Source of the DNA: Phycisphaerae bacterium
GTDB lineage: Bacteria > Planctomycetota > Phycisphaerae > UBA1845
Reading direction: 5' to 3'
Length of the DNA stretch: 64,000 bases
NCBI GenBank assembly: GCA_029260015.1
Contig: JAJDEB010000034.1
Location: 146,031-210,030 of the forward strand
This document shows positions 1 to 64,000 of this stretch, in pieces. The first letter of the stretch is position 1. Each line of letters opens with the position of its first letter. The position numbers and the translations under genes are program-made. Below the pieces are notes generated by a model. The model had not been told where the DNA came from and did not search any database. It saw only the letters and a program-made list of their open reading frames with translations.

Positions 1-1793
1 GCAGTGGTGATGAAGTCGCCGATTTGACCGTTGAGTACCTTGGTCGTTTCCCAATCGGTGACCACATCCTTGATGAACTGGAACGGTTCGGGTTTGGCTT
101 CGTAATTCTTCGGCAGATCTGCCGCCATGTTAAGTGGGCTATACAAGACGACATAGAGCGCCAACTGCTTGGCAATGGTCGTACGCACACGGTTGTCAGG
201 CTGCTCTTTTTCAAACAGCAGGTCAAAAATACCTGGCGTGAAATCCATCGGCCCCGCAAGCATGCGCGTGAACGGCAGGATCGTCGTGTGGTCGGGCAGG
301 TTGCTTTTCTCACCACCCCATGCGTTGTATTCCTGACCGTTCGCCGCTTCGCGGGTCATCATGTTCGGATAAGTGCGGCGGATGCCAGTGTCCTTGATCG
401 ACTCGTGTACGTCGAGCATGACATGGTGTTTTGCGGACGCTTCAACGACCCTGCGATAGTGCTGCACCATCCACTGACCGTGGTGCCATTCCTTGACCTG
501 CTTGCCGTCGGCACCGGTGCGGTTGATGCCCTGGCCAAACCCGACGTACCCACTCTTGACGGCACGGATGCCGAGCTTATTGCAAAGTGCATAGGCCTCG
601 TCCAATTGCTTGTCATAGTTCTCGACGCCGCAACCCGTTTCATGGTGACCAATCAGACTCACGCCCTTTTCTTTGGCATACTTGGCGAGGCCTTCGAGGT
701 CGTAGTCCGGATACGGTTTGGTGAAGCTGAACTTGCCTTCACCGTTCATCCAGTCGTCATCCCAGCCAATGTTCCAACCTTCGACCAACACACCATCAAA
801 TCCGTGCTTCGCCGCGAAGTCGATGTAACGCTTGGTGTTTTCGGTGGTCGCGCCGTGCTTCTCGCCGGAATTCCAACTTGAAACGCCCAGATGCATTTCC
901 CACCAGATGCCGACGTACTTACCTGGTTTGATCCACGAAACGTCGCCGAGTTTGTTGGGTTCGTTAAGGTTAAGGATCAGGTAGTTTTCGATCAGCCCAC
1001 CCGGAGACTCGTTGATCTGAACCGTGCGCCATGGCGACGTCATCGGCAGCGCCCCGCGCGACTTGACGCCATCAGCCCACGGATAGAGATCGGCTTCAAA
1101 CGTGGTTCCACCGGTACGACGAAGGGCCATGCTGGAAAAATCGGTCAGGGCGGCTTCGTGGAGGCTGATGTACAGTTTCGATTCGGTCTCAAATGTGACG
1201 GGCGTATGGACAACGGTGGCTTTGCTGAGCGGCGAATCAGTATAACGATATTCGTATCGGTTCGATTCAAATGCCGGAATCCACCAGCAGCGATGGTCGG
1301 CAGGGAATGCAAACTCGGTCAGCTCATCGGTGATTTCAATGTTCTTGGCGTCGCCTTGAACAGGGATATCGTAGCGAAAACCGACGCCGTCATCGAATAC
1401 ACGAAACGTAATCGTTAGTTTTTTCTTTGAATCGCCGGTGCCCTCCAAATCGATGCGTAGTTGATTGTGATGGTCGCGAATGTTTTTCTCTTCGCCCCAC
1501 GGCTGGGTCCAGGTGTCATCGACCGAAGTCACTTTTGACGTCGCGATTTGAAACCCGCCATCGAGCGATTCGCCAGACTTAAGCTTGAAGCCCATCTTCG
1601 AGGAGTCGATGACAGCCACTCCTCTGCGTGAAACGCTGTACGTCGGTGCGCCGTCTTTGAGTTCAAATGCAACTTTCAAGACCTTGCCCGGTGATTCAAC
1701 CACGACCGGTTCGGCGCTGACCGATTGCACAGCTATACCAACCGCGAAAATAACGCCAAACGCTAGACGCTTTGTGATGCGTAGAGAATTCAT
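1..1793 (-). CDS. Glycoside hydrolase family 97 alpha-glucosidase (SusB-like). The C-terminus is cut by the window edge and the gene is absent from the supplied ORF track.
   Basis: I translated the reverse strand from the ATG at 1793-1791. It opens with a signal peptide, MNSLRITKRLAFGVIFAVGIAVQSVSA. Blocks TITFRVFDDGVGFRY, YVGIWWEMHLGVSSWNSGEKHGATTEN, GFDGVLVEGWNIGWDDDW and VTDWETTKVLNGQIGDFITTA follow. The frame stays open to position 1. These blocks match GH97 as I remember it. Confidence 0.8.
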   Translation of the reverse strand, partial: MNSLRITKRLAFGVIFAVGIAVQSVSAEPVVVESPGKVLKVAFELKDGAPTYSVSRRGVAVIDSSKMGFKLKSGESLDGGFQIATSKVTSVDDTWTQPWGEEKNIRDHHNQLRIDLEGTGDSKKKLTITFRVFDDGVGFRYDIPVQGDAKNIEITDELTEFAFPADHRCWWIPAFESNRYEYRYTDSPLSKATVVHTPVTFETESKLYISLHEAALTDFSSMALRRTGGTTFEADLYPWADGVKSRGALPMTSPWRTVQINESPGGLIENYLILNLNEPNKLGDVSWIKPGKYVGIWWEMHLGVSSWNSGEKHGATTENTKRYIDFAAKHGFDGVLVEGWNIGWDDDWMNGEGKFSFTKPYPDYDLEGLAKYAKEKGVSLIGHHETGCGVENYDKQLDEAYALCNKLGIRAVKSGYVGFGQGINRTGADGKQVKEWHHGQWMVQHYRRVVEASAKHHVMLDVHESIKDTGIRRTYPNMMTREAANGQEYNAWGGEKSNLPDHTTILPFTRMLAGPMDFTPGIFDLLFEKEQPDNRVRTTIAKQLALYVVLYSPLNMAADLPKNYEAKPEPFQFIKDVVTDWETTKVLNGQIGDFITT

Positions 1794-1959
1794 GGATTCG
1801 CCACTCCTTGAAATGTTGTGAAGACTCATCTTGCGTGTTTCTCGAAATCTGAGAAAACGCGATGATTCATTAGGTACCGTTGTGATGCGTGGGAGTGTAA
1901 TCGAAAGTTCGTGCGCGGGAAATCGAACGCGCCCGTTTCGTGCTGAAACAGTTTCGACC

Positions 1960-4900
1960 CTAGAGTGCGACGTTGGCGATGACGCCGTTGGCCACCTCAG
2001 CACCGGTTGCAGAGAACACGCCTGAGTCCGTCACCACCTCGACGTTGACCTGTCGTACTGGTGTGGTCATCGTGCCTTCCAGCGTTTCGACCGAAACCGT
2101 GACCGTGCTGCCCGATTGGACGGCTGTGTATTTCGCCAGTCGATAATCGCCCGCCAGGTATCCATGTCCTTCACCCGCATCTTCGTAGAGCAAACCCTCT
2201 GCCGTTCCCGATCCATCGAGCGAAACATACAACGTCAACGGATCGAGCGCAACTTCGCCGGTGAATTCCATCACCGGTCCGGCTGGTATGATCGCCCCAT
2301 CGCGAACGCGAACGTCAGGTTGATTCACATCGGCAGCGCTGTTTTCGCCAACCAGTGAAATCGTTCGCCAGTTACCCGAAGGCAATGACGGCGTCGGTGC
2401 GCTGATGGCGTTCTCGGTCAGGTTCGGCACCACCATCAAATCTGAACCCAGCAGGAACGCGGTATCTTCACTGCGAAGGGATGGATCGGTCAGATCGGCA
2501 AAAAACACGGGACGCACGATCGGCAAACCATTCTGCGATGATTCGCGGAATAGTGTGTACAAGTATGGCAGCAGTCGGTAGCGCCGCTGAATTGACGTGC
2601 GGTTCGCCGCTTCAATCGTTGGCCCGAATGACCACGGTTCCTTATCGACCCCGGTGTTGTCCTGGTGCGCCCGACAGAACGGCATGAACACACCGACGCC
2701 CATCCAACGTGCGAACATGGCACCGGTGCCATCGCCCACAAACCCGCCAAGATCCGGACCGGCGAATGGTTGCCCCGACATGCCGATGTTCATCACCATC
2801 GCGTTGGACCAGTCGAGATGCTCCCAACTTGCGATGTTGTCGCCCGTCCACATCGCGGCATAACGATGCCCACCAATGAAGCTGGCCCGCGACAGCACGA
2901 ACGGCCGTTTCGATGGATTGGTCGCGATGATGCCTTCGTGCGATGCTTGCGACATCAGCATGCCGTAGACATTGTGGTACTGCGAATGCGTTCCGGGTGT
3001 CAGCCCCCCACCGCCACGATGCAGGTTTGATTCGGGCATGGAATGACCTGGGCCGTCAAAAATGCCCGGTTCATTCAGATCGTTCCAGACACCGTCGATA
3101 CCGGTGGCCATGAAGTCATCGTACAAACCAGCCCACCACGAGCGCGTTTCCGGTCGCGTGAAATCGGGGAAGTGCGATGGCCCTGGCCAAACGACACCGG
3201 TGTAGACGTTGCTGTTCGCGTCATATGTCCAATGGTCGCCGGATGTCCCTTGATCGTAAACGTGGTATCCACCTTCGACCTTGGCACCCGGGTCAATCAT
3301 CCAAACGGTGTGGTATCCGAGCGCGTGCAGATCGTTGTTAAGATCCGCCGGATCGGGAAAGCCAATCGGATCAAACGTAAAGATTTTGAAACCATCCATG
3401 TAATCGATGTCGAACCAGATCACGTCACACGGAATGTCGCGACTGCGAAACTCTGCTGCCAGACTGCGTGCCTGCGATTCGGGCGCGTATGAGTATTTGC
3501 TTTGCTGATAGCCCAATGCCCACATCGGCGGCATTTGGATACGCCCGATGAAATCGGTCAAGCGCGTGATGACTTGCTGCGGTGTGTTGCCCTCGAAGAT
3601 GTAAATTGGGAACTCCGGCCCCTCTGCCGCAAAGAGTATCTCGATCGATAAATCCATCTCGCAGCGGAACGTCGTGTCGGCGAGAACGCCAAACGCGGTA
3701 CCATCGTCGCGAACAGCCAGCACCCACGGATGCGATTGATACAGACTCGGATTGCCCGCGCCGTACGCATAGGCATCGGTATTCCACGCTTCGGAATTCT
3801 TGCCGTTTCGAAGCAGCGGCCCGGCGATTTCACCAGTCCCGTAGAGGCTGACGTTGTCATCGATGTCGATCAGGGCGACATTTCGATCGCCTGATTTGAA
3901 GAAGTACGGACGCACCGCGAATGGTTCCGCCGCAGGACCGATCACGGTTGGTGTCGTCGCCATCGACAACGACATGGGAAGCGATCCGATATCGGCATCA
4001 TCGTCATAGAAACGGGTGACGTTCGGGCCAAGGTCTTGCGCGATGACTTCAAATCCGGAGGACGGATCGCCCGCACTGCGTTGCCATTCGGCATAGTCTG
4101 CAAGGTCAACGTCGGTGTCATCATCGAAGTCGGAATTGGCGCACGAACCCGCAGCCGGTCCATTCATGCAACCTGCAAAGATTGCGAAATCGTCATCATC
4201 CAGATCGCAATCGGCGTCAAGGTCTTGCGGGAAGCAGCCGACCAACAGCGATGCCGTCGAAACACCAACGTATTCGTTTGATTCGATGTTGCCGTCGCCG
4301 TCGAGCGAAGCAGGGATTTGAAAGGACGGGCTGAGCGACTCGGAAGCATCGGTGGGATAAGCACCGTGGGCCAGGTAGATGGTTGTCGGTATACCACCAA
4401 ACTCAGCCTGTAGGTCAATCGTCCCTTCCAACCAGGTTCCGCTCGTCACTTCGGTGAGACCGGCTGCGTTAAACCACCCGCTCCAGTTGTTATCGACCTC
4501 ATTGCCGATGTATGCCGACCAAGAGGCGACGGTGCCGAGTTTGTCCCAAGGTGCCGGTATCTGACTGCCCGGACCGTTGGAAACGAAGATGAAATGATCC
4601 TGTCCGAGCGCTGCCGAAGGCGCGGCGACGTACAATGTGGTTCCGCGAATGCCCGCGTAAATTTGCCTACCGTTGTTCTCGGCGATCAGCGTCGCATCTG
4701 AGTCGAGCGCGCCGTCAAGTTCCCATTGTTCAGCGATCGTGCCCAGCACATAGGCGTGCCAGTCAGAACCATCGTTGTTGTCCCAAGTGCCCAGACCGTC
4801 GGTAAACGCCATGTCGAGTTTGGACGCGGACTGCGGAACGGTGACGACGATTTCCCAAACTGATTCGGACGCGTTCCATGTCATGATCGGGTCGGGCGCG

Positions 4901-5109
4901 ATCACCTGGCTCCAATCGTTGAAACCGTAGTGGAGACGCACGGTGCCAGCACTCGCCAAGACCCGGCCGGTGGGGTTGTACTGAATGGTCACCGGCACGT
5001 CTGGCACGACCGGATACGGATCGATGCTGACGGAGTTTGCAAACGTCGATGCGATGAACCCCAAACATACGCTGCAAAAGACCTGGACCGTGAACGATGA
5101 TCGAATCAT
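1960..5109 (-). CDS. Secreted GH31 alpha-glucosidase with an N-terminal CBM25/CBM53-like starch-binding module, a CBM9/DOMON-like module and an internal dockerin-like module
   Basis: The ORF is 1049 aa with signal peptide MIRSSFTVQVFCSVCLGFIASTFA. The CBM block reads VRLHYGFNDWSQV...AFTDGLGTWDNNDGSDWH. GH31 catalytic blocks are GVWNDLNEPG, YHNVYG and RASFIGGHRYAAMWTGDN. Confidence 0.85.
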   Translation of the reverse strand: MIRSSFTVQVFCSVCLGFIASTFANSVSIDPYPVVPDVPVTIQYNPTGRVLASAGTVRLHYGFNDWSQVIAPDPIMTWNASESVWEIVVTVPQSASKLDMAFTDGLGTWDNNDGSDWHAYVLGTIAEQWELDGALDSDATLIAENNGRQIYAGIRGTTLYVAAPSAALGQDHFIFVSNGPGSQIPAPWDKLGTVASWSAYIGNEVDNNWSGWFNAAGLTEVTSGTWLEGTIDLQAEFGGIPTTIYLAHGAYPTDASESLSPSFQIPASLDGDGNIESNEYVGVSTASLLVGCFPQDLDADCDLDDDDFAIFAGCMNGPAAGSCANSDFDDDTDVDLADYAEWQRSAGDPSSGFEVIAQDLGPNVTRFYDDDADIGSLPMSLSMATTPTVIGPAAEPFAVRPYFFKSGDRNVALIDIDDNVSLYGTGEIAGPLLRNGKNSEAWNTDAYAYGAGNPSLYQSHPWVLAVRDDGTAFGVLADTTFRCEMDLSIEILFAAEGPEFPIYIFEGNTPQQVITRLTDFIGRIQMPPMWALGYQQSKYSYAPESQARSLAAEFRSRDIPCDVIWFDIDYMDGFKIFTFDPIGFPDPADLNNDLHALGYHTVWMIDPGAKVEGGYHVYDQGTSGDHWTYDANSNVYTGVVWPGPSHFPDFTRPETRSWWAGLYDDFMATGIDGVWNDLNEPGIFDGPGHSMPESNLHRGGGGLTPGTHSQYHNVYGMLMSQASHEGIIATNPSKRPFVLSRASFIGGHRYAAMWTGDNIASWEHLDWSNAMVMNIGMSGQPFAGPDLGGFVGDGTGAMFARWMGVGVFMPFCRAHQDNTGVDKEPWSFGPTIEAANRTSIQRRYRLLPYLYTLFRESSQNGLPIVRPVFFADLTDPSLRSEDTAFLLGSDLMVVPNLTENAISAPTPSLPSGNWRTISLVGENSAADVNQPDVRVRDGAIIPAGPVMEFTGEVALDPLTLYVSLDGSGTAEGLLYEDAGEGHGYLAGDYRLAKYTAVQSGSTVTVSVETLEGTMTTPVRQVNVEVVTDSGVFSATGAEVANGVIANVAL
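4081..4227 (-). other. Dockerin-like paired EF-hand/Cys module inside the GH31 protein
   Basis: Residues 295-343 read QDLDADCDLDDDDFAIFAGCMNGPAAGSCANSDFDDDTDVDLADYAEW. The same architecture occurs in the modules at 47-60 kb. Confidence 0.6.
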
Positions 5110-5326
5110 GAATGCATTCCAGTGAACGACAGGACTACCCCGGCAGAGACACTGATTCTAACAGTCGCATCTAACGAATTCGACCATTCAGTTCGTCCGA
5201 AAACGAATTCTGTTTCATATTGGTGCGAAGGGAACGAACTCTGCTGCGAGAATTCAAGGGTGAATGGGCATCGCTTTGGAATGACACTGTTTCAACGACG
5301 GGTGTGGCAGCGGCGCTATTTTTGTG

Positions 5327-5345
5327 GCGCACCGCATCGGTGCGC
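5327..5345 (-). terminator. GC-rich hairpin 16 nt downstream of the sulP stop; a possible but atypical terminator
   Basis: A perfect 7-bp stem (GCGCACC / GGTGCGC) encloses a 5-nt loop. On the sulP (minus) strand the hairpin is followed by an A-run, not a U-run, so it is not canonical. Confidence 0.25.
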
Positions 5346-5360
5346 GGAAACCATGAAACG

Positions 5361-6944
5361 TTATACGTTCACGACTTCGGAGTTGCTGCGACGGGTCATC
5401 GTTTTTTCAGACGGATTCAATGTTTGTCTTTGGAAACGCGGGTGGAGTTCGCTCCAATCCATCTTGAGCTTTCCACCGGTGGTTTTGTGCTGGTCTTCCC
5501 AATCGACGAGCAACGTCAGACAGGCATGGTCAATGTAATCGAGGTCTTCCATATAGACGTGCAGTTCGCGTGACGGCTTAACACGTTCCAGAGTAGACGC
5601 GAGTTTTGGAAGCCGGATGAATGTCGCCGCCCCGCGCAAATGCAGATACGCTATGTTTTCAGTTGGTTTATCCTCAAGCTTTACGGATAGATGCGAGAAC
5701 GTATAGACAAGCTTGAGGATCGCTAGGCCGAAACCAATACCGATGCCCACCAGCAGATTGAAATACACAATCGAAAAAACCGTCACCAAAAATATCGGGA
5801 TTTCGCTCGGGCTTTCCTTGTAGATCTTCTTGATTGCCTTCACGTTAATCAGTTTGTATCCGGTAAATACCAGGACAGCCGCCAGGCTTGCGCGGGGTAC
5901 ATGGGCCAACAAATCGGTCAGGAACCACACAAAAGCCAGGAGCCAAACACCGTGAAAAATTGCTGAAAAACGCGATTTCGCACCGGCACCGACGTTGGCC
6001 GAGCTTCGCACAATCACTCCGGTCATCGGTAGCGCACCAAACAATCCGCAAAGCGAGTTCCCAACCCCTTGGGCGAAGAGTTCCTTGTCGTACTTGGTGC
6101 GCGGTCCCGTATGAATTTGGTCGACGGCATTGGCGCACAACAACGTCTCTGCACTTGCGACGACTGCAATCGTTAGCGCCGCAATGAGAACGTTAATGTC
6201 GCCCAATGCTTTGATCGATTCAGCATTTGGCCAGGCAAATGATTCGAAAAGATTATCGCTCAAGATGATCTTGAAAATCGGCATCTTGAATAGATATGAC
6301 GCAATCGTTGCAAATACGATGGCCACCAATGGCGCGGGAATTGCCTTAACCCGTTTCGGTACGATGACCGGCCAGAGCGCTATGATCGCTATCGAGAACA
6401 ACCCGACATAGGCGGCTTGATGATGCTGCGACCAATCAAGCGGGAAGACGCCTTTTTCAAACGCTTCGGGGAGCGACAAGATGTTTTCGACAGGCGTCTT
6501 GCGCGGATTGTCGTCAACCAAAACGTGACATTGCTGCGAGAAAATAATCACACCGATACCCGCCAGCATGCCTTGAATGACTGCCGGTGACACCGCCCGA
6601 AACCACTGACCCAAACGGAATATACCCGCGACCATTTGCAGGACGCCTGCTGCCAACACGATGATTCCAAGGTACGCGGCCAATTTCGGATCGTTGACGA
6701 TGCCGTAGACAATGACTGTCAACCCAGCCGCCGGGCCACTTACCTGTAGTGGTGATCCTGAAATAGCACCAACCACGATTCCGCCGATGATACCGGTGAT
6801 AATCCCTGCAGCGACCGGAACACCTGATGCGATGGCAATGCCCATGCAAAGTGGGAGTGCCACAAACACAACCACAATGGATGCCGGTAGGTCACTCTTT
6901 AGAATGTCCGACAGGCTTGGTTTTGTCGCTGATGCATTGTTCAT
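5361..6944 (-). CDS. SulP-family anion (sulfate/bicarbonate) permease with a C-terminal STAS domain
   Basis: The 527-aa protein is polytopic. The SulP N-terminal block reads LPASIVVVFVALPLCMGIAIASGVP...SGSPLQVSGPAAG. A soluble C-terminal STAS-like part reads HLRGAATFIRLPKL...DYIDHACL. Confidence 0.9.
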   Translation of the reverse strand: MNNASATKPSLSDILKSDLPASIVVVFVALPLCMGIAIASGVPVAAGIITGIIGGIVVGAISGSPLQVSGPAAGLTVIVYGIVNDPKLAAYLGIIVLAAGVLQMVAGIFRLGQWFRAVSPAVIQGMLAGIGVIIFSQQCHVLVDDNPRKTPVENILSLPEAFEKGVFPLDWSQHHQAAYVGLFSIAIIALWPVIVPKRVKAIPAPLVAIVFATIASYLFKMPIFKIILSDNLFESFAWPNAESIKALGDINVLIAALTIAVVASAETLLCANAVDQIHTGPRTKYDKELFAQGVGNSLCGLFGALPMTGVIVRSSANVGAGAKSRFSAIFHGVWLLAFVWFLTDLLAHVPRASLAAVLVFTGYKLINVKAIKKIYKESPSEIPIFLVTVFSIVYFNLLVGIGIGFGLAILKLVYTFSHLSVKLEDKPTENIAYLHLRGAATFIRLPKLASTLERVKPSRELHVYMEDLDYIDHACLTLLVDWEDQHKTTGGKLKMDWSELHPRFQRQTLNPSEKTMTRRSNSEVVNV

Positions 6945-7168
6945 ACGGGAATCTATCCGGCTCGATTAGGGTGATTGGTTCTTGATGAATGTCGCTAATT
7001 TCAAGAGTCCGCTGCGGCGATAAGATAGTTACATCGTTGGTTAGTGGCAACCAGTCGGACCGCTTATCACACGAATTTTACACTATTGAAACACAAATGA
7101 CTTACCGGTTTGAATTGGGCCCATATAATGCGCCATCGAACGTGTGCTTCTGCGCCAGATAGCAACAA

Positions 7169-7924
7169 TTAAATTCTGCCGGATTCGGCGAGCATTCTTT
7201 CTAACTCGGGGAAGACCATGCCGGCATTGAGCGGAATCACCAAGTCAGCCGAATCGGAGAATGGAGTCGCATTTGGATTGATCTCCGCGACGAACGCACT
7301 GCTCTGTTGGGCAACATTCGCGAGCGATGCTGCCGGGTAGACTTGACTGCTCGTGCCCACAACCAGGACGACCTGGGCATCCGCAGCCAACTGAACTGCC
7401 TGCTCAAAGACGCCCTCCGGCAGCATCTCTCCGAACCATACGACGCCAGGGCGTGCGAGCGCACCGCATTGGTCGCACCGCGGCACGGGCCCGTCAGACG
7501 CCTCGACTCGCCGCTCAAACGTGCACACGGTGCAGCGGTCGATCCAGATGTCGCCGTGCAGGCAGAGGATTCGCGAGTTACCGGCTTGCTGATGCAGACC
7601 ATCCACATTCTGGGTAACGACGTTGAACTCGGGAAATAATGTCTCAAATCGGGCAATCACCTCATGGGCGGGATTCGGGCGAACTGAGGAAAGATTCCTG
7701 CGGCGGGCCAAATAGAATCGCCACACCAAATCTGGGTCTCGCTCGAATGCCTCCGGCGTCGCCACGTCTTCAGGGCGAGAGCCTTCCCACAATCCGCCAG
7801 AGTCTCGAAAGGTGGGCACCCCGCTTTCCGCCGACACACCCGCACCCGTCAAGCAGAGCACGCGTGACGCTTTTCGTAGTTCATTTGCGAGTGGTTCGAG
7901 CGATTGTGGGAAGTTGTCGGGCAT
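7169..7924 (-). CDS. cobB: NAD-dependent protein deacylase, Sir2 family
   Basis: Motifs GAGVSAESGVPTFRD, QNVDGLH and LHG are present. There is a Zn-ribbon pair, CTVC...CDQCG. The length is 251 aa. Confidence 0.9.
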   Translation of the reverse strand: MPDNFPQSLEPLANELRKASRVLCLTGAGVSAESGVPTFRDSGGLWEGSRPEDVATPEAFERDPDLVWRFYLARRRNLSSVRPNPAHEVIARFETLFPEFNVVTQNVDGLHQQAGNSRILCLHGDIWIDRCTVCTFERRVEASDGPVPRCDQCGALARPGVVWFGEMLPEGVFEQAVQLAADAQVVLVVGTSSQVYPAASLANVAQQSSAFVAEINPNATPFSDSADLVIPLNAGMVFPELERMLAESGRI

Positions 7925-8036
7925 GTTCCCATTGTAACAACTTTGCTTGACGCTTTGCGGTCAGGTCAGCAACATGCATTCCGAGGATCGTGCATCTCGA
8001 AGAGGCCATTCCTCAAGTCGCTTTTTGAGATTATTT

Positions 8037-9743
8037 ATGAAGAATTCTGTCAGGCCGTTTCGTCGATTGCCCAGACTGGGATGGGTCTGTCCCGCCCTAA
8101 TGCTGTCGATGTGGGCGGGTTCGGGTTGCGACCAATTCTGGATCAACTCGGCTGACGAAATCGCCTCGAACATCATCCGCCACCGCCAGAAACAAATGCT
8201 CGGGGCCAATTCCGATGCTGATATCGGCCTGGAGGACGGGCGGATTGGCGCGCGAGGCGGGATGTATTCCTTCACGCCAAGTGCGATCGATTCGGAAGTG
8301 CCAGAGGCGTTTCGAACGCCCCCTTCCGATGACGACGCAGCATTGAGCGGTTCAAACGGTTATTCAGATGCGAAGATTATTCCGTTTCGATTGCCCGATG
8401 CGCTCGAGTACGCCTTCCGGTACGCATGGGACTTTCAAACGCAGAAGGAAGACCTGTACCTCTCTGCGTTGGCATTGATGACCGAACGCCAACTTTGGAC
8501 CCCGCAGTTTGTCGCGGGCATTCGTGGCCAGTATGCGAACTATGGGCAGGTTCGCGACTTCGATCATGCAATGACGGCTGTCTCTGAACTCTCCGTGAGT
8601 CAGCGACTGCCTTATGGTGGCGAAATCGCCGCCCGCGTGGTCAATACCTTGATGCGAGACATTGGCCGCCACACCACAAGTGGTGAGTCGGGTACAGCAA
8701 TCCTCGAAGCGAACATTCCCTTGCTTCGAGGGGCTGGTCGAGTGGCCTACGAGTCACGCTATCAAGCCGAGCGGAGTCTCGTGTATGCCGTCCGCGATTT
8801 TGAAGGTGCCCGGCGCGATCTGGTCGTTGATGTTGCAGGCGACTTCTTCGATCTGCTGGCCATCAAGACCAGAATCGAAAGTGCTATTGCGGCCAAAGAA
8901 TCTGCCGAAGCTGAATTGCTCCGGACTCAGGCGCTGGTAGATACGGGACGACTCGTTCAGATCGAAGCCGACCGATTCGCCGTCCAGGTGCTTGATCGAA
9001 GCAACGATGTGAATAATGCTCGGGTTCTGTACGAAACCGCGCTCGATCGTTTCAAAATCAGAATCGGTATGCCAACCCGCGAGCCGATTGACGTAGTTGA
9101 TGATGGAGTCGATTTGTTTGAACCTGACGTGGACCACGAGGAGGCCATCGAGACGGCGCTGCTGTATCGACTCGATCTGATCAATACGCGAGACCGTATT
9201 GACGATGCCAAGCGCGCCGTGGTAATCGCAAAGAATAACTTCCTGCCGCAGTTTGATATTTCGGGTTCGGTCACGATGAACACCGATCCGAATCAAAAAA
9301 ATTCGCTCAGCTACAACACCGAACGTACGTTGTGGCAGGGATTCGTAGAGTTGGAAGTGCCCCTCGACCGTCGCGAAGAGCGCAACTTTTTTCGGGCATC
9401 ATTGATTGACCTGCGTCGCGGCGAGCGGGCGTACGAACTGTCCAAGAGCAACGTCATCCTTGATGTTCGCAGTGCCTTGCGAAATCTGGAGCTAGCGAAA
9501 CAATCGATGGCGATTCAGGCGAAGAATATCGACGTCAACGAGAACCGAGATGAGATGGCTGGCGATCTGCTTAAACGTGGCCGACTCAGTTCGAGCCGTG
9601 ATGCGCTTGAAGCACAGAACGCAATTCAGGCTTCCAGAAACCAGTATGCTGCCGCCGTTGCGGACTATCGACTTGCAATACTCACGTTACAAAGGAACTG
9701 CGGGACATTGCGGGTGGACGATCAGGGACATTGGATCCGATAA
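8037..9743 (+). CDS. TolC-family outer-membrane efflux protein
   Basis: The ORF runs 7947..9743. I moved the start to the ATG at 8037, giving MKNSVRPFRRLPRLGWVCPALMLSMWAGSGC (signal/lipobox-like). The protein has a long two-repeat helical architecture and sits directly upstream of a MacA-like adaptor. Confidence 0.65.
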   Translation: MKNSVRPFRRLPRLGWVCPALMLSMWAGSGCDQFWINSADEIASNIIRHRQKQMLGANSDADIGLEDGRIGARGGMYSFTPSAIDSEVPEAFRTPPSDDDAALSGSNGYSDAKIIPFRLPDALEYAFRYAWDFQTQKEDLYLSALALMTERQLWTPQFVAGIRGQYANYGQVRDFDHAMTAVSELSVSQRLPYGGEIAARVVNTLMRDIGRHTTSGESGTAILEANIPLLRGAGRVAYESRYQAERSLVYAVRDFEGARRDLVVDVAGDFFDLLAIKTRIESAIAAKESAEAELLRTQALVDTGRLVQIEADRFAVQVLDRSNDVNNARVLYETALDRFKIRIGMPTREPIDVVDDGVDLFEPDVDHEEAIETALLYRLDLINTRDRIDDAKRAVVIAKNNFLPQFDISGSVTMNTDPNQKNSLSYNTERTLWQGFVELEVPLDRREERNFFRASLIDLRRGERAYELSKSNVILDVRSALRNLELAKQSMAIQAKNIDVNENRDEMAGDLLKRGRLSSSRDALEAQNAIQASRNQYAAAVADYRLAILTLQRNCGTLRVDDQGHWIR

Positions 9744-9857
9744 TCATGAAGTAGCAAGACCAGATCAGCCCCGTTTCGTGGACAAGTTTAGACAGAAGTT
9801 AGAACATGTTCGCGTTTGTCCAGGCGGCGCTGACGAATTAGACTGTACCTACAGGCC

Positions 9858-11573
9858 GTGTCCGAAAGCAGTCAATTGAAAGTCTTATGCATGCTCACCG
9901 TTGATCAGAGCGAATCAAAAACCAAATCTTGGCTTTGTCAGAGTGCAAATCCTTGGAAGCGATCAGCAGTCGTCAACAGTGCCGTATTCTGGATGGTCGG
10001 TGTCGCAGCGATTGGTGGATTGTATTATCTGCTCAAACCGAACGCGACTACCTCGGCAGCCGCCGAAGCCCATAAGGTTGAGCGGCGATCGTTTTCGGTG
10101 ACCCTCAATGAAAAGGGAGAGTTGGACGCCAAGAAGTCGACAGATGTCAAGGTCGAAGTCGAGGGGCGATCAACCGTCATCTGGTTGATTGAAGAAGGGT
10201 CCCAAGTTGAAGAGGGTGACCTCATTGCCCGCATTGCCAGCAACGAAATCGAAGAGAAAATTCAAACTGAAGATATCAAAGCGCAGAACGCCAAGGCGGC
10301 GGCTGAGGCGGCAGATCAACAGTTCGAGATCATGCTTGATCAAAACGCCAGTGACATTCGCAAGGCTCGGTTGGCATTGAGAAATGCAGAGATCGAAGAG
10401 AAGAAATACCTCGAAGGCGATTCGGTCCAGATGCTGAACGCCAAGGAAAATGCACTTCGGACGGCGCAGATCAGACTTGAACAAGCTCAGGATGTCTTGA
10501 AGGATTCCAAGGCACTCAACGAGAAGGGACACCTGAGCAAACTTGACTACGAACGCGATGTCCTTTCGGAAATCGAAGCCACGGATGCAGTCGAAGCCGC
10601 CAAGCTCGATTTGCGAACGTACAAGCTCTACACGATGCCGAAGGAAATGGCGCAGAAACGATCGGATGTGGATGAGGCCCAAAAAGATCTTGATCGAACA
10701 ATCAAGAAAGCTGAAGCCACCGAGATGAAGGATCGCGCTCAGACAGCGGCCAAGCATTCCGAGTACGGGCTGGTTCAAGAACGACTCGACAAACTTCGTG
10801 AACAACAAGTGAAAACGGAACTTCGCGCCCCCGCTGCTGGAATGGTCGTTTATGACACCGGACCGAATCGGTGGAATCGACGCGAGATTTCTGAAGGTGC
10901 AGAGGTTATCGAACGACAGACGATCGTGAAGCTTCCGGACCCATCACAAATGATCGTCAAGCTTCGCATCCACGAAGCCAAAACGAGTTTGATCGCAGTT
11001 GGGCAGCAGTCCAAGATAGAAGTCGAGGGCATCCCCGGAGTTGTTTTTGACGGGACGGTGGTGAAGATTGCCCCCCTTGCAGATTCGCAGAACAACTGGC
11101 TTAACCCCGACATGAAGGAATACGCCACGGAAATCGAGTTGGATGCCAGCAATCACGAATTGAAACCGGGAGTGACTGCCCGGGTGGATATTCTCGTGCG
11201 CGATGTTATTGACGTCTTGTCGGTTCCGGTGCAAGCCGTCTACAGCGTGGGCGAGCGGCGTTTTGTTTTCGTTGGGCGAACACAAGACGAGGCTAAGCCA
11301 CAGGAGATCACCGTCGGATCAGCCAATGATACGTTTGTTGAAGTGAGCAGCGGGATCACTGAAGGTCAATGGGTGCTGATGGCAGTTGACGACACCCCCC
11401 TTGCACAATTGCCGGATATGCAAGAGGACGCCGATAGTGCCGACCAACCGCAATCGCAACAGAAGCCTAAAGGAAAAGGCAACCGAAAGAATCGCGGTCC
11501 CAAGGACATGAAAGGGCGAACCGCAAAGCATTCCGATGAATCGGTTGTGACCAAGAAGCAGGACGAGTCGTGA
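9858..11573 (+). CDS. HlyD/MacA-type periplasmic adaptor (membrane fusion protein)
   Basis: There is one N-terminal TM helix (AVFWMVGVAAIGGLYYLL). A long E/K/A/Q coiled-coil hairpin follows. Barrel blocks LRAPAAGMVVY, VKLRIHEA and PGVTARVDILV are present. The exact start is uncertain; an alternative ATG lies at 9889. Confidence 0.8.
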   Translation: MSESSQLKVLCMLTVDQSESKTKSWLCQSANPWKRSAVVNSAVFWMVGVAAIGGLYYLLKPNATTSAAAEAHKVERRSFSVTLNEKGELDAKKSTDVKVEVEGRSTVIWLIEEGSQVEEGDLIARIASNEIEEKIQTEDIKAQNAKAAAEAADQQFEIMLDQNASDIRKARLALRNAEIEEKKYLEGDSVQMLNAKENALRTAQIRLEQAQDVLKDSKALNEKGHLSKLDYERDVLSEIEATDAVEAAKLDLRTYKLYTMPKEMAQKRSDVDEAQKDLDRTIKKAEATEMKDRAQTAAKHSEYGLVQERLDKLREQQVKTELRAPAAGMVVYDTGPNRWNRREISEGAEVIERQTIVKLPDPSQMIVKLRIHEAKTSLIAVGQQSKIEVEGIPGVVFDGTVVKIAPLADSQNNWLNPDMKEYATEIELDASNHELKPGVTARVDILVRDVIDVLSVPVQAVYSVGERRFVFVGRTQDEAKPQEITVGSANDTFVEVSSGITEGQWVLMAVDDTPLAQLPDMQEDADSADQPQSQQKPKGKGNRKNRGPKDMKGRTAKHSDESVVTKKQDES

Positions 11574-12334
11574 CGAAAATCGAATCCTCCGCCAGCAATT
11601 CGTTACCTGCCATAACGACTCCGGCTATTCCAAACCAATCCAAAACCAGTGTAATCGCATCCGTTCGAGACTTGGTGAAGACTTACCGCAAGCCCGGTGC
11701 GTCGGTAGCAGTGCATGCAATTCGGTCAGTCTCAATCGATTTTATTGAAGGCCAATCCGTAGCCATTTGCGGTGCCAGCGGATCAGGCAAAAGCACGATG
11801 CTCAATATCCTCGGTTGCCTTGATCGACCGACGCAAGGCGAATACTTCCTTAGTGGAACCGATGTCTCTGAATTTGACGACGACGGCCTCTCGCAGATTC
11901 GGGGGGAGCGCATCGGTTTTGTGTTTCAAAGCTTCAACTTGATTCAGCAGCTTACAGTGCTGGAAAATCTGGAGGTCCCGCTTTTCTATCAAGGCGTTTC
12001 CCCATCTGAAAGGAAGGAGCAAGCCGAGAAACTCATCGAACGCGTAGGACTGGCGGATCGGGCTGATCATCGCCCGATGGAGTTATCCGGTGGCCAGCAA
12101 CAACGGGCGGCGATCGCCCGCGCACTGATCAACAATCCCGTCATCATCCTCGCCGACGAACCCACAGGAAACCTCGATACAACCACAGGTGATATGATTT
12201 TGGAGATTTTCGACGAACTGCGTGCGGAAGGACGAACGGTCATCATGGTCACGCACGAACCAGATGTGGCAGAACGGTGCGACCGCATCATTACGATGCG
12301 AGACGGTAAAGTCATCGAAGACATTCGCAGTTGA
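11570..12334 (+). CDS. ABC transporter ATP-binding protein, MacB/LolD type (ATPase only)
   Basis: Motifs seen: Walker A GASGSGKST, block LNILGCLDRPTQGEY, signature LSGGQQQRAAIARAL, Walker B ILADEPTGNLD, H-loop VTHE. The GTG start overlaps the upstream stop (GTGA). Confidence 0.9.
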   Translation: MTKIESSASNSLPAITTPAIPNQSKTSVIASVRDLVKTYRKPGASVAVHAIRSVSIDFIEGQSVAICGASGSGKSTMLNILGCLDRPTQGEYFLSGTDVSEFDDDGLSQIRGERIGFVFQSFNLIQQLTVLENLEVPLFYQGVSPSERKEQAEKLIERVGLADRADHRPMELSGGQQQRAAIARALINNPVIILADEPTGNLDTTTGDMILEIFDELRAEGRTVIMVTHEPDVAERCDRIITMRDGKVIEDIRS

Positions 12335-12345
12335 CGGATTGTATG

Positions 12346-12720
12346 TTACGCCTGAGTCGCCACCATTGCCCTATTCAACGCTTTCTTGACCCCCTCCCGA
12401 TCAAATGGCTTAACCACATAATCGACGGCTCCAAGCTTGACGGCTTGCATGAGCGAACTTCGTTGGTCGATCGCTGAGATAACCAGAACGCGCGCCTTTG
12501 GGTCGATCTTGCGAATCTGTTCGAGTGCTTCCAGCCCCCCCATCTTCGGCATGACCAAATCAAGCGTGACCAGATCAGGATGATGCTTCTGATATGCATC
12601 AACTGCCTCACCTCCGTCACCGGCTTCGGCGACAATCTCACAATCCATCTCGACGAGGATTTGCTTGATCATGTGTCGCATGAACGCTGCATCATCGACG
12701 ACTAGAACTTGGGTTGCCAC
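12346..12720 (-). CDS. cheY: CheY-like single-domain response regulator
   Basis: The 124-aa protein has VLVVDDAAFMR (acidic pair), VTLDLVMPKMGG (phospho-Asp), VISA and VVKPF (Lys). Confidence 0.9.
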   Translation of the reverse strand: MATQVLVVDDAAFMRHMIKQILVEMDCEIVAEAGDGGEAVDAYQKHHPDLVTLDLVMPKMGGLEALEQIRKIDPKARVLVISAIDQRSSLMQAVKLGAVDYVVKPFDREGVKKALNRAMVATQA

Positions 12721-12759
12721 GGCATGACCTCCTTTAGAGGGTCTGGATTTAGAGTGGGC

Positions 12760-13227
12760 CTAGAGAATGGTTGCCTCTTGACCGATTTTCTGAACTTCAA
12801 CTTCGCCCGTTTCGGGATTCAGACACATCCGTCGCCCTTTGTTTCCGCCAACTTCGCTCGCGACCAGTTGAATCTTGTGTTTTTCCAGGCGTTCTTTGAC
12901 AGCTTGAGCGTTGCGAGACCCGATGCCCGAATCTGCGCCATCGCCAAACATCGCTGCGCCGCCGGCAATCTTGGCGGTCAGCCGATTTTGCCTTGCACCT
13001 GCTGCGAGGACGCGCTCGAGAAGTGCATCGACACCAGTGTCTGCAAACTTCCCGGGAGACTCAGTCGGTCCGGTGGCGGCGGGCAACATGATGTGAGCCA
13101 TCCCACCGACTCCGGCATCGATATCTACGACGGCGATTCCGATGCAGGACCCGAGAACAGTTCGAATCTGATCCGGACGCTTGATCGCATTGATCCCGGC
13201 GATTCCCAGTTTGTGTGTGATACCCAT
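12760..13227 (-). CDS. cheD: CheD chemoreceptor glutamine deamidase
   Basis: Blocks RTVLGSCIGIAVVDIDAGVGGMAHIMLP and AKIAGGAAMF are present. I moved the start from 13314 to the ATG at 13227 (MGITHKL...), which lies 7 nt after the cheC stop and removes an 80-nt overlap. Confidence 0.85.
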   Translation of the reverse strand: MGITHKLGIAGINAIKRPDQIRTVLGSCIGIAVVDIDAGVGGMAHIMLPAATGPTESPGKFADTGVDALLERVLAAGARQNRLTAKIAGGAAMFGDGADSGIGSRNAQAVKERLEKHKIQLVASEVGGNKGRRMCLNPETGEVEVQKIGQEATIL

Positions 13228-13234
13228 TGCGCGT

Positions 13235-14431
13235 TTACTCGCACATCTTTCGGATTTGATCCATCGCTTGTGGCGACGGGACCAACAGAAAAATCCAATC
13301 CAACCAATGTCCATCCATCAGAAAATCGGTTCGCGTAAAAAGTACCGAATCGCTGACCTTCGCCTGCTCCAGGAGGATCGGGGCTACAACTGCCGCCGCC
13401 AAATCGAACTGATATTGCGGAGCCTGCGGAGTGGCCGATACACCAAGCCATGAGCACAGGCTGTTGACATATGAACTGCTGACGATGTTAGCCGTTTCCT
13501 GTAAGCATGATCGCCCCGCATCGTCCAGTTGCTTCGACGTTCCCATGGGTTGACCCATCAGCAAATCAATCAACGACAATGCGACTGGTTCAGCGAACGC
13601 AAGTAACGATTCTGCCAGAAACCCTCCGGTCACATTCATGCGCAGTGCTGCCACCGGTTCTTCCGGATTGCCCAGCATGCTTTCGAGTTCATCTAAGGGA
13701 ACATCCACGAAACCATCGGTGCGAAGGCGAACGCTTGCCCCAAACCACTTCGACAGTGCTTGCGATGCATTCATCGCCCCACTGGCTGCGACACTATTGA
13801 TCACGCTTTCAAAGCGCTCGAATTGATCGCTTTCGCATCGCTTCGCAATCAATGCACTTGATTTAGGGGATGGCAACAAGAACAGCCCCCACTCCAACCA
13901 AAGCTTGTCCATAAGAAAATCGGTGCGGGCGAGCAATATCTCGTCACTGACCGATGCCTGCTCAACAAGAGTCGGCTCAACTGTGGCGCAAGCCATGTCG
14001 TGCAAGACTACCGGAGGGCCGGGGGCGGCTGTCACACCGAGCCACCCGACCAATCCATTCATCATGGCGCTGCCCACGATGTTGCCGGTTTCCTGAATAC
14101 ACGACAGTTCCATTTCGCCGATTGAAGTTGTTGTCCCGGGCGGCTGCTGCATTAAGAGATCGCAAAGCGTCATCGCCACTTCTTCGGGCATCGTCAGCAG
14201 AATGTCACCCGTGATTTCGCCATCGATTGGCATCCGAACCGCGACGACGATTCGTTCCGGTTCGCCTATCGCCGCATTCAGCGATTCAAACGGAACGGAT
14301 TCAAAACCGTCGCTCGTGACGCGCACGCCGCGGCCAAACCACTTGCTCAAAGCAGTGGAGGCTTCAGCCGCACCATGAACTGCGACTTTGCCCAAGGCAT
14401 TCAAGACGGGAGCGTCGGATACAAGTGTCAT
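13235..14431 (-). CDS. cheC: Tandem-duplicated CheC-family phosphatase (two CheC-like halves in one polypeptide)
   Basis: Two halves of about 195 aa align to each other (ALSKWFGRGVRVTSDGFESVPFE... versus ALSKWFGASVRLRTDGFVDVPLD...). Each half carries one S-x3-E-x2-N site (SCIQETGN and SCLQETAN). The ATG at 14431 overlaps the cheA stop (TAATG). Confidence 0.8.
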   Translation of the reverse strand: MTLVSDAPVLNALGKVAVHGAAEASTALSKWFGRGVRVTSDGFESVPFESLNAAIGEPERIVVAVRMPIDGEITGDILLTMPEEVAMTLCDLLMQQPPGTTTSIGEMELSCIQETGNIVGSAMMNGLVGWLGVTAAPGPPVVLHDMACATVEPTLVEQASVSDEILLARTDFLMDKLWLEWGLFLLPSPKSSALIAKRCESDQFERFESVINSVAASGAMNASQALSKWFGASVRLRTDGFVDVPLDELESMLGNPEEPVAALRMNVTGGFLAESLLAFAEPVALSLIDLLMGQPMGTSKQLDDAGRSCLQETANIVSSSYVNSLCSWLGVSATPQAPQYQFDLAAAVVAPILLEQAKVSDSVLFTRTDFLMDGHWLDWIFLLVPSPQAMDQIRKMCE

Positions 14432-17400
14432 TATGTACACGCCCCGACAGCAGCAGGTATTTGGGCATTTGCTTCGTTTTCCCGAACCATGTCGAGCATT
14501 GTCGCCACGTCCAAGATTAGCGATACCGTCCCGTCGCCCATGATCGAGGCGCCGGCGAATCCTCGTATATTCTGGAAATTATCGGAAAGACTCTTGATGA
14601 CGATGTCGTCCTGGCCGAGCAGTTGATCGACGGACAAACCAATGCGATTTTCTTCGGTACCGATGATACAAAGCGTCATTTCGTCGGCACTGGATGATGT
14701 GGTCCTAAGATTCTTGCGTTCGGTCGTGAACACGCCTTCAAGTTCGACGATTGGAATCACCTTATCGCGCACTCGAACCACGCGCTGCTTCTGAACATGT
14801 TGTAACTCGGCAGCATGTACGGTGATGATTTCGGCGACTGAATCGATCGGTATGACATAAACTCCGCTACCAATCTTGACGAGAAGCCCGTTGATGATTG
14901 CCAGTGTTAGTGGCAGGCGGATAGTAACTTTCGTCCCTTCGCCCGGAATCGAATCGACATCGATGGTACCGCTCAATGCATTGAGCTTGGTCATGACGAT
15001 GTCCATGCCCATTCCGCGACCGGATAGATCCGACACTTCCTTTGCTGTCGAAAAACCAGGTTGGAAGATCAGTTGGATGAGGTCCTTGGGCGTCGCTTGT
15101 TCGGCTTGCTGCGGGGTCAACAGTTCCTTTTCAATCGCTTTTTTTCGCACAGATTCGTGATCAATTCCGCGACCGTCATCGCGTACTTCAATGCAAATCG
15201 AGTTACCGGCATGGTAGGCTTCCATCGTGATCGTGGCGGATTCGTCTTTATTTGCTGCTATTCGATCTTCCGGAAGTTCGATGCCATGATCAACCGAGTT
15301 TCGCACCATATGAGTCAATGGATCGCCCAACTCGTCGATCATACGCTTGTCCAGTTCGGTGTTTTCACCGACGAGTACCAGATTGATTTTCTTGCCCTTG
15401 GCTTTACACAGATCTCTGACAACTCTGCGGAACCGAGTGAATAGCGGACCAACAGCCACCATTCGTGTATCCATGATGCCTTTTTGCAATCCGTCTGAAA
15501 CAAGACCGAGGGCATGAACAGACTCCGCGAATTCATGATATTGACTGCGGGCATCGATGACCCGTCGGGCGATTGCGCCGTATGGCTCAAAACTTTCCCG
15601 AAGTTGCTGAACCATGCGGCTCATCTCTGCGAGTCCCGATCGGCCGCTCGTCACGGCTTCATTTTCAACTGCGTCTTGTAAACGCAGCAAATTGTCATTC
15701 ATCTCTTCAGCTTGAAATGCCGTGCCTACTCCTTCAAACACACTTGAAAAACCGGCTTGGATTTGGTTCAACCGTGCCCGGCAGATGACCAATTCACCTC
15801 CGAGATTCATGAGTTGATCGAGTCGTTCGATGTCGACGCGAACGGTCTCACCCGATCGAACCGACGTCGCCTGCGTTCTTGGTTGCGTTGGTTCTTTTGA
15901 CTCTGGCGCGTTCGCGCTGATGGATGGCGGATGTGTTGCGACGACTGGCGGAATCGATTCAGCGTTTGGCGGGCTTATGGTGTTCAACGCGGCGGGTGTT
16001 TTGTGATCGGTTGCAGAAGGTTGCACCGAGGCGTTTTTTTTCGCTGGCACCTTAACGACTGTCTTGGGAATCTCAGGCAACTCACTGACGTTCTCGGATG
16101 GCGTAGATTGTTCATCACCTGGCCCTGGTGCGATGTCATCGCAGCCGGAGTCCTCGGTCTTACAAGAATCACCACCTGTGTTCGCAGGGTCTGAAAGCCT
16201 CTGGGGCGCGCCCTCAATGCGAACAGTTTGGACCTCGAATCTTGCGACAATTTCTTTGAGCTCGTCGGCAGGGACATCTGACGTCACTTCAATTTCGATA
16301 TGGTGGGCCGACTCGTCATCACCGAGGTTTTCAACATCGGGCGTGCAGCGATGGACCACACCGATCTCTTTGATCCGATTCAGAATCAGAAACGCCTGAA
16401 TCTCCGCATCCATCGAATCGGGAGCAAAATCGAGAGTAACAGTGAGCACGTCGGACGAATCGTGGTCGCATTCGAAATCGCCGCTGCTAACAGATTCGCT
16501 CAGCTTCGCAGATTCGCCTGTAGCCTGTGATTCGTCACCACTCCATGTTTCAAAAAGTCCGTCACGAACGGTGGAGTCAATTCCTGTGTACTTGTTGTTG
16601 CGAACTCCTTCCACCACCTCGCGAAGAATGTCTGCCCCTTTGAAAAGCGCCGACATCAGGCTGTCGTTTAGATCGATCGCATCACTTCTGACCTGATCGA
16701 GAACGGATTCCATTCCGTGGGTGAATCGGTAGGCATCGTCAAGTCCGACCGCTCCGCACGCCCCTTTGATATTGTGGGCCATGCGAAAGACTTCCTGGAT
16801 CAGCTCGATTTCACCTTGGCCCTGCTCCATCTTGAGCAGCGATTCATTCAGATGATCGATCGACTCCATTGTGGATTCGATAAACAGCGTGCGAAGTTCT
16901 TCATCTGGGATGACTTCTTGAATATCGATCGGACTGATTGCTTCATCGTTCTCGTCAGTGGTTGAATCATTTTCGGATTCTGAGACGTATTCTTGAGATG
17001 GGTTGTTGTCTGGTGGCATGGTGGTCGCATCTTTCTTTACCTGTTCCGAGCCTTGTAATTCCTGATCGAGCTTTTCCAACGTCGGTGCGATGTCGACACC
17101 ACCAATCGCGTTCTCGCTCAGTTCGTTGATTAACCGCTGAAGGCAATCAAACACCGAAAACAACGTTTCAAACTTACTAGGGTCCAGCGAGGCCTGCCCC
17201 ATTCGAATCCGATCGAATAATGTCTCCATTCGATGTGTGACTTCTTTGATGTTGTCGAAGCCCATCGTGGCGGCGAGCCCTTTGAGACTGTGAGCCGCGC
17301 GGAACATTTCGTTCATCCACTCGACGCGCTCAGGCGTATCAAGCGCTATCGGACCGCCATCTGCGCTGTCTTCAAACGCGAGCAGATCGGAGTTCAAATG

Positions 17401-17472
17401 TTCCATGTACTCCTCGGCTTCATCCAGAAAACCAGCCAAGAATTCGGGGGTGACGTCTACGGTTCCACTCAT
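14431..17472 (-). CDS. cheA: CheA histidine kinase with two Hpt domains
   Basis: Hpt1 reads FRAAHSLKGLAATMGF (His61) and Hpt2 reads FRMAHNIKGACGAVGL (His233). A long acidic/Pro-rich linker follows. Kinase boxes are HMVRNSVDHG, DDGRGID and GRGMGMD. The C-terminus is a CheW-like domain, and there is no receiver domain. Confidence 0.9.
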   Translation of the reverse strand: MSGTVDVTPEFLAGFLDEAEEYMEHLNSDLLAFEDSADGGPIALDTPERVEWMNEMFRAAHSLKGLAATMGFDNIKEVTHRMETLFDRIRMGQASLDPSKFETLFSVFDCLQRLINELSENAIGGVDIAPTLEKLDQELQGSEQVKKDATTMPPDNNPSQEYVSESENDSTTDENDEAISPIDIQEVIPDEELRTLFIESTMESIDHLNESLLKMEQGQGEIELIQEVFRMAHNIKGACGAVGLDDAYRFTHGMESVLDQVRSDAIDLNDSLMSALFKGADILREVVEGVRNNKYTGIDSTVRDGLFETWSGDESQATGESAKLSESVSSGDFECDHDSSDVLTVTLDFAPDSMDAEIQAFLILNRIKEIGVVHRCTPDVENLGDDESAHHIEIEVTSDVPADELKEIVARFEVQTVRIEGAPQRLSDPANTGGDSCKTEDSGCDDIAPGPGDEQSTPSENVSELPEIPKTVVKVPAKKNASVQPSATDHKTPAALNTISPPNAESIPPVVATHPPSISANAPESKEPTQPRTQATSVRSGETVRVDIERLDQLMNLGGELVICRARLNQIQAGFSSVFEGVGTAFQAEEMNDNLLRLQDAVENEAVTSGRSGLAEMSRMVQQLRESFEPYGAIARRVIDARSQYHEFAESVHALGLVSDGLQKGIMDTRMVAVGPLFTRFRRVVRDLCKAKGKKINLVLVGENTELDKRMIDELGDPLTHMVRNSVDHGIELPEDRIAANKDESATITMEAYHAGNSICIEVRDDGRGIDHESVRKKAIEKELLTPQQAEQATPKDLIQLIFQPGFSTAKEVSDLSGRGMGMDIVMTKLNALSGTIDVDSIPGEGTKVTIRLPLTLAIINGLLVKIGSGVYVIPIDSVAEIITVHAAELQHVQKQRVVRVRDKVIPIVELEGVFTTERKNLRTTSSSADEMTLCIIGTEENRIGLSVDQLLGQDDIVIKSLSDNFQNIRGFAGASIMGDGTVSLILDVATMLDMVRENEANAQIPAAVGACT

Positions 17473-17497
17473 TGCTGACGATCCTTAATCACTTGAT

Positions 17498-18352
17498 TCA
17501 TGCCGCAGACGGTGCGTCGGTGCGCCGATAAATAAACGGTTTGACGTATTCGATTTGCGGGAAATCATTCAGATTCATCATCGATCTGATGGGGTCCACA
17601 TCACCCGCATACAACAGCCCACCAGTGTTCATCGAGGCGGCGACATTGGACACGACCTTGATCTTCATCGGTGTGTCGAAGTACATCATCACATTGCGAA
17701 GCAGCACCAGGTCAAATTTTTGCTTCATGGCGTCGCGCAGATTGTGAAACTTGAATTGGGCCATGCTTCGGATTTCCTGACGAAGCTGATAATGATCGTC
17801 GGCAACTTTCTTGAAGTTAGTCTTGATGCGATTGGGCGAGCACTTTGAAACCGCGTATTCGTTATAGATTCCTTCGCGGGCAATATCGAGTACGCGCGAA
17901 CTGATGTCGGTTCCAACAATGGTCAGTCGCCAATCGCGAAGTTTGTTACGCATCTCGTTGAGGCAAATAGCGATGCTGTATGCCTCCGCTCCACTACTGC
18001 ACGCAGCGCTCCAGACAGCCAGACTCTTTTGCTTGGCCTTCAATTCCATGAGGTCCGTCAGCAGTTCACCGGAGACCAAGTCCCACAGCTTCGCATTTCG
18101 AAAGAAGTAGGTTTCGTTGGTGGTGACTGCTGACAAGAAATGCGGGAACTCCTCTTCAAATGCGGAGCCGCCTTTCGTCATCAGATCGTAATAGGCCATG
18201 AATCCTGGCAACTTCAACGCACGAAGCCTCTTGCGCAGACGATTGCTGACCAAGGCGAGCTTCTCTTCAGGAATAAATATGCCGGTCCGTTCATAGATGA
18301 ACTTGGTCACCAGTTTGAATTCTCGCGGAGTCAGTTGTTGGACAGTTGACAT
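17498..18352 (-). CDS. cheR: CheR chemoreceptor glutamate methyltransferase
   Basis: The CheR N-terminal helical block is FKLVTKFIYERTGI. The SAM-binding block is VWSAACSSGAEAYSIAI. The length is 284 aa. Confidence 0.9.
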   Translation of the reverse strand: MSTVQQLTPREFKLVTKFIYERTGIFIPEEKLALVSNRLRKRLRALKLPGFMAYYDLMTKGGSAFEEEFPHFLSAVTTNETYFFRNAKLWDLVSGELLTDLMELKAKQKSLAVWSAACSSGAEAYSIAICLNEMRNKLRDWRLTIVGTDISSRVLDIAREGIYNEYAVSKCSPNRIKTNFKKVADDHYQLRQEIRSMAQFKFHNLRDAMKQKFDLVLLRNVMMYFDTPMKIKVVSNVAASMNTGGLLYAGDVDPIRSMMNLNDFPQIEYVKPFIYRRTDAPSAA

Positions 18353-18384
18353 TATTTTCCTCAGCCGGTTTGGAGTAAACGCAA

Positions 18385-18885
18385 TTATGCAGAAAGATTT
18401 GCCGGTATTTCTTGCTCAAGCAATGCCTCGATCTGCAGCAAGATCAACAGTTTTTGCTCGAGCTTCACGAGCCCTTGGATATACGCTTGGTCCAAGGTTC
18501 CAAAGGTTGAGGGCGGATCAATTTGACTGGACGATATTCGCAGCACTTCGCTTACCGAATCCACCACGATACCAACTGTGCGATTGCCCAACTCTGTCAC
18601 GATGATGCGGGATTCGTCACTCTGTTCTGTCACGGTTAATCCGAAGCGCATTCTTAAATCGATGACCGGAATGATGCTTCCACGCAGATTGATCAGTCCG
18701 CGAATGAACTCCGGAACTTGCAACAGTTCGGTCATGCGGCCGGGCAAGATAATCTCTTGCACGCACATGATGTCGATACCGTACTCCTCTCCTGCCAACC
18801 GGAATCCGACGATTTGCAAGCCATCTTCCAAAACAACATCAGAAGGATTGCGGGTCTCTGGTGGCGCTAATGTGGCTTGGTTCAT
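18385..18885 (-). CDS. cheW: CheW coupling protein
   Basis: The block IVGFRLAGEEYGIDIMCVQEII...LINLRGSIIPVIDL is present. I moved the start to the ATG at 18885 because AAGGAG lies 8 nt upstream of it on the coding strand. The track start at 18957 has no such site. Confidence 0.85.
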   Translation of the reverse strand: MNQATLAPPETRNPSDVVLEDGLQIVGFRLAGEEYGIDIMCVQEIILPGRMTELLQVPEFIRGLINLRGSIIPVIDLRMRFGLTVTEQSDESRIIVTELGNRTVGIVVDSVSEVLRISSSQIDPPSTFGTLDQAYIQGLVKLEQKLLILLQIEALLEQEIPANLSA

Positions 18886-19121
18886 GCTTGAAACTCCTTG
18901 GCGCAGACGCATTGCAAATTTAGTGGCCGGTTCCGGAATTCTTGGCGTGCGGTTCAATCAGATGCATCACCAGTAATCAGGTCGCCGCTATGCCATCGGG
19001 AAATGTTGCGCCCTTCTTCATGCCAATAGGTGACACGCGTAGGCAGTATGATCGCCTTCACCGGAGATGAACGTGCGGATCAGTAGGAGCGAAGGGTAAA
19101 GATTAGATATAACAAATTCGG

Positions 19122-21164
19122 TTAGACTTGCCGGGGAATTGTGGTTGATGCGGCTGATGGAGTCTCGGACTCGGTTGATAAATCGGATGCGACTGGTTCA
19201 GAGTCATTGTTCGCTGAAGCTGGCACGCCTTGTGGACCCGCGGGTTGGTACTCGGGAACAATGTCGCCCAACATTTGACGAATCGCGTCTGGAGTCGAAT
19301 CGTCCGCAGACGCAATCAAGTGGTCGATCCTCTGAATCATCTCATCCCATTCCTCGCGACGAGACTGCCAGATACCGATCTTCGGGTGACGGGTCGGATT
19401 GACGTTTTCACCGTCGATCAGCAGTTCTTCAAAGAGCTTTTCGCCCGGACGTGTTCCTGAGAATACGACGTCGATGTCTTCACCGGGCCGAAGTCCGCTG
19501 AGCGTGATCATGTTGTGGGCCAGGTCCACGATCTTGACCGGATCGCCCATATCTAAGACGAAAATCTCTCCTCCGTTGCCCATCGTTCCGGCTTGCAGCA
19601 CAAGTTGCGCAGCTTCCGGAATGGTCATGAAGTACCGGGTCATGTCGGGATGGGTGACAGTGACCGGGCCGCCCTTGGCAATCTGCTGCTTGAAAATCGG
19701 GATCACACTGCCGCTGGAGCCCAACACGTTTCCGAAACGGACCGTGACAAACTGCGTCGCAGCCTGGTATCCGTATTGCTGAACGAACATCTCAGCCACA
19801 CGTTTGCTACACCCCATGACGCTGGTTGGGTTGACGGCTTTGTCGGTCGAAATCATCACCATCTTCGCCACGCCACATTCAGCAGCCGCCAACGCCACAG
19901 TACGCGTACCGACGATGTTGTTCTTAATTGCCTCGCCCGGATTGCATTCCATCATGGGCACATGTTTGTGAGCGGCAGCGTGGAAAACTTCGCTGGGTTG
20001 ATGTGCTTTGAAAATCTGCCGAATGCGGGTCGCATCACAAATGTCGGCAACAATCGGCTCGATGTCGAGTGCCGGAAATTTGCCCAGCAATTCACGGTGG
20101 ATCTCAAAGAGGTTGTTTTCAGCCTGTTCGATCAACAGCAATCTTTCGGGTTTGAACAGCGCGATTTGCCGGCACATTTCTGAACCAATGCTGCCCCCGG
20201 CACCCGTGACGACGATTCGCTTACCGGTAAGCTCGACACCGATATCGTCGTTGTCCAAAGTGACCGGTTCGCGCCCCAGCAGGTCTTCAATGTCAACCGG
20301 ACGAAGCTGGCTGACCTGAACCCGGCCGGCGATCAGATCGCTCATCGCCGGTATGGTGCGGAATTTCAGCGCATTGCCTTCACAGAACTTGATGACCTCA
20401 CGCAATTCCTTGGGCTTGGCGTTTGGCATCGCGATGAACAATTCGTCCACCCGATGATCCTTGCATATTTCTTTGATTTGATTGGTTCGACCGAGAACCT
20501 CGACGTTGTGAATCCGGTGGCCCAGATTCGCGACCTCGTCATCGACGAAACCGATCACGTTGAAACCCGCTGATCCGGATCGCAAGAGTTCGCGGAGGAG
20601 GTTTTGGCCATGATCGCCAGCGCCGACTATGAGGATTCGCGACTCGATCGTCGCATCCTTGCCACGCGTGTATTCGTAATATGAACGAAATAGAACCCGG
20701 GCAGCCGCCACGAAGTTGATCGTTGCTGCCCAATCAATCAGGAAAACTGCTTGGCGGAAGCCTGCACCCCGGTCGATTAGCGCCTCACCGGTCATGGAGT
20801 GGGCCAGGTTTTCGATTAGAAAGTAGGCCCCGATCAAGAAGAACGAGCTGACTTGGGCGGCGACGGCGATCTGCACCAAGTCGCGCAGGCCGACAAATCG
20901 CCATGACCCGTGAAACTGCTGCGTCCGGGCAAAGACCAGAAGTTTGATCGGCAGTGCAATCGCCGCAATAGGCAAGAAGAGATGGCCAATCCAGAATTGC
21001 CAGCCATGAAAGTTGTACGCAAGCCCAAACGCCGTAAACAACGCCAAGAGGAACAAGAAAGCATGGGCGAGCATCGACAACGTGTTGCGATGCTTGCGCC
21101 AGGCGTACTTGGGCCGCGAAGTTTCAGTCTCAGCGATTTCTTTCTCTGAAGATTCCAACGACAA
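19122..21164 (-). CDS. Membrane-anchored CapD/WbpM/PglF-type UDP-HexNAc 4,6-dehydratase
   Basis: The N-terminus has about four TM helices, followed by two Rossmann parts (ILIVGAGDHG and VTGAGGSIGSE). The SDR catalytic block is ISTDKAVNPTSVMGCSKRVAEM. Confidence 0.85.
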   Translation of the reverse strand: MSLESSEKEIAETETSRPKYAWRKHRNTLSMLAHAFLFLLALFTAFGLAYNFHGWQFWIGHLFLPIAAIALPIKLLVFARTQQFHGSWRFVGLRDLVQIAVAAQVSSFFLIGAYFLIENLAHSMTGEALIDRGAGFRQAVFLIDWAATINFVAAARVLFRSYYEYTRGKDATIESRILIVGAGDHGQNLLRELLRSGSAGFNVIGFVDDEVANLGHRIHNVEVLGRTNQIKEICKDHRVDELFIAMPNAKPKELREVIKFCEGNALKFRTIPAMSDLIAGRVQVSQLRPVDIEDLLGREPVTLDNDDIGVELTGKRIVVTGAGGSIGSEMCRQIALFKPERLLLIEQAENNLFEIHRELLGKFPALDIEPIVADICDATRIRQIFKAHQPSEVFHAAAHKHVPMMECNPGEAIKNNIVGTRTVALAAAECGVAKMVMISTDKAVNPTSVMGCSKRVAEMFVQQYGYQAATQFVTVRFGNVLGSSGSVIPIFKQQIAKGGPVTVTHPDMTRYFMTIPEAAQLVLQAGTMGNGGEIFVLDMGDPVKIVDLAHNMITLSGLRPGEDIDVVFSGTRPGEKLFEELLIDGENVNPTRHPKIGIWQSRREEWDEMIQRIDHLIASADDSTPDAIRQMLGDIVPEYQPAGPQGVPASANNDSEPVASDLSTESETPSAASTTIPRQV

Positions 21165-21318
21165 CCTCTGGTAGAATTCGATCCATGAGAACGATTCAGG
21201 TCACTTCCTATACTGCCAATCGACCGAACTTCTATCCTAAATCAACAGGCATTCAACCACAACGGGATTGGACTGTTTTGGCGATTATGAGACTTATTTT
21301 GATTGGCTGCGTCCCGAT

Positions 21319-21332
21319 AATTGAATTCAATT
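21319..21332. promoter_or_regulatory. Perfect 14-bp palindrome AATTGAATTCAATT upstream of the capD-like gene; candidate operator
   Basis: I read this directly. A further TTGAATTGAT half-site lies about 20 bp downstream (21351-21360). Both are in the 272-bp gap between the hypothetical gene and the capD-like start. Confidence 0.3.
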
Positions 21333-21436
21333 GTTGGGTTCACTCAGGACTTGAATTGATTGGCGTCGGAAACGACTCGGACAAAAATGTCAGTGATGAC
21401 CGCGTAGCCTGAAGACTACGATGATTCGCTGACGCC

Positions 21437-22621
21437 CTATCCAATAGCGCCCGCCGACGCATTGTCTTTGGCATCGCGTTCGTCCAGCACCTCTTGCAGC
21501 TTGTCAAGAAAACCGGCGTATTCTGACACGCGAAACTCGTCCCTTAACCGTGAGGCTGCTTTGATCGCGGTGTTTTGTTTGACTGGTGAATCTGCGTCAA
21601 GCCACAGGACAAAGGCCTGAATGGCCGCGAACTCGGCAGATTTTGGATTGGAGCTGACCAGTGCCGCACATTCGGAATGCAATCGCTCGCCATCGCGCGA
21701 CGTTGGCAATATTGACCCCAATGGATATTGCGCTGCAAACATTTCGGGATTGTGTCGCCAGAGCGACTGGAGCTGAACTACAGCGGTCTGAAACTGGCGA
21801 TCGGCTACAGCGCTGATGAACGCCCCAAGCTTGGGGTCCAGTTCTTCTTCAATGCCCGAACCTGCTCGTTGGAATGCCTTACGACTTTGATGGTACGATC
21901 CTTCTTTTAGCAGTTCCCACGCCTTGTCAATTTGCTTTTTGCGAACAGATGTAATTCTACGCCGCAACTGCTCGGCGTGAGTCATGTTGTTAGAAGCATT
22001 CGCCGCGAGGTCGTCGGTCACTTCCGGCATGTTAAGCAGAGAATCATTGGTTTCTTCGTCTCGAAGCGCTCTCTGCTGCAGGCCCAATGCAATCGGATGG
22101 TGAAAGGCGTTTACATAAGTCAATTCGTTTGTGTTTCTGATGTCGAAATCAATGTTGCCCGACTCGAATCTTGGCGGAGCGGTCGGATAAGTTCGTTGCA
22201 TTCCAACGAATGCTGGCGGTGAAAAAAAACGCACCGTTCCACTATTACCAAAATAACGGATCAGCGAGCCTGACCTGAGATCGTTGCTGTATCTCGTCCC
22301 TTGAAAGAAAACTCCACTTCCCAAGCCCTGTCGCGACCCTCTTGAAGCGAATGGATTCACATTGGCAGAAAACGACGAATTTACAAATCCAACCTGACTT
22401 GCACGTCCGGAATTCAAGGATGATGTCCTGGCGAACAGACCACCCGATTGAATCGTCCGATTCAATGTCGCACCGATTTGGTTCGTCCCGCGTCTGGCAT
22501 ATAGCGAACCTTGGTTACTCTGTTGAGCCAGCGACTTTTGCCCGGGCCAAATCGTACAAAGCAATACCGCCATGAGCGGCACAGAAGTGGACAGTTTGTT
22601 TATTCGGTTTGCAGGACTCAT
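21437..22621 (-). CDS. Hypothetical secreted protein (low-complexity N-terminal half, helical C-terminal half)
   Basis: Starting from the ATG at 22621 gives signal peptide MSPANRINKLSTSVPLMAVLLCTIWPGQKSLAQQ. The N-terminal half is rich in S/G/N/R/F and the C-terminal part is helical and TPR-like. I did not recognise a family. Confidence 0.5.
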   Translation of the reverse strand: MSPANRINKLSTSVPLMAVLLCTIWPGQKSLAQQSNQGSLYARRGTNQIGATLNRTIQSGGLFARTSSLNSGRASQVGFVNSSFSANVNPFASRGSRQGLGSGVFFQGTRYSNDLRSGSLIRYFGNSGTVRFFSPPAFVGMQRTYPTAPPRFESGNIDFDIRNTNELTYVNAFHHPIALGLQQRALRDEETNDSLLNMPEVTDDLAANASNNMTHAEQLRRRITSVRKKQIDKAWELLKEGSYHQSRKAFQRAGSGIEEELDPKLGAFISAVADRQFQTAVVQLQSLWRHNPEMFAAQYPLGSILPTSRDGERLHSECAALVSSNPKSAEFAAIQAFVLWLDADSPVKQNTAIKAASRLRDEFRVSEYAGFLDKLQEVLDERDAKDNASAGAIG

Positions 22622-22882
22622 AGTCTCGGTCGACTCTCCGATCGCAATACGCAACAAAATATACTATTCTCACGCGAATGGTTGATCAACGTCTCAGTAG
22701 TGAAGCCCCGACCGTGCCAGACTTCTCCAGCGATCACCGTCCGCTGTACGCTCTCTATCGGCAGATCAATCGAGATTGGGCGACTCCCCGTTAATATGTA
22801 CGCGTAAAAAAGGTGGTCGTTCGATTAACTTTGCGGCTCTGGGACAAGAAGTTGCGTCAGGTATTGGATAACGAGGAGTCGG

Positions 22883-24457
22883 TTGGCCGAAAGGAAGCCC
22901 ATGTCAGAATCCACAAGCCATGATCCCAGTGCGACTCTTGGGCATCGCGGAAAATCACCGGGAATTACATGGACACTTACATTCGTGGGAGTAGCCGCCC
23001 TTTATCTGTTTACCGTTGCACCAGGCATCTTGTGGGGGGATTCTGGTGAGGCTCAGTTGCGCGTGTTCACCTGCCAACTTCATGATTTTAGAGAGATCGC
23101 TCGATCGCATGTGACATATTACGCCATCGCGTGTGGACTTACGAAACTGTTTGCAGCCGACCCGATTTACACTGCCAACATGGTTTCCGCGCTGGCGGGG
23201 GCGGCCACCGTTGCCAATCTTACGGTTCTTTGTGCAGGCTTTGTTCGGTCGTGGGTCGCTCTTGCAAGCGGCGCCTTGCTTCTGGCGTTTTCGCACACAC
23301 ATTGGCAAATGAGCGCAGGGGCTGAAGTCGTTTCGTTCTCGACGATGTTTATGACGTTGGAATTGTTGTTTGTTGTTCTGTTCATCCGTCGGAGATCGTT
23401 CATCTACATCCTCCTTGCCGGCTTGGCCGGTGGAATCGGATGGTCGACTCACAATTTCGCGTTACTCATGTGGCCCGCATATTTCGTCATACTTCTCTCA
23501 AAACCCGAGTGCGTGAAGTCGTTAAGTTTCCGGCGGGTGCTCCTCATTGCACTATTTTGGCTTGTAGGTGTGCTACCGCTGATTTGTTCGATGTTCGGTC
23601 AGGTGGAAAACGTTGACAACAATACCGGCACGATGACTTCATTGTTTGTGGGGATCTATGGCAGAAATGTCTTTAATGCAAGCATTTCGGCGGGAATGTT
23701 GTTTCAAGTTCTTGCTTACATTTGTATGAACTTTCCGACGCCACTTCTTTTCCTTCTGCCACTTGGTGTCTGGCGTATCGCTAAAACACAGGATAGGGCC
23801 ATTTCGGTATTCCTGATTGTTGGCGCAGCGACATATTTTGGATTTGCGGCCCGATACAACGTTCCCGATCAATATACGTTCTTAATGCACAGCTATATCT
23901 ACTTTGCGTTGTTTATCGCAGTTGGTGTTGATTGGATTCTCGAACGGTTTGGGCGCAGCTGGTTCAAGGCCCTAACAATTCTGCTGGCGAGTCTAGCACC
24001 CTTGTTCTATGCAATTCTGCCCGAATTGGCAGAGCAACACCTTGTCGGACGGATCAGTCTGCCTTTAAGAGTTTTGCCATATCGCCCCCCGTTTGAATGG
24101 TTCCTTCAACCTTGGCGTTGCGGAAATGACGGAGCTGAACGGTATGCGCAGGAAGTCTTGGAGAGTCTTCCACAGAATGCGGTTCTGATTGTGGACTCAA
24201 CAACCAGCCGTCCTATCAATCTGGTCCAGGGCACTCAGCAATTCCGGCTAGATGTCCGGATGCCCACGGACCATCTCGCTCGGCCTTGGGCGAGTGAATT
24301 CGTCTTGCAAGAAAGCGAAATAGACGAATTGGTGGCACAATCCCTTCTTTTCTGCACGCTCGAAAAAACATGGTATTGGATGGAATGGAACATGGCGGAA
24401 CGATTTGAGGTCGTTCCATTTGGTCTGGTTTACCAAGTCGTCGGTCGGCGCGACTAA
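22883..24457 (+). CDS. Polytopic GT-C-like membrane protein (DUF2723/TMEM260-like)
   Basis: The 524-aa protein has 10 or more hydrophobic segments. The N-terminal block FTVAPGILWGDSGEAQL resembles the DUF2723 opening motif, and a soluble tail follows. An alternative ATG start lies at 22901. Confidence 0.5.
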   Translation: MAERKPMSESTSHDPSATLGHRGKSPGITWTLTFVGVAALYLFTVAPGILWGDSGEAQLRVFTCQLHDFREIARSHVTYYAIACGLTKLFAADPIYTANMVSALAGAATVANLTVLCAGFVRSWVALASGALLLAFSHTHWQMSAGAEVVSFSTMFMTLELLFVVLFIRRRSFIYILLAGLAGGIGWSTHNFALLMWPAYFVILLSKPECVKSLSFRRVLLIALFWLVGVLPLICSMFGQVENVDNNTGTMTSLFVGIYGRNVFNASISAGMLFQVLAYICMNFPTPLLFLLPLGVWRIAKTQDRAISVFLIVGAATYFGFAARYNVPDQYTFLMHSYIYFALFIAVGVDWILERFGRSWFKALTILLASLAPLFYAILPELAEQHLVGRISLPLRVLPYRPPFEWFLQPWRCGNDGAERYAQEVLESLPQNAVLIVDSTTSRPINLVQGTQQFRLDVRMPTDHLARPWASEFVLQESEIDELVAQSLLFCTLEKTWYWMEWNMAERFEVVPFGLVYQVVGRRD

Positions 24458-24824
24458 GGGGTTATTGATCCCAACCCACCCGAACCATTCATCAAGTTCC
24501 TACGTAAGTGCCCCAGAGTACGCCTGATTGCCTTGCAAACGGACAAATGCTCTAGATGTAAGGAGTTATGACCGATATAAACCGTGTTATTGAGCCGTTT
24601 GGCGGTACTTCTGGGCCTTCGAAGTGATGTGCTAATCGGCGACAATCGGGACAAATCTCCTTTGGGATTGGCGTTCGATTGCGGCCAATTGAGGCGGCTG
24701 ACGGGGACGGAGTCCGCCCGCGTCGCAGAATTTCAAGACTCTGAGCACATGGTCGTGTAGGAGAAACCGCTCCTGAATTCAAGTCAGTCTGGCCTCTTTT
24801 GCCAGTCTATAGCGTAATGAATCC

Positions 24825-25967
24825 ATGAATATCTCATTCATCTTTGGGACCCGACCTGAGGCAATCAAGTTGGCTCCGGTCATCCTTGCGGCGCAGCAGG
24901 CGGACGGTATCAATCCGCATGTGTGCGTTACCGGGCAGCATCAATCGATGCTTACGCAGGTTCTTGACGCATTCTCGATCGAAGCCCATGCAAACTTACA
25001 ACTCATGCAAGACAATCAATCACTTGCCGGATTTTCATCTCGGGCGTTAAAAGCGATTGATGTTTACTTGCGCGAGGTGCAACCAAACATGGTTTTGGTA
25101 CAAGGTGACACATCGACTGTGTTGTGCGCGGCGCTTGCCGCTTTTTATCTCCAGATACCTGTTGGCCATGTCGAGGCCGGTCTTCGCACCGGCGATCCGT
25201 ACTCACCTTTTCCCGAAGAGATGAATCGCGTTCTGGTGTCGCGGATGGCTGATCTTCATTTTGCACCGACCGATGTCGCACGAGACGTGCTCGTTGCGGA
25301 AGGCGTTGCTCCCCAAAAGATTGCGGTGACCGGTAATACGATCGTCGACGCCCTGAAGATTGCCAGCGAAGGAATTGATGGCAAGACAATTCGTGTTGCG
25401 GGATTGCCCAACGAAATTATTGACGCAAACGATTCCAAGAGAATTGTTCTAATTACGGGGCATCGCAGAGAGAGTTTCGGACAGGAATTTGAAAACATCT
25501 GCAATGCGATTTTGCAACTGGCCCAAGACTTTCCTGAAGTTGCGTTTGTCTACCCCGTTCATTTGAATCCGAATTTACAGGAGCCGGTCGGCCGCATTCT
25601 AAGCGATCAATCGAACATCCATCTCTTGAAACCGCTGGGCTATCTTCCGTTTGTCGCGCTAATGAAACGCGCCGCCATTATTTTGACCGATTCAGGTGGC
25701 ATTCAGGAAGAAGCGCCGTCTCTCGGCAAACCCGTGTTGGTCATGCGCCACTCGACGGAAAGACCCGAAGGGATAGCCGCAGGAACTGCAATGCTCGTTG
25801 GTACAGATCAAGATTGTATCGTGCGTTCAGTTTCGACGCTATTGAACGACGATGCCCAATATCAAAAAATGGCACGAGCCGTGAATCCGTACGGCGACGG
25901 AAACGCTTCGGCCCGAATCATTCAAAGGTTGCAGGAACGAGCTCTAGTCCTTGTTTCAACATTTTAA
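24825..25967 (+). CDS. wecB: UDP-N-acetylglucosamine 2-epimerase (non-hydrolysing), paralogue 1
   Basis: Motifs FGTRPEAIKLAP, VTGQH, GDTSTVL, GHVEAGLRTGD, PEEMNR and LTDSGGIQEEAPSLGKPVLV are present. Confidence 0.9.
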   Translation: MNISFIFGTRPEAIKLAPVILAAQQADGINPHVCVTGQHQSMLTQVLDAFSIEAHANLQLMQDNQSLAGFSSRALKAIDVYLREVQPNMVLVQGDTSTVLCAALAAFYLQIPVGHVEAGLRTGDPYSPFPEEMNRVLVSRMADLHFAPTDVARDVLVAEGVAPQKIAVTGNTIVDALKIASEGIDGKTIRVAGLPNEIIDANDSKRIVLITGHRRESFGQEFENICNAILQLAQDFPEVAFVYPVHLNPNLQEPVGRILSDQSNIHLLKPLGYLPFVALMKRAAIILTDSGGIQEEAPSLGKPVLVMRHSTERPEGIAAGTAMLVGTDQDCIVRSVSTLLNDDAQYQKMARAVNPYGDGNASARIIQRLQERALVLVSTF

Positions 25968-28446
25968 TCCATTGGTTAACAATCGCGCACTTATTTTATC
26001 GTTCGCCTGTTTTAGCATATCGTTTGCAGCAGGTTGCAAAGCGGACAACCCGGATTCGCAGCCGAAGAACCTTGCATTGGGAAAGACCTATCGGATTTTT
26101 CCCGAGCCAAACTACAAATTGTGTACCGACCCAGGTGATTCAATCCAACTAACAGATGGTGTCGCTGCTGGTTGCATATGGCAACGAAAATCAACGGTCG
26201 GATGGTATAACCCCGAGGGTGTCCCCACCATCATCATTGATTTGGGCACAAGTCAGCGAATTGGAAAAATCAAAATCCATACCGTCGGTGGCGGGCATGC
26301 GGGCGTCTATTTCCCGGCTCAGGCTTTGGTTCTTATTGGCAACAACGGTCACGACTATCAGTTGGCGGAAACGTTTGAGGGATTAAGTCTTACGAGAGAA
26401 TCCAAGAAAACCGGACGCGGTGTTCCCCATACGTTTGAGTCGAAAGATCTTCAGATGGAGGGACGGTTCGTTTGCGTGGCGATTCAGCCCGATCAATCGC
26501 TCGTATTTGTTGACGAAATTGAAGTGCTTGCACCCGAAGTCGAAGAAGCCAATGCAAGGGGAGATAATCGACCTTGGCGATCACTATCAGATTTGTCTAG
26601 GGTCTTCACTGAAAGCAGAGAATGCACGGTTATTCAGCAAGAATTCGACCGCTTTCTGGACGCCCAACCGTCCACTAGAAAGAGTGCGTCTGATCCCGTT
26701 GCTGACGCCATTTTCCAAAGGGCGCACGCGCTCAAAGCCGAACTGCAAGATGACGCATTCGCGTTCCCACAAAAGCTTGAGAAACTAGAGCAGGAATTTG
26801 AAGTTCTTCGAGGACGATGGCTCGCGAACCGCTACAAGCGCGACTTCGTTTGGCACGTTGTCGATCCCATGCAACAGCCTCGCCGTGACGACATTTACGA
26901 TCAACGGCATGACCAAGAAGCGGGTTCACTTGCATTGGAGCTTTGGCAAGGTGAGTACGAATCGGGCGCAGTGAATTTGATAAACTGTTCTGATTCGCCG
27001 TTGAAGATCGTGGTTTCGATCAGTCCGTTGCAATCAAAAGGTGGCGGAACGTTTAGCTCGGCGGACACTGTGTCATTGAAACATGCGGTATACGTGCATG
27101 CACCGGGAATGGGGTTCATCGGTGATGCTCTGCCACCTATCGCCAATGACATCATTGAGATATCGCCTGGCTCCGTAGGACAGTTGTGGATCACGGTTCA
27201 TAATCCTGAACTTGAACCCGGCCGCTATGACTTTTCAATCAGCCTGCGCAAAGTTCTGGGAAACATCATTTCCAAAGACGCAACCTATGTTCATGCATCG
27301 GTGGTGGTACACCCTGTACGTTTTCCAAAGCAGACCACACTCAAAACGCACAACTGGGCGTATCTCTCGCAATTCCCATTTAATACGGCAGAGCTCGAAT
27401 CTACTGTTGCCGATCTTACCAGCCACTATACCAACGTTCGAATTCTCGCCTCCAGTGCTCTTCCGACGGGCTCAGTGCGCCCCGACGGTTCAGTACACGT
27501 TGACTTCTCTAAATTCGATCGAGCATTCGACATTGCACCCGATACGGAGCAATTCATGTTTTTCTGGGGGATGTCTGATCGCAATCTCAAAAACACGATC
27601 CGTGTTCGGGGCGCAGGCGAATGGATGTCATCGACCTGGAGGACGGCGCTGAAGCATTACGTCAATCAATGGATCAGCCATTTGAAGACTCGTGGAATCG
27701 GATACGATCGCTTTCTGATGTATCCGTTTGATGAAAGCTGTGGCGACCAGTTTTATGAACTCTTGCGCGAGATCAAATCCATTGATCCTCGTGTGCGCAC
27801 GTTTGCAAACACACCCGGTGCCAAGCACCCATCGGAAATCAAACGACTCATTCCCTATGTGGATCAGTGGTGTTTGCCAGAGAATGTCGCCAGATCGCGT
27901 AAGGCCCGGGAAATTTTGAGGTCAAGCGGTGTCTCGAATATCTGGCGCTACAACGTGAAAGGGCCCGCACGAGAACTTTCTCCGTATCATTACTATCGAT
28001 TGCAATCATGGCGGGCGTGGGCGGACGGAGACACTGGTACAGGCATTTGGGTCTACGCGCGCTATGCGCCAAACGACCAATGCCGCGGCGCCGACTACGC
28101 GACTTGCGAACGACTGATTCACGCCGTTGTTTACGAACGTGGTGACCTGAATCTCCCCAGATCGAGCGATCGGATGATCACGAGTCGGCGATGGGAGGCT
28201 TGGCGAGATGGAGTTGAAGATTATGAGTATCTCGTGCGGACACGTGACCTCGCGGACTCGATGCTGAATGGACCGGCTCACATCAAGGCAAAAGGTCGGC
28301 AACTTAAGAAAGAGATCGACAAAATCGTTTTTAACGTGTCTGCTGATTCAAGAAATGTGTATCGCGCCCGTCGTCAATTGACCAATGCGATTCTCGAATC
28401 CAACATCAACAACCTTGCGAACTTAAAGACGCCCGAACCAGACTAA
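25951..28446 (+). CDS. Lipoprotein with a discoidin-like N-terminal domain and a DUF4091 (GH123-like) C-terminal domain
   Basis: The lipobox reads SISFAAGC. A jelly-roll-like block reads LTDGVAAGCIW...IIIDLGTSQRIGKIKIH. The C-terminal blocks YPFDESCGD, WRAWADGDTGTGIWVY and SRRWEAWRDGVEDYEYL resemble DUF4091. The gene has a TTG start and overlaps wecB by 17 nt. Confidence 0.55.
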   Translation: MFQHFNPLVNNRALILSFACFSISFAAGCKADNPDSQPKNLALGKTYRIFPEPNYKLCTDPGDSIQLTDGVAAGCIWQRKSTVGWYNPEGVPTIIIDLGTSQRIGKIKIHTVGGGHAGVYFPAQALVLIGNNGHDYQLAETFEGLSLTRESKKTGRGVPHTFESKDLQMEGRFVCVAIQPDQSLVFVDEIEVLAPEVEEANARGDNRPWRSLSDLSRVFTESRECTVIQQEFDRFLDAQPSTRKSASDPVADAIFQRAHALKAELQDDAFAFPQKLEKLEQEFEVLRGRWLANRYKRDFVWHVVDPMQQPRRDDIYDQRHDQEAGSLALELWQGEYESGAVNLINCSDSPLKIVVSISPLQSKGGGTFSSADTVSLKHAVYVHAPGMGFIGDALPPIANDIIEISPGSVGQLWITVHNPELEPGRYDFSISLRKVLGNIISKDATYVHASVVVHPVRFPKQTTLKTHNWAYLSQFPFNTAELESTVADLTSHYTNVRILASSALPTGSVRPDGSVHVDFSKFDRAFDIAPDTEQFMFFWGMSDRNLKNTIRVRGAGEWMSSTWRTALKHYVNQWISHLKTRGIGYDRFLMYPFDESCGDQFYELLREIKSIDPRVRTFANTPGAKHPSEIKRLIPYVDQWCLPENVARSRKAREILRSSGVSNIWRYNVKGPARELSPYHYYRLQSWRAWADGDTGTGIWVYARYAPNDQCRGADYATCERLIHAVVYERGDLNLPRSSDRMITSRRWEAWRDGVEDYEYLVRTRDLADSMLNGPAHIKAKGRQLKKEIDKIVFNVSADSRNVYRARRQLTNAILESNINNLANLKTPEPD

Positions 28447-28467
28447 CGACTAGTTCGCCCTACGCCA

Positions 28468-30000
28468 ATGAGCCAGGACCCTATCGGAAATTCGAGTGGC
28501 ACAATAGAAGCAGAATCTGCGACTCCGCGCAATCGACTAAGCCTGAGCGATCAATCGATATTCATGATTCTCGCCAATGTCGTAAAGCAAGTGGCAATGC
28601 TTGCACAAACCATGATCCTCGCACGCCTTTTGAGCCAAACCGATCTTGGATCATTTCGCCAGGTCATTATTGTCTTTACGCTGGCATATGTTTTCAGTTA
28701 CCTCGCACTGCCCGAAAGCGCATCGTATTACCTGGCCAACCTTGATTCAGCTAAGCGCAAGACATTCGTTTTTCAAACGGTGGCTCTGTCAACTCTCTTG
28801 GGGTTAATCTCGGCACTATTTGTAATTGTCGGAGCGAATTCAATCGCTGGCCTGTTTGACAATCCGGGATTGGGCGCGCTTCTCATGCTGGCGTCCGTTA
28901 TTCCTTTTTGCTTGATGATTAAAACTCTGTTGACTGTCGCGTTCGTGACGGTCGGGCGCGCAAAACTGAGCAGTTCACTTTCAGTCTTGTTTGCTGTTGC
29001 GAACGTGTTGAGCATTGTTGCTCCAATTCACGTTGGGTTTACGCTTGAATCGGCGATGATCTGGTATACGGTTGTCCATTTGGTGACAGCCATTATCGCG
29101 CTCATATACTTGTGGATCATCATTGGCATGCGGATATCGTTCGACGCGGACATGATTCGCCAGCAATTTGCCTTCTCGTTTCCGTTCTGGGTGAGCTATG
29201 CCGTTTTCTTTGGATACGGCCAGGCCCATAAATTCATTGTTTCATCGTTTTTTTCTCCTGAGGAATTCGCCCTCTTTTCGGTTGGCGCGACTGAGGTACC
29301 GATGGTCGCCCAACTCGCTGTCGTGATTTCGATGCCCCTTGTGCCCGCTTCAGTGAAACTGCTTCAAGAGGGTACTGCGAAGCAAGTTGTGGATTTGTGG
29401 TCAAAGGCGGCTACCAAGGTTGCATTGGTCACCGTTCCAGTATTCATGCTTTGCGTCTTCTCACCTGAAATGATTCTCGCCCTTCTATACGGCGAACAGT
29501 ACCGATCTGCTTGGCCAATATTCGTCGCTTGTTCGTTCATCATGATACTGCGAATATCCAATGCTCAATCCTTATTCAAGGTAATTGGTAAGACACACTA
29601 CACGCTTATTTCAAGTGTGGTCGCGCTCGTCGTCGGTATTGGTGCAGGACTCGCACTGCTCGTCCCGCTTAGACTGCTGGGCCCGGTAGTCGCGATCTTA
29701 CTAGCGCGCGTAGCCGAATTGTTCGTGGCCATTTATTACCTGAAGCGACACTTGCCGATAAACATTGTCAGCATCTTTGCCCTGCATACGATTCTCAAGG
29801 TTGCGGTGGTTGCGGCGATCGCTTGTGGGATCGCCAAAGCAGCGACTTATCAAATTCAAACACCGCTTTATTATGTACCAATCAATGCGTGTGCAGCAGG
29901 TACTATTTTCATGGGACTCGCGCTGGCATTTGGCGTATTTAGCGACAGCGATAAAGCGACGCTCCTTCGGTGGGCGACACTTAAACCGTTTCGCAGCTAA
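28468..30000 (+). CDS. wzx: Wzx-type polysaccharide flippase (MOP superfamily)
   Basis: The 510-aa protein has about 12-14 TM segments throughout. It sits between sugar-nucleotide and polymerase genes. Confidence 0.75.
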   Translation: MSQDPIGNSSGTIEAESATPRNRLSLSDQSIFMILANVVKQVAMLAQTMILARLLSQTDLGSFRQVIIVFTLAYVFSYLALPESASYYLANLDSAKRKTFVFQTVALSTLLGLISALFVIVGANSIAGLFDNPGLGALLMLASVIPFCLMIKTLLTVAFVTVGRAKLSSSLSVLFAVANVLSIVAPIHVGFTLESAMIWYTVVHLVTAIIALIYLWIIIGMRISFDADMIRQQFAFSFPFWVSYAVFFGYGQAHKFIVSSFFSPEEFALFSVGATEVPMVAQLAVVISMPLVPASVKLLQEGTAKQVVDLWSKAATKVALVTVPVFMLCVFSPEMILALLYGEQYRSAWPIFVACSFIMILRISNAQSLFKVIGKTHYTLISSVVALVVGIGAGLALLVPLRLLGPVVAILLARVAELFVAIYYLKRHLPINIVSIFALHTILKVAVVAAIACGIAKAATYQIQTPLYYVPINACAAGTIFMGLALAFGVFSDSDKATLLRWATLKPFRS

Positions 30001-31505
30001 TGCATTGGATAAACCTTGCTCAGAGAGAGTGCAATAGAATGTATGCACCGCAACTAACAACCCAAATCACTGTTGATCAACTTGATCGCGCCGGAATGGA
30101 TCACTCGACGTTTCAGCGCACAAAATACTGCCTTTACATTGTGCTCGCGCTAATTCCTATTGCGGGTATGGGCTATATTGCCACATCTGACAAGATGATT
30201 GCGGCTGGAATATTGGGGATCCCTGTCGCTTTCTTGTGCGTCGTCCACGCTCCGTTTTCGCTAATCGTTCTTTACTTCTTTCTGCCTGTTGAGGGCGCGA
30301 TTCAAATAAGTCCTTATTTTACAATCAGCAAGGGCGTCGGCATCATAGTGCTTCTTAGCTTCATTCCGCGTGCCATTGGAAGACCGCTGATCCTGCCTCC
30401 GCCAATCAAGTTTGTTTTCTTGCTTGGAATTTGGGCGATCATGAGCCTTGTCTGGGCTGCTTCTCCGATCTACACCGCTACAGGATTGATCGGATTAACG
30501 CTGAATATTGGGTTGATGGTCATTTTAGTCAATACCATTCAAGACAAAGCCCACTTCAATCTAATTCTCCTTTCGCTGTTTATGGGTGCAATTGTTGCGT
30601 CTTCACTTGTGACATTTGGTCACGTCTCCTATGCGAACAATCAAGAAGACATGGGAAGGGTAGTCCTGAGCGAAGGTACGAATCCGAATATTCTTGCTGC
30701 AGCAATTCTATTCGGACTTTTGTCGGGATTTTACTTATTCCTGCACTGGTCTTGGTTTCGCCGAATTTTCTTGTTGGCAGCTTTCCCGATCATGTTGTTT
30801 GCAATTTTGCAAACCCAAAGCCGGACAGTTTTGATCACGACAGTCGTGGCTCCAATCGTCGGTTTTGCCATGTCCCTCCGAGGCTCGAAGAAGATTCATC
30901 ATATTCTCGGAATCTTAGGGGTTTGTGTCGTCGCGTATCTACTTTACTACGTCATACTCAATACCTCGATTTTATCCAACGATGCGCGCGATCGGTTTCT
31001 CGCTTCAGGTAATAATCTGCAAGCCAGTGGCCGTACGGAGATGTGGATGAGGGGTGTAAGGTTTTTCCTTAGTAGTCCAATTCTAGGAAGCGGGTGGCGC
31101 AATTTTGCGGTCAGGGCTGGACTACATTCTTCGGTTTCGTCCGCCCATAACAACATGATCGCGATGGCTGTGGAGTTGGGCATTGTTGGATTCGGACTTA
31201 TGACTCTATTTTTTGTCTATCTCTTTGTGGGGTCATTGCGATGCCCCGATCCACGACTTCGGTGGATTGGTTTGACGTTTATCGCCTTCAATCTTCTTGT
31301 AGGCACAACCAGCACAACGCTTATGCAGAAGGATTTTTGGTATTCGTTAAGTTTTGTTTTGCTCACAACCGAATTGGGGAGAAAACAACGCCAACACATT
31401 CAACAGCCAAGTGCTTTACCATTCCAACAATTTCCTGGGTACTCGCTGCAACCGCAATTCAGTGGTATGCCGCAATTCAACCGACATGGACCGCCCGGCA
31501 GATAG
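30000..31505 (+). CDS. wzy: O-antigen ligase/polymerase family protein (Wzy-like)
   Basis: The protein is polytopic. The Wzy_C-type block reads SSAHNNMIAMAVELGIVGFGL. The ATG overlaps the wzx stop (TAATG). Confidence 0.7.
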   Translation: MHWINLAQRECNRMYAPQLTTQITVDQLDRAGMDHSTFQRTKYCLYIVLALIPIAGMGYIATSDKMIAAGILGIPVAFLCVVHAPFSLIVLYFFLPVEGAIQISPYFTISKGVGIIVLLSFIPRAIGRPLILPPPIKFVFLLGIWAIMSLVWAASPIYTATGLIGLTLNIGLMVILVNTIQDKAHFNLILLSLFMGAIVASSLVTFGHVSYANNQEDMGRVVLSEGTNPNILAAAILFGLLSGFYLFLHWSWFRRIFLLAAFPIMLFAILQTQSRTVLITTVVAPIVGFAMSLRGSKKIHHILGILGVCVVAYLLYYVILNTSILSNDARDRFLASGNNLQASGRTEMWMRGVRFFLSSPILGSGWRNFAVRAGLHSSVSSAHNNMIAMAVELGIVGFGLMTLFFVYLFVGSLRCPDPRLRWIGLTFIAFNLLVGTTSTTLMQKDFWYSLSFVLLTTELGRKQRQHIQQPSALPFQQFPGYSLQPQFSGMPQFNRHGPPGR

Positions 31506-31543
31506 ATTCGCGTGCTTGTCTAGTTCCGAATTGAGAGTCATTC

Positions 31544-32761
31544 ATGCGGATACTTGCAATCTCCCATTTGTTTCCGACAGTTGCCAGCCCGGCATATGGC
31601 ATTTGGGTGCCGCGTCAACTTTCCGCAATGGTCCAGGGTGGTGCCCAGGTTGACGTTCTAATACCGGCGGTTCTAGCGCCTCGAATCTTGCGAGTTTTTC
31701 CAAGGTGGCGGAAATACAATCACCTCACCGGGACTTGCGAATTCAATGAATTGCGCACTCATGTAATTCCTTACGCAAGACCGACAGGAAACTGGTACTA
31801 CCGCTGGGCAGGACACGTTCTTTATCGCGCCGCGTTGAGTATTGCATTGGCGTGGCATCGCGTAACACCGTATGACATCATTTATGCGACCTGCATATTT
31901 CCAGATGGCGATGCTGCGGTACACTTAGGGAAGCGTCTTGGTATACCGGTCTGCTGCCTGGCGATCGGTTCGGACGTCAACGTGTATCCGGATATCAGCA
32001 AGACGATGTTTCGCCACTTTGTCCGCATCGTCAACAACCTCGATGGTATGTTGGCGTGTGGGGAAGGTCTCGCTCATCGTGTTGAGTCAGTGAGCAATCG
32101 CCCAACACCTGTTGTACATGGCGTCGTTGAGGCAGATGTGTTCAAACCAGCGGCTGATCGAGAGTCGCTTCGAGAATCTCTGGGTTTCAAGCGTGAACAA
32201 CTGGTACTGCTATTTGTCGGTGGGCTCAAGAAAACGAAGGGCGTGTATGAGTTGATTGAATCGCTGAGAGGTCTTCTCTATCTACATCCCAAGACGGTCC
32301 TTAAAATCATCGGAACCGGGATCGAGTTGGATGGACTTCGCAAAGAAGCAGAATCTAACGGTCTTGAAGAATGCGTCGAGTTTGTGGGAGCTGTCGGCCC
32401 GAATGAAGTCGCCAGATGGATGCAGGCATCTGATGTACTGGTGCTTCCCTCTTACTCTGAAGGAATGCCAAACGTTGTCATGGAGGCGATGGCTTGTGGA
32501 ACGCCAGTTGTTGCGACGACGGTTGGAGGACTTCCGCGGGCAGTCGGTGAGTGCGAAGGTGTTGAGTTGGTCAAGCCCCAGTCGGTGGAAGAACTAACTG
32601 ACGCACTTCATCGCGTTCTTGCAAACGAAGAAATTCGAGTACGCATGGGTGCAGCCGCCCTCGCATGGTCACCGCGGTTCAGCGCCAAGCAAAGTGCCCA
32701 GCGCATACTGACCTACTTGGATGACCTTGTTAGTCAACATCGGGCATCTAAGAAGAATTGA
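31544..32761 (+). CDS. Glycosyltransferase family 4 (GT-B)
   Basis: The C-terminal block VLVLPSYSEGMPNVVMEAMACGTPVVATTVGGLP contains the E-x7-E motif. Confidence 0.85.
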   Translation: MRILAISHLFPTVASPAYGIWVPRQLSAMVQGGAQVDVLIPAVLAPRILRVFPRWRKYNHLTGTCEFNELRTHVIPYARPTGNWYYRWAGHVLYRAALSIALAWHRVTPYDIIYATCIFPDGDAAVHLGKRLGIPVCCLAIGSDVNVYPDISKTMFRHFVRIVNNLDGMLACGEGLAHRVESVSNRPTPVVHGVVEADVFKPAADRESLRESLGFKREQLVLLFVGGLKKTKGVYELIESLRGLLYLHPKTVLKIIGTGIELDGLRKEAESNGLEECVEFVGAVGPNEVARWMQASDVLVLPSYSEGMPNVVMEAMACGTPVVATTVGGLPRAVGECEGVELVKPQSVEELTDALHRVLANEEIRVRMGAAALAWSPRFSAKQSAQRILTYLDDLVSQHRASKKN

Positions 32762-34011
32762 ATTCGCGAATATCCTTGAATAAGAATCTTCCACAAAAAC
32801 CCATCAGAACCGTGGTCGTGTACCGCGTTTGCCAACATTGGCGTGCGCCGATGTTCGCACGCTTAAATGCAAATCCGATGATCGAGCTTTCCGTATTTCA
32901 CGGCAAAGACGTTCCAGGCACAAAACTCATCAACAGCAAAGAATTCGTTGGCTTTGATCATAAGGAGATGTTGACGCTTAGCGGGAAAGTGAAGTCTTCT
33001 GGGCGAAGCGCCCCATGGGTTTGTTGCCCATTTGTTTGGTTGAGCCTGTTTCGACATAGACCAGACGTCATCGTTGTCGAGGGTGCGAGCAATATCTTCA
33101 CTAACATCTTTGTTTTTGCTTACGCTAAGCTCTTTCGCAAGCCAATCGTTTGGTGGACGCTGGGTGTACTTCGTGGGAGGAAATATTCCGGCATTGGCAA
33201 GATTTATCGACGACTTGTAGTTGCCATGGAAAAAAACGCGGCTGCCCTGTTGGGGTATAGTTCGGCGGCATTGTCCTATTTTGAGAGAACGGGTTATTCG
33301 AAGGAACGGTTTTTCCGGGCGGTCAATGTTGTTGATACTGATCGGGTAAAGTCAGACATCAACGAATCTACCGAGCGAGTCGCAATCCTCCGAAAAAAAC
33401 TGGGATTGGACAATGCAAAAGTGATCCTATTTGTCGGAGCGCTTACGTTCGAGAAAAAGATCCACCGTCTGATTCATTCCTTCGCAAACGTCAGCCAGCG
33501 GTTTCCTGATGCACGCCTTGTTGTCGTTGGCGACGGCTCAGCCCGCAAGCAACTTGAATCGCTTTGTGATGAGGTTGGATGCAGCGATAGATCCACATTT
33601 AGCGGTCAGGTCATTGGCCAGATTTCGGATTACTACGAATTGGGAACCGTGTTTGTCCTTCCCGGTTTGGGCGGTTTGGCGATCAGTGAGGCCATGACCC
33701 ACGGATTGCCGATCATTTGTAGCCGCGGTGATGGGTGCGAGGTCGATCTTGTGCGAAATGGAGACACAGGATTCCGCATTGATTCAGACGACGACGATAC
33801 TATTACGCAGTTCATTGAAGATAAGCTGGCCGAATTACTCAATGATGATCAGGCCCGCCAGAAAATGAGTGATTCTGCGCGGAGCGTCATCAAAGACGAA
33901 CACAACGTCAACACTTACATCGCAAACATCGTCGATGCCATCGTCTACGCTCGAACAAAAGTGCGTTCGACCCCCTATCCAAACGTGATTGTGGATGAAG
34001 AAACTTCTTAA
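32758..34011 (+). CDS. Glycosyltransferase family 4 (GT-B)
   Basis: Blocks ILFVGALTFEKK and VFVLPGLGGLAISEAMTHGLPIICSRGDG are present. The start overlaps the upstream stop. Confidence 0.8.
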   Translation: MNSRISLNKNLPQKPIRTVVVYRVCQHWRAPMFARLNANPMIELSVFHGKDVPGTKLINSKEFVGFDHKEMLTLSGKVKSSGRSAPWVCCPFVWLSLFRHRPDVIVVEGASNIFTNIFVFAYAKLFRKPIVWWTLGVLRGRKYSGIGKIYRRLVVAMEKNAAALLGYSSAALSYFERTGYSKERFFRAVNVVDTDRVKSDINESTERVAILRKKLGLDNAKVILFVGALTFEKKIHRLIHSFANVSQRFPDARLVVVGDGSARKQLESLCDEVGCSDRSTFSGQVIGQISDYYELGTVFVLPGLGGLAISEAMTHGLPIICSRGDGCEVDLVRNGDTGFRIDSDDDDTITQFIEDKLAELLNDDQARQKMSDSARSVIKDEHNVNTYIANIVDAIVYARTKVRSTPYPNVIVDEETS

Positions 34012-34540
34012 AAAACTTCGGATGTTCTGCCTGCTGACGTTTCGCTACCGTTTGAAATCATGCGGACAAGAATCGTACATCGGGTACAGCGTATTCATTC
34101 GACCGAACGTCTGTTCAATCGGATACAAGAGTTTTGTAGGGCCGCGTTGTTGGTTGGCTTCTGAGGTTGCGATCGGTAATTTCGTCATGCTTGCAGGTCG
34201 GGTGGCCATCGTTGGCGGTGATCATGCGTACGACAAGGTTGGCGTTCCAAGTATCGAAGCCGGTCGAGCAGTAAACAAACCAGTAATCGTTGGCGACGAC
34301 AGTTGGATTGGTCATGGTGCGATTGTGATGCACGGTATAACCATTGGCGAAGGTGCAATCGTTGCTGCAGGAGCCGTTGTCACAAAGGACATTGAATCCT
34401 ATTCAATTGCTGCAGGTGTTCCGGCAACCAAGATTCGTATGCGGTTTGAACCGGAGGAAATCGAAGTACATCGAAAGGCGTTGGCCGCCCGCCGCGCCAA
34501 ACTTGGATTGAAAGACGTTACGCAGCAAGACGCGATATAA
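33989..34540 (+). CDS. Hexapeptide-repeat (LbH) sugar O-/N-acetyltransferase
   Basis: Hexapeptide repeats read IGNFVMLAGRVAIVGGDH and VIVGDDSWIGHGAIVMHGITIGEGAIVAAGAVV. An ATG alternative start lies at 33995. Confidence 0.8.
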   Translation: MWMKKLLKKLRMFCLLTFRYRLKSCGQESYIGYSVFIRPNVCSIGYKSFVGPRCWLASEVAIGNFVMLAGRVAIVGGDHAYDKVGVPSIEAGRAVNKPVIVGDDSWIGHGAIVMHGITIGEGAIVAAGAVVTKDIESYSIAAGVPATKIRMRFEPEEIEVHRKALAARRAKLGLKDVTQQDAI

Positions 34541-34598
34541 TTGCAGTTAGTCTTTTCGTTGTTGCGCTAGTATCAACTTCTGTGATCGAAACTTCATC

Positions 34599-36629
34599 AT
34601 GGGTCTGCTCAATTCGGCGCGACTTATTCGCCACCTTGGCATTGCGACGTTTATCCGTCGTGGCTTCCATGTTGCTCGAGCCCGATCGGGATGGCTAGCG
34701 CGACTTGACCCGACCGATGGTTTCGGAGCGGCGGACCTTGCGTCTCATTTGCGAAAGGGGTGCTTGGTCGGGCAAATGCTCAGGGATCGGCGGGCCGACG
34801 CGATTCCGTTTTTCTTCGACTCGTCATTCACTCGCGACTTCGCCCCCATTCTCGAAAAGCTGATTCCGCTGGAAGATCGTGAGCGATTGCTTCAACAGGC
34901 CAACGGGCTGGAGTCCGGGAGGGTTCGATTCTTCAGTCATTGGGATGCCGATCTGGGCGATCCGATCGATTGGCACGTTAACCCTCAATCCAACAAGCGG
35001 TGGGATTCAGAGTCCCACTGGTGCCAGATTCGCAATCTCGATCCTGCGATGGGCGATGTCAAAATGGTGTGGGAAGCCAGTCGTTTTTCCCATGCGTTTC
35101 TGCTTGTTCGCGCGTTTGCCCTGACCAACGAGCGATCTTACCTGGAACTTTGCTTGAAGCTCATCGAAGAGTGGATCGACGCAAATCCGCCCGCGCGTGG
35201 CGTTCATTGGAATTGCGGGCAGGAGACGGCGTTTCGACTGATAGGATGGTGCTTTGCGCTGCACGCATCATACGCGGCTGACGTGCTGGATCGTGACCGA
35301 TTCGCGAAGATCCTGGCATCTATTTATCGACAGACCCAGCGGATCGAACGTCATATCGGGTTCGCTCGTTCGATCGCTAACAACCATGCCTTGAGTGAAG
35401 CTGCCGGCTTGTATACCGTCGGGCGTTTGTTTCCCGAGTTCGACAATTCGAAGCGATGGATTCGAAAGGGCAAGCGAATCCTGTGCACCGAAATCCTCCG
35501 ACAGGTTTTTGCGGACGGCTCATATATTCAGCATTCGATGAATTACCATCGGGTCATGCTGCACGATTGCCTATGGGCGATGCGGTTAGCCGACATCTAC
35601 GACGATCCATTTCCCGATGCGGTCGTCAATCGACTGCGACGCGCGGTTAAGTTCGCGAGAGACATGCAGGACGCAGAAAGCGGCCGATTGCCGAATTATG
35701 GATCCAATGATGGTGCCCAAGTCCTACCGTTGACCTCGTGCGATTACCTTGACCATCGTCCAGTGCTGCAGTCGTGGTCCCATCAGTTGGACGGTGAACG
35801 CGCCTTTGAAACCGGGCCGTGGGATGAGGAGGCTCTTTGGCTGTTCGGTACTTCAGCCCTTCGTGACACTTGCGACAACATCAAACCCAAGAGTGCACGT
35901 TACGAAGTTGGCGGATACTACACGCTTCGAGGACAAAACAGTTGGGCGATGGTCCGTTGTCATTCATACAAATGGCGACCGGCTGAAGCCGACATGCTGC
36001 ATTTGGACCTTTGGCACAAGGGCGAAAACGTCTTGCGCGACGGTGGGTCTTTCAGCTACAACTGCCCCGCCCCATTTGGCACCTATTTCAAATCGACTGC
36101 CGCCCACAACACGGTGACCGTTGAAGGGCAAGACCAAATGGTCAAAGGCCCCCGCTTCATGTGGTTTGACTGGGTCAAGTCGCGACTCATCGCGTATCAG
36201 CCCTCCGACGGTTCAGCAGGAGGGCACTTTGAAGCTGAGCATTTCGGTTATCGCAAGCGATTCGGAGTCACCCATCGCCGCCGGGTTGAATACGCCCTAC
36301 CGGATCATTGGATGGTCGTTGACCAAATCTTGGGTGATGTCTCTGTCAATGCGGCTGTCACCTGGCACATTCCGGACGTGCCCTATGATTGGAATGAAGA
36401 GACTTTGACGTTGATGTTTGAAGTTGGATCGGGTCATGTTCAATTGTCGTTCGTCGTCGAAGATGGGACGATTGACTCAACGATAATCCATCGAGCGTTT
36501 GAAAGCGACAAGTCCGCATCCGGTTGGGAGTCGCTATACTACGGCGAGAAACAACCGCGACCAGCCATTCAGATCGCCCTCCGATTCGAGGCGAAAACCA
36601 AACTGATCACAAACATTCACTGCAATTAG
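34599..36629 (+). CDS. Heparinase II/III-family protein (alpha/alpha toroid plus beta-sandwich)
   Basis: Blocks NNHALSEAAGLY, YHRVMLHD, HLDLWHKGENVLRDGGSFSY and TAAHNTVTV are typical of the Hepar_II_III family as I recall it. Confidence 0.75.
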   Translation: MGLLNSARLIRHLGIATFIRRGFHVARARSGWLARLDPTDGFGAADLASHLRKGCLVGQMLRDRRADAIPFFFDSSFTRDFAPILEKLIPLEDRERLLQQANGLESGRVRFFSHWDADLGDPIDWHVNPQSNKRWDSESHWCQIRNLDPAMGDVKMVWEASRFSHAFLLVRAFALTNERSYLELCLKLIEEWIDANPPARGVHWNCGQETAFRLIGWCFALHASYAADVLDRDRFAKILASIYRQTQRIERHIGFARSIANNHALSEAAGLYTVGRLFPEFDNSKRWIRKGKRILCTEILRQVFADGSYIQHSMNYHRVMLHDCLWAMRLADIYDDPFPDAVVNRLRRAVKFARDMQDAESGRLPNYGSNDGAQVLPLTSCDYLDHRPVLQSWSHQLDGERAFETGPWDEEALWLFGTSALRDTCDNIKPKSARYEVGGYYTLRGQNSWAMVRCHSYKWRPAEADMLHLDLWHKGENVLRDGGSFSYNCPAPFGTYFKSTAAHNTVTVEGQDQMVKGPRFMWFDWVKSRLIAYQPSDGSAGGHFEAEHFGYRKRFGVTHRRRVEYALPDHWMVVDQILGDVSVNAAVTWHIPDVPYDWNEETLTLMFEVGSGHVQLSFVVEDGTIDSTIIHRAFESDKSASGWESLYYGEKQPRPAIQIALRFEAKTKLITNIHCN

Positions 36630-36645
36630 GAATCAAATCGCACAT

Positions 36646-37878
36646 ATGCATGTAGCCTATATTCATCAGCATTTTTCGACACGAAGCGGCATGACGGGTA
36701 CGCGTTCATTCGAACTCAGCCAACGTCTCATCGAAGCTGGGCACAAGGTCACGATTGTCTCCGGGGTCAACGAGCTTAGCCCCATCAGAGGCGAGAAGGG
36801 CGCACGCGTTTCGGAGACCGAGGTCGATGGCATCCATGTGCTATCAGTGTCAGAACCGTACAAGAATTCGATGGGATTCGTGCAGCGCGTGCGTGCGTTT
36901 GGGCGATTTGCGAGAACGGCTGAGCAGCTTGTCAAGAAGACCGATGCCGATCTCGTATTTGCGACATCAACGCCGCTGACCGTTGGCATCCCGGGAATGA
37001 AGGGAGCAAGGCATCTCGGCGTTCCGTTCGTTTTTGAGGTTCGCGACCTGTGGCCGGAAATCCCCATCGCGATTGGCGTCGTCAAGAATCCATTGCTCAA
37101 ATGGTATTTAAAGCACCTAGAAGTCAAAATCTATCGGGCGGCAAAATGGATCATCGCCTTGTCACCGGGGATTCGCGAAGGCATCTGCAACACCGGGTAT
37201 CCCAAATTGCAAACCTCCATGATTCCAAACGCCTCTGACCTCGATGTCTTCAAACCCGATCCCACCGGCATCGACGATCCGCAGTATGGCTGCCCCGAAG
37301 ATTTTAAGCTGGTCTTCACCGGTGCACACGGGCTGGCCAACGGACTCGATGCCGTGCTGGATGCGATTGTGGAATTGAAGAACCGAGGTGAAACGGGGAT
37401 TCGTTTTAACTTCATCGGCAGCGGGGGACAGAAGCAAGGATTGATGGAGCGATGTGATCGAGAAGGTCTTAGCGAATGGGCCAATTGGATTGAACCGATG
37501 CCCAAGCAGCAGCTGGCTGAAATCCTCCCGCGGATGGATGTGGGAATGATGATTCTCAAGAACATCCCCGCATTTTATTACGGGACTTCACCGAATAAGT
37601 TTTTTGACTATATTGCAAGCGGTCTACCGGTGCTGAACAACTATCCCGGCTGGCTTGCGGGAATGATCGACGAGAACCAATGCGGTAAGGTTGTAGAACC
37701 GAACGACCCAAAAGCCTTCGCAGATGCGGTGGTTTGGATGCGCGATCACCCTGACGAACTAAAAGCAATGGGACCAAGAGCGCGTAAACTTGCCGAGACG
37801 CAGTTTTCGCGTCAGGTCTTGGGTGAGCAGTTTGTGCGAATACTGGAACAGGTTTACGAGCAACATAAATCCAAGTGA
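36646..37878 (+). CDS. Glycosyltransferase family 4, WbuB-like
   Basis: The N-terminal block MHVAYIHQHFSTRSGMTGTRSFE and the block NKFFDYIASGLPVLNNYPGW are present. Confidence 0.8.
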   Translation: MHVAYIHQHFSTRSGMTGTRSFELSQRLIEAGHKVTIVSGVNELSPIRGEKGARVSETEVDGIHVLSVSEPYKNSMGFVQRVRAFGRFARTAEQLVKKTDADLVFATSTPLTVGIPGMKGARHLGVPFVFEVRDLWPEIPIAIGVVKNPLLKWYLKHLEVKIYRAAKWIIALSPGIREGICNTGYPKLQTSMIPNASDLDVFKPDPTGIDDPQYGCPEDFKLVFTGAHGLANGLDAVLDAIVELKNRGETGIRFNFIGSGGQKQGLMERCDREGLSEWANWIEPMPKQQLAEILPRMDVGMMILKNIPAFYYGTSPNKFFDYIASGLPVLNNYPGWLAGMIDENQCGKVVEPNDPKAFADAVVWMRDHPDELKAMGPRARKLAETQFSRQVLGEQFVRILEQVYEQHKSK

Positions 37879-38438
37879 AAAAGCAAATCACCGAACATTT
37901 GAAAGCCGCTGAAAAGCTCACCGATTCAATTCCGCTTCTCGAACGAATCTGCGATCGGATTATCGAGTGCTTTCGCAGCGGCAATCGTCTCTACCTGGTT
38001 GGAAACGGTGGAAGCGCCGCCGATGCCCAGCACATTGCCGCGGAGTTGATCGGGCGGTTCAAGATTGACCGCGCCCCACTTCCCGCGATTGCGCTGACGA
38101 CTGATACGTCGGCGTTGACCGCGATCTCCAATGACTTGGGCGGTGACGTGGTTTTTGAAAGACAGGTCGAAGGCCTGGTCAACAAGGGCGACATCGTGTG
38201 GGCGCTAAGCGTCTCGGGCAATTCGCCAAACATCATCGCAGCCGTCAAGACAGCTCGGAAGAGAGGTGCCTGCGTGATTGGGTTTACGAGTACCAAAGGT
38301 GAAGCGCTCGCCGAATTCTGTGACGAATGCCTCCGTGCGGCTCACACCAGCAGTGACCGGGTCCAAGAAGTCCACGAGTTGGCGTATCATTTGATCTGCG
38401 AGCGCATTGAAGCAACATTTGCAGATGCAACCGAATAA
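37875..38438 (+). CDS. gmhA: SIS-domain sugar-phosphate isomerase, GmhA-like
   Basis: Blocks LYLVGNGGSAADAQHIAAELIGRF, PAIALTTDTSALTAISND and VWALSVSGNSPNIIAAV are present. The GTG start overlaps the upstream stop (GTGA). Confidence 0.7.
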   Translation: MKKQITEHLKAAEKLTDSIPLLERICDRIIECFRSGNRLYLVGNGGSAADAQHIAAELIGRFKIDRAPLPAIALTTDTSALTAISNDLGGDVVFERQVEGLVNKGDIVWALSVSGNSPNIIAAVKTARKRGACVIGFTSTKGEALAEFCDECLRAAHTSSDRVQEVHELAYHLICERIEATFADATE

Positions 38439-38487
38439 GTGATCAACCGCTCTAACTTCAACTGCAAAATACGACCAAAGTTGCAAC

Positions 38488-39417
38488 ATGTCTGAATCGC
38501 AAACATCTTCACATCCGACAAAACTTGATCCACTTTGCACTGATCCTGATCAGATCGAGCGGATGTGGTACGTGCCACCGGAAACACCCATTCAAAGCGG
38601 GTGGATGTTGTTCAGCGAAACGCTCGTGCTAAGTCAGTTACAAGGCTGTTTCGATCAACCCGATAAAGTGAAATTCACGCCAGGTTGGCGCACGATTGCT
38701 TGGGGTATTCGCGCCATCATGGCGGTCGGGCAGGCATTGATCATGCTGTTTTGCATGATTCCCATTTTGAGTTGGTTCATGTACATGCTCTCCCGCAACA
38801 TGCCCCGCAATATCGCAGGATTTTTTGTTCGCGGGTGCTACTGGAAGGCGAAGCTGCGACACTTGGGTGTAGACACCTTCATCGACCAAGGGGTGGAATT
38901 CACTCGGGCGCACACCGTTGAAATCGGAAATCGATGTCACATCGATCGCAATGTTCTCTTTACGGTTGGCAATGATGACGGCTACATTCGCGTCGGCGAC
39001 TATACCTTCATTGGACCTTGGTGCCATATCGCGGGCCGAGGCGGCGTTGAGATTGGCCGATGTGTCGGATTGTCGGCCCGTGTACATATCTATTCAGTAT
39101 CGAACCTGCCCTTTCACGCGGAACGTCTGGGTGAATTGGTTTCGATGTCTCATAGCGTTCCCGTCGATTTTCAAAACACGGTGGAGGGTAAAGTCGAGAT
39201 TGGTGACTACGTCGTGATCGGGATGGGATCTTTGGTCCTGCCAGGCGCTTCACTGGGGCGCGGCGCGATTGTTCACCCTTATGCTGAATTGCGCACTTCG
39301 TTTGACAAGTTCGCGATTGTCTCAGGGCATGGACGGGCCAAACGCATTGGTTGGCGGCGTCCATTGCGACTCGATCCAAGACTGCAGCCAGAAAGCATGA
39401 CCGAGCAAGAAACATGA
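38488..39417 (+). CDS. Membrane-anchored hexapeptide-repeat acyltransferase
   Basis: A central TM segment reads IRAIMAVGQALIMLFCMIPILSWFMYML. LbH repeats follow (VEIGNRCHIDRNVLF, IRVGDYTFIGPWCHI, VEIGRCVGLSARVHI, VEIGDYVVIGMGSLV). Confidence 0.7.
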   Translation: MSESQTSSHPTKLDPLCTDPDQIERMWYVPPETPIQSGWMLFSETLVLSQLQGCFDQPDKVKFTPGWRTIAWGIRAIMAVGQALIMLFCMIPILSWFMYMLSRNMPRNIAGFFVRGCYWKAKLRHLGVDTFIDQGVEFTRAHTVEIGNRCHIDRNVLFTVGNDDGYIRVGDYTFIGPWCHIAGRGGVEIGRCVGLSARVHIYSVSNLPFHAERLGELVSMSHSVPVDFQNTVEGKVEIGDYVVIGMGSLVLPGASLGRGAIVHPYAELRTSFDKFAIVSGHGRAKRIGWRRPLRLDPRLQPESMTEQET

Positions 39418-41252
39418 GTACAGCAAAGTTGACGTTGGCAACAACGCTGCATGAATTGTCCGAACCGCCCACAACCATCGAGATTGCGCGCGCATCAAAA
39501 CAATTAGCGGGACTCGACTGCAACGAAGCCGGACTCAAACCACTCACGATCGGAATCGCAAGTTCGTTTACGTTTGATCCGATCATCAAGAACCTGATTG
39601 TCCGAGGGTACAGCGATGGTCTAAAACTGGAATCGTACCTCGCGCCCTATGGGCAGTACATTCCGGAACTTATGTCGCCGCAAAGTGGCCTGGTCGTGGC
39701 TAAGTCAGACGTCGTGGTGCTGGCGATTCGGCTTCAAGATGCATGCCCTGCACTCTACGAGCGGTTTAATTCCCAAGACGCAGCCTCGATTGAATCCATC
39801 TGCAATGAATGGACAAACACATTCCGCCAGGCGCTCAAGGCCTTTCGCAAACATTCGGATACACCCATTCTTTGCTGCAACTACGAGGTGCCCGCCTACC
39901 CCGCTCTCGGTTTGGCAGACGCCAAGTGTACGCCATCGCAAAACGAAACGATCGCTTCATTGAACAGGTCGCTGCAGGAAACGGCATTGCAAGTTGGCAA
40001 TGTCCATATTGTCGACATCGATGCACTTGCTAGCCGCGTGGGTCGTACTCGTATGGTTGATCCCAAACTTTGGTTCTGGGGTCGTATTCCCATCGCGAGT
40101 GAGCATCAATGGGCGTATGCAGGCGAAGTATTGCGCGTGCTGCGGGCCGTCTCTGGCAAGTCGCGAAAGGTGCTCGCACTGGATTGCGACAACACGCTAT
40201 GGGGGGGCGTGCTTGGTGACGTTGGCAAGGATGGCATCGCCCTTGGGCATGACTATCCCGGTAACGCCTTCGTCGCGCTTCAGAAGCGGGCGCTGGACCT
40301 CTATCATCGCGGCGTCGTGCTCGTCGTCGCGAGCAAGAACGAACATGCCGCGGTCAAGGACGTCTTCGAGAATCATCCCGAGATGGTATTGCGGCCAGAA
40401 CACATCAGCCATTTCGCGGTGAACTGGGAGCCCAAACCGCAGAATCTTCAACGGGTGGCTGATACGCTCAATTTGAATCTTGACAGTTTCGTATTTTTGG
40501 ACGACCACCCTGTCGAATGCGCCATGATGCGGGAAATGTTACCACAAGTTCTAACCGTCAATTTGCCCGAAGATCCGTCGCGATTTGCAGAAACGCTCGC
40601 CCGTCTCGACTGTTTCGATCAACTTGGCATCAGCGATGAAGATCGACGACGCGGCGAGATGTATCGCAAGGAAGCCGCCCGCGCCGAATTCAAAGCCGAG
40701 TCCGACGATCTCGAATCATTCTTTGTCGGTTTGGACATGCGTATCAACATCGCGTGCAACGACGAAACCAATGTGGCTCGAGCCGCCCAACTGACCCAGC
40801 GCACGAATCAATTCAACATGACGACGCGGCGACGCACTGAATCTGAGATGATCGACCTGATGCGTGCGGAAGACACCGAAGTGTGTACCATCCGGCTGAC
40901 CGATCGGTTCGGCGACAACGGGATTGTGGGGCTGGCGATTGTCCGCAGGGAAGGCAATAATGCGGTATTAGATACGTTCCTGATGAGTTGCAGGGTGCTG
41001 GGACGGTCCGTTGAAAATGCCTTTCTCGCTTGGATCGGGACACAAATGCTGCAACGTGGAGGGACGACATTGGAAGGTCGATTCATTGAAACGCTCAAGA
41101 ACAAACCCTTCGCCGGATTTTTTGAATCCTGGGGAATGACGCTCGCCGAGAAGTCCGACGACGGATCGCAACGATGGGTCTATGATCTTAATTCGGCAGC
41201 AGACGCTTTGACGATTCCCAAGTGGATTCAAATTGAAACGCAGTCATCATAA
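39414..41252 (+). CDS. FkbH-like HAD-IIIC family protein (glyceryl-ACP loading type)
   Basis: The HAD motif I block is VLALDCDNTLWGGVLGD. VVASKNEH and FVFLDDHPVE are also present, with a C-terminal GNAT-like part. I moved the start to the ATG at 39414, which overlaps the upstream stop (ATGA). Confidence 0.8.
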   Translation: MSTAKLTLATTLHELSEPPTTIEIARASKQLAGLDCNEAGLKPLTIGIASSFTFDPIIKNLIVRGYSDGLKLESYLAPYGQYIPELMSPQSGLVVAKSDVVVLAIRLQDACPALYERFNSQDAASIESICNEWTNTFRQALKAFRKHSDTPILCCNYEVPAYPALGLADAKCTPSQNETIASLNRSLQETALQVGNVHIVDIDALASRVGRTRMVDPKLWFWGRIPIASEHQWAYAGEVLRVLRAVSGKSRKVLALDCDNTLWGGVLGDVGKDGIALGHDYPGNAFVALQKRALDLYHRGVVLVVASKNEHAAVKDVFENHPEMVLRPEHISHFAVNWEPKPQNLQRVADTLNLNLDSFVFLDDHPVECAMMREMLPQVLTVNLPEDPSRFAETLARLDCFDQLGISDEDRRRGEMYRKEAARAEFKAESDDLESFFVGLDMRINIACNDETNVARAAQLTQRTNQFNMTTRRRTESEMIDLMRAEDTEVCTIRLTDRFGDNGIVGLAIVRREGNNAVLDTFLMSCRVLGRSVENAFLAWIGTQMLQRGGTTLEGRFIETLKNKPFAGFFESWGMTLAEKSDDGSQRWVYDLNSAADALTIPKWIQIETQSS

Positions 41253-41276
41253 TTTTTTAACAACCAAGGCCGAATC

Positions 41277-41525
41277 ATGAGTCAGGAAAATCGGGCGAAA
41301 CTCATCGAGATTGTCGCCACGCTCTTGGAAACGGATGCGTCGAGCATCGACAACAATAGTTCGCCGGAAACGATTGAACATTGGGACAGCATGAATCACC
41401 TAAACATTTGTGTCGCGGTGGAGCAGGAATTCGGCATTCAGCTTCAAACCGACGAGATGGCCACCATCCAAAACGTCGGTGATCTCGTGACCATGCTCAA
41501 TCGTAAGAATGTGGCGTGCGCGTGA
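41277..41525 (+). CDS. Acyl carrier protein
   Basis: The 82-aa protein is acidic. It has a phosphopantetheine-site block, IEHWDSMNHLNI (DSx motif), in a four-helix layout. Confidence 0.85.
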   Translation: MSQENRAKLIEIVATLLETDASSIDNNSSPETIEHWDSMNHLNICVAVEQEFGIQLQTDEMATIQNVGDLVTMLNRKNVACA

Positions 41526-41553
41526 CGACGCGAGTTAAGAGCAACCGTTACTC

Positions 41554-42441
41554 ATGATTGATCAGTTGAATTCATCAAAACGCATCATCAACGCCATCAG
41601 CGTCGATGTCGAAGATTGGCTGCAATCGACGATTGATTCAAAACTTCCGTTGACCAATCGCTTCCACATCAACACGCGAAAAATCCTGGAAGCCTTTGAA
41701 GCCCGAAACGTGAAGGGCACATTTTTTGTTCTGGGTCTTGCCGCAGAGCAAGCGCCTGACATGGTTCGCGAAATCCACGATGCCGGCCACGAAGTGCAAT
41801 CGCATGGATATGGGCATGAACTGGTGACGACGATTTCGCCAGACCACTTCCGCAATGACATCGAACGTTCAAAGAAAATCCTCGAAGATATCATCGGGGT
41901 CGAGGTGACGGGTTATCGGGCGCCTGCGTTCACGATTACTCAGAAAACGCTTTGGGCGCTCGACATTCTGTTGGACCTTGGATTCAAATACGATTCTTCG
42001 ATTTTCCCCGTGCGCATGAAGCGGTACGGGATTGAAGGGTCGCCCTGGTATCCATACATCGCCAAGACACCCAAAGGCCGCGAGATTCTGGAAATACCAG
42101 TTGGCTCGTTTGAAGCGGCGGGCCGACGATGGGCTACAGGCGGAGGCGGTTATTTCCGACTACTCCCCTATTCAGTGCTGCGCCGTGCAGTGCGTCAGAT
42201 GAACGATCATCAGCATTCCGCCACCATTTATATGCATCCATATGAATACGACCCGATCGAGTTCGCCGAGCTGGACTATCCGGTTCCCATGAAAATCAGA
42301 CTTCATCAAGGGCTCGGTCGTCGCGGTTTTCCCAGAAAAGTCAACCGACTGCTGACCGACTTTCGATTTGGCACGATGCAGGATGTCATCGACACGCTTG
42401 GAGAGCTAGAGACGCATGAACATCGTAGTCTTGACGGCTAA
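41554..42441 (+). CDS. Polysaccharide deacetylase family protein (NodB fold plus DUF3473-like tail; resembles the PEP-CTERM-locus subtype)
   Basis: Blocks AISVDVEDWLQ, FFVLGLAAEQAPDMVREIHDAGHEVQSHGYGH and TGYRAPAF are present. Confidence 0.8.
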   Translation: MIDQLNSSKRIINAISVDVEDWLQSTIDSKLPLTNRFHINTRKILEAFEARNVKGTFFVLGLAAEQAPDMVREIHDAGHEVQSHGYGHELVTTISPDHFRNDIERSKKILEDIIGVEVTGYRAPAFTITQKTLWALDILLDLGFKYDSSIFPVRMKRYGIEGSPWYPYIAKTPKGREILEIPVGSFEAAGRRWATGGGGYFRLLPYSVLRRAVRQMNDHQHSATIYMHPYEYDPIEFAELDYPVPMKIRLHQGLGRRGFPRKVNRLLTDFRFGTMQDVIDTLGELETHEHRSLDG

Positions 42442-43198
42442 CGTGTCACAATACTTGCCGGACTTCTTTGCCCGTTTTTTGGAATCGCAGGCATCCAGTA
42501 CGCAAGCCGTTTTCGTCGTGCCCCCACGCTATGGAAAGGAATCGACCGGGGACTTGGCGCGGAAATACATCAAGGCATTTGGTATTTGGAATTTTTCGCA
42601 CGTCGTCCTGCGAACCGTCAAGACCAAGGTGCTCAACATCCTGACGGGCGGTGGCCGCAACGGTTCTTTCTATTCCGTTCAAGGCGTTTGTAAACATCAC
42701 GGGATCGCTTGCGAAGAAGCCGACGATGTCAATGCCGAAGAATTTCGAAACAAGTTACGAGAGATGAAAACCGACCTGCTTGTTTCGGTTTCTTGTCCGC
42801 AACTATTCCGCAAACCGCTCATCGAACTTCCTCCGCTGGGCACGCTCAATGTTCACGGTGCCCAACTGCCCAAGTACCGGGGCATCCTGCCGAGCTTCTG
42901 GATGATGGCCAACGGCGAGGCGGAAGCTGGCGTCACGGTGTTTCTGGTTAACGAGGACATCGATGCCGGCGATGTGGTGGAGTCCTCGACATTCCCAATT
43001 GACCCGCATGAATCTCTCGATGGCTTCATCAAGCGGAGCAAACTCATCGCCTGCGACACGCTGCTGCGTGCGATCAAGAGAATTGAAAAAGGCGACTGTC
43101 AGACCACCCCGCTTAGCATGAAAGACGGAAGTTATTTTTCATTCCCAACACGGGCCAGTTATCGTGAATTTCTCAGGCGTGGGCGGCGATTGTGGTAA
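42416..43198 (+). CDS. Formyltransferase-domain protein (Fmt/ArnA N-terminal-like)
   Basis: The block LNVHGAQLPKYRGILPSFWMMANGEAEAGVTVFLVNEDIDAGDVV is present. The gene overlaps the deacetylase gene by 26 nt. Confidence 0.8.
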   Translation: MNIVVLTANVSQYLPDFFARFLESQASSTQAVFVVPPRYGKESTGDLARKYIKAFGIWNFSHVVLRTVKTKVLNILTGGGRNGSFYSVQGVCKHHGIACEEADDVNAEEFRNKLREMKTDLLVSVSCPQLFRKPLIELPPLGTLNVHGAQLPKYRGILPSFWMMANGEAEAGVTVFLVNEDIDAGDVVESSTFPIDPHESLDGFIKRSKLIACDTLLRAIKRIEKGDCQTTPLSMKDGSYFSFPTRASYREFLRRGRRLW

Positions 43199-43222
43199 TA
43201 TCTGGCTGAACACTTGGGATCT

Positions 43223-43237
43223 TGGCACAAGTCTGGC
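43223..43237 (+). promoter_or_regulatory. Possible sigma-54 type -24/-12 element (TGGCAC-N5-TGGC)
   Basis: I read TGGCACAAGTCTGGC, which is one mismatch from TGGCAC-N5-TTGC. It lies about 160 nt upstream of the sxtJ-like start, in the only 200-nt gap in this part of the island. Confidence 0.2.
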
Positions 43238-43398
43238 GGATTGTGCAAAAGCAGTTCTGATTGAGCGGTCGCGAAGGATCGATATACATTTGCCGGACAA
43301 GTGAATTATCGATTAACATAACGCGACTTAGAGGCTGACGTCTGCAAAATAATTGATATGCCTCGCATGATCATGATTGTGCGAAGAGTTGGGGAATT

Positions 43399-43836
43399 AT
43401 GATACAGGTCAATCGAAATCCTGATGCGAAAACGCTTCGTTCCTTCGGGATTGCAATGGTGTTTGGGTTTGGGATCATTGGCGGCCTTTTTTGGTATATC
43501 GGGCCCGACCCCAACAGTTTTTCATGGCAAGGCGTTACATCTCAGAAAACGGCGATCGGTATCTGGATTCTGGGCGCGTTGCTCGCTCTGGTCTCGATTG
43601 GACCGCGCGGCATCTCCGTTCCCGTCTACGTCGGATGGATGTCCATCGGAATGTTTTTGGGGGGGATCATGACAGTCGTTCTAATGACCGTCCTATTCGT
43701 CGTGCTCCTTCCAATCTTCACGCTGATTCGATTCAAAGATCCGCTACGGATGAAATTGAAACCACCGGGTGAAAGCTATTGGGAAGATTATCGCGAGCAC
43801 GAACCGACACTGGAACGAACCGCCCGTCCATTCTAA
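43399..43836 (+). CDS. SxtJ-like small membrane protein
   Basis: The 145-aa protein has three or four TM helices. It sits immediately upstream of a carbamoyltransferase, as sxtJ homologues typically do. Confidence 0.55.
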   Translation: MIQVNRNPDAKTLRSFGIAMVFGFGIIGGLFWYIGPDPNSFSWQGVTSQKTAIGIWILGALLALVSIGPRGISVPVYVGWMSIGMFLGGIMTVVLMTVLFVVLLPIFTLIRFKDPLRMKLKPPGESYWEDYREHEPTLERTARPF

Positions 43837-43907
43837 TTTTCGAGAGTCAGGTTTGATTGGCCCGGCTGGTTTATTGCTGTTTTCAATGGGAAGATGAATT
43901 CTTAGCC

Positions 43908-45674
43908 ATGTATATTCTAGGAATATCCTGCTATTACCACGATTCCGGTGCTGCGCTTCTCAAAGATGGGAAGCTGGTCGCGGCGGCGGAGGAAGAACGG
44001 TTCAATCGCAAAAAGCACTACAGCGAGTTTCCCAAACTTGCCGTTGAATATTGCCTTGAGGAAGCAGGCATCACGATCGACGATGTCGATTACATCTGCT
44101 TTTATGAAAAACCCCTGGTCAAGTTTTCGCGTATCCTCGAAACGATTCTGGCACGCTGGCCGCTGACTTATTGGAATTGGGTCAAAAGCATGCCCGTTTG
44201 GCTGCTGACCAAGCTGCACATCGGGCGGACCATTCAGCGCGAACTCGACACGGACAAGGATATCTATTTCTGCAAGCATCACCTGTCGCACGCAGCCAGT
44301 GCGTTTCTGGTTTCGCCGTATGAAAATGCAGCGATCATCACGGCTGACGGTGTGGGCGAATGGGCGACGACGGCTTGGGGTGTCGGTCGTGGCAGCGAGA
44401 TTGAACTACAAAAAGAGATTAGCTTTCCGCATTCGGTTGGTCTGCTGTTCAGCGCGATCACTGCGTACCTTGGTTTCCGCGTCAACGATGCCGAATGGAA
44501 GGTGATGGGACTTGCCCCTTATGGCAAGCCAACTTACCTCGATAAGTTTCGTGAAGTGGTCGACCTGCGTGAAGACGGCAGTTTTCGATTGAAGATGCAG
44601 TACTTCACGCACACGCATTCCACGTCAAAAATGTTCAATCATCGCTGGGAAGAATTGTTCGGTCGCCCCGTACGTCCCAAAGAAACCGAACTGGACCAAT
44701 TCCATATGGACATCGCCCACTCCGGCCAGAAAATGGTCGAAGAAATCATGGTCGCGATGGCCAAGCATGTTCACAAAACGACGGGCATGGACAACCTCTG
44801 CATCGCCGGCGGTGTCGGACTCAACTGTGTTGCCAACTGGCGTATCCTGAAGGAATCCGGATTCAAGGAGATCTTCATTCAGCCGGCAGCGGGCGATTCG
44901 GGTGCAGCGTTGGGGGCTGCATTTTACATGTACAACACAGTCCTCAAGAAACCGCGCGAATTTGAAATGCGTCATGCGTATTGGGGACCGGCATTCGACG
45001 ACGACAGCATTCGCAAAGCACTTGAGCGATCCGGCCTGTCGTTCACCTATCACGATCGTGAAGAAGCCCTGCTCGAACAGACGGCGGCTGCGATTGACGA
45101 TGGCAAGGTGATCGCGTGGTATCAGGGGCGGTTGGAGTTCGGACCACGGGCGCTGGGCAATCGTTCTTTGGTTGCCGATGCGCGCAATCCTAAGATGAAG
45201 GACATTATCAACGCCAAGGTCAAATTCCGCGAGGCGTTTCGTCCGTTTGCACCGAGCGTCCTGCGCGAACATGCCCATGAATACTTTGAAATGCCCGAAG
45301 GGATGGACGCGCCATTTATGCTCTTGGTGCCGAACGTGCTGCCCCATCGGCACGCAGAAGTTCCTGCGATCACGCACGAAGACGGGACCGGCCGCGTTCA
45401 AACGGTGACTGAAGAAGACAACGGGCGTTACTATCGGTTGATCAAGGCATTCTACAATCGCACCGGTACACCGCTGGTCATCAATACATCTTTCAATGTT
45501 CGCGGGGAGCCGATCGTGCTGACGCCGCAGGACGCGATTCATACGTTTATGAACACCGGAATCGATTGGCTGGTGATGGGCAACTTTGTGATTTCGGAAA
45601 AACCCGACGTCGTCGATTACGAAGCCGGTATGAAACGAAGTATTGAACTGGAAGCCAGTTCGTTGATCAAATAA
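43908..45674 (+). CDS. NodU/CmcH-family carbamoyltransferase
   Basis: Starting from the ATG at 43908 gives MYILGISCYYHDSGAALL. Further blocks are HHLSHAASAF, GGVGLNCVAN, AAGDSGAALGAA and VINTSFNVRGEPIV. Confidence 0.9.
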   Translation: MYILGISCYYHDSGAALLKDGKLVAAAEEERFNRKKHYSEFPKLAVEYCLEEAGITIDDVDYICFYEKPLVKFSRILETILARWPLTYWNWVKSMPVWLLTKLHIGRTIQRELDTDKDIYFCKHHLSHAASAFLVSPYENAAIITADGVGEWATTAWGVGRGSEIELQKEISFPHSVGLLFSAITAYLGFRVNDAEWKVMGLAPYGKPTYLDKFREVVDLREDGSFRLKMQYFTHTHSTSKMFNHRWEELFGRPVRPKETELDQFHMDIAHSGQKMVEEIMVAMAKHVHKTTGMDNLCIAGGVGLNCVANWRILKESGFKEIFIQPAAGDSGAALGAAFYMYNTVLKKPREFEMRHAYWGPAFDDDSIRKALERSGLSFTYHDREEALLEQTAAAIDDGKVIAWYQGRLEFGPRALGNRSLVADARNPKMKDIINAKVKFREAFRPFAPSVLREHAHEYFEMPEGMDAPFMLLVPNVLPHRHAEVPAITHEDGTGRVQTVTEEDNGRYYRLIKAFYNRTGTPLVINTSFNVRGEPIVLTPQDAIHTFMNTGIDWLVMGNFVISEKPDVVDYEAGMKRSIELEASSLIK

Positions 45675-45712
45675 ACAAAACGCAGTCTCTGTAAACTGGA
45701 AAACAACGAGTC

Positions 45713-45871
45713 ATGGCCAAGCAATCACTATTCAAAGAGTTCTTCGCCTTTATCAAGCACGAGAAGAAATGGTGGATGATTCCTTTGGTCACCGTCTTGT
45801 TATTGGTCGGTGGTTTGATTCTTTTCAGTAGTACATCACCGCTTGCGCCGTTTATCTATCCGTTATTCTGA
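45713..45871 (+). CDS. 52-aa DUF5989/SxtK-like membrane peptide (below the ORF-track cutoff)
   Basis: I read MAKQSLFKEFFAFIKHEKKWWMIPLVTVLLLVGGLILFSSTSPLAPFIYPLF followed by TGA at 45869-45871. It starts 38 nt after the carbamoyltransferase stop. Confidence 0.65.
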   Translation: MAKQSLFKEFFAFIKHEKKWWMIPLVTVLLLVGGLILFSSTSPLAPFIYPLF

Positions 45872-45997
45872 TTCCTCGGTTACCGATCCATTCAATGGTA
45901 TCCGTGTGCGACTTTCGAGAATGCGCAGGTGGTCTTGCGCATCTTCCAGTTGACGCGGCGCCGTCCCAACGATTTGACCTCTAGAGAGTGAATTTCC

Positions 45998-47092
45998 ATG
46001 AAAATCATCAACATTTGCGGTGCCCGTCCCAACTTCATGAAAATTGCGCCGCTTATGCGTGCCTACAAGAAACATGGCAATATCGAACCGATGCTGATTC
46101 ACACGGGCCAGCACTATGACGCGAATATGTCTGACCTGTTCTTCAAGCAACTGGGCATTCCGGAACCAGATATTAATCTCGAGATCGGATCAGCCAGCCA
46201 TGCCGTTCAGACGGCGGAGATCATGAAGCGGTTTGAAACCGTCGCGATTGAAGAGAAGCCCGATTGGGTGGTCGTGGTTGGCGACGTCAACAGCACGATC
46301 GCCTGTGCGTTGGTTGCGACCAAACTCGGAATCAAGGTCGCGCATGTCGAAGCCGGTCTACGAAGTTTCGATCGCAACATGCCCGAGGAGATCAACCGTG
46401 TGCTGACCGATTCGATTTCGGACTTGCTATTCGTGACCGAACCGAGCGGCATGGAAAACCTAAAGAATGAAGGTGTTGCCGATGACAAAGTTCATTTTGT
46501 CGGTAACGTCATGATCGACACGCTCCGCGCCAATTTTGACAAAGCGCAGGAATCAAAAATTGTCGAGTCGCTCAATCTGGAAGCAAAAGGCTATAACGTC
46601 GTGACGCTCCACCGCCCCAGCAATGTTGACGACGTCACCACCATGAGTCGCATTGTCGATGTCATCGATGAAATTCAGAAAGACTTACCCACGGTCTTCC
46701 CGATGCATCCCCGTACCAAACACAACCTCGGCAAGCTCGGGTTGGCCGACCGACTTGAAGCCATGGAAAATCTTAAAATTATCGAACCGGTCGGTTATCT
46801 AGATTTCCTGAAGCTCACCGGCAGTGCAGCCGTCGTCCTGACCGACTCCGGCGGCATTCAAGAAGAGGCGACCATCCTCGGCGTCTGGTGCCTCACCCTT
46901 CGCGAAAACACCGAACGACCAGTGACCATCGATCAGGGAACCAACACACTAGTCGGAACCGATCCGACCAAGATACTCGACGCATACCGCAACTGTCGCA
47001 GCCAAGCCGTCGGTGATGCCCAGACCCCCGAGAAATGGGATGGCAAAGCGGCAGAACGCATCGCAGACATCCTCGCCAAGCAACCCGCCTGA
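45998..47092 (+). CDS. wecB: UDP-N-acetylglucosamine 2-epimerase (non-hydrolysing), divergent paralogue 2
   Basis: Blocks ICGARPNFMKIAP, HTGQHYD, GDVNSTIA, AHVEAGLRSFD, PEEINR and LTDSGGIQEEATILGVWCLTLR are present. Confidence 0.9.
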   Translation: MKIINICGARPNFMKIAPLMRAYKKHGNIEPMLIHTGQHYDANMSDLFFKQLGIPEPDINLEIGSASHAVQTAEIMKRFETVAIEEKPDWVVVVGDVNSTIACALVATKLGIKVAHVEAGLRSFDRNMPEEINRVLTDSISDLLFVTEPSGMENLKNEGVADDKVHFVGNVMIDTLRANFDKAQESKIVESLNLEAKGYNVVTLHRPSNVDDVTTMSRIVDVIDEIQKDLPTVFPMHPRTKHNLGKLGLADRLEAMENLKIIEPVGYLDFLKLTGSAAVVLTDSGGIQEEATILGVWCLTLRENTERPVTIDQGTNTLVGTDPTKILDAYRNCRSQAVGDAQTPEKWDGKAAERIADILAKQPA

Positions 47093-47133
47093 TACCTTAA
47101 TCTCTAATATCGAATTTGAGTCTTTCGAGACCC

Positions 47134-47154
47134 GACCGGGCAACCGGTTTGTTT
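47134..47154 (+). terminator. Candidate intrinsic terminator between convergent genes
   Basis: The sequence GACCGG-GCAA-CCGGTT forms a 6-bp stem including one G-U pair, with a GNRA loop, followed by TGTTT. It lies 41 nt after the wecB-2 stop. Confidence 0.3.
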
Positions 47155-48238
47155 AAGGAGTGCCAAACGCGATCCAAAATGCGTTTGCATCGGCCAGATC
47201 GACGTCACCATCTGTGTCGGCATCAAAGACTTCAAGGCAATCCGGTGACATGACTGGTGGATTTTCATCCGGGCCGGCCAGGCAATCGTGCATTACCGCG
47301 TAGTCAATCAAGTCAACGTCGCCATCGCAGTCTGAGTCCCCAATGATTCCGGGTTCCGTAGTGGCTGAGAAGTGGAAGAAATTCAAGAGATTGATGGACC
47401 CACCGGATAGGAACGGTCCGCTCACCGAATTGTCACCGGTATCGATGAGCGACAAGTTGTTGGCGTTGGCGACAAAGATTCCGCCAACCGGACTGTTTTC
47501 CAGGCCGATTGGAAAACCGAAGTTAATGGTGGTGACGAAGTTGTCGGTATCTAGGTCGTAACGATATACGGTGTTGTTGGAGACGAAATACAGGTCGCCA
47601 TTGTCGCCGAATTGCAATCCGAATGTGTTACCGTTCGTCAGGCCATCGGTGCTGTCGGCGAGTACTTCTTCAAACGCACCGGTCGAACCGTTGTAGACGA
47701 TGACATCGGCGCTGTACCTCCCCGCCACATAGAACCGCCCGTCGGGCCCAAATGCCATTCCGCTGGGGCCATCCAACCCGCCCGAACTAGCAGTGACAAA
47801 CGCGTCAATCAGCACTCCGCTCTGGTCATATCGCAGAACTTCGTCGCTCGCCTGACTCGATACATACAAATTGTTGTCCGGTCCCACCAGAATATACACC
47901 GGGTCATTCAATCCACTGGCCGAGTCAATGAACACATCGATCAGCACCCCGGTGTCGCGGTCGTAGCGCAGAACCTGATCGGTCCCGAAACTAGTCACCA
48001 ACACGTCTGTACCGCGATCGAGAATACCGTGCGGCTGATCCAAGCCGGTCGCTGAAGCCGCCGAAACGAACGTGTCGATATACAGACCCGTCGTCGCGTC
48101 GTATCGCAAAACTTCATGCCCGAAATCGCTGCTGACGTATAGGATATTGCTCGGACATTGCGGTGCGGCGAGCGCGCTCGCGGTGAAGCAGCAAGACACG
48201 CCCCAACACATCGCAATACACCGCACCCAATGATTCAT
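47153..48238 (-). CDS. Secreted NHL-repeat beta-propeller protein with a C-terminal dockerin-like module
   Basis: A signal peptide is followed by six repeats of the type G.D.VLRYD..TG..ID.F....SGL..P. Confidence 0.75.
   Translation of the reverse strand: MNHWVRCIAMCWGVSCCFTASALAAPQCPSNILYVSSDFGHEVLRYDATTGLYIDTFVSAASATGLDQPHGILDRGTDVLVTSFGTDQVLRYDRDTGVLIDVFIDSASGLNDPVYILVGPDNNLYVSSQASDEVLRYDQSGVLIDAFVTASSGGLDGPSGMAFGPDGRFYVAGRYSADVIVYNGSTGAFEEVLADSTDGLTNGNTFGLQFGDNGDLYFVSNNTVYRYDLDTDNFVTTINFGFPIGLENSPVGGIFVANANNLSLIDTGDNSVSGPFLSGGSINLLNFFHFSATTEPGIIGDSDCDGDVDLIDYAVMHDCLAGPDENPPVMSPDCLEVFDADTDGDVDLADANAFWIAFGTP
47156..47338 (-). other. Dockerin-like paired EF-hand/Cys module (C-terminal)
   Basis: DSDCDGDVDLIDYAVMHDCLAGPDENPPVMSPDCLEVFDADTDGDVDLADANAFWIAFGTP. 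Confidence 0.65.
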
Positions 48239-48244
48239 ACCGTA

Positions 48245-51106
48245 CTATCCCGTAAATGCAGCTTGCATCGCCGCGAAGTCGACAAGATCAATCTCGCTAT
48301 TGCTATCCGCGTCGAAGCAATCGCAAGGCGTTCCGCTCGAAGGCACCGACGGTCCAAGCAGGCAGTTGACGAATTCTGCCAGGTCGGCTTCGTCAACGTC
48401 ACCATCGACATCGTGGTCGCCGCTACCCGGTACACAACTGGCCACCGTACACTGCACTTCAAAAATCTCAAAGTCGTCAACACCGGCTTCGACGACCGAC
48501 TGCGTTCCGACATCTTCTGCGGTGAATCGGATGCGGAATTGATTGGTCACAGGAATCGCGTAGGCCTTTTCAAACCAGCCCCCACTGATCTGTGGATTCT
48601 CATCGGCGGTCGTCGGTCCGACGGTTTCCAATTCCGTCCAACTGCCCCCACCGTTGTCGGAAATCTCAACGATGAATCGATCTGTTCCCGGACCACCACC
48701 CGTATCATTTGAGAACCATCGGGCGTAACGAACTTGCGGAGCGCTAAATGCGGACGTATCAAACACGGGCGAAGTGAGCGTCACCGAGCCGTCGTCCACG
48801 TCACTGTTGCAACCGTTGGCGGCGCTGTTGTCTGTCAACCAGCACTGACCGGAACCATCAGAATCGGACGGCGGATCGCCGCGATCACAATCCACGGGTG
48901 TACCACGAGTCCAGGGGCCGTCACCAGATGCGTCGGTCGTCGTCCAACCGTTGTCGCTTTCAAAGTTGTCGGCGACTTGGGTGACAAGTTCCGTTGCTAC
49001 CAATGCAGAATAAGTGTCGCCCGGTGCAGCAACGGGATCCTGAACGTCGCCGCAGGTGGCTGAAGTGGAGATGAAATACTCAATCGTCTCACCGCAATCG
49101 GCGGCTGGCAGTTGGGCCTCATACGCGTCGCCACCGATCGAGGTCAAAGGCGATACACTAAACGGTCCGGATGTTCCGACTCGAAAGTTAAGGTTTGCAG
49201 AAACCGGATCGTCAGATGTGATGGTTAACGGTAGCGTTGTCGTCTGATTCGGATCCACCAAGGCGGGCCGACCAGTTGGGTAATCGATCGTCACGACATC
49301 AAACGCCGGACAGTCCATATTGTGGGCACCGAATCCAGCGCAGATCTCTGCACAATGCGGCGTGCCGTTGGATATGTCGGCATCATCGTCATCCAGCGTC
49401 AAGTAATCAATCGTGATCTGTGGCGTGATGCTTGAGCCACTGTGAAGCGGCATGCTGTTGATCGCCAGTTGTGCAATGATCTCGCGATAAGTGCCAGGAT
49501 TCGTTGCGAGCAGTTCGTTTCGCACACTCCAAACGCAACCGGAAATGAGCGTTCCGCAGAAGTGAACTTCACCGCTGCATGGATATTGCATGGTGTTGTC
49601 GGCGTCACGAAGCGGTTCACCGCAGTCGCCGAAGAATCCATAACCCGTTCCTGAGACATCCTGGATCACCATCGAAACAACGTCACCCATGCCCTCACCA
49701 TATTGGCCCTGACCGCTACCCGCGACCTGAACCAGGTGGTGACCGTATTCATGATAAATCACGCTATTCCAAGACGTATTCGGTCGCCCTCCGCCAGCCG
49801 CACAAAACCTTAGGTTATTGCCTTGATATTGGGCATTGCCTGGGCAGAAACCGTTGGCACCTTCATTGACGGTAATGCTGTAACCCGTTTGACCGCCAAT
49901 CACCGGATATGCCGGATTGATGTTCAGCACGAAATCGCGTACGTCGTTGGCATAAAAGTACGCGTTGACTTCACCCCGACTGTACTCATCATTAACGGCG
50001 TTGAATTCGAAGTTGACTGGCCCGGGCGGCGTGACCAATGACGACAGCGTTGATTCATCACCATCGAGCGAACTGTCACCATTGTAGGTGAACACTTCAA
50101 AGAATTCGCCGCGAACGGCTGAGTCTACTGTGACGTTTGAGCTGCCACCGTTGGGAATCGTGAAGTCGCCGTTGATGTCTGCAAAGGCGTCCGTGCCACC
50201 AATGCTAGCAATGTTATACGGCATCGGTGTCAGCACTTCGGCTTCACATTGTTCTGAACCAATGCCTTCTGTGACAAATCCGCTCACGTTTCCGTTGACG
50301 TCGATTTCGAGAATCTGGTTTTCTTTGAAAAGAATTTTTCCGGATTCAAGGTCGGTGACGAATAGCCATTTTGAATCGATGCCGTCAGCCGCTGGCATAT
50401 TGTCGGCGATAAATGTCAGCGCCAATCTCGGCGTCGCTTCCACTTCGTCATACCCCGCCCAGATCACCGGCTTGGCCACGGTAAAGTTGACAAACGTGTT
50501 GTCGAAGTTTTGAGCAGCTTGCCGTGCCAGCGTGAATCGTCCTGCCTTGTACGTCGCGTCACCCAATCGGTTTCTAGTCTCATTTGTGACGGTGAACGCC
50601 CCCAGGTCCTTCACTGCGGAAGCGGCATTCACCAGCGGGAAGTCATCTTCGTTGCGGACAAGAAGCTTTAGATCGCCTCGAAAAACGGGAACGTCGTTTT
50701 GAACTTGACGATAGTGGACGAGCGTGAATTTGTAGGTGCCCGTCTGCGGATCGTACATCAGCGGCTGAGCGTGTTCGGCGCCCTCAATTCTATTCTGCGG
50801 GAGAAGGTCAGCTGGTGAAGTTCCCAACACGCGAGCGTTGGCAAAGCGAAAGCGTTCGGCTGAATCTACCGCTGAGGTGCCGATCGAAAACGCCTGACCA
50901 TAAATTTTTCGAACGTCTCGATTCTGTTTGATGATGACGGCTTTGGGGTTTTCTCGTACGAACTGCGCTTCCGCGTCGGCGCGAAGCTTTTGAAGTTGCT
51001 GCACATTTGGCGCAATTCCATCAGGACTATCCTGCGCCATTGATTGCGTCGGAACACCAAGGGGCAATGCAAGTACAGCTACGATCAAACAATTTGAAAG
51101 CTTCAC
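48245..51106 (-). CDS. Secreted gluzincin-type metalloprotease (HExxH) with Ig-like, MAM-like and dockerin-like C-terminal domains
   Basis: The signal peptide is MKLSNCLIVAVLALPLGVPTQSMAQ. The zinc site reads VIYHEYGHHLV...GQYGEGMGDVVS. The MAM-like block reads FESDNGWTT...IVEISDNGGGSWTELE. Confidence 0.75.
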   Translation of the reverse strand: MKLSNCLIVAVLALPLGVPTQSMAQDSPDGIAPNVQQLQKLRADAEAQFVRENPKAVIIKQNRDVRKIYGQAFSIGTSAVDSAERFRFANARVLGTSPADLLPQNRIEGAEHAQPLMYDPQTGTYKFTLVHYRQVQNDVPVFRGDLKLLVRNEDDFPLVNAASAVKDLGAFTVTNETRNRLGDATYKAGRFTLARQAAQNFDNTFVNFTVAKPVIWAGYDEVEATPRLALTFIADNMPAADGIDSKWLFVTDLESGKILFKENQILEIDVNGNVSGFVTEGIGSEQCEAEVLTPMPYNIASIGGTDAFADINGDFTIPNGGSSNVTVDSAVRGEFFEVFTYNGDSSLDGDESTLSSLVTPPGPVNFEFNAVNDEYSRGEVNAYFYANDVRDFVLNINPAYPVIGGQTGYSITVNEGANGFCPGNAQYQGNNLRFCAAGGGRPNTSWNSVIYHEYGHHLVQVAGSGQGQYGEGMGDVVSMVIQDVSGTGYGFFGDCGEPLRDADNTMQYPCSGEVHFCGTLISGCVWSVRNELLATNPGTYREIIAQLAINSMPLHSGSSITPQITIDYLTLDDDDADISNGTPHCAEICAGFGAHNMDCPAFDVVTIDYPTGRPALVDPNQTTTLPLTITSDDPVSANLNFRVGTSGPFSVSPLTSIGGDAYEAQLPAADCGETIEYFISTSATCGDVQDPVAAPGDTYSALVATELVTQVADNFESDNGWTTTDASGDGPWTRGTPVDCDRGDPPSDSDGSGQCWLTDNSAANGCNSDVDDGSVTLTSPVFDTSAFSAPQVRYARWFSNDTGGGPGTDRFIVEISDNGGGSWTELETVGPTTADENPQISGGWFEKAYAIPVTNQFRIRFTAEDVGTQSVVEAGVDDFEIFEVQCTVASCVPGSGDHDVDGDVDEADLAEFVNCLLGPSVPSSGTPCDCFDADSNSEIDLVDFAAMQAAFTG
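48248..48421 (-). other. Dockerin-like paired EF-hand/Cys module (C-terminal)
   Basis: GDHDVDGDVDEADLAEFVNCLLGPSVPSSGTPCDCFDADSNSEIDLVDFAAMQAAFTG. Confidence 0.65.
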
Positions 51107-51438
51107 GCGTTCACTCCTCCGGAAGATTGCCAGGATCTGGTATGACAGAACTTGGCTTGAATGCGACGCCTATGTACACGCCGCCCACCACACACACTCA
51201 AAGTTCACGATGGTCACACCCCTGCGAGCCAATCGCAAACACTTTCCCCATTTTGTACGAACCAAGAACAACGGCTTAACATTCGGGAATATGCTAAAGC
51301 GTAAGTGAATGACCGGCGCGATTCAACGTGTGTCCGTACTATGTCGCTTGCATGCCCTGGGTGTGTCGGTGCAAGCAGAACCATTCATCAAACTTATGCA
51401 ATTCGAAACGGTTCCGTCCGAATATCATTTGCAAACTT

Positions 51439-52524
51439 TTATAGTCCGCGTTGGGTCAACAAGTAGACTGCAAAGCTTCCCAACCAATGTCCGCCTTCAT
51501 AATGCTCGCCTGTCACCGACGCAACACCGGCTTCTCGATGGCCTGCGGCGCACGCTCGAACGATCGGTACGCGCTTATCTTCCTTTGGCAGCCCAGATGC
51601 GATGCCTTCCAACATCCACGCTCGGGAAATATTCAATCCGTCCAGATGCACAAGGTGTCCGTCGGTCTTGTCGGAAACTATCGCCGGTCTGAGCCAATCC
51701 GGTTGACTCTTGGCATTTAATTCCGGAAGGAAACGACCTAGCCAATCGCTGAAAGTTGCTGGCTTTAAGACGCGACGCATGAGATCCGCTTCGGCAATGA
51801 TAGGTGACAAAAACGCTTGCCCGTCAGGTTCGAACGCGAGGTTGGCCACCCGATCGGCCAGATAGAAATCCTTCACTCGCCGTGTGACCAGCGATTCCAT
51901 ATCCGTATCACCCGTGGATCGCGCCCAATCCAGCACCAACCCCAACGCGAATGCAGTTTGACTGTGCTCGCCGGTTCGCACCGGGTGCGAAAGTTTCGGC
52001 AGCCACGTTTTGAGGCGACTTGCTGCTTCTTTCTCCAACGGTTCCAGAATATCGGCCCACTCTTGTGATTTCGGATGATCCCATTCGTGAAGTTCTGCCG
52101 CCAACTGCAAAAACCACGCGAGGCCATACGGGCGCTCAAACGTACCTCGCCCTTTCGTCTTCATGTACGCCAATTCAGCCGCCACCTTTTCAGCGGTGAA
52201 ACTCTGATCGAGCGCGGTCATGGCATCGCGAACGAACGGCGCACCCGGCTGAGTTCTGCAAAGTCGCACCAGCAGCCAGTGTCCATGCACGGCTGAATGC
52301 CAATCAAAACAACCGTAAAACACCGGCGTCAATTCGCGTGGCGTCTTGGCGTCTTCCGGTGAAGACATGACGTGGGAAATCTTGTTGGGAAATTCTCGAT
52401 GGACACAGTCGAGGGCAAGTCGCGCGAATCTATCCGCCGATCGGGCATCAACAGATGGATTGCTTTCGGCAATCGCTAAAACGGGAAAAACAAACGCAGC
52501 TATTGCAAGCGCACGCCAACCCAT
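51439..52524 (-). CDS. DUF2891-like secreted protein (alpha/alpha toroid-like)
   Basis: The signal peptide is MGWRALAIAAFVFPVLAIA. The block FYGCFDWHSAVHGHWLL matches my recollection of the DUF2891 family. Confidence 0.55.
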   Translation of the reverse strand: MGWRALAIAAFVFPVLAIAESNPSVDARSADRFARLALDCVHREFPNKISHVMSSPEDAKTPRELTPVFYGCFDWHSAVHGHWLLVRLCRTQPGAPFVRDAMTALDQSFTAEKVAAELAYMKTKGRGTFERPYGLAWFLQLAAELHEWDHPKSQEWADILEPLEKEAASRLKTWLPKLSHPVRTGEHSQTAFALGLVLDWARSTGDTDMESLVTRRVKDFYLADRVANLAFEPDGQAFLSPIIAEADLMRRVLKPATFSDWLGRFLPELNAKSQPDWLRPAIVSDKTDGHLVHLDGLNISRAWMLEGIASGLPKEDKRVPIVRACAAGHREAGVASVTGEHYEGGHWLGSFAVYLLTQRGL

Positions 52525-52568
52525 GGCGATCCTCCTTGATCAATGTAGTGATGTCTGTGCTTGATACC

Positions 52569-54809
52569 TTACGGTCCGAGCAATCCCGATTCCCATGCTG
52601 CGTAATCCTCACCGTCAATGTCGCCGTCGAGATCAATGTCGGCAGCGGTACACGCGTTTGATTCCAATGGGCCATAGAGCGCCGGGAAACACGTACACGA
52701 ACCTGCACCAGTGAAGCATTGCTGCATGAGGGCAAAATCCTCAAGATCAACGTTTCCATCGTCTGTCAAATCCGGATCCTGCGGGTCGCACTCTGCCTGC
52801 GTGACCAGCACATCGTCAATCGCGACTTCAACAATGTCGCCAGAGACGGGCCCGTCGGTGGCCATAAACCGCAAGCGCATCTGACTGGTCGGAACAACAA
52901 AATCGCTGACCATGAATTGCACGAGTTCCCAACCGCCACCGCCCGGCGAAAGGGATTCGATGGTTGTCCACGATGATCCATCGTTGTTCGAGATTTCGGC
53001 GATGTACCCGTCATCACCTCCGAGGTCGCGTTCGTAGAACCAACGATAGTACGAAACCTGCGCGTCTTCAGTTCCAAGATCAAACGACGGAGAGGTCAAG
53101 ATGACTGTTCCGCTATCCACATCTTCCGAGCCTTGCGCTCCGGTTGGGTTGGTCGCTGTATACATACAATTACCCGCTCCGGTTGGCGTGTGATCATTTT
53201 CGGGTTGGGCCCCCGTGCCAACTGGATCGCCGCGAACAAACGTGCCCGTTGTTGCCGAGTCGGGACCGGTGGCCCAACCTTCATCGGTGTCAAAGTCGTC
53301 GGCGAATACGATATTGATTGTGTCGGCGACGGTTGCAGTGTAGACGTTTGCAGGCGCGTCACCGGGGTCGGTCACCGTCAAGCCCGCTTCGGTCTCGGCG
53401 CTGAAATAGTATGCAATTTCCTGTCCGCACAACGCGGGCGGAAGAGACGTCAAGTATTGTTCGGGGCCATTGGAAGTCATCGGAACTGCGACGAAGCCAC
53501 CACCCAAGTCATAATGGAGCATTCCAGTGTTGGGTTTGTGGACGCCATTGCATCGCCCCGTCAGGCTCATTGAGATATCCGTAGAACTCGCCGGTGCGAG
53601 TGAATCGGGTAGCGCTGATGCATATTCAAAATCAAGCACGCCCAGCAGATCACTGGCAGCCAATGCGTCGCTGACATCCAGCACGAATAGTCCGCGGTCG
53701 ATGTCGCTGATGATCACCGATCCACTCGGAAAGAATGGGTAGTTGTTCCACGCCCCATCAAAGTTGACGGAATCATTTTCTGGATGGGTGTCATAGAATC
53801 CAACTTCAACCGGTGCGAGCGGGTTCGCAATATTCACGACCCTAAGACCCGAACTGTAATTGGCTTGGAACATCACGCATTCGTCGATGTAAAGATTGTG
53901 ATCGCGTGATTGTAGACCCGTTGTGAATGTTCCCGTGAGTACCGGATTGGACAGGTCTTCAATATTAAAGATCAGCGTGCGGGTCGTCGGGACTCCAGGA
54001 TCACCTTCATCCAATTCATCATTGGCGTACAGATACTTGCGATCCGGCGTCGTCCAACCCTGATGGCAATAATCAACACCCGGATACGGTGTTCGCGACA
54101 TGAGGAACATGTTACTTTTGTCGGTCACATCAACGATATCCACACCGCGTCCTTCACTGAAACCAAAAAGGATTTCTCTACCGGCATATGGACCCGACGT
54201 ATAATTGACGATGTGGGCATCGTGATGATATGCAGACGAAGGTTCGGTCCAGCGACCGGCTTCTGGTGGATTGACGGGGTTAATATTTAAGTCATACGCC
54301 ACCGGCGCTCCTCCGTTGATGGTGGCCCCCGCCAGATACAGGAATCCGCTGTCCGTATTGATCGCAACATTGTGGCTGTCCGATACACCGCTCGTCGTAA
54401 ACCGCGTTACCAGTGTCACGTTGCCGTTGTCAACATCACTCAGATCGATCACATCAACACCGCCGCCTGTTTCGTTGACGACATAGGCGTAATCGCCAAA
54501 TGTCTTGACGTCACACCAATCACTCGTCGAGTGGCCGACCGATCCAATGATGACGGGATTTACCGGGTCGGTAATTTCCACAACGATGAGCTTCGTGGTC
54601 ACACCCATCAGTGCGTATTCGCGACCGGATGAAGAAACGTAACCCCAACTGTCACAACCGGCACCCGCTGTCAGATCGGTCAAGTCCAGCCACGACTGCT
54701 GTGTGACGTTAAGGCTTTGGAATTGAGCAATCGCGCTGCTTTGAGACATCAAACACGTCAGCATGACAACGATTGCAGGTAATTTTCGCATTGCGAGATA
54801 ACGATGCAT
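52569..54809 (-). CDS. Secreted LVIVD-repeat (choice-of-anchor-B-like) beta-propeller protein with Ig-like, MAM-like and dockerin-like C-terminal domains
   Basis: There is a signal peptide. LVIVD-type repeats include LIVVEITDPVNPV, VDVIDLSDVDNG, VDIVDVTDKSN, LRVVNIANPLAPV and LFVLDVSDA. The MAM-like block reads FDTDEGWAT...IAEISNNDGSSWTTIE. Confidence 0.7.
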   Translation of the reverse strand: MHRYLAMRKLPAIVVMLTCLMSQSSAIAQFQSLNVTQQSWLDLTDLTAGAGCDSWGYVSSSGREYALMGVTTKLIVVEITDPVNPVIIGSVGHSTSDWCDVKTFGDYAYVVNETGGGVDVIDLSDVDNGNVTLVTRFTTSGVSDSHNVAINTDSGFLYLAGATINGGAPVAYDLNINPVNPPEAGRWTEPSSAYHHDAHIVNYTSGPYAGREILFGFSEGRGVDIVDVTDKSNMFLMSRTPYPGVDYCHQGWTTPDRKYLYANDELDEGDPGVPTTRTLIFNIEDLSNPVLTGTFTTGLQSRDHNLYIDECVMFQANYSSGLRVVNIANPLAPVEVGFYDTHPENDSVNFDGAWNNYPFFPSGSVIISDIDRGLFVLDVSDALAASDLLGVLDFEYASALPDSLAPASSTDISMSLTGRCNGVHKPNTGMLHYDLGGGFVAVPMTSNGPEQYLTSLPPALCGQEIAYYFSAETEAGLTVTDPGDAPANVYTATVADTINIVFADDFDTDEGWATGPDSATTGTFVRGDPVGTGAQPENDHTPTGAGNCMYTATNPTGAQGSEDVDSGTVILTSPSFDLGTEDAQVSYYRWFYERDLGGDDGYIAEISNNDGSSWTTIESLSPGGGGWELVQFMVSDFVVPTSQMRLRFMATDGPVSGDIVEVAIDDVLVTQAECDPQDPDLTDDGNVDLEDFALMQQCFTGAGSCTCFPALYGPLESNACTAADIDLDGDIDGEDYAAWESGLLGP
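52572..52778 (-). other. Dockerin-like paired EF-hand/Cys module (C-terminal)
   Basis: DPDLTDDGNVDLEDFALMQQCFTGAGSCTCFPALYGPLESNACTAADIDLDGDIDGEDYAAWESGLLGP. Confidence 0.65.
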
Positions 54810-55065
54810 TCAATGAACCCTTCTTGGATGAACTGTATTGATTCAGGTGCCAACCGATACGATGTTTCCGGTGGCGATAACCGACTGACCAGCTGAATAT
54901 TTCTGAACGGAACTTGCGTTACAGAATCGTGAGTATACCACCGATGCGGTCACGCCTTCAAACTTTCAAATGATGTAGGATTTGCGTCTGAAGTGTGTAC
55001 ACCTTGACTGGTTTGTCGGTTGATCCGTATGATCAACGATTGCAGCACTGCGTCGACAATACTCA

Positions 55066-56283
55066 ATGAATAAAGAATTCAAATCATCGCAAGCGCGGAT
55101 TCACATCGTTCCGATAAGTTGCTTTGTCGTCGCTTTGACGATGGCAACGAACATCGGGTCGGCGCATTTTTTTGTGGAGCAGCGCGATCGGGTTGGCCCG
55201 TCGCCGCAGGTTTTGGGCAACGGTTGGCTTGCAGAGGTGTATTTGGATATCCCGGACGCGTCGGCGGTCGCCCTGCTGAACGCAGAGATCTTCATCGCTG
55301 ATCGCACGCCTGATTTTACTTTTCGCACGACCTATATCGATTTCCCTGCCGGCCCCAGCGACGGGAAGCTTGACACCGAATTTGCAACCATCGGAGACTT
55401 TTTCGATGATTATGTATTTGACGTTTCGGACCCTGGCAAACTCGACGAACCGTTCGGCAATTTCGTGATTCGATTTAGCGGATTGCTGAATGTCCAACTG
55501 CGCGACAGTTCGTTTGAGCAATATGGCTTGCCCCTCTTAATTGACTTTGCAACGCAGGCACACGGCGGATACCGCACGCGAATCGGAACGACATCCATCT
55601 ATCGCGTTCAGAACTCTGCGTTCGTTGGCTCGCCATTTATGACTGAAAATGCGGTGCTTCTGGGCCTTGGCTTGTTTCCCATTCAAGTCACCTACCTGCA
55701 ACAATTCGATCCGACGAACGCTTTGGGAAATGAGTTAGCCGGTGTGGAGCTTTACAGTTGGCACCCTAACGGGCTGCCCTGGCCCGCAGGCGCAGCGATG
55801 AATGATCCGCGTTTCGGCGACATGACGGTTACCAGCCCCAATGTCATTTATCAACCCGGTCAGATTCCAATGCCGACCAAGTGCGATTACAACGGCGATT
55901 CGCGGTGTGACCTTCTCGATATGCAAGTACTGCAACTTTGCTTTGGCGGCGATGGTGTTGATATCCTCGCAAATGGCGGCGACCCGTTGTGCCTAGTCTT
56001 CGACTTTGATGACGATGGCGATGTGGATGAAAGCGACGGCCAACTGTGCGCATTGACTGCCGCCGGACCGGACAAGTTTCCGTATCTCAAAGGTGATTAC
56101 ACGACGAATCTGTCGATTGATCTCGAAGACTTCCAGTGGATGCAGAATTGCTTTTCGATCGGTGGCGAAGATGAACGAGGTTCGCTGCCAACCGGCTGCG
56201 AATGGATGGATTTTGACGGTAACCAGTCGATCAATTTAATCGACTACGGTTATTTTTTAAACGCGATGTCTCAGTCGCCGTGA
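55066..56283 (+). CDS. Secreted protein with a PA14-like N-terminal domain and two tandem dockerin-like modules
   Basis: The N-terminus is hydrophobic. The PA14-like pattern is FTFRTTYIDF...FVIRFSGLLNV...GGYRTRIG. The C-terminal 133 aa form two complete paired-loop modules. Confidence 0.55.
   Translation: MNKEFKSSQARIHIVPISCFVVALTMATNIGSAHFFVEQRDRVGPSPQVLGNGWLAEVYLDIPDASAVALLNAEIFIADRTPDFTFRTTYIDFPAGPSDGKLDTEFATIGDFFDDYVFDVSDPGKLDEPFGNFVIRFSGLLNVQLRDSSFEQYGLPLLIDFATQAHGGYRTRIGTTSIYRVQNSAFVGSPFMTENAVLLGLGLFPIQVTYLQQFDPTNALGNELAGVELYSWHPNGLPWPAGAAMNDPRFGDMTVTSPNVIYQPGQIPMPTKCDYNGDSRCDLLDMQVLQLCFGGDGVDILANGGDPLCLVFDFDDDGDVDESDGQLCALTAAGPDKFPYLKGDYTTNLSIDLEDFQWMQNCFSIGGEDERGSLPTGCEWMDFDGNQSINLIDYGYFLNAMSQSP
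55882..56280 (+). other. Two tandem dockerin-like paired EF-hand/Cys modules
   Basis: CDYNGDSRCDLLDMQVLQLCFGG...CLVFDFDDDGDVDESD and DYTTNLSIDLEDFQWMQNCF...CEWMDFDGNQSINLIDYGYFLNAM. Confidence 0.6.
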
Positions 56284-56472
56284 CCGCTGCACCAGTAGAA
56301 TGCGGTTTCGTATTTATTGGACGAGGATTCAATGGGGTTGTCAGGCTCGCCGACGACCGGATACAATTCAAACACTGGCGATGTTGTCCGTGTGCCGGTT
56401 AGAGAGAATCAGCGAGAGAGTTTCCGAGAGCGTCGTATCTCGGTTGGATTCATCAAGGGGAGAGGAAAGAGA

Positions 56473-57342
56473 ATGTCCATTTCACTTAGTCGATATCGTT
56501 GTGCCATTGCTGCGGTCGGGATATCGCTCGTCAGCCTTCCGGTGGTTGATTCAACTGCCGGGCCCGTCTTTAATCCACAGCCCGTTGGTTCAAGCACGAT
56601 GTCGATCGCATACGAAACCAACGCGGGCCCGGTCGAGTTCTCCGGGTTGCGTACCCATAGTGGCACCGGCTTGAGCGATATCAGCAACCTGGGCGGTGCC
56701 CCGAATGTGGGCGCATTCAGTGCGAACAACACGCTTGGTCGCCGCCCTGCATCGGCCCAAGGCGCAGACGAAACACTCATGCGTCACGGTTTCTACAAAT
56801 ACGACAGCAGTGGACTCAATATTGCGGACGACTTCTTCCCGGACATGGCCCCCGGAAGCGACATTACCATCGCGATCAACAACATTGAGTTCGATCGGCC
56901 GGTGCAGGTCCAAACCGATACCGCGCTGTTGCACATTCTTTGGAATATTGATCAGGTGGACTCGCTTGGTTTAAACGCTCAAAACCTGCCTCGGGCTTAT
57001 CTGTATGGAAACAACCACCACACAGTGGCAGACTTTCGCGACGTTCCGGACTTTCTAAATGAGAACGTTTTCCATGATAACCCAGTCCCCAACTACAACC
57101 TCGGCGACATCGAACCGGTATTCACACAATCGCAGCCCAACACAATCAGCGTCAGTTTGACCTTTCCCTATGAAATCTTTCGGCACCTGGAAGACGATGG
57201 GCTGGGCGTCCCGAATGGACTGCCGGGACCGGCAGGCTTTCTCGAGCCCTTTCATTTGCATCTGGAATACCTTGTCGTGCCCGAACCGTCCGCCGGTATG
57301 CTGTTGGCCATCGGTGCAATCGCTCTGATCAGGCGGAAGTGA
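56473..57342 (+). CDS. PEP-CTERM sorting-domain protein (function unknown)
   Basis: The C-terminus LVVPEPSAGMLLAIGAIALIRRK gives a PEP motif, a TM helix and a basic tail. I moved the start to the ATG at 56473 (MSISLSRYRCAIAAVGISLVSLPVV), which is preceded by GGAGAGGAAAG. Confidence 0.8.
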   Translation: MSISLSRYRCAIAAVGISLVSLPVVDSTAGPVFNPQPVGSSTMSIAYETNAGPVEFSGLRTHSGTGLSDISNLGGAPNVGAFSANNTLGRRPASAQGADETLMRHGFYKYDSSGLNIADDFFPDMAPGSDITIAINNIEFDRPVQVQTDTALLHILWNIDQVDSLGLNAQNLPRAYLYGNNHHTVADFRDVPDFLNENVFHDNPVPNYNLGDIEPVFTQSQPNTISVSLTFPYEIFRHLEDDGLGVPNGLPGPAGFLEPFHLHLEYLVVPEPSAGMLLAIGAIALIRRK

Positions 57343-57421
57343 TCCGAAATTAAAACAAATAAAATACGCGCCCCTAATCATGGGTTCCCGGAAAAGGTGC
57401 CGCACTTCACTGACCTGTCTT

Positions 57422-60259
57422 TTAGGGTCCAGCGATCACCCGCACATTGTCAATGATGCCAAAGCTCAGCGCTGCATTGTCTGAAATGGATGTAAACACA
57501 TCCATGTAGCCGATCGCAATGTTACCGCCAAGCGACACTGAACTCCCGGAATTGGCATCAATGGTTGCGATTGCCAATCCATCGATCCGCCACGTTGCCG
57601 ACCCGCCGACCTCATCGACCATGACTTCAAACTGATGCCACGCAAATCCGGCGCTACCGGCGGCGGTTGTTCCAGTCTGTTGCGCATGATTCGCCGTTTG
57701 CGTTGCTGGGGCTAATTTCGGAGAAAAGAATCCGCTCAGCGTGGCGTCCGTATTATCGTTCGACGCGACTTCGTATTGCCCGCTCGCAATCGATTGCTCG
57801 GCGGCATCTTTATAAGCGCGGAAATCTCGCGATGAACCGCCTTCGCCATCGGCTGCAAACCATGCGCCGCCACCCGACACATCGCCGAGGTTCGCCGTGC
57901 CCCCGTCCGACCCAACACCACCGGTGACGAACTCCGTCGAACCCGTACCACCGGATGGGAACGGTCCATTCGCGTTGATCCACATGTCAAACGCAAGTGT
58001 ATATTGACCTGAGAACGACTGACCAACTGGAGATAAAGTGATGGCTTCGATTGCGCCAGGTGAGACCATGTTCGCTTCAAACTTTACGCCAAGGGTAGTT
58101 GAACCAACCGAGTTCGGAGCAGACGGTATTCCATCAACGCTATAGTCGTAGGCGAAAACGACCGATGTATCTGGCCCGGTGGCGTTGATGTTCCAGTTGG
58201 CTGACGAGTCCACATCGAAATCATCACTAAAGAGAATCGCCATCGAAACGCAATTAGTTATATCTGTGTCCGGACCGTTAAGACACTGCATGAACACATC
58301 GTAGTCATTCGCATCGATGTCGTCGTCGCCGTCGCGATCGAAGCATGTACACAATGGTTCATCGTACGGCCCCCCGCCGCTGCCGGTCGAGCAATGCTGT
58401 ATCAGCGCAAAATCGCGCAGGTCAACACGGGCGTCACCGTTCATATCGCCGGCTGGCTGATTGCAACCCGACATGTACGCGACCTCATCCATCGCGCCTC
58501 GGAGAATCCACGTATCGGGATCGAGCTGAACATCAACAGCGGTTTGCGGCGTATCGATGATAAACCATTGCAATTCGCGATCGTTCTTAATGACGAATGT
58601 GTCTGTGCTCGTGTCGGCGTATTCGACGACCACATCGATCGGCATTTCAAAATCTGGAAACGATGACTGGAATTGTTCAACGTGCAGCAGGACACGATTT
58701 TGATTCCCGGCGAAGTCCGCTTGCCAACCGAATCGGTAGTAAGGCGCTCCGCCTTGATAAACCCATTGGTCAAAAAACCAGTCCATCGCCCGGCCCGAAA
58801 CCGATTCAACAATAAACTGAAAGTCGGCAGTGGTTGCAGAACTGTCTTCATAAGTCTGTCGATATTCGGCGAGCACATCGTAGAAAACGTCATCACCAAG
58901 AACGTGGCGCAGCATGTGCATTACCCACGATCCCTTGTTGTATACGTTTGTACCGCTGAAAATCTGCCCCGATGTGCTTATGTCATAGCGATAAACCGTT
59001 CCGCCAAAGCTGCTGGGGCGATACGCCATCATGTGTGACAAATACGCCGCGTGACTCCCGCCCGGTTTGCGTTCGTGCCACAACGATTCGGCGTAGCGGG
59101 CAAAGCCCTCGTTCAGCCAGATGTCGTGCCAAGTCGCGCAGGTGATCGCGTCGCCCCACCACATGTGCGCGAGTTCGTGGACGGTGCGCCGCTCGGGAAA
59201 CGATCCCTGACTGGTGATCGTTTGATGTTCCATCCCGCAGCAACCTTCAAACTGGGCGATGCCGTATTTTTCTTCTAGGAACGGATACTCGCCGAAACAG
59301 TCCGGATCGCTGAACGTTTCGATCATGCTGACGACATCGACAAGCAACGGTTGAACCGTGCTGACATCTTCCGGATAAATATAGAATTCAACCGGCATCA
59401 AGCCCGAACTGTGTACATAGTATTCTGTCCAGTGCGAGTAATTAGTCGCCGCGATCGAAACCAGATAAACCGAAATCGGAAAAGTCTCAGCCCACCGATA
59501 GCGGGCGCGACTACCCGACAGCGTATCGACGCCGTCGAACCGACCATTAGACGCAACCGTCATCCAATCCGGACTCGTCACCCACATGTCCATCGTGAAT
59601 TTGTCGTCGATCGAATTCTTGCAGGGCCACCATGCCGGTGCGTTGAACGGTTGGCTATGCGTGGCGATGACGTCGACCGCGGGCGAGCCATGTGTGCCAG
59701 AATAACCCGCAGCCGCCGAAAGATGAAACGGCGCCCCACCATACTCAACACGAACAGCAAACGCATCATCCACATCAAACGATTGGCCAAGGTCGATTTC
59801 AATCTGATCATTCGCGTGGGTAAACAAGACCGGTGCACCATCAAGCCAAACACCACCGACAACCATCACGTCAAACAGGTCAAGGGTGATCGAAGTCAGA
59901 CCATCGGACTTGCTGACAATGTCCAGCGTATTCGATCCTGTCACAGAATTTGGATTGAGGCCCAGTTCGATATCAAGAAAGCAATGGACCACATCAATGT
60001 CAGCATCGCTACCGCGCAACATAGCTGCCGGCGGAAAATCCATCGCCCGCGAGGCATGCCCGCATAGATCATCCTTGCCTTCGTCATCGAGACCACATTG
60101 CTCAACTGGCTGCGGCGGTGCGGAGTCTGGACCAGCCCACGCCACCGCTCCAATCAGTAATGGCAAGATCGCAACATGTCTGAGGATCATTCCAAGATTC
60201 TCAATTCGCATCATGATTTCCGATGATCCATCCCCAAGCGCACCGACTGCAAACTTCAC
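57422..60259 (-). CDS. Secreted M1-family aminopeptidase fused to a dockerin-like module and a C-terminal LamG/concanavalin-like domain
   Basis: Motifs GMEHQ, HELAHMWWGD and WLNEGFARY (HExxH-x18-E) are present. The exact start is uncertain; MKFAVG..., MRIENLG... and MILRHVAILPLLIGAVAWA are all possible. Confidence 0.85.
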   Translation of the reverse strand: MKFAVGALGDGSSEIMMRIENLGMILRHVAILPLLIGAVAWAGPDSAPPQPVEQCGLDDEGKDDLCGHASRAMDFPPAAMLRGSDADIDVVHCFLDIELGLNPNSVTGSNTLDIVSKSDGLTSITLDLFDVMVVGGVWLDGAPVLFTHANDQIEIDLGQSFDVDDAFAVRVEYGGAPFHLSAAAGYSGTHGSPAVDVIATHSQPFNAPAWWPCKNSIDDKFTMDMWVTSPDWMTVASNGRFDGVDTLSGSRARYRWAETFPISVYLVSIAATNYSHWTEYYVHSSGLMPVEFYIYPEDVSTVQPLLVDVVSMIETFSDPDCFGEYPFLEEKYGIAQFEGCCGMEHQTITSQGSFPERRTVHELAHMWWGDAITCATWHDIWLNEGFARYAESLWHERKPGGSHAAYLSHMMAYRPSSFGGTVYRYDISTSGQIFSGTNVYNKGSWVMHMLRHVLGDDVFYDVLAEYRQTYEDSSATTADFQFIVESVSGRAMDWFFDQWVYQGGAPYYRFGWQADFAGNQNRVLLHVEQFQSSFPDFEMPIDVVVEYADTSTDTFVIKNDRELQWFIIDTPQTAVDVQLDPDTWILRGAMDEVAYMSGCNQPAGDMNGDARVDLRDFALIQHCSTGSGGGPYDEPLCTCFDRDGDDDIDANDYDVFMQCLNGPDTDITNCVSMAILFSDDFDVDSSANWNINATGPDTSVVFAYDYSVDGIPSAPNSVGSTTLGVKFEANMVSPGAIEAITLSPVGQSFSGQYTLAFDMWINANGPFPSGGTGSTEFVTGGVGSDGGTANLGDVSGGGAWFAADGEGGSSRDFRAYKDAAEQSIASGQYEVASNDNTDATLSGFFSPKLAPATQTANHAQQTGTTAAGSAGFAWHQFEVMVDEVGGSATWRIDGLAIATIDANSGSSVSLGGNIAIGYMDVFTSISDNAALSFGIIDNVRVIAGP
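58271..58447 (-). other. Dockerin-like paired EF-hand/Cys module (internal)
   Basis: DMNGDARVDLRDFALIQHCSTGSGGGPYDEPLCTCFDRDGDDDIDANDYDVFMQCLNGP. Confidence 0.65.
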
Positions 60260-60487
60260 CCCGCCAGTTTACCCGAATACGCAATACCGGCTCAACAAGC
60301 GAATTGCCAAATCATCGGTCGAGAAATCGTCCCGATAATTTGTCCCGGTTTTGTCGTAGTAACTTACGCGACTTGGGCCGCAATGGTGATGCCGTCAAGA
60401 CCCAGGACAACTGCTTGAGCCGCCAAGTCAGACCCGACCTCACTTGATGGCAGAAATTTCCACGATAGTGTACCGGAGTTAATTGCC

Positions 60488-60835
60488 ATGAGAATCGGAT
60501 TGGACATAGACGGAACCATCACCCGCGCTCCGGAATTTTTCGCTTTCTTGTCAAAGGTGTTTATGGATGCTGGCCATCACGTTGCAGTCGTGACGCATCG
60601 AATGGACCGGAAATTAACGGAAGAAGAGTTGGCCGAATACGGTGTGCAATTTCACGAACTCATTCTACCCGAAAATTTTGATCACGAGATCGCCGAGTGG
60701 AAGATCGAAGCATTTGAAAAAATCAAGCCGGATATCGTTTTCGAGGACATGGTGGATGTCGTCAACGGATTGCCCAATTCAGTCGTGTCATTCGTTCCGT
60801 TGTCGCACAAACTCGGCCAACTTGAATACAAGTAG
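60488..60835 (+). CDS. Small HAD-superfamily-like protein
   Basis: The 115-aa protein has N-terminal motif I, MRIGLDIDGTIT. I did not recognise any other family signature. Confidence 0.45.
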   Translation: MRIGLDIDGTITRAPEFFAFLSKVFMDAGHHVAVVTHRMDRKLTEEELAEYGVQFHELILPENFDHEIAEWKIEAFEKIKPDIVFEDMVDVVNGLPNSVVSFVPLSHKLGQLEYK

Positions 60836-60883
60836 CGATCAATTCAGTTGCAACGCTTTACCCAATTTGTCACAGAGAAACCT

Positions 60884-62818
60884 ATGAATACCGCATCGAA
60901 CTTAGAGAACCTCGACGATGACAGTAGGTCCGAGCCTTTGGCAGTACCGAGGTCCGGTCGATTCTCGCCGTTTCGACTCATTGATTGGACGTCTCGGTGG
61001 TTGGTTGAACGACGGATGTCATGGATAGCTGCTGCGATCGGCGTCGTTCTCACCCTACCCGGATTGTGGCTCGGATGGCAGACTGACGACCATTTGCATC
61101 GGGCGACCTTGACTGATGAGTTCCCAGTGATGGCGGATGCACGTCGGCCGTTTTGGGACATGTTCGCGTTCGTTAAGGAAGGGACGCTTGAAGATGGTGC
61201 GGTCATCGATCGCGGCGAGTTGCCCTGGTGGACTCCGCCGAATTATAAGATCGCGTTCTTTCGACCGGTCGCTGGCATCACGCACTGGATTGATTACAAG
61301 CTTTGGCCGCAATCACCTTGGATCATGCACGCTCAATCCATCGGGTGGTACGGGCTGACGGTTTTCGTTGCCGCCCTATTGTTTCGCAGGCTTTCAATCA
61401 CGCCGATCGCCGCAGGACTCGCCGCCCTCATCTATGCAATAAGCGATGGACACGGCCTGCCCGCAGTCTGGTTGGCTAATCGCAATGCAACGGTGGCTGC
61501 TTGCTTCGGAATTTGCTCGATACTGGCGTACGACTGGTGGCGACGTGGCGGATCGAGGGCGGGCGCGGTACTTGCTCCCTTGGCCCTTTTGGCGGCGGTC
61601 CTAGCCAACGAAGGCGCGGTGGCAGCCGGTGCGTACTTGCTGGCATATGCTATATTCATTGACCCGGACCGAACGTGGAAACGATTTGGCGCACTGCTGC
61701 CCTGTGTTGTGATTGGCGTGGCTTGGTGGTTGGCGTATCGTGCAAACGGTTATGGCGTTGTTGGCTCGGGCGTTTACGTCGACCCGGCGAATGACCCGCT
61801 GGGATTTGTTAGTGCATTCATTCGACGCGCTCCAATCCTAATCTTTGGACTCTTTTGCGTACCGCCGTCCGACTTGCACATCATGCTTTCCGAAGCGGCA
61901 TATCGCATTTTCTGGATCGCAGGCCTTTGCCTGATTGTCTTCGGTGCAACGCAACTTGCACCACATCTCAAGTCGAATAAAACTTTACGCTTTGGGTTAA
62001 TGGGTATGTTGCTCTCAATCCTGCCACCCTGCGCCACTTTTGCTTCGGATCGATTGCTTATGTTTGCAGGGCTTGGGGCCGCTATTATCATCGGGCAACT
62101 CATCGCGTCGGCTTTGAATTCAACGGTCGCAAAGTCAGCAACTCAAACGTCCAGGATTGTTGGCGGCGGGCTGATTGTAATCCACTTGATCTTTGCACCG
62201 ATTGGTTTGTTGATGGCTGCCCACAATGTCCGCAACTTTGGGGAAACGTCAAACGTGGCTGGCTTGAGTCTGCCGCACGACGAGAAGGTCAAAGATCAAC
62301 GCATGATGGCCGTCAGCGCACCATCCGGTTTCTTGTTTGCCTTCGCCAAGATATATGCAGCCACCCAACATCGAACCGTATCGAATAAGACCTTGTCGCT
62401 GGGTTCCGGTGTGTTCGAGGTCCAAGTTGAACGTCCGGACGAGCAAACGTTACTCATCAAGCAAGCAGGTGGTTGGCTGGCCCATCCCGGATGCTCACCG
62501 GCAGATGATTTCGCATGGTTCGGCGGCCACTACTTGTTTCAAACATTCGATGTTTTATTCCGCGACAGCCAACCGTTTGAAGTCGGCCAACGCATCGAGT
62601 TATCTGATTGCACGATTGAACTCGTTGAACTCACCCCGGACGCGCGACCCGCAAGAGTCCGGTTTGAATTCAAGAAACGACTAGAGGATGAATCCTATCG
62701 TTGGGTCTATTGGAAGGTTGACCGTTTCGCTGAATTCGATCTGCCTGCCGTCGGCGGATCAGTCACGTTACCCGCACCCCGGCCACCGATTGGATCGATG
62801 AATGGAAGCGACGGGTAA
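60884..62818 (+). CDS. Polytopic membrane protein, GT-C (PMT/TMTC/DUF1736-like) candidate
   Basis: There are about 12 hydrophobic segments. The first loop carries FFRPVAGITHWIDYKLW, reminiscent of the FRP...H motif of PMT_2/TMTC-type GT-C enzymes, and a soluble C-terminal domain follows. I chose the ATG at 60884 over the TTG at 60848. Confidence 0.45.
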   Translation: MNTASNLENLDDDSRSEPLAVPRSGRFSPFRLIDWTSRWLVERRMSWIAAAIGVVLTLPGLWLGWQTDDHLHRATLTDEFPVMADARRPFWDMFAFVKEGTLEDGAVIDRGELPWWTPPNYKIAFFRPVAGITHWIDYKLWPQSPWIMHAQSIGWYGLTVFVAALLFRRLSITPIAAGLAALIYAISDGHGLPAVWLANRNATVAACFGICSILAYDWWRRGGSRAGAVLAPLALLAAVLANEGAVAAGAYLLAYAIFIDPDRTWKRFGALLPCVVIGVAWWLAYRANGYGVVGSGVYVDPANDPLGFVSAFIRRAPILIFGLFCVPPSDLHIMLSEAAYRIFWIAGLCLIVFGATQLAPHLKSNKTLRFGLMGMLLSILPPCATFASDRLLMFAGLGAAIIIGQLIASALNSTVAKSATQTSRIVGGGLIVIHLIFAPIGLLMAAHNVRNFGETSNVAGLSLPHDEKVKDQRMMAVSAPSGFLFAFAKIYAATQHRTVSNKTLSLGSGVFEVQVERPDEQTLLIKQAGGWLAHPGCSPADDFAWFGGHYLFQTFDVLFRDSQPFEVGQRIELSDCTIELVELTPDARPARVRFEFKKRLEDESYRWVYWKVDRFAEFDLPAVGGSVTLPAPRPPIGSMNGSDG

Positions 62819-62857
62819 CGTGACCGTTTGCCCTGAGTAAATTGAATAGGACTGAAG

Positions 62858-64000
62858 CTACTTTAGTACCGTCACATGACCGCGGTGCGTTTGCTTTCTA
62901 CCTCCGCCATGACCTCTAAGAGGGCCGCCGCTTGAATCGCCGCCGGCCGTCAATCCGTACTTCAAGACTGTGACGTGTCCGTGACCGCCACCAGCGGTCA
63001 TTCCAAATTTCAAAACCGTGACGTGTCCATGCCCACCGGTACAATCGCTACGCCCGCAGCGAGAACATTTCTTGCCGGCTATACTCATGCTCGGACCGGT
63101 GCCCACACCACCTCCGCCGCCAGCGACCCCGCTTAGCTTCCAAGTTCGTGGCCCGCAGCCAGGTGTCGATCGACAATCGCCTTTGCACGCCACACAATAA
63201 ACGCACTTGCCTCCGCAATCGTCACGGCCGCAGTTCTTGCAGGTTCTTGCGACAGGACTCGATCCACCAGTACCACCTCCACCGGATGCGATGCCACCAT
63301 TGGTGTTGTTTGAACGCGACGAGTTGTATCCTACGCCGGTTGTACTTTCGGCTCCTTTTAGCACAGTGACATGCCCACGATGACGGACGCTGTTGGCAGT
63401 GGGCGGTAACTCGTTCGGACATGAATCTACCGATGACACACATGTTCCATCCGGACACGGATAAGGTGTTTCCATCGGACAACCCGAACCACCGCCCGGA
63501 GCCGCGTTCACCTTTTTGGAAAGGTCTGCGCCAGCTTTGAACTTCACTACGTTCTTCGCTGCGATCTTGATTTCCTTGCCCGTTTGAGGATTGCGACCAG
63601 TGCGCGCGGCCCGTTTTGAGATCGAAAATGAGCCAAAACCGACCAGGCTAATCTTGTCTCCCTTCTTGAGACTGGCACCATCTTTCGCCATCGCGTCGAT
63701 GAGTTCAGCTTTATTCATCAGTCCGAACGGATCGGAATGCGTCCAAGGATTGTTACCGCCATAGGTGTACGCATTGCCATTATTCAAGCTGTCAGCCCAC
63801 GCTCCCAACGGGTCGCGGGAGATGAACCTGCCGGAAATCGGATCGTGGTAGCGATTGCGGTTGTAGTAGAGGCCCGTCGCATCATCGTAGCGTCGCCCCG
63901 TGAATAGATATGGATTCTCGACCAGCGATGTCGGGATCGATACGCCCGCAGCATCAAAAACTTCCGGCTGACCGTAGTCCTGATATTCGTAGCGCTCGAC
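62858..64000 (-). CDS. 3' end of an Rhs/YD-repeat protein: the Rhs-associated core plus a novel variable C-terminal tip. The 5' end lies beyond the window.
   Basis: The reverse frame is open from 64000 and reads [19 protein letters not shown]...[67 protein letters not shown] 286-aa tip follows. The track start at 63808 is only the first in-frame TTG, which encodes Leu of DPLG. Confidence 0.85.
62939..63034 (-). repeat. Tandem 48-nt (16-aa) coding repeat GHGHVTVLK(F/Y)G(M/L)TAGG, two units, inside the Rhs tip
   Basis: I read the units at 62987-63034 and 62939-62986. The peptide is nearly identical between units while many codons differ. Confidence 0.85.
63509..63718 (-). other. HU/IHF-like DNA-binding segment fused in frame directly after the Rhs DPFGL motif
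   Basis: [71 protein letters not shown] matches the HU beta-arm consensus GFG.F....RAAR.GRNP.TGE.I.I.A...V.FK.G. It lacks about 20 residues of helix 2. Confidence 0.7.

Follow-up and report, generated by a model that had tools for sequence, protein, structure and literature searches.

We analyzed a 64-kb stretch of DNA, which at its full length is referred to here as the window, and observe that it contains a 19-gene Wzx/Wzy glycan locus enclosing a cassette of three + strand open reading frames at 38488-41525, which encode a hexapeptide-repeat, left-handed beta-helix (LbH) acyltransferase, an FkbH-like protein and an acyl carrier protein (ACP). The relevant features of the locus, with the models and analyses on which each assignment is based, are as follows:

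22883..24457, + strand: GT-C glycosyltransferase (PMT_2 / TMEM260-like), at the start of the locus (Pfam)
28468-30000: Wzx
30000-31505: Wzy
38488..39417, + strand: LbH acyltransferase with a predicted membrane anchor, 309 aa (PF00132, hydropathy, family alignment A2, AF2 model)
39414..41252, + strand: FkbH-like protein, putative glyceryl loader, 612 aa from its ATG (TIGR01686, TIGR01681, PF21211)
41277..41525, + strand: dedicated acyl carrier protein, 82 aa, pI 4.25 (PF00550)
41554..42441, + strand: cytoplasmic CE4 (NodB-type) polysaccharide deacetylase with DUF3473 (TIGR03006, PF01522, PF11959)
42416..43198, + strand: formyltransferase-like protein, Formyl_trans_N only (PF00551)

The ATG of the FkbH gene at 39414, which is its most likely start, overlaps the stop codon of the LbH gene as ATGA, and the ACP gene starts 24 nt past the FkbH stop, confirming an earlier, sequence-only reading of this DNA in which the three genes were described as translationally coupled or tightly spaced. 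This reading had also placed the cassette inside a Wzx/Wzy glycan locus, and the positions of the Wzx and Wzy genes agree with this. The FkbH gene is one of a series of glycan genes that all read in one direction, with intergenic gaps of no more than 58 nt throughout 24825-43198, and the other content of the locus includes three glycosyltransferases, two UDP-GlcNAc 2-epimerases and further glycan genes. Promoter and terminator counts over 33500-47500 were not above those of shuffled sequence, and have no bearing on operon structure. A NodU-like carbamoyltransferase is also encoded in the window.

The FkbH-like protein scored 312.3 bits against TIGR01686 (cut-off 146.65; 314.5 bits in the genome search), 57.1 bits against the HAD-IIIC model TIGR01681 (cut-off 35.75) and 34.1 bits against PF21211 FkbH_N (cut-off 27), i.e., it is the long form, in which an N-terminal FkbH_N domain is joined to a HAD-IIIC phosphatase domain and a GNAT-fold C-terminal domain; PDB entry 3slr spans the first two of these. 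It contains the motif VLALDCDNTLWGGVLGD by which it had been called an FkbH-like HAD-IIIC protein, with D257/D259/T261 located at 40182-40196, and all four HAD motifs are kept (D257, D259, T261, S307, K341, D363 and D364 are invariant in alignment A1). Cys526 (codon 40989-40991), in an S-C-R-V-L-G-R motif which itself recovered 585 relatives, is invariant in the same alignment, and our check of the catalytic Asp and the family Cys therefore found both to be intact and conserved among relatives. Foldseek matched the C-terminal domain to GNAT acetyltransferases, and within it Cys526 is found where the last strand leads into the following helix, immediately ahead of an R-x-x-G-x-S loop. Since this is the place where the GNAT fold binds pantetheine thioesters, we count the location in favor of FkbH chemistry. 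This is the single FkbH in the whole genome, and the only large synthase (PfaA-like, with three tandem ACP domains) is on another contig, C26.

The ACP scored 29.1 bits against PF00550 (cut-off 20.8), and the FkbH and PP-binding models were thus all above cut-off in our HMM searches. Its phosphopantetheine serine is S38 (codon 41388-41390), in a W-D-S-M-x-H motif, in line with the DSM site proposed earlier for an 82-aa ACP, and in FkbH-adjacent ACPs W36 and S38 are each present in 75 of 75 and D37 in 74 of 75. One match to an AcpS-type PPTase was found in the genome (64.2 bits, contig C30), and this enzyme would prime the cassette ACP.

OzmB and FkbH-like enzymes are known to follow a route from a phosphoglyceryl-S-enzyme to glyceryl-ACP (PMC9057759, PMC7489565). 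The protein in the window is like FkbH, OzmB and the Mad7-Mad14-type synthases in its TIGR01686 match, its HAD motifs, its conserved Cys and the dedicated small ACP gene alongside. Unlike the methoxymalonyl-ACP and tetronate pathways in which these synthases operate with stand-alone ACPs, this locus has no PKS, no FabH-like enzyme and no FkbG/I/K oxidation/methylation genes. KS, KR and AMP-ligase genes, which the earlier reading had reported as missing, were indeed absent among the scanned ORFs of at least 140 aa between 19 and 47 kb; no FabH-like condensing enzyme, KS or thiolase-fold gene was found in the window, the KS matches of the genome being located outside it; and no FkbG/I/K-type gene (3-hydroxyacyl-CoA dehydrogenase, acyl-CoA dehydrogenase or O-methyltransferase) was found among the window ORFs. 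The proposed consumer also differs, in that a sugar acyltransferase would turn the glyceryl group into a glycan substituent and not a polyketide building block.

This acyltransferase scored 47.6 bits against PF00132 (cut-off 27), and consists of a conserved N-terminal module (residues about 25-125) and the LbH core. Hydropathy analysis located a hydrophobic segment at residues 70-101 (32 residues; best 19-residue Kyte-Doolittle window 2.34, residues 76-94), with six K/R and no D/E just after it, which supports the TM anchor that the earlier reading had given to this hexapeptide acyltransferase. In the AF2 model (pLDDT 78.8 overall, moderate at 62-77 in the beta-helix region), helices 65-89 and 92-104 are broken at a conserved Pro, an arrangement compatible with either a single pass or a hairpin. 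Three histidines (H151, H222 and H263) are invariant across the family (alignment A2), and a basic C-terminal GWRRP motif, at residues 288-292, is conserved. The family is small and discrete, with match E values dropping from 1e-70 to 1e-12. The module suggests that membrane-anchored LbH enzymes of this kind, not filed as a family before, would be the transferase in Planctomycetota.

The closest PDB entry to the LbH protein by both sequence and fold is AntD (E 3.5e-8; ~20% identity; TM 0.47-0.66), the hydroxyacyl N-acyltransferase for a dTDP-4-amino sugar in anthrose biosynthesis of Bacillus cereus (PMC6031040). This nearest solved protein (PDB 3vbi and others) is an LbH enzyme that acylates a sugar amine with a short hydroxy acid; AntD is soluble, with 205 aa and a CoA thioester donor, whereas the LbH protein of the window adds a conserved N-terminal module of 120 residues with a membrane segment. 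In the weak phmmer match to AntD, S84 and D94, the residues mutated in AntD structures, align to S196, which is variable in the LbH family, and to N206. Other close matches are O-acetyltransferases (WbbJ, maltose/galactoside acetyltransferases and Vat), the best NCBIfam match is the O-acetyltransferase WbbJ, and the AF2 model also matches maltose and galactoside acetyltransferases. The protein is far under the LpxA/LpxD cut-offs (TIGR01852, 25.8 bits against 231; TIGR01853, 23.9 against 242.5). As it is not a member of these families, its use of an ACP is argued from gene linkage only.

Our survey of the cassette in 80 related loci counted partners from direct phmmer matches, since an ORF-based caller lost FkbH in 8 loci and single-linkage clustering fused the LbH, DegT and formyltransferase clusters via a fusion in locus L011. 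An ACP gene lies no more than 2.5 kb from FkbH in 73 of the 80 loci; glycan genes occur in 50 loci and a KS in 4, in two of these 9.5 kb away. FkbH-ACP pairs occur mostly in glycan contexts, almost never with a KS, and their presumed use in such contexts is widespread in genomes. Searching from the FkbH side, we identified LbH directly upstream of FkbH in 20 loci, and from the LbH side the order LbH-FkbH-small ORF was present in 3/3 contigs. In one of these three, locus L081, the cassette is minimal, containing only LbH, FkbH and ACP, then a WecA-like transferase gene, with no deacetylase or aminotransferase alongside. Across the order, LbH is present in 36 of 151 genomes, and all 36 also contain FkbH. 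In 29 of these no more than 1.3 kb separates the genes; in the other 7 they are non-adjacent, at distances of 68 kb and 493 kb in two genomes where both are on the same contig. Some relatives contain extra acyltransferases, as a GNAT either fused to LbH or free-standing. A DegT-LbH fusion was considered as a recurrent arrangement and rejected, as it is unique to L011, other extensions being a C-terminal GNAT or an unrelated N-terminal stretch; DegT is near LbH in locus L083.

The deacetylase immediately downstream of the cassette scored 281.8 bits against TIGR03006 (XrtA-system polysaccharide deacetylase), above the equivalog cut-off of 276.2, and has no hydrophobic segment by hydropathy. In 10 related loci a CE4 deacetylase homologue is encoded no more than 2.5 kb from FkbH, and in at least 8 relatives a deacetylase adjoins LbH without any formyltransferase; about half of the LbH-bearing loci have no nearby deacetylase or aminotransferase. 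Two exosortase genes were observed on other contigs, and a PEP-CTERM protein is encoded at 56317-57342. The formyltransferase-like gene, whose product scored 82 bits against PF00551 and had best NCBIfam scores far under cut-off, overlaps the deacetylase gene by 26 nt, and in 5 of the 80 loci such a gene is no further than 2.5 kb from FkbH. It could encode a second tailoring step, with an uncertain link to the cassette.

Taken as a whole, we consider it fairly likely that these genes form a PKS-free glyceryl-carrier module that tailors the Wzx/Wzy polysaccharide before export. Based on what is known of the family, the FkbH-like enzyme would draw 1,3-bisphosphoglycerate from glycolysis, a phosphoglyceryl thioester would form on Cys526, the HAD domain would strip the phosphate, and the pantetheine arm of the neighboring holo-ACP would then receive the glyceryl group. 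Gene linkage suggests the next steps, in which the LbH enzyme, anchored in the membrane with a cytoplasmic catalytic domain, would take glyceryl-ACP, in preference to a CoA thioester, as its donor and, on the inner membrane face, acylate a sugar attached to a nucleotide or polyprenyl carrier. More tentatively, the acceptor, which the earlier reading had not named, is probably the amine exposed by the neighboring cytoplasmic deacetylase, the net result being a swap of N-acetyl for N-glyceroyl; N-acylation of a de-N-acetylated sugar is favored by the CE4 deacetylase itself, by AntD as the closest structure and by DegT being fused or adjacent in relatives. The formyltransferase-like enzyme, encoded by a gene coupled to that of the deacetylase, could itself use up this freed amine, an observation that goes against the reading just described; the weakness of the AntD match, the other close matches to O-acetyltransferases, the LbH-bearing loci with no deacetylase or aminotransferase close by and the 7 genomes with non-adjacent LbH and FkbH weigh in the same direction. 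Such a swap would share the logic of LpxC/LpxD and NodB/NodA(NodF), where an N-acyltransferase that depends on acyl-ACP acts after a deacetylase, LpxD itself being an LbH enzyme and NodF a dedicated ACP. The likeness is formal, one of logic only, as the LbH protein scores far below the LpxA/LpxD cut-offs and the deacetylase is of CE4 and not LpxC type, and a C3 hydroxy acid would be transferred here instead of a fatty acid. Homologues of VOC, DegT, GT2, GNAT and L001-type methyltransferase genes were searched for in the 64-kb window and none was found. Since an epimerase-like VOC, a methyltransferase, a dehydratase and a reductase are all missing from this copy, the transferred group should be plain, unmodified D-glyceryl.

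The same donor chemistry could instead serve O-glyceroylation, with LbH esterifying a sugar hydroxyl, as in glycerate-bearing exopolysaccharides, and with the deacetylase and the formyltransferase-like protein carrying out a separate acetyl-to-formyl swap on another residue. We regard this as possible, if on the unlikely side. The WbbJ match and the many fold matches to maltose/galactoside O-acetyltransferases are consistent with it, as are the 26-nt overlap of the deacetylase and formyltransferase-like genes and the minimal cassette of L081, where no deacetylase or aminotransferase adjoins; however, AntD is the top match by sequence and fold, a deacetylase adjoins LbH in relatives that have no formyltransferase, and some loci have DegT fused to LbH or beside it. 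The invariant histidines are also as expected of the general base of an O-acetyltransferase. N-acyltransferases such as PglD employ a histidine base too, and these residues therefore do not discriminate between N- and O-acylation.

An Arn-like side pathway, in which the module would act on one sugar linked to polyprenyl phosphate instead of on the repeat unit, appears unlikely to us. Here the CE4 enzyme may de-N-acetylate a polyprenyl-P-HexNAc, as ArnD does, LbH may N-glyceroylate it from glyceryl-ACP, and the product may be flipped and transferred in the periplasm by the PMT_2/TMEM260-like GT-C onto the polymer or onto a protein. This would account for the membrane anchor of LbH, for the GT-C that occurs within 2.5 kb of FkbH, directly after ACP, in 17 related loci and is also present here (the GT-C of this locus is a full-length homologue of L011:12277-13803; BLASTP 28% identity, 487 residues, E 1e-44), and for the ArnC-like GT2 located a few kb downstream in several relatives. 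Against it, no GT2 homologue is present in the window.

LbH sugar acyltransferases are normally CoA-thioester users, and most of the characterised sugar LbH enzymes take CoA donors. The LbH protein could accordingly be an ordinary acetyl-CoA-dependent sugar acetyltransferase that travels with the pair, with glyceryl-ACP used by another enzyme of the locus or for a lipid or small molecule, and the extra GNAT acyltransferases of some relatives and the 7 genomes with non-adjacent genes fit this proposal, which we nevertheless find quite improbable: the cassette in the window has no other acyltransferase candidate, so that glyceryl-ACP would lack an outlet, the LbH family was found only in genomes with FkbH and is mostly adjacent to it, and the cassette of L081 is reduced to LbH, FkbH and ACP before the WecA-like gene. 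The pairing of the basic GWRRP motif with an ACP of acidic pI is suggestive in the same direction.

It is very improbable, in our assessment, that FkbH loads an acyl phosphate other than that of glycerate, or that an enzyme encoded elsewhere converts glyceryl on the ACP (e.g., to lactyl or hydroxymalonyl). Related loci do contain tailoring genes around FkbH-ACP, i.e., MaoC with SDR, methyltransferases, 3-hydroxyacyl-CoA dehydrogenase with a thiolase-like gene, and 2-hydroxyacyl-CoA dehydratase with its activator, and in the closest relative, L001, a methyltransferase is present between ACP and deacetylase; but none of these has a homologue within the 64-kb window, and the characterised FkbH members described in PMC9057759 and PMC7489565 all start from 1,3-bisphosphoglycerate. 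Finally, a polyketide, tetronate or methoxymalonyl-type small-molecule pathway located here by chance is scarcely credible, for although it was from pathways of this type that FkbH-ACP pairs first became known (PMC9057759, PMC7489565) and a PfaA-like synthase is encoded in the genome, that synthase is on a different contig, the window lacks KS, FabH-like and FkbG/I/K homologues, related loci contain glycan genes far more often than a KS, and FkbH is inside a tightly spaced glycan gene run.

A described parallel to the proposed glyceryl-carrier module is the flagellin-glycan locus of Campylobacter jejuni, which is said to contain the FkbH-domain gene cj1302 (PMC7099621). Strain NCTC 11168 makes 2,3-di-O-methylglyceroyl-pseudaminic acid, with an N-linked glycerate-derived acyl group (PMC3068675), and in strain 12664 cj1302 is a pseudogene and these sugars are absent (PMC7099621). 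The likeness is drawn from published descriptions, and there flagellin carries the acceptor, a nonulosonic acid, and the acyl group bears two O-methyl groups. In the open literature that we searched, this was the only glycan locus said to hold an FkbH-domain gene, cj1302 itself had no biochemical assignment, and we found no biochemistry of any glycan-locus FkbH.

Bacterial surface sugars are known to bear N- and O-glyceroyl substituents, and the module provides a concrete candidate route to them, pairing a PKS-type loader and carrier protein with a dedicated acyltransferase and being fed straight from glycolysis. Our analysis supports the earlier prediction of a glyceroyl or related short hydroxy-acyl decoration delivered from ACP, all of the sequence-level checks proposed with it having had a positive outcome, and most likely we are observing, as judged from sequence, known antibiotic-pathway chemistry redeployed for polysaccharide decoration. 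If this is true, glycerate-type decorations would become predictable from genomes, and an acyl-ACP donor route would be added to glycan tailoring beyond lipid A and Nod factors.

The sequence-only reading placed a three-gene acylation cassette inside a polysaccharide operon, and this is borne out by the open reading frames, by matches to curated models and by the 19-gene glycan run around it. The three genes are as follows.

38488-39417, forward strand: hexapeptide-repeat acyltransferase (LbH), 309 aa; open reading frame matching PF00132
from the ATG at 39414, forward strand: FkbH-like protein, 612 aa; open reading frame matching TIGR01686, TIGR01681 and PF21211
41277-41525, forward strand: acyl carrier protein (ACP), 82 aa; open reading frame matching PF00550

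There is almost no spacing between these genes, with the ACP gene beginning 24 nt after the FkbH-like gene. The FkbH-like open reading frame as listed has a TTG start at 39351; we place the start at the alternative ATG at 39414, which overlaps the LbH stop codon as ATGA, since the resulting length of 612 aa equals that of its relatives. The cassette is part of a run (22883-47092) in which all 19 genes point the same way, with gaps of no more than 58 nt from 24825 to 43198, and a gene for a WbpM/PglF-type dehydratase is located immediately upstream of the run on the opposite strand. Besides the cassette, the run encodes the following.

a GT-C enzyme, Wzx and Wzy
three GT1/GT4 transferases and a small soluble LbH acetyltransferase
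a heparinase II/III-like protein and a GmhA-like SIS protein
a CE4 deacetylase and a formyltransferase-like protein
an SxtJ-like membrane protein and a carbamoyltransferase
two UDP-GlcNAc 2-epimerases

Several other features of this region were observed. The GmhA-like SIS gene (37875-38438; 171 bits against TIGR00441, under the cut-off of 209) shares 4 nt with the GT4 gene before it and ends 49 nt ahead of LbH, and no other heptose gene is present in the window. The SxtJ-like gene followed by a NodU/CmcH-type carbamoyltransferase gene (43399-45674), a pair also present in the related loci L001 and L018, suggests that this glycan also carries an O-carbamoyl group. Two open reading frames, one of 831 aa between epimerase and Wzx (25951-28446, forward strand) and one of 406 aa adjoining the dehydratase (21437-22657, reverse strand), have no Pfam or NCBIfam match. 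A che-type operon (12346-18957, reverse strand) adjoins the glycan island, and in another locus the minimal LbH-FkbH-ACP cassette is immediately preceded by genes for CheX, CheR and CheB (L081:3899-7894), which may be a coincidence.

The FkbH-like protein, the only one encoded in this genome, scores over the cut-offs of both models proposed for checking it, i.e., TIGR01686 for the FkbH domain (312.3 bits, cut-off 146.65) and TIGR01681 for HAD-IIIC (57.1, cut-off 35.75), and also matches PF21211 (FkbH_N; 34.1). The catalytic Asp and Cys residues are intact: in an alignment of 15 relatives with 41-74% identity, all four HAD motifs (D257-x-D259-x-T261, S307, K341 and D363-D364) are invariant, as is Cys526 within an S-C-R-V-L-G-R motif. 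The nearest relatives carry Planctomycetota or Phycisphaerae labels. The AlphaFold model (mean pLDDT 84.5) has three parts, of which the N-terminal and HAD domains match 3slr, the N-terminal part of Bacteroides fragilis BF1531 and the only solved relative, with a target-normalised TM-score of 0.85, and the C-terminal 170 residues resemble GNAT acetyltransferases such as RimI (TM-score about 0.7). In this model Cys526 is positioned after the final strand of the central sheet and before the next helix, and is followed directly by an R-x-x-G-x-S loop, the one that binds the pantetheine pyrophosphate in GNATs. This would be a sensible position for a thioester intermediate that is handed to a carrier protein. 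Such a route, from 1,3-bisphosphoglycerate through phosphoglyceryl-S-enzyme and glyceryl-S-enzyme to glyceryl-ACP, has been described for OzmB and for the FkbH-like enzymes of tetronate and methoxymalonyl pathways (PMC9057759, PMC7489565).

The acidic ACP (pI 4.25) likewise scores over the cut-off of the PP-binding model PF00550 (29.1 bits against 20.8). ACPs encoded beside FkbH relatives (n = 75) are a recognisable subfamily, with W36 and S38 invariant, D37 in 74 of 75, Leu or Met at position 39, and His41 in 60 of 75. The window's genome (5.36 Mb, 94.6% complete) encodes one AcpS-type phosphopantetheinyl transferase, and its housekeeping ACP gene adjoins a KS gene about 120 kb distant. The sole large synthase of the genome is a PfaA-like protein with three tandem ACP domains on a different contig; here (C26:6987-15950), two giant open reading frames of 2269 and 2364 aa, with KS domains and the three ACP domains, resemble a PfaA-type polyunsaturated fatty acid or olefin synthase and are unrelated to the cassette.

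LbH (47.6 bits against PF00132, cut-off 27) belongs to a small and sharply bounded family, with matches down to an E value of 6e-70 and the next at 1e-12. All members share an N-terminal module of ~120 residues (W-Y-V-P-P, L-Q-G-C). Also invariant are three histidines (H151, H222 and H263) and the basic G-W-R-R-P motif at the C-terminus. Hydropathy agrees with the membrane anchor read from the sequence, with a Kyte-Doolittle peak of 2.34 in a hydrophobic stretch at residues 70-101 that has a conserved Gln and Pro at its middle and could be either a single crossing or a hairpin. Since six Lys/Arg and no acidic residues follow this stretch, the LbH domain is predicted to be on the cytoplasmic side, within reach of the ACP.

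We surveyed how closely these genes are linked from both sides. From the FkbH side, in 80 loci fetched from species-representative genomes, an ACP gene is located within 2.5 kb of FkbH in 73 and glycan genes are present in 50, so that the proposed survey of the cassette across other glycan loci supports the association; a KS is present in only 4 of the 80, two of these at a distance of 9.5 kb. In the 20 closest loci, the gene immediately preceding FkbH encodes the membrane LbH. From the LbH side, LbH, FkbH and an open reading frame of 76-78 aa are consecutive in all 3 contigs, and in L081 the cassette is bare, with a gene for a WecA-like transferase after it and otherwise no glycan genes around. 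Among 151 genomes of the same order, which are kin and hence non-independent, LbH is present in 36 and FkbH in 53, and the nesting is complete, with FkbH in 36 of 36 LbH genomes (within 1.3 kb in 29, on separate contigs in 5, and distant on the same contig in 2). Within the window's family and genus the cassette is patchy (present in 1 of the 2 further genomes of the genus), a pattern expected of a surface-glycan locus that varies.

The acceptor can be approached through neighboring genes. The CE4 deacetylase gene begins 28 nt past the ACP gene, and its product passes TIGR03006 (281.8 bits, cut-off 276.2), has no hydrophobic segment and is predicted to be cytoplasmic. Ten related loci have a homologue at most 2.5 kb from FkbH, usually as the gene immediately before LbH. 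In L011 (7740-9941), a single open frame joins a full DegT aminotransferase to the LbH that follows it, and DegT is encoded near LbH in other loci. AntD of Bacillus cereus is an N-acyltransferase that places a hydroxy-acyl group on dTDP-4-amino-4,6-dideoxyglucose. By both sequence and fold, AntD (entry identity confirmed in PMC6031040) is the nearest solved protein to LbH, by a weak match, with O-acetyltransferases ranking close behind. The recurring deacetylase, the fused or nearby DegT and the match to AntD together favour N-acylation, in which LbH would acylate a sugar amine that has been either freed or newly made; an acetyl-to-glyceroyl swap of this kind would resemble the deacetylation-then-acylation logic of LpxC/LpxD and NodB/NodA. 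O-acylation of a sugar by LbH, to which we give a little under an even chance if LbH transfers the glyceryl unit, is consistent with the 26-nt overlap of the deacetylase gene with the formyltransferase-like gene, whose product could take the amine, with the absence of a deacetylase or aminotransferase near about half of the LbH loci, and with the lack of any DegT homologue in the window; the family histidines of LbH are compatible with either transfer. Separately, since the deacetylase passes the XrtA-system model, the locus may make an exosortase-associated polysaccharide; a PEP-CTERM protein is encoded in the window (56317-57342) and exosortase genes elsewhere in the genome (C27:150857-151630 and C26:63797-64501).

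A different and less likely arrangement, an Arn-like side pathway with a polyprenyl-phosphate-linked sugar, is suggested by a PMT_2/TMEM260-like GT-C that follows the ACP in 17 loci, by its full-length homologue heading the window's locus, and by an ArnC-like GT2 in several relatives.

Across relatives, the FkbH-ACP pair is a platform with changing accessories. For example, 20 loci encode a VOC protein nearest to methylmalonyl-CoA epimerase (best match 66 bits, under the cut-off) that may epimerise the acyl-ACP at C2, and 13 have MaoC plus SDR genes beside FkbH-ACP. Others contain methyltransferases, a PLP decarboxylase, a 3-hydroxyacyl-CoA dehydrogenase with a thiolase-like protein, or a 2-hydroxyacyl-CoA dehydratase with its activator. 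The VOC/glyoxalase-fold protein of L004 (1414-1842; 130 aa) is encoded directly upstream of FkbH, with similar proteins in about 20 other loci from many phyla. In one clade (L031, L041, L043 and L047), a 2-hydroxyglutaryl-CoA-dehydratase-type enzyme and a BcrAD/BadFG activator ATPase are encoded directly upstream of FkbH-ACP, which hints at radical dehydration of a carrier-bound 2-hydroxy acid. Two examples are given.

L041:3044-4213 and L031:9057-9860: dehydratase/activator genes

In many relatives (among them L013:8347-9921, L009, L022 and L016), LbH extends at its C-terminus into a GNAT domain of about 215 aa. The closest relative, L001, has the same gene order and an FkbH 74% identical to the window's, and encodes a 330-aa SAM methyltransferase (12120-13112) between ACP and deacetylase where the window has a 28-nt spacer (41525-41554), so that the decoration probably carries a methyl group in one strain and not in the other. 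This contig (JANQQE010000015.1) is titled 'Alphaproteobacteria bacterium', probably a binning or classification error, since it is syntenic with the window (74-79% protein identity) and all other close relatives are Planctomycetota. None of the accessories found in relatives has a homologue within the window; the window's copy is thus the minimal form, and unmodified glyceryl would be its simplest product.

The loader and carrier are ordinary FkbH and ACP family members, and it is their partners that differ: the gene sets of the methoxymalonyl and tetronate pathways are absent beside the window's FkbH-ACP. Our search of the open literature found no function assigned to any FkbH-like gene in a glycan locus. 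In Campylobacter, where the sugar is N-(2,3-di-O-methylglyceroyl) pseudaminic acid (PMC3068675), strain 12664 carries the FkbH-domain gene cj1302 of the flagellin-glycan locus as a pseudogene and its flagella lack the di-O-methylglyceric-acid sugars (PMC7099621); the gene behind the N-glyceroyl pseudaminic acid of Tannerella forsythia has been called elusive (PMC6120980). The sequence-only interpretation is supported and the proposed mechanism is well motivated. These findings point to FkbH-type glyceryl-ACP chemistry that would have been recruited to glycan tailoring, with a dedicated family of putatively membrane-anchored LbH transferases.

Follow-up and report, generated by a model that had tools for sequence, protein, structure and literature searches.

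A truncated HU-type domain in the C-terminal tip of a conserved Rhs protein of a Phycisphaerae bacterium

Polymorphic toxins, Rhs proteins among them, are seen as vehicles for enzymatic toxin domains that are paired with immunity proteins. In the 64,000-nucleotide stretch analysed here, called the window, a minus-strand Rhs gene of a marine-type Phycisphaerae bacterium instead seemed to carry part of a bacterial nucleoid protein, which raised the question of what such a cargo is doing behind an Rhs shell. An initial annotation had described a frame open from the window edge to 62858, a canonical Rhs core bounded by DPxGL, a Met directly after this motif and a tip of 286 residues. All of these readings were borne out. 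The frame was open for 381 codons, from 64000 to a TAG stop at 62858-62860. The NCBIfam model TIGR03696 (Rhs_assc_core) was matched over its full length (1-76/76) at aa 6-94 of the window fragment with E 5.6e-18, and the match stopped exactly at DPFGL (aa 90-94). The 286-aa C-terminal tip covered aa 95-380 of the fragment. The interval 63509-64000 given for the feature contained the core and the HU part and was too short at both ends, as the gene runs on to 62858 and, beyond the window edge, to the window-equivalent position 68566. The features are as follows.

63719-64000, minus strand: C-terminal end of the Rhs shell and Rhs-associated core, aa 1-94 of the fragment (TIGR03696)
63803-63814, minus strand: first DPxG motif, DPLG, of the aspartyl-protease plug, aa 63-66 (sequence)
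63719-63733, minus strand: second motif, DPFGL, with predicted self-cleavage after Leu (sequence; PMC8636562)
63716-63718, minus strand: Met95, first tip residue (sequence)
63662-63718, minus strand: HU N-terminal piece of 19 aa, helix 1 (residues 1 to ~15) plus the LKK that normally closes helix 2 (alignment with ordinary hup genes; AF2 helix at tip residues 3-12)
63506-63661, minus strand: HU C-terminal half with beta-sheet, DNA-clasping beta-arm and helix 3 (PF00216, pLDDT 82-94, Foldseek)
63419-63481, minus strand: single Cys-rich 21-aa unit, a small knot (matches P0121/P0122 repeats; pLDDT 84-90; kept in the orthologue L087)
63356-63376, minus strand: GHVTVLK copy 1 (sequence; same place in L087)
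63308-63328, minus strand: YNSSRSN motif, 9 residues past GHVTVLK copy 1 (sequence; equal spacing in L087)
63155-63241, minus strand: 29-aa Cys cluster (sequence; predicted disordered; no family match)
63041-63067, minus strand: second CxxCGRxDC unit, CSRCGRSDC (aligns with CGRCGAMLCRC of L087 and P0040)
62939-63034, minus strand: two tandem 16-aa units GHGHVTVLK[FY]G[ML]TAGG, GHVTVLK copies 2 and 3 (48-nt direct repeat, 77% identical)
62858-62881, minus strand: GHVTVLK copy 4 at the extreme C-terminus, with the stop codon (sequence)
60884-62818, plus strand: convergent 644-aa membrane-protein gene (ends 39 nt from the Rhs stop; no Pfam hit)

Only the last part of the shell lay inside the window, and the full gene was seen in a second, independent assembly (L091), which was 100% identical to window positions 50884-64000 (13,117 nt). 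The Rhs protein was 1902 aa long, and the frame was open across all 1902 codons. Its domain order was a predicted Sec-type signal-peptide-like sequence, DUF6531 (E 1.7e-15), RHS repeats (PF05593, six stretches, E 7.7e-48 in a profile search of the full gene), core, HU and tail. Both DPxG motifs of the autocleavage plug were present in the window fragment. Two DPxG(L) motifs are the signature of Rhs/TcC autocleavage, in which cleavage occurs after the second motif and the Asp of this motif is catalytic (PMC8636562). If the cut falls after the Leu of DPFGL, the cargo would begin at Met95, and its Met-Asn-Lys would be the native N-terminus of HU.

The identity of the tip was examined by profile, sequence and structure comparison. 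A significant HU-family match, on which the initial annotation had let its finding depend, was obtained with PF00216 (Bac_DNA_binding), covering profile positions 35-90/90 at aa 110-165 with E 9.5e-21, above the gathering score. The PDB sequence matches of the tip were all HU/IHF, with a best E of 1.7e-22. In an alignment with 77 ordinary 90-aa hup genes, HU residues 1-15 and ~35-90 were present, and 19 residues (~16-34, helix 2) were absent, close to the 20 or so estimated before. The complete architecture of HU was not found. Helix 2 forms a large share of the HU dimer core, and so the canonical DNA-bending dimer may not form. In the same alignment, and in the established HU numbering, the arm residues R55, R58 and R61, which contact DNA, the intercalating P63 and the core residues F47, F50 and F79 were retained, and a 12-aa stretch of the arm matched ordinary HU residue for residue. 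The HU C-terminal half was 71-92% (median 83%) identical to the 77 hup genes, almost all from Bacteroidota, a set biased by the peptide patterns used in the GTDB genome scan that produced it. The N-terminal 11 aa of the tip were identical to the start of flavobacterial HU. PF18291, the HU-HIG clade, scored the tip at 14.2-14.7 bits, under its cut-off of 26.2. The AF2 monomer model, which leaned on an alignment of complete HU proteins, gave an HU-like fold for tip residues 1-72 (pLDDT 64-94) and predicted disorder after residue 105; its top Foldseek hits were all HU/IHF with a probability of 1.0. The GTDB scan, run with the 380-aa fragment, returned no other Rhs-HU fusions and was swamped by ordinary hup genes: 77/80 gave a hup-type HU C-half, and the kept loci that were inspected were ordinary hup in 12/12 cases.

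The age of the fusion was judged from an orthologue on another contig, L087, with 59% identity over 1915 aa. L087 shared both the junction and the loss of helix 2 with the window protein, and its tail motifs followed one another in the same order; it also ended in HRGHVTILK*. The HU C-half was 96% identical between the two, with pS 0.66 and dN/dS ~0.035, and the DNA-contacting arm was perfectly conserved. No other 50-aa window of the protein was as well conserved (0.96 for this half, against 0.78 for the next best and 0.61 overall), and the tail showed dN/dS of about 0.13-0.23. Judged by these substitution rates, both the fusion and the deletion date far back, and strong purifying selection acts on them. 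The synonymous sites are near saturation, and this meant that the captured hup gene of the initial annotation, understood as a recent capture, was wrong. A chimeric or frameshifted junction had also been considered there. The junction was identical in the independent assembly and conserved in L087, and it is neither an assembly error nor a recent accident.

The initial annotation had stopped at the HU part. Further observations were a 215-aa tail with copies of GHVTVLK and YNSSRSN, the absence of an immunity gene and the place of HU as one module of a mosaic tip. The tail was basic, rich in Gly, Cys and His and predicted to be disordered, and the whole tip was strongly basic (K+R 39, D+E 16, H 9). 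It carried four HxGHVTVLK motifs and one YNSSRSN. The four GHVTVLK copies shared just 14-18/21 nt and differed in synonymous codons, which indicated selection at the peptide level. The spacing from GHVTVLK to YNSSRSN was fixed at 9 residues in the window and L087. The Cys-rich unit matched the repeat units of P0121 and P0122 with E 4.6e-7. Pfam and NCBIfam gave no enzyme or toxin family in the tip, and a Pfam search at E up to 10 found no real match in the tail of either the window protein or L087. A HMMER search of the tail against 1.84 billion cluster representatives gave two weak matches, with the Cys unit in either case; such tips are probably masked by Rhs bodies in clusters formed at 50% identity.

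The two motifs were also found in other exported proteins. Among 43 fetched proteins bearing either motif, 30 carried both, across unrelated architectures. In a 17-member family, GHVTVLK and NSSRSN made up 12 of the 25 invariant columns and were the sole contiguous invariant runs. Both were invariant in PEP-CTERM surface proteins of Planctomycetes, the first Asn of the YNSSRSN-type motif always lay within an N-x-S/T sequon, and RGHVTVLK* formed the C-terminal end of P0138, P0140, P0155 and P0162. A matching family, structure or paper was looked for and none was found; full-text literature searches for GHVTVLK and NSSRSN returned zero papers. An Hcp-like identity for the PEP-CTERM motif family was unsupported, as its AF2 model (pTM 0.69) had no significant PDB match. 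No CIS genes were found adjoining the motif-bearing P0162 and P0142.

The neighbourhood was searched for immunity and delivery genes. The convergent membrane-protein gene of the window ended 39 nt beyond the Rhs stop, which left no room for a co-directional immunity gene, and no co-directional ORF followed the Rhs stop at the window, L087 or P0001 loci. The missing immunity gene fits a non-enzymatic cargo. A consensus terminator or promoter at the end of the Rhs gene was looked for and not found. The neighbours of the full gene were a radical SAM gene, a pilin-like gene and the membrane-protein gene. The initial annotation had proposed extending the contig to recover a VgrG, PAAR or T6SS context. 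The locus showed none of its signs, neither a PAAR/prePAAR N-terminus nor vgrG, hcp or eag genes nearby, and a Sec-type signal peptide was found instead. Within 10 kb there was no TcA-like gene, T6SS or T7SS, and delivery into another cell was thus unsupported by a translocation partner. No flanking gene was common to the window and L087, and the membrane proteins adjoining their Rhs genes were unrelated (E 0.24). RiPP-like maturation was considered from the radical SAM gene upstream in L091 and was unsupported, since this gene is absent from L087.

Fragments of other proteins were found in related Rhs tips. In P0001, an orphan tip with a degenerate core, residues 2-38 of EF-Tu (E about 1e-12) stood directly behind DPFGL, and the HU C-half came next, joined at the same ALKKGD point. 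The tip of P0010 carried VgrG residues 333-394 (E 1.9e-11). In P0040, DPxGL was lost and the Rhs gene was split into three ORFs on a 3x-coverage contig. By sequence matching, these related tips are mosaic in build, with fragments of EF-Tu, HU and VgrG as the only pieces of P0001 and P0010 that reached statistical significance; GroES, RRM and SucC N-terminal fragments seen there by eye were too short for statistical support. HU of the same type followed a Tat signal in 22 haloarchaeal tandem-HU proteins and a Sec signal in gammaproteobacterial proteins. These exported HU-bracketed proteins (the haloarchaeal ones and P0142, P0166, P0062 and P0007) share with the tip the near-invariant HU C-half and a MNKAELI start directly after the processing site. 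GHVTVLK motifs also occur in P0142, P0166 and P0062, and P0007 has a GHVNILR variant only. Unlike the carrier of the tip, they have no Rhs shell, and they mostly keep in at least one copy the helix 2 that is absent in the tip.

The tip may belong to a class of undescribed exported polypeptides, mosaics of short near-invariant modules and Gly-rich linkers that would act as mimic arrays or as interaction or cross-linking tags and not as folded toxin domains; we regard this as a rather improbable reading. The modules in question are the HU N-terminus, the HU C-half, HxGHVTVLK, D[YH]NSSRSN and the eCIS-core HExxHVxQQ, and further pieces are fragments of Hcp, of the gp19-type tube, of VgrG and of the mature EF-Tu N-terminus. 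They were seen in Rhs tips, in PEP-CTERM proteins and in Sec- and Tat-exported bacterial and archaeal proteins, and one protein encoded on a eukaryotic contig likewise had such modules.

We tentatively favour, at somewhat less than even probability, an Rhs container that cleaves itself and holds a DNA-binding cargo without enzymatic activity. The 1902-aa protein would leave the cell through its Sec-type signal peptide, with the YD shell enclosing the tip, and the aspartyl-protease plug would cut after DPFGL. The cargo would consist of HU helix 1, directly followed by the HU beta-sheet, arm and helix 3, the Cys knot and the basic disordered motif tail. It would most likely be released into or onto another cell. 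Its action would be stoichiometric, with DNA bound by the conserved beta-arm together with the basic tail, and a partner engaged by the HxGHVTVLK/YNSSRSN motifs. A DNA-targeting effector, as the initial annotation had suggested, is plausible from the retained R55, R58, R61 and P63 and the basic tail. Several points stand against this reading, among them the missing helix 2 and the missing translocation partner. A missing immunity gene is unusual for Rhs toxins and equally fits a non-toxic role, the Tat- and Sec-exported proteins with this type of HU look extracellular, and the tail motifs may be the real effector part.

A role outside cells, without intoxication, is possible though rather unlikely. 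The Rhs shell would export or package a component of the matrix or the surface with affinity for polymers such as extracellular DNA, or release peptides as proposed for teneurins. Extracellular DNABII proteins stabilise eDNA in biofilms, and the Sec signal peptide, the absence of both an immunity gene and an injection machine nearby, the 22 haloarchaeal Tat and the gammaproteobacterial Sec proteins, and the motifs invariant in Planctomycetes surface proteins all agree with such a role. However, encapsulation and a conserved autocleavage plug are typical of delivery systems, the cargo has no evident exit route from the shell outside a cell, and a truncated HU seems a poor structural DNA binder. 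We give a lower probability, and call it unlikely, to a cargo that poisons or mimics a subunit. HU without helix 2 would keep the pairing of sheet and arm with a partner subunit and form dead heterodimers with the HU of the target; in general, such tips would deliver fragments of abundant oligomeric proteins that disturb the native ones. The EF-Tu piece with the HU C-half in P0001, the VgrG fragment in P0010, the flavobacterial N-terminus and the closeness to Bacteroidota-type HU in the pattern-biased scan point in this direction, and the missing immunity gene would be explained if the homologues of the producer differ or stay unexposed. However, the perfect conservation of the arm is needless for a pure dimerisation poison, and we know of no precedent for the mechanism.

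A reading in which activity resides in the short motifs, with HU as an accessory, is quite doubtful. On this reading, GHVTVLK and D[YH]NSSRSN would serve as paired tags, for example for glycosylation (D-x-N-x-S/T), covalent cross-linking through Lys and Asn, or binding of a common receptor. Their joint occurrence in unrelated architectures, their share of the invariant columns, the fixed spacing and the constant sequon are consistent with this; the argument is one from pattern, however, and the HU C-half, not the motifs, is the most constrained part of the Rhs protein. That the tip is an artefact, either of chimeric assembly or of a frameshift in a separate hup gene, or a displaced tip in neutral decay, is largely refuted and very improbable. 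In its favour, Rhs tips are recombination hot spots, the core of P0001 is degenerate and the Rhs gene of P0040 is split. However, the second assembly is identical throughout the overlap, L087 keeps the junction and the deletion at saturated synonymous sites, and the 1902 codons are open with dN/dS of 0.035 in the HU C-half and <0.25 in the tail.

The favoured container with a DNA-binding cargo was compared with known systems. With HU/IHF (DNABII, PF00216) the tip shares helix 1, the beta-sheet, the arm with R55/R58/R61/P63 and helix 3. HU/IHF is a stand-alone cytoplasmic 90-aa dimer, whereas the tip lacks the 19 aa of helix 2, stands behind a ~1600-aa exported shell and has a 215-aa tail. In mycobacterial HupB/MDP1 an HU module is followed by a long disordered tail of basic character that increases the affinity of HupB for DNA. 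The tip has a similar combination, but its tail is Gly/Cys/His-rich with specific motifs and not of the PAKKA-repeat type, its HU body is incomplete and the protein carries an export signal. WapA, a Gram-positive Sec-exported Rhs/YD protein, and the TcB-TcC cocoons are also T6SS-independent, with YD-enclosed cargo and autoproteolytic release, which is predicted for the present protein. However, WapA has an immunity gene and nuclease tips, and TcC requires the TcA translocator and carries enzymes; neither partner, immunity gene or TcA, was found here. Rhs polymorphic toxins such as Photorhabdus laumondii Rhs1/Tre23 (PMC8636562) likewise have a shell of YD/RHS repeats. Also shared are an N-terminal plug of the DUF6531 type, in which ADSVYLFSGE of the present protein resembles the motif D-[PS]-V-x-x-x-[ST]-G-E, and a C-terminal aspartyl-protease core that holds two DPxG motifs, with a variable tip directly after DPxGL. 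The present protein differs in the tip, a truncated HU with a disordered motif tail and no enzyme domain, and in having no downstream immunity gene and no PAAR, VgrG, Eag or T6SS, with a Sec signal peptide instead.

HU as the cargo of an Rhs protein or polymorphic toxin was not described in the literature searched, in agreement with the initial annotation, which had not recognised it from described families. The most constrained part of this conserved Rhs protein is a truncated nucleoid protein, with no immunity gene or injection machine nearby. With it, the known cargo of YD shells would come to include non-enzymatic proteins that bind DNA or act as mimics. The finding also connects Rhs tips with a seemingly undescribed set of exported, motif-bearing proteins that contain HU, and such dedicated exported HU paralogues bear on how DNABII proteins reach extracellular DNA.

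On the minus strand, a frame of 381 codons ran without interruption from the window edge (64000) to a TAG stop at 62858-62860. The Rhs-associated core was matched by NCBIfam TIGR03696 over residues 6-94 (model 1-76 of 76, E 5.6e-18). The initial annotation had claimed the open frame, a core ending in DPFGL and a Met directly after it (Met95), and all three were confirmed. It had also proposed extending the contig past 64000. An independent Logan assembly contained a contig (L091), reached through a neighbouring gene, that was 100% identical to window 50884-64000 (13,117 nt) and ran on past the window edge. The complete Rhs gene was recovered from it (window-equivalent 62858-68566, 1902 aa). 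Its product began with a predicted Sec-type signal peptide, judged by eye (MDSPF...LAQSAAA/AS), followed by a Cys- and Asp-rich segment. DUF6531 (E 1.7e-15) contained ADSVYLFSGE, which resembled the N-terminal Rhs cleavage motif. The RHS repeats (E 7.7e-48) came next, and after them core, HU part and tail in this order. The Rhs body itself belongs to a known family, in which it is ordinary; the cargo and the context are not.

Motifs of the Rhs gene within the window
63803-63814, minus strand, DPLG, upstream motif read from the sequence
63719-63733, minus strand, DPFGL, at the end of the TIGR03696 match
63356-63376, minus strand, GHVTVLK, preceded by HR or GH, as are the three below
63008-63028, minus strand, GHVTVLK
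62960-62980, minus strand, GHVTVLK
62861-62881, minus strand, GHVTVLK
63308-63328, minus strand, YNSSRSN, single copy, read from the sequence

The tip after DPFGL was examined for its HU part. PF00216 (Bac_DNA_binding) matched residues 110-165, corresponding to profile positions 35-90 of 90 (E 9.5e-21), and HU-alpha, HU-beta and IHF models and PDB chains matched down to E 1.7e-22. Alignment with ordinary 90-aa hup genes joined HU 1-15 to HU about 35-90. The 19 missing residues were all of helix 2, in agreement with the earlier claim of a truncated HU lacking roughly 20 residues. In the same alignment, with numbering from established HU structures, the arm residues R55, R58 and R61, the intercalating P63 and the core residues F47, F50 and F79 were kept. 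AlphaFold2, with an input alignment of 32 sequences, predicted a helix at tip residues 3-12, then the HU sheet and arm, and a helix at residues 64-72 (pLDDT means of 10-residue blocks 64 to 94 across residues 1-72). Every significant Foldseek match of this model was an HU/IHF structure, with probability 1.0.

The rest of the tip was different in nature. A small Cys unit was predicted at tip residues about 80-100 (pLDDT 84-90), and residue 105 to the end was predicted to be disordered. The tip was basic overall (39 K+R, 16 D+E, 9 H), and the tail was rich in Gly (24%) and Cys (7%), with two CxxCGRxDC units and a larger Cys cluster. No Pfam family matched the tail, even with E allowed up to 10. 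The four GHVTVLK copies had only 14-18 of 21 nucleotides in common, which meant that the peptide was conserved and the DNA was not.

A scan of metagenomes with the tail gave a contig with an orthologue (L087, NPIG01000016.1, 231 kb). Its Rhs protein of about 1940 aa was 59% identical to that of the window over 1915 residues. The tip had a DPLGL junction at the same place, helix 2 was likewise missing and the Cys unit was likewise present. DYNSSRSNN lay nine residues past the first GHVTVLK-type motif region, as in the window, and further HRGHVT[VI]LK copies followed, the last forming the C-terminus (HRGHVTILK, then stop). The two genes were compared codon by codon.

Window and L087 Rhs genes compared
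HU C-half (HU residues about 35-90), 52 codons: amino acid identity 96%, pS 0.66, pN 0.054, dN/dS about 0.035
Tail: amino acid identity 48%, dN/dS about 0.13-0.23
Rhs core: amino acid identity 70%

In a 50-residue sliding window along the whole protein, the HU C-half was highest at 0.96, the next value was 0.78 and the overall identity was 0.61. Because L091 was identical, L087 was conserved and the codon comparison agreed, the possibilities of assembly chimerism, of a separate but frameshifted hup gene and of a remnant in decay were excluded; the junction was the same in L091 and L087. The suggestion of a captured hup gene did not hold for a recent capture, since the junction and the deletion were shared with L087 at pS 0.66.

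Among 5.8 billion clustered proteins, the HU C-half was found in two more Rhs-linked proteins. P0040 was the last of three ORFs from a fragmented Rhs gene. DPxGL was lost, the HU C-half was degenerate, and Cys/Gly-rich stretches, HGHVTVYK and CPGCGAMLCRCKD, the last common to L087, were present. P0001 was an orphan tip on five contigs from four samples (loci L002-L005). Directly after DPFGL it carried the N-terminus of mature EF-Tu, residues 2-38 (PF00009 positions 1-32, E 4.8e-8; EF-Tu in the PDB, E about 1e-12). This piece was joined at ALKKGD to the HU C-half (E 1.2e-21), after which part of VgrG followed (PF05954 positions 122-148, E 2.6e-7). The P0010 tip (L006) contained VgrG residues 333-394 (E 1.9e-11). 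GroES, RRM and SucC N-terminal peptides were also seen by eye in the P0001 and P0010 tips, without statistical support. The recurring unit is thus the HU C-half, starting at [AS]LKKGD, with a variable preceding part, and the related tips are mosaics of sub-domain fragments.

A profile built from the tails retrieved further motif-bearing proteins. HRGHVTVLK and [AT]QD[YH]NSSRSN[KN] were unchanged across unrelated protein settings. GHVTVLK or NSSRSN occurred in 43 of 173 fetched proteins, and both in 30. GHVTVLK was present in 4-5 copies in the Rhs fragments P0123 and P0149, which terminated in DHNSSRSNKTSS. In the Rhs-related fragments P0123, P0124 and P0149, WGDPHENLNGK and a tyrosine-kinase-like I/PVRWMAPE motif stood ahead of the GHVTVLK repeats. 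Small signal-peptide proteins were made up of 2-4 NSSRSN units each. The motifs were also carried by a family of planctomycete PEP-CTERM proteins, about 270 aa long (P0168, which is from Aeoliella sp. SH292, P0143, P0147, P0150, P0151, P0154, P0156, P0158-P0161, P0164, P0167, P0169, P0171, P0173). In an alignment of 17 members, no contiguous run was invariant except GHVTVLK (seven columns) and RSN of D-x-N-x-x-R-S-N, and the motifs supplied 12 of 25 invariant columns. The AF2 model of the family was all-beta (pTM 0.69) with no fold match in the PDB. In P0172, a signal peptide was followed by the N-terminal half of Hcp (PF05638 positions 1-82, E 2e-21), with GHVTVLK and NSSRSN motifs in place of the C-terminal half. 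P0155 and P0162 (L092), which ended in RGHVTVLK, combined weakly matching pieces of the gp19 tail tube and of Hcp (Pfam E about 1e-3 to 5e-3) with a weak CarboxypepD_reg fragment. CIS genes were not found near them.

Exported HU proteins were also found. P0142 and P0166 had a signal peptide, HU parts at both ends, 4-5 tail-motif copies and an eCIS-core-like HExxHVxQQ. The HU C-half closed a gammaproteobacterial protein adjoining the isc operon and 22 haloarchaeal proteins with twin-arginine signals and two HU domains. The latter were about 240 aa with a conserved ALDLIPG.GDERR linker (among P0002-P0070, e.g. P0003, P0011, P0021), and they look like dedicated exported HU paralogues. To our knowledge, HU is not known as a chromatin protein in the haloarchaeal lineage. 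P0116 (477 aa, L089/L090 608-2041), on a eukaryotic contig next to an SF3B3/RSE1-like gene and MINDY deubiquitinase genes, was ordered as signal peptide, HU N-part, DYNSSRSN, MopE-like Cys motif, GHVTVLK and a closing HU C-part. It is possibly an HU targeted to plastids and carrying a large insertion (cf. PMC5499826).

The genomic context was examined for partners. A convergent 644-aa membrane-protein gene ended 39 nt from the Rhs stop, leaving no room for a co-directional immunity gene. The downstream gene was a convergent NtrC-type regulator in L087 and convergent cobW/MobB-like at the P0001 loci. Membrane proteins adjoining Rhs in the window and in L087 were unrelated. The VgrG/PAAR/T6SS context that the initial annotation proposed to look for did not appear: within 10 kb, vgrG, hcp, PAAR, eag and TcA-like genes were all absent. 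Rhs toxin genes are usually immunity-linked and mostly in T6SS contexts (PMC8636562); in contrast, the window Rhs lacked both. Upstream in L091 were a pilin-like gene and, on the same strand and 407 nt away, a B12-binding radical SAM gene (L091 18090-19916, window-equivalent 68973-70799), neither conserved in L087. A perfect 13-nt inverted repeat (GTCACGTTACCCG / CGGGTAACGTGAC, 62762-62774 and 62812-62824, 37-nt spacer) lay at the convergent-gene junction and formed no consensus terminator. The clusters to which proteins of other window genes belong had members annotated as Phycisphaerae or Phycisphaerales. The window was rich in large exported proteins at 48245-60259.

Large exported proteins in the window
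48245-51106, dockerin protein, 953 aa
52569-54809, LVIVD, MAM and dockerin protein
56317-57342, PEP-CTERM protein
57422-60259, M1 peptidase, 945 aa

The sequence evidence supports the window Rhs as a probable Sec-exported, self-cleaving container with a conserved cargo that would be non-enzymatic. This cargo consists of an HU-derived module, in which the DNA-clasping arm is kept, and a basic tail, predicted to be disordered, with short motifs. Stoichiometric DNA binding after release is tentatively the most likely activity. It is favoured because the arm was the most constrained part of the whole Rhs protein, because the tail shares its basic character with those HU proteins whose tails bind DNA, and because the missing immunity gene fits a non-catalytic cargo. 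Against it stand the absence of helix 2, which forms much of the HU dimer core, and the lack of a delivery partner within that 10 kb. A non-toxic role outside the cell, for example in binding eDNA, seems rather unlikely. A subunit poison or mimic aimed at Bacteroidota-type HU is a slightly poorer candidate. The recurrent tail motifs could be the centre of function, e.g. as glycosylation or cross-linking tags, but we consider this improbable. With the junction shared between independent contigs, an artefact or a decaying tip has hardly any probability left.

An HU fold as Rhs cargo was not found among described toxin families in the literature searched. A 2012 survey of polymorphic toxins mentioned no IHF, histone-like or nucleoid proteins, a 2017 survey of the HU superfamily mentioned no Rhs, toxins or secretion, plastid signal peptides excepted, and a broader full-text literature search gave no Rhs-HU report. 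The same type of search gave zero papers for GHVTVLK and NSSRSN. The broader pattern of cassette-mosaic exported proteins, so far a set of sequence observations, could be new in itself.

Follow-up and report, generated by a model that had tools for sequence, protein, structure and literature searches.

An uncatalogued heptapeptide, G-H-V-T-[V/L]-L-K, in the C-terminal tail of a Phycisphaerae Rhs protein and in unrelated proteins

The analyzed stretch of DNA (64,000 nt, referred to as the window) carries four copies of the heptapeptide GHVTVLK, all of them in the cargo tail at the C-terminus of an Rhs protein of 1902 aa. The box is an uncatalogued, nearly invariant heptapeptide, G-H-V-T-[V/L]-L-K, and it is not confined to this gene. 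Judged from sequence, the motif is real and under selection. Our main reading, to which we assign a probability of roughly one in three, is that of a docking box or functional tag for a conserved envelope partner.

The Rhs gene and its four boxes

All four copies are exact in sequence and lie on the minus strand, at 63356-63376 (box 1), 63008-63028 (box 2), 62960-62980 (box 3), and 62861-62881 (box 4). Box 4 is the exact C-terminus, with the stop codon (62858-62860) directly after it. The copies are encoded by GGGCATGTCACTGTGCTAAAA, GGACACGTCACGGTTTTGAAA, GGACACGTCACAGTCTTGAAG, and GGTCATGTGACGGTACTAAAG, and thus differ in codon usage. Positions, codons, and the C-terminal location of the last copy are exactly those listed in an earlier, sequence-only reading of this DNA. 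Box 2 and box 3 lie within two 16-aa tandem units (62936-63031, minus strand). The earlier reading had recognized these units, but its coordinates (62939-63034) are shifted by one codon against the phase used here. The degenerate pattern HVTxLK occurs four times in the 64-kb window, compared to 0.00 occurrences in 100 dinucleotide-preserving shuffles. By the definition used here (G-H-V-T-[V/L/I]-L-K, situated in polar or Gly-rich linkers of an exported protein and mostly present at least twice), this tail contains the box. The Kiritimatiellia Rhs protein of locus L010 likewise terminates in RGHVTVLK.

The full gene was recovered from a public contig (L003:11975-17683). Its 1902-aa product begins with a signal-peptide-like segment and is an Rhs/YD shell protein by its matches to DUF6531, RHS_repeat, and TEN_YD-shell; its nearest relatives are found in Phycisphaerales-type PVC bacteria. 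In the window, the gene extends beyond the edge at position 64000. The end of the Rhs core (RHS repeat-associated core domain; 63719-63985, minus strand) is matched by NCBIfam TIGR03696 (Rhs_assc_core, residues 6-94) with 65.2 bits at a cut-off of 32.5. This match lies directly upstream of the variable tip and stops at DPFGL (63719-63733, minus strand), a predicted autoproteolysis motif that forms the last part of the core. The core boundary and the domain matches of the full gene bear out the earlier description of the region as an Rhs tip.

Rhs proteins are shells for enzymatic toxins that are paired with immunity proteins, and most of them are type VI-delivered. In Rhs/YD polymorphic toxins, a variable C-terminal region follows the Rhs core and a DPxGL self-cleavage motif (Zhang et al. 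2012, PMC3482391). The tip studied here resembles the tips of Rhs/YD proteins and TcC-type shells in that it is a variable region after the core and DPxGL, modular in composition, and different between relatives. It comprises 286 aa after DPFGL, a size compatible with encapsulation as in Rhs/YD shells, and it is basic (pI 9.7) with 20% Gly. The relatives at L007, L010, and L012 are without a second DPxGL. In contrast to Rhs/YD toxin tips, the present tip is of low complexity, shows no recognisable enzyme or pore-forming domain and no confident AlphaFold fold, and is not accompanied by an immunity gene. A convergent gene (60884-62818, plus strand) encoding a 644-aa membrane protein, for which no Pfam family was found, ends 40 nt from the Rhs stop and hence leaves no space for an immunity gene; downstream of all five heptad-tailed Rhs genes (here, L005, L007, L010, and L012), such a gene is absent. 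This Rhs protein and at least four others carry a tail without a recognised enzyme, confident fold, or immunity gene, which is built of very short conserved modules. In the present tip, these modules are an HU domain without helix 2, an LDLa-like four-Cys unit, CxxCG knuckles, a YNSSRSN motif, and the four GHVTVLK boxes. An upstream B12-type radical SAM gene was considered as the source of a possible modifying enzyme and rejected, since no such gene accompanies the Rhs relatives at L007 and L012.

Database searches and distribution of the box

The heptad is uncatalogued: it is absent from Pfam, NCBIfam, and the PDB, and its strings are not mentioned in the searched literature. No family in Pfam, NCBIfam, the PDB sequences, or 1.84 billion representative proteins covers the 216-aa tail, and the novelty that had been claimed for it holds in all these sources. 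With respect to toxin domains in the tip, Pfam and NCBIfam searches at E<=10 returned the HU domain alone, and the PDB returned nothing relevant. An exhaustive phmmer search with the tail found matches to the LDLa-like unit only. A word-index protein search, with the tail as is and with Gly runs masked, returned nothing; its negatives are weak, because it also missed the query's own protein, which is present in the collection as a cluster representative. A profile of three concatenated heptad contexts yielded at least two matches among 5.8 billion proteins and 1058 further word-sharing candidates, at an E-value limit that is too strict for a motif so short. In plasmids, phages, and viral contigs the motif was not found. 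Other heptad carriers are named "hypothetical protein", and no family extends over their motif.

Several apparent relationships were discarded. Pfam matches of PurK_C and MbnP on Bacteroidota arrays, both below cut-off, reflect a chance likeness to the GHVT strand, and a gelsolin chimera in the PDB matches the Gly linker only. The surroundings of the heptads fit the GGxGxDxUx nonapeptide of RTX beta-rolls in no register, and there is no Pfam match to this family. TonB-box and TolB-box consensus sequences are absent from the tail. An Lpp box was set aside on sequence grounds: the C-terminal Lys is present, but its context is VLK and not YRK.

For a census across genomes, we used a DNA pattern for two HVTxLK copies. 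It left Gly and the V/L choice free and constrained Leu only by half. At H, at the first V, and at T and K the residue was prescribed, and part of the invariance at these four positions therefore stems from the search itself. In the genomes, 14 loci were found, compared to approximately 0.3 expected from base counts, and all 14 are in frame. The metagenome scan gave 17 matches, four of which are true. The remaining 13 are chance matches, out of frame or in DNA repeats, and serve as a control: in 11 of them neither copy is preceded by Gly, and the other two are simply repetitive DNA. In total, the census contains 71 copies from 19 loci, a small sample chosen for two exact copies. These copies comprise 67 distinct 21-mers that encode only three peptides, with all synonymous codons in use, and Gly, although not required, precedes all copies except two. 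One Bacteroidota copy, in P0005, ends in R (GHVTLLR).

Thus it is the peptide that is conserved and not the DNA, as had been proposed from the four copies of this gene, and the proposal extends beyond the gene. Due to the codon diversity, DNA-repeat and slippage origins are rejected. Conservation in homologues points in the same direction. The Rhs proteins of L007 and L012 are 48% and 43% identical, respectively, to the present one over approximately 1600-1900 aa, and they keep five to seven heptads in a tail that is otherwise barely alignable; the longest run of invariant columns in the tail alignment is one heptad. The loss of the heptad in homologues, which the sequence-only reading had named as a sign of drift, is therefore not seen.

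The carriers belong to PVC bacteria, Bacteroidota, a Halobacteriovorax, and high-GC proteobacteria-like genomes, and their genomes span 36% to 74% GC. Among the carrier records, only that of Verrucomicrobiaceae bacterium E54 is without a MAG label, and this bacterium may therefore be in culture. The box is found in tails and N-terminal linkers of PVC Rhs proteins, in barrel proteins of Bacteroidota, in lipoproteins with coiled coils, in a split HU that is secreted, and in a 9-domain Hcp protein. Rhs genes make up about 60% of the loci found, and their box lies either in the C-terminal tail or immediately ahead of the shell, in the linker. Every carrier with a visible N-terminus starts with a signal-peptide- or lipobox-like segment (L004, L008, L009, L011, L013, L014, L015, L017, L018, and P0005). 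One carrier contig has been assigned by binning to a Thermoplasmata archaeon, i.e., an organism without a bacterial envelope; this assignment is doubtful, because the encoded protein is made up of nine T6SS Hcp domains.

Copy number ranges from one to 11 per carrier, and boxes occur single, paired, or arrayed in unrelated proteins, with spacers of four to approximately 40 residues. Their settings are Gly- or Asp-rich linkers, an Hcp-domain loop, and exact C-termini. The residue before the box is mostly D, N, R, or H, and the one after it mostly A, S, or G. Across the 15 loci compared, no neighbor gene is shared.

Candidate functions of the box

In bacteria, conservation of this kind usually marks a site that is read by a machine, as in sortase signals, lipoboxes, and TonB boxes. 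We propose that the heptad may be a short linear motif, recognized by a conserved protein of the cell envelope that probably takes it up as an added beta-strand. Barrel proteins and lipoproteins, as envelope proteins of the cell itself, would engage this partner through the box, and Rhs proteins that are not T6SS-delivered would use the same box to hold on to the envelope or to enter through it. For those PVC-type Rhs proteins that carry a signal peptide, export by Sec is probable. Cleavage at DPFGL would free the tail from the shell; the boxes would dock the released tail, and the HU arms and knuckles would bind nucleic acid. Such a tail would be a non-enzyme and need no immunity protein.

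Docking agrees with the variable spacers, the flexible contexts, the extracytoplasmic carriers, and the low AlphaFold2 confidence, and the lack of a shared neighbor fits a housekeeping partner encoded elsewhere. The closest mechanistic analogy is given by the TonB and TolB boxes, short conserved boxes of five to seven residues in the Gly/Ser/Asn-rich disordered translocation domains of colicins and pyocins; such boxes are also present in the cell's own envelope proteins. The likeness (a short box in a disordered polar segment of a secreted antibacterial protein) is one of mechanism only. The heptad is unlike the known boxes, with no resemblance to ETVVV or DGSGW, and its copies are multiple, often tandem, and C-terminal. 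Further points speak against docking. Arrays with a regular period of 11-12 residues (L006, L010, and L033) are too dense for several large partners at once, and a folded beta-structure or an enzyme site would explain them better. As long as the Rhs shell encloses it, a tip cannot reach an envelope partner. Finally, the carrier assigned, doubtfully, to Thermoplasmata would fall outside such a scheme.

In a wider proposal, GHVTVLK would tag proteins for recognition by an undescribed envelope pathway (a receptor, an anchoring enzyme, or an import route) that is common to PVC bacteria, Bacteroidota, and other diderms and that T6SS-independent Rhs proteins might exploit for attachment or entry; we put this forward as a tentative and somewhat doubtful possibility. 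If the heptad is machine-read, a motif peptide would provide a handle on the envelope partner and on the attachment or target access of PVC-type Rhs proteins. If the tag reading is true, it would add a new class of bacterial short linear motifs and an immunity-free delivery route for Rhs cargo.

Alternatively, the heptads may be a structural repeat, i.e., beta-strands that pair with one another inside a molecule or across molecules, in hairpins, a beta-roll or solenoid, or a cross-beta arrangement; the resulting cargo or linker would be sticky or self-associating. The V-T-V-L core has a strong beta propensity; D-G or N-G, which form classic tight turns, precede 33 of the 71 copies; and the regular arrays of L006, L010, and L033 fit this idea well. 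In L016, moreover, two heptads five residues apart replace an Hcp-domain loop in the manner of a hairpin insertion. However, structural repeats keep a pattern rather than seven exact residues across phyla, and this strict invariance fits recognition by a partner better. In addition, H-V-T-V-L-K is not cleanly amphipathic, and many carriers have one or two copies or wide spacing. AlphaFold2 placed no strands at the heptads (pLDDT of 36.8 on the tip, 56 on a protein with three heptads), although these were single-sequence runs and hence weak evidence on fold; neither the run on the tip nor that on P0004 was informative. On these grounds (absent strands, varied spacing in unrelated proteins, cross-phylum invariance), the self-associating beta-arch or solenoid suggested earlier for this tail was not supported, and we regard a structural repeat as unlikely.

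A role as wall-anchoring tag appears quite improbable, but has precedents. Here, the invariant Lys would be linked to peptidoglycan by L,D-transpeptidases, as in the Lpp box, or the box would bind the wall non-covalently, and thereby outer-membrane and Rhs proteins would be tethered. A 6-residue C-terminal Lys box suffices for peptidoglycan attachment, and LimB is attached via an internal Lys (PMC12274547). The heptad shares with these the character of a very short, Lys-terminated motif of envelope proteins, C-terminal or internal in position. Carrier architecture is also suggestive: beta-barrels with a heptad array (L013 and L018) are laid out like OmpA, lipoproteins with a coiled coil and heptads (L014, L017, and L024) are laid out like Lpp, P0005 adjoins an OmpA-family gene, and in two Rhs proteins the terminal Lys ends both box and protein. 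Nevertheless, the sequences are unrelated. Lpp boxes (YRK, YTK) differ from VLK and have no strict consensus, such that the invariance of seven residues finds no parallel and no explanation there, and any attachment through the heptad would be hypothetical. A shell-enclosed Rhs cargo tip would be an odd substrate, and the Bacteroidota copy in P0005 that ends in R would lack the Lys.

We give little credence to a metal site, in which the His of the box and neighboring H, D, or N (HxGH, DGH, NGH), together with Cys knuckles in the present tail, would bind Zn, Cu, or Ni, and the box would be part of a metal-binding module or one with metal-dependent folding. Among the 71 copies the His is invariant, 18 have a further His at position -2, and 42 carry D, N, or H at position -1. 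The spacers of L010 are rich in EHNGH, and CxxCG knuckles lie beside the heptads both here and in L012. A single His per box is insufficient on its own, though, many copies are without a nearby second ligand (e.g., in L014 and L017), and the invariant V-T-V-L-K would be left without a role.

Cleavage after the box by a conserved Lys-specific envelope protease, which would release peptides or untether the protein, is very improbable. Such processing would account for the invariant Lys and for what follows it, either a small residue (A, S, or G) or, as in Bacteroidota, a second basic one; two proteins end naturally at this Lys, and arrays such as that of L010 are reminiscent of multi-copy peptide precursors. 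Yet neither the length nor the sequence of the spacers is constrained, which leaves no evident conserved product, and no protease gene is linked to the loci.

Least of all, the heptads can be attributed to lineage-specific low-complexity drift, replication slippage, or a missed ordinary enzymatic toxin: the tail is Gly-rich and contains a 48-nt tandem unit, but the two units share only 37 of 48 nucleotides (77%) and are thus no fresh slippage product, in line with the earlier reading, the box varies freely in its synonymous codons across unrelated proteins and across genomes of 36-74% GC, and neither toxin family nor predicted fold nor immunity gene was found; drift is rejected.

Further modules of the tail

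The tip starts with an HU/IHF-type module (63509-63718, minus strand), which confirms the HU-like part described earlier: Pfam PF00216 (Bac_DNA_binding) matches with 74.3 bits at a cut-off of 22.4, though only profile positions 35-90 are aligned. Helix 1 and the DNA-binding beta-arms are kept while helix 2, which serves as dimerisation body, is deleted, and the fold is therefore incomplete. Compared to HU copy 1 of L011, a gap of 19 residues falls where helix 2 would lie, and the module is 58% identical to the helix-less HU copy 2 of the same locus. It is related to HU/IHF (DNABII) proteins by the Pfam score and by a beta-arm with RNPQTG; it differs from them by the loss of helix 2, by its fusion to an Rhs shell, and by its export. 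The HU-HIG clade of Bacteroidetes has a Gly-rich tail (Burroughs et al. 2017, PMC5499826), and some of its members likewise combine HU with a Gly-rich region that holds a short conserved extended segment. However, the HU-HIG model scores only 14.2 bits on the present tail (cut-off 26.2).

The four-Cys unit (22 aa; 63416-63481, minus strand) is similar to an LDL-receptor class A module over the first two thirds of the latter, and is the sole part of the tail that is matched among the 1.84 billion representative proteins (P0001, E=2.4e-7, and P0002) as well as the sole segment that reaches an AlphaFold2 pLDDT of about 65. The repeat of P0001 aligns to positions 2-26 of PF00057 and shares the half-module C-x7-C-x-[DN]-G-x-C-V-x6-C with the present tail. 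The likeness is partial: four of six cysteines are present, the Ca-binding acidic cluster is absent, and PF00057 gives no Pfam match on this tail, which therefore falls short of an LDL-receptor class A module (six Cys, acidic cluster, threshold). The earlier statement that no family is recognised thus stands for the tail as a whole, but not for this first Cys stretch, which is LDLa-like.

Two further Cys elements lie on the minus strand, each preceded by a Gly tract. A cluster of 23 aa (63173-63241) follows the Gly tract at 63263-63298 and starts with a C-x2-C-G-x3-C-x3-C knuckle; a second knuckle of 13 aa, C-x2-C-G-x3-C-x3-H (63029-63067), follows the tract at 63095-63130. All three Cys elements are as the sequence-only reading had described them. 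In the second knuckle, the His immediately preceding box 2 is a possible fourth ligand. The pattern C-x2-C-G-x3-C-x(1-3)-C/H occurs twice here and six times in the L012 tail, where it takes the forms CPGCG, CPSCG, and CGICG. Having CxxCG and two more Cys or His within eight residues, the knuckles resemble rubredoxin-type or CPxCG zinc knuckles, in contrast to which no Pfam model is significant on this sequence. From these patterns, metal binding by the knuckles seems plausible.

Between the four-Cys unit and the 23-aa cluster, a second short motif of 11 aa (YNSSRSN type; 63299-63331, minus strand) is common to other heptad-tailed Rhs proteins, occurring twice in L007 as DYNSSRSNKSN and once in L005 as DHNSSRSNKTS.

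Recurrence and conservation of the GHVTVLK heptad

The feature at 62858-63508 (minus strand) is an Rhs tail bearing a short motif without a described family. Its four GHVTVLK copies were placed by script at 63356-63376, 63008-63028, 62960-62980 and 62861-62881, and the codons of the four 21-mers are exactly those listed in the sequence-only reading. Word-index protein searches with the tail gave zero matches; as they also missed the query's own protein, a cluster representative in that collection, such negatives are weak for low-complexity queries. DNA collections were therefore scanned by pattern, requiring two HVTxLK copies 15-45 nt apart. For the 596-Gb genome collection we calculated a chance expectation of ~0.3 matches from the base counts, assuming equal base frequencies. 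The scan revealed 14 loci, all in frame (14/14), and Gly, which the pattern does not demand, precedes all copies except two. In the window, the degenerate HVTxLK pattern occurs 4 times versus 0.00 in 100 dinucleotide-preserving shuffles.

A metagenome scan served as a control for the pattern. Its 17 loci comprise four true ones and 13 chance matches (out of frame or in DNA repeats); Gly precedes neither copy in 11 of the latter, and the remaining two are DNA repeats. On the metagenome contigs L019, L026, L028 and L034, tandem DNA repeats encode HVTLFK or KHVTVLKHLAR by chance. L019, L026 and L034 were ruled out as motif loci for having no Gly in front, and so was L028, where Gly is present but GHVTLFK lies in identical repeat units. 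The motif strings are missing from 8.3 million searchable papers, and the motif from the plasmid, phage and viral collections.

Pooled, 71 Gly-preceded copies in 19 loci, on contigs of 36% to 74% GC, represent three peptides (60 GHVTVLK, 10 GHVTLLK and a single GHVTILK) encoded by 67 distinct 21-mers, with every synonymous codon used for G, H, V, T, L and K. Thus, selection acts on the heptad peptide, as had been proposed from the window sequence, and the novelty claimed there holds and is broadened. Because the loci were picked for two exact copies, the search itself accounts in part for the constancy of H, T, K and the first V, and it fixed Leu only by half; free of this bias are the Gly, whether position 5 is V or L, and additional copies within a protein, with up to 11 heptads in L010. 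Of the 71 copies, 55 have D, R, N or H immediately before the heptad (position -1), and 52 have A, S or G immediately after it (position +1). With high confidence, the heptads are instances of an uncatalogued, extracytoplasmic short motif under strong purifying selection. The labels of two MAG contigs are doubtful by composition: L007 (56% GC, with an Rhs protein 48% identical to that of the window) is labelled 'Campylobacterales', and L017 (71% GC) 'Enterobacteriaceae'. Such labels are an unsafe basis for counting phyla.

The Rhs gene, its tip and related tails

The Rhs gene is truncated by the window edge, and the minus strand from 64000 down to 62858 translates into 380 residues. Via a neighbouring 644-aa protein the whole gene was recovered from a public contig (Logan SRR15505512) at L003:11975-17683; its 5709 nt encode 1902 aa. 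The product begins with a signal peptide, followed by a dockerin/EF-hand-like segment, then DUF6531, and RHS repeats with the YD shell; DPFGL marks the end of the RHS-associated core (TIGR03696, 65.2 bits). At 90% identity the protein is a singleton in a collection of 15 billion proteins. By its core, shell and DPxGL the gene belongs to the Rhs family; unlike a classical Rhs toxin cassette, which is defined by these two features, it has no recognisable toxin domain and no adjacent immunity gene, since a convergent neighbour lies next to it, with 40 nt between its end and the Rhs stop.

The 286-aa tip behind DPFGL starts with MNKAEL, has a pI of 9.7 and contains 20% Gly and 15 Cys. Residues 1-70 match Pfam Bac_DNA_binding above threshold (74.3 bits, profile positions 35-90 only), yet this HU module lacks helix 2, as a 19-residue gap in the alignment to a complete HU copy reveals; the DNA-binding arm is intact. 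For the last 216 residues, neither Pfam nor NCBIfam yields a model at E<=10, and the PDB gives no meaningful match. When 1.84 billion representatives were searched exhaustively with phmmer, two proteins matched, aligned solely to the first Cys unit. One of the two, P0001, has repeated copies of this unit, which match the LDL-receptor class A (LDLa) model at positions 2-26. By sequence, the tail was rejected as a member of the LDLa, RTX, TonB-box or Lpp-box classes. The three Cys elements and two Gly tracts lie where the sequence-only reading had put them, and the two 16-aa tandem units, 37/48 identical in DNA, are therefore an old duplication, not fresh slippage. AlphaFold2 on the single sequence gave a mean pLDDT of 36.8, with only the first Cys unit higher (~65). 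We regard the tail with high confidence as modular, non-enzymatic Rhs cargo with no confidently predicted fold. HU arms and knuckles (CxxCG-type Cys motifs) suggest that the released tip may bind nucleic acid; at odds with this, the LDLa-like, disulfide-type unit points to an extracytoplasmic role.

Related Rhs proteins of L007 (48% identity, 1636 aa) and L012 (Phycisphaerales; 43%, 1892 aa) have the N-terminal architecture of the window protein. Their tails align poorly with its tail except at the heptads, which are thus kept in homologues. Together with L005 (Verrucomicrobiaceae), the tails contain the same modules in differing numbers: heptads 4, 5, 7 and 2 in window, L007, L012 and L005, respectively; CxxCG knuckles 2, 1 (CPPCG), 6 and 0; and the (D)YNSSRSN motif 1, 2, 0 and 1. 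A 13-residue HU end is found in the window tail and, as a remnant, in L007, but not in L012 or L005. The form (D)[YH]NSSRSN[KN][ST] (window 63299-63331) is common to window, L007 and L005; the copies of the latter two fit D-x-N-x-S, the extended bacterial N-glycosylation sequon, while in the window copy position -2 is G. Tails end in NNISSR (L007), NPISTR (L012) and the similar KTSSTR (L005), or, in the window and L010 (Kiritimatiellia; RGHVTVLK), in GHVTVLK, so that all five C-termini are basic. A second DPxGL after NPW is not present in L007, L010 and L012. No plausible immunity gene lies downstream of any of the five heptad-tailed Rhs genes: the next gene is convergent at window, L005 and L012; at L010 it encodes an Old-Yellow-Enzyme-type oxidoreductase; and at L007 there is no same-strand ORF >55 aa.

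Carrier proteins and possible functions of the heptad

Besides these tails, heptads occur in N-terminal linkers of Rhs proteins (L006, L008, L009, L010, L015, L025, L033), often followed by DxDCDG; a Pfam run places the L009 linker between an IPT/TIG domain and DUF6531. In L009 (3626-7999), L010, L015 and L025, all PVC Rhs proteins, the short conserved motifs KKGYDYYQAQS and (K)KG[LI]NAVNVK stand just upstream of the heptads, preceded by an EPPxWPPAGP linker and followed by DxDCDG, and the pre-shell linker apparently consists of short motifs in series.

Non-Rhs carriers are diverse. In L013 and L018 (Bacteroidota) an array of YYVGHVTLLK[KR]NG adjoins an outer-membrane beta-barrel region, assigned from weak OMP_b-brl matches in L013 and from sequence only in L018. 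L014, L017 and L024 encode lipoproteins with coiled coils; L004, P0005 and P0004 are small proteins, the first two with signal peptides. In the secreted Halobacteriovorax protein of L011, four heptads precede an HU copy without both N-terminal helices (58% identity to the window HU). This protein (5768-6856, minus strand, from a MAG) is a 'split HU', in which copy 1 has the helices without the DNA-binding arm and, after about 200 residues and the heptads, copy 2 has the arm without the helices. In L016, two heptads replace a loop in a 1510-aa protein (2349-6878, minus strand) with nine tandem T6SS Hcp domains in one polypeptide (PF05638, 778 bits) and repeated FV[LV]PH[VI]LE motifs; its contig sits in the bin of a Thermoplasmata archaeon, which reflects either wrong binning or odd horizontal transfer. 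Wherever the N-terminus of a carrier is visible, it bears a lipobox or a signal peptide. No family model covers the motif in these carriers, and those in NCBI are named 'hypothetical protein'; no neighbour gene is common to the motif loci.

By analogy, the heptad may be a docking site, a seven-residue box that a conserved envelope factor with a housekeeping role would recognise; we give this reading a probability of roughly one in three. Exact residues across phyla, flexible linkers, variable spacing, unrelated proteins and no linked gene are what such a site would be expected to show. The closest working analogy is given by the TonB or TolB boxes of colicins, which lie in Gly-rich disordered translocation domains; it would also account for the motif's presence in envelope proteins of the cell itself as well as in Rhs proteins. 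The D-G and N-G turns and arrays with an 11-12-residue period would suit self-pairing beta-strands, yet the exact invariance counts against them and leaves this possibility unlikely; the solenoid proposed earlier is not supported. Somewhat less probable still is a Lys-based, Lpp-box-like peptidoglycan tether, with which the carrier architectures and a precedent (PMC12274547) are consistent. A metal site is improbable, and a protease site even more so. Drift, slippage or an overlooked toxin can practically be dismissed, given 14 genome loci against ~0.3 expected, 67 different 21-mers behind 71 copies, and heptads alignable where the rest of related tails diverges.

Genes near the Rhs gene

A B12-binding-type radical SAM gene (Radical_SAM_N2 and Radical_SAM; L003:18093-19922, minus strand) precedes the Rhs gene by ~400 nt on the same strand, beyond the window edge. 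It was not found beside the Rhs relatives in L007 and L012 and is therefore probably unrelated to the Rhs gene. An M1-family aminopeptidase of about 930-945 aa (window 57422-60259, minus strand) carries a Cys-flanked dockerin/EF-hand-like segment (GDMNGDARVDLRDF...) similar to the N-terminal segment of the window, L007 and L012 Rhs proteins. A dockerin domain also occurs in the convergent neighbour at L012.
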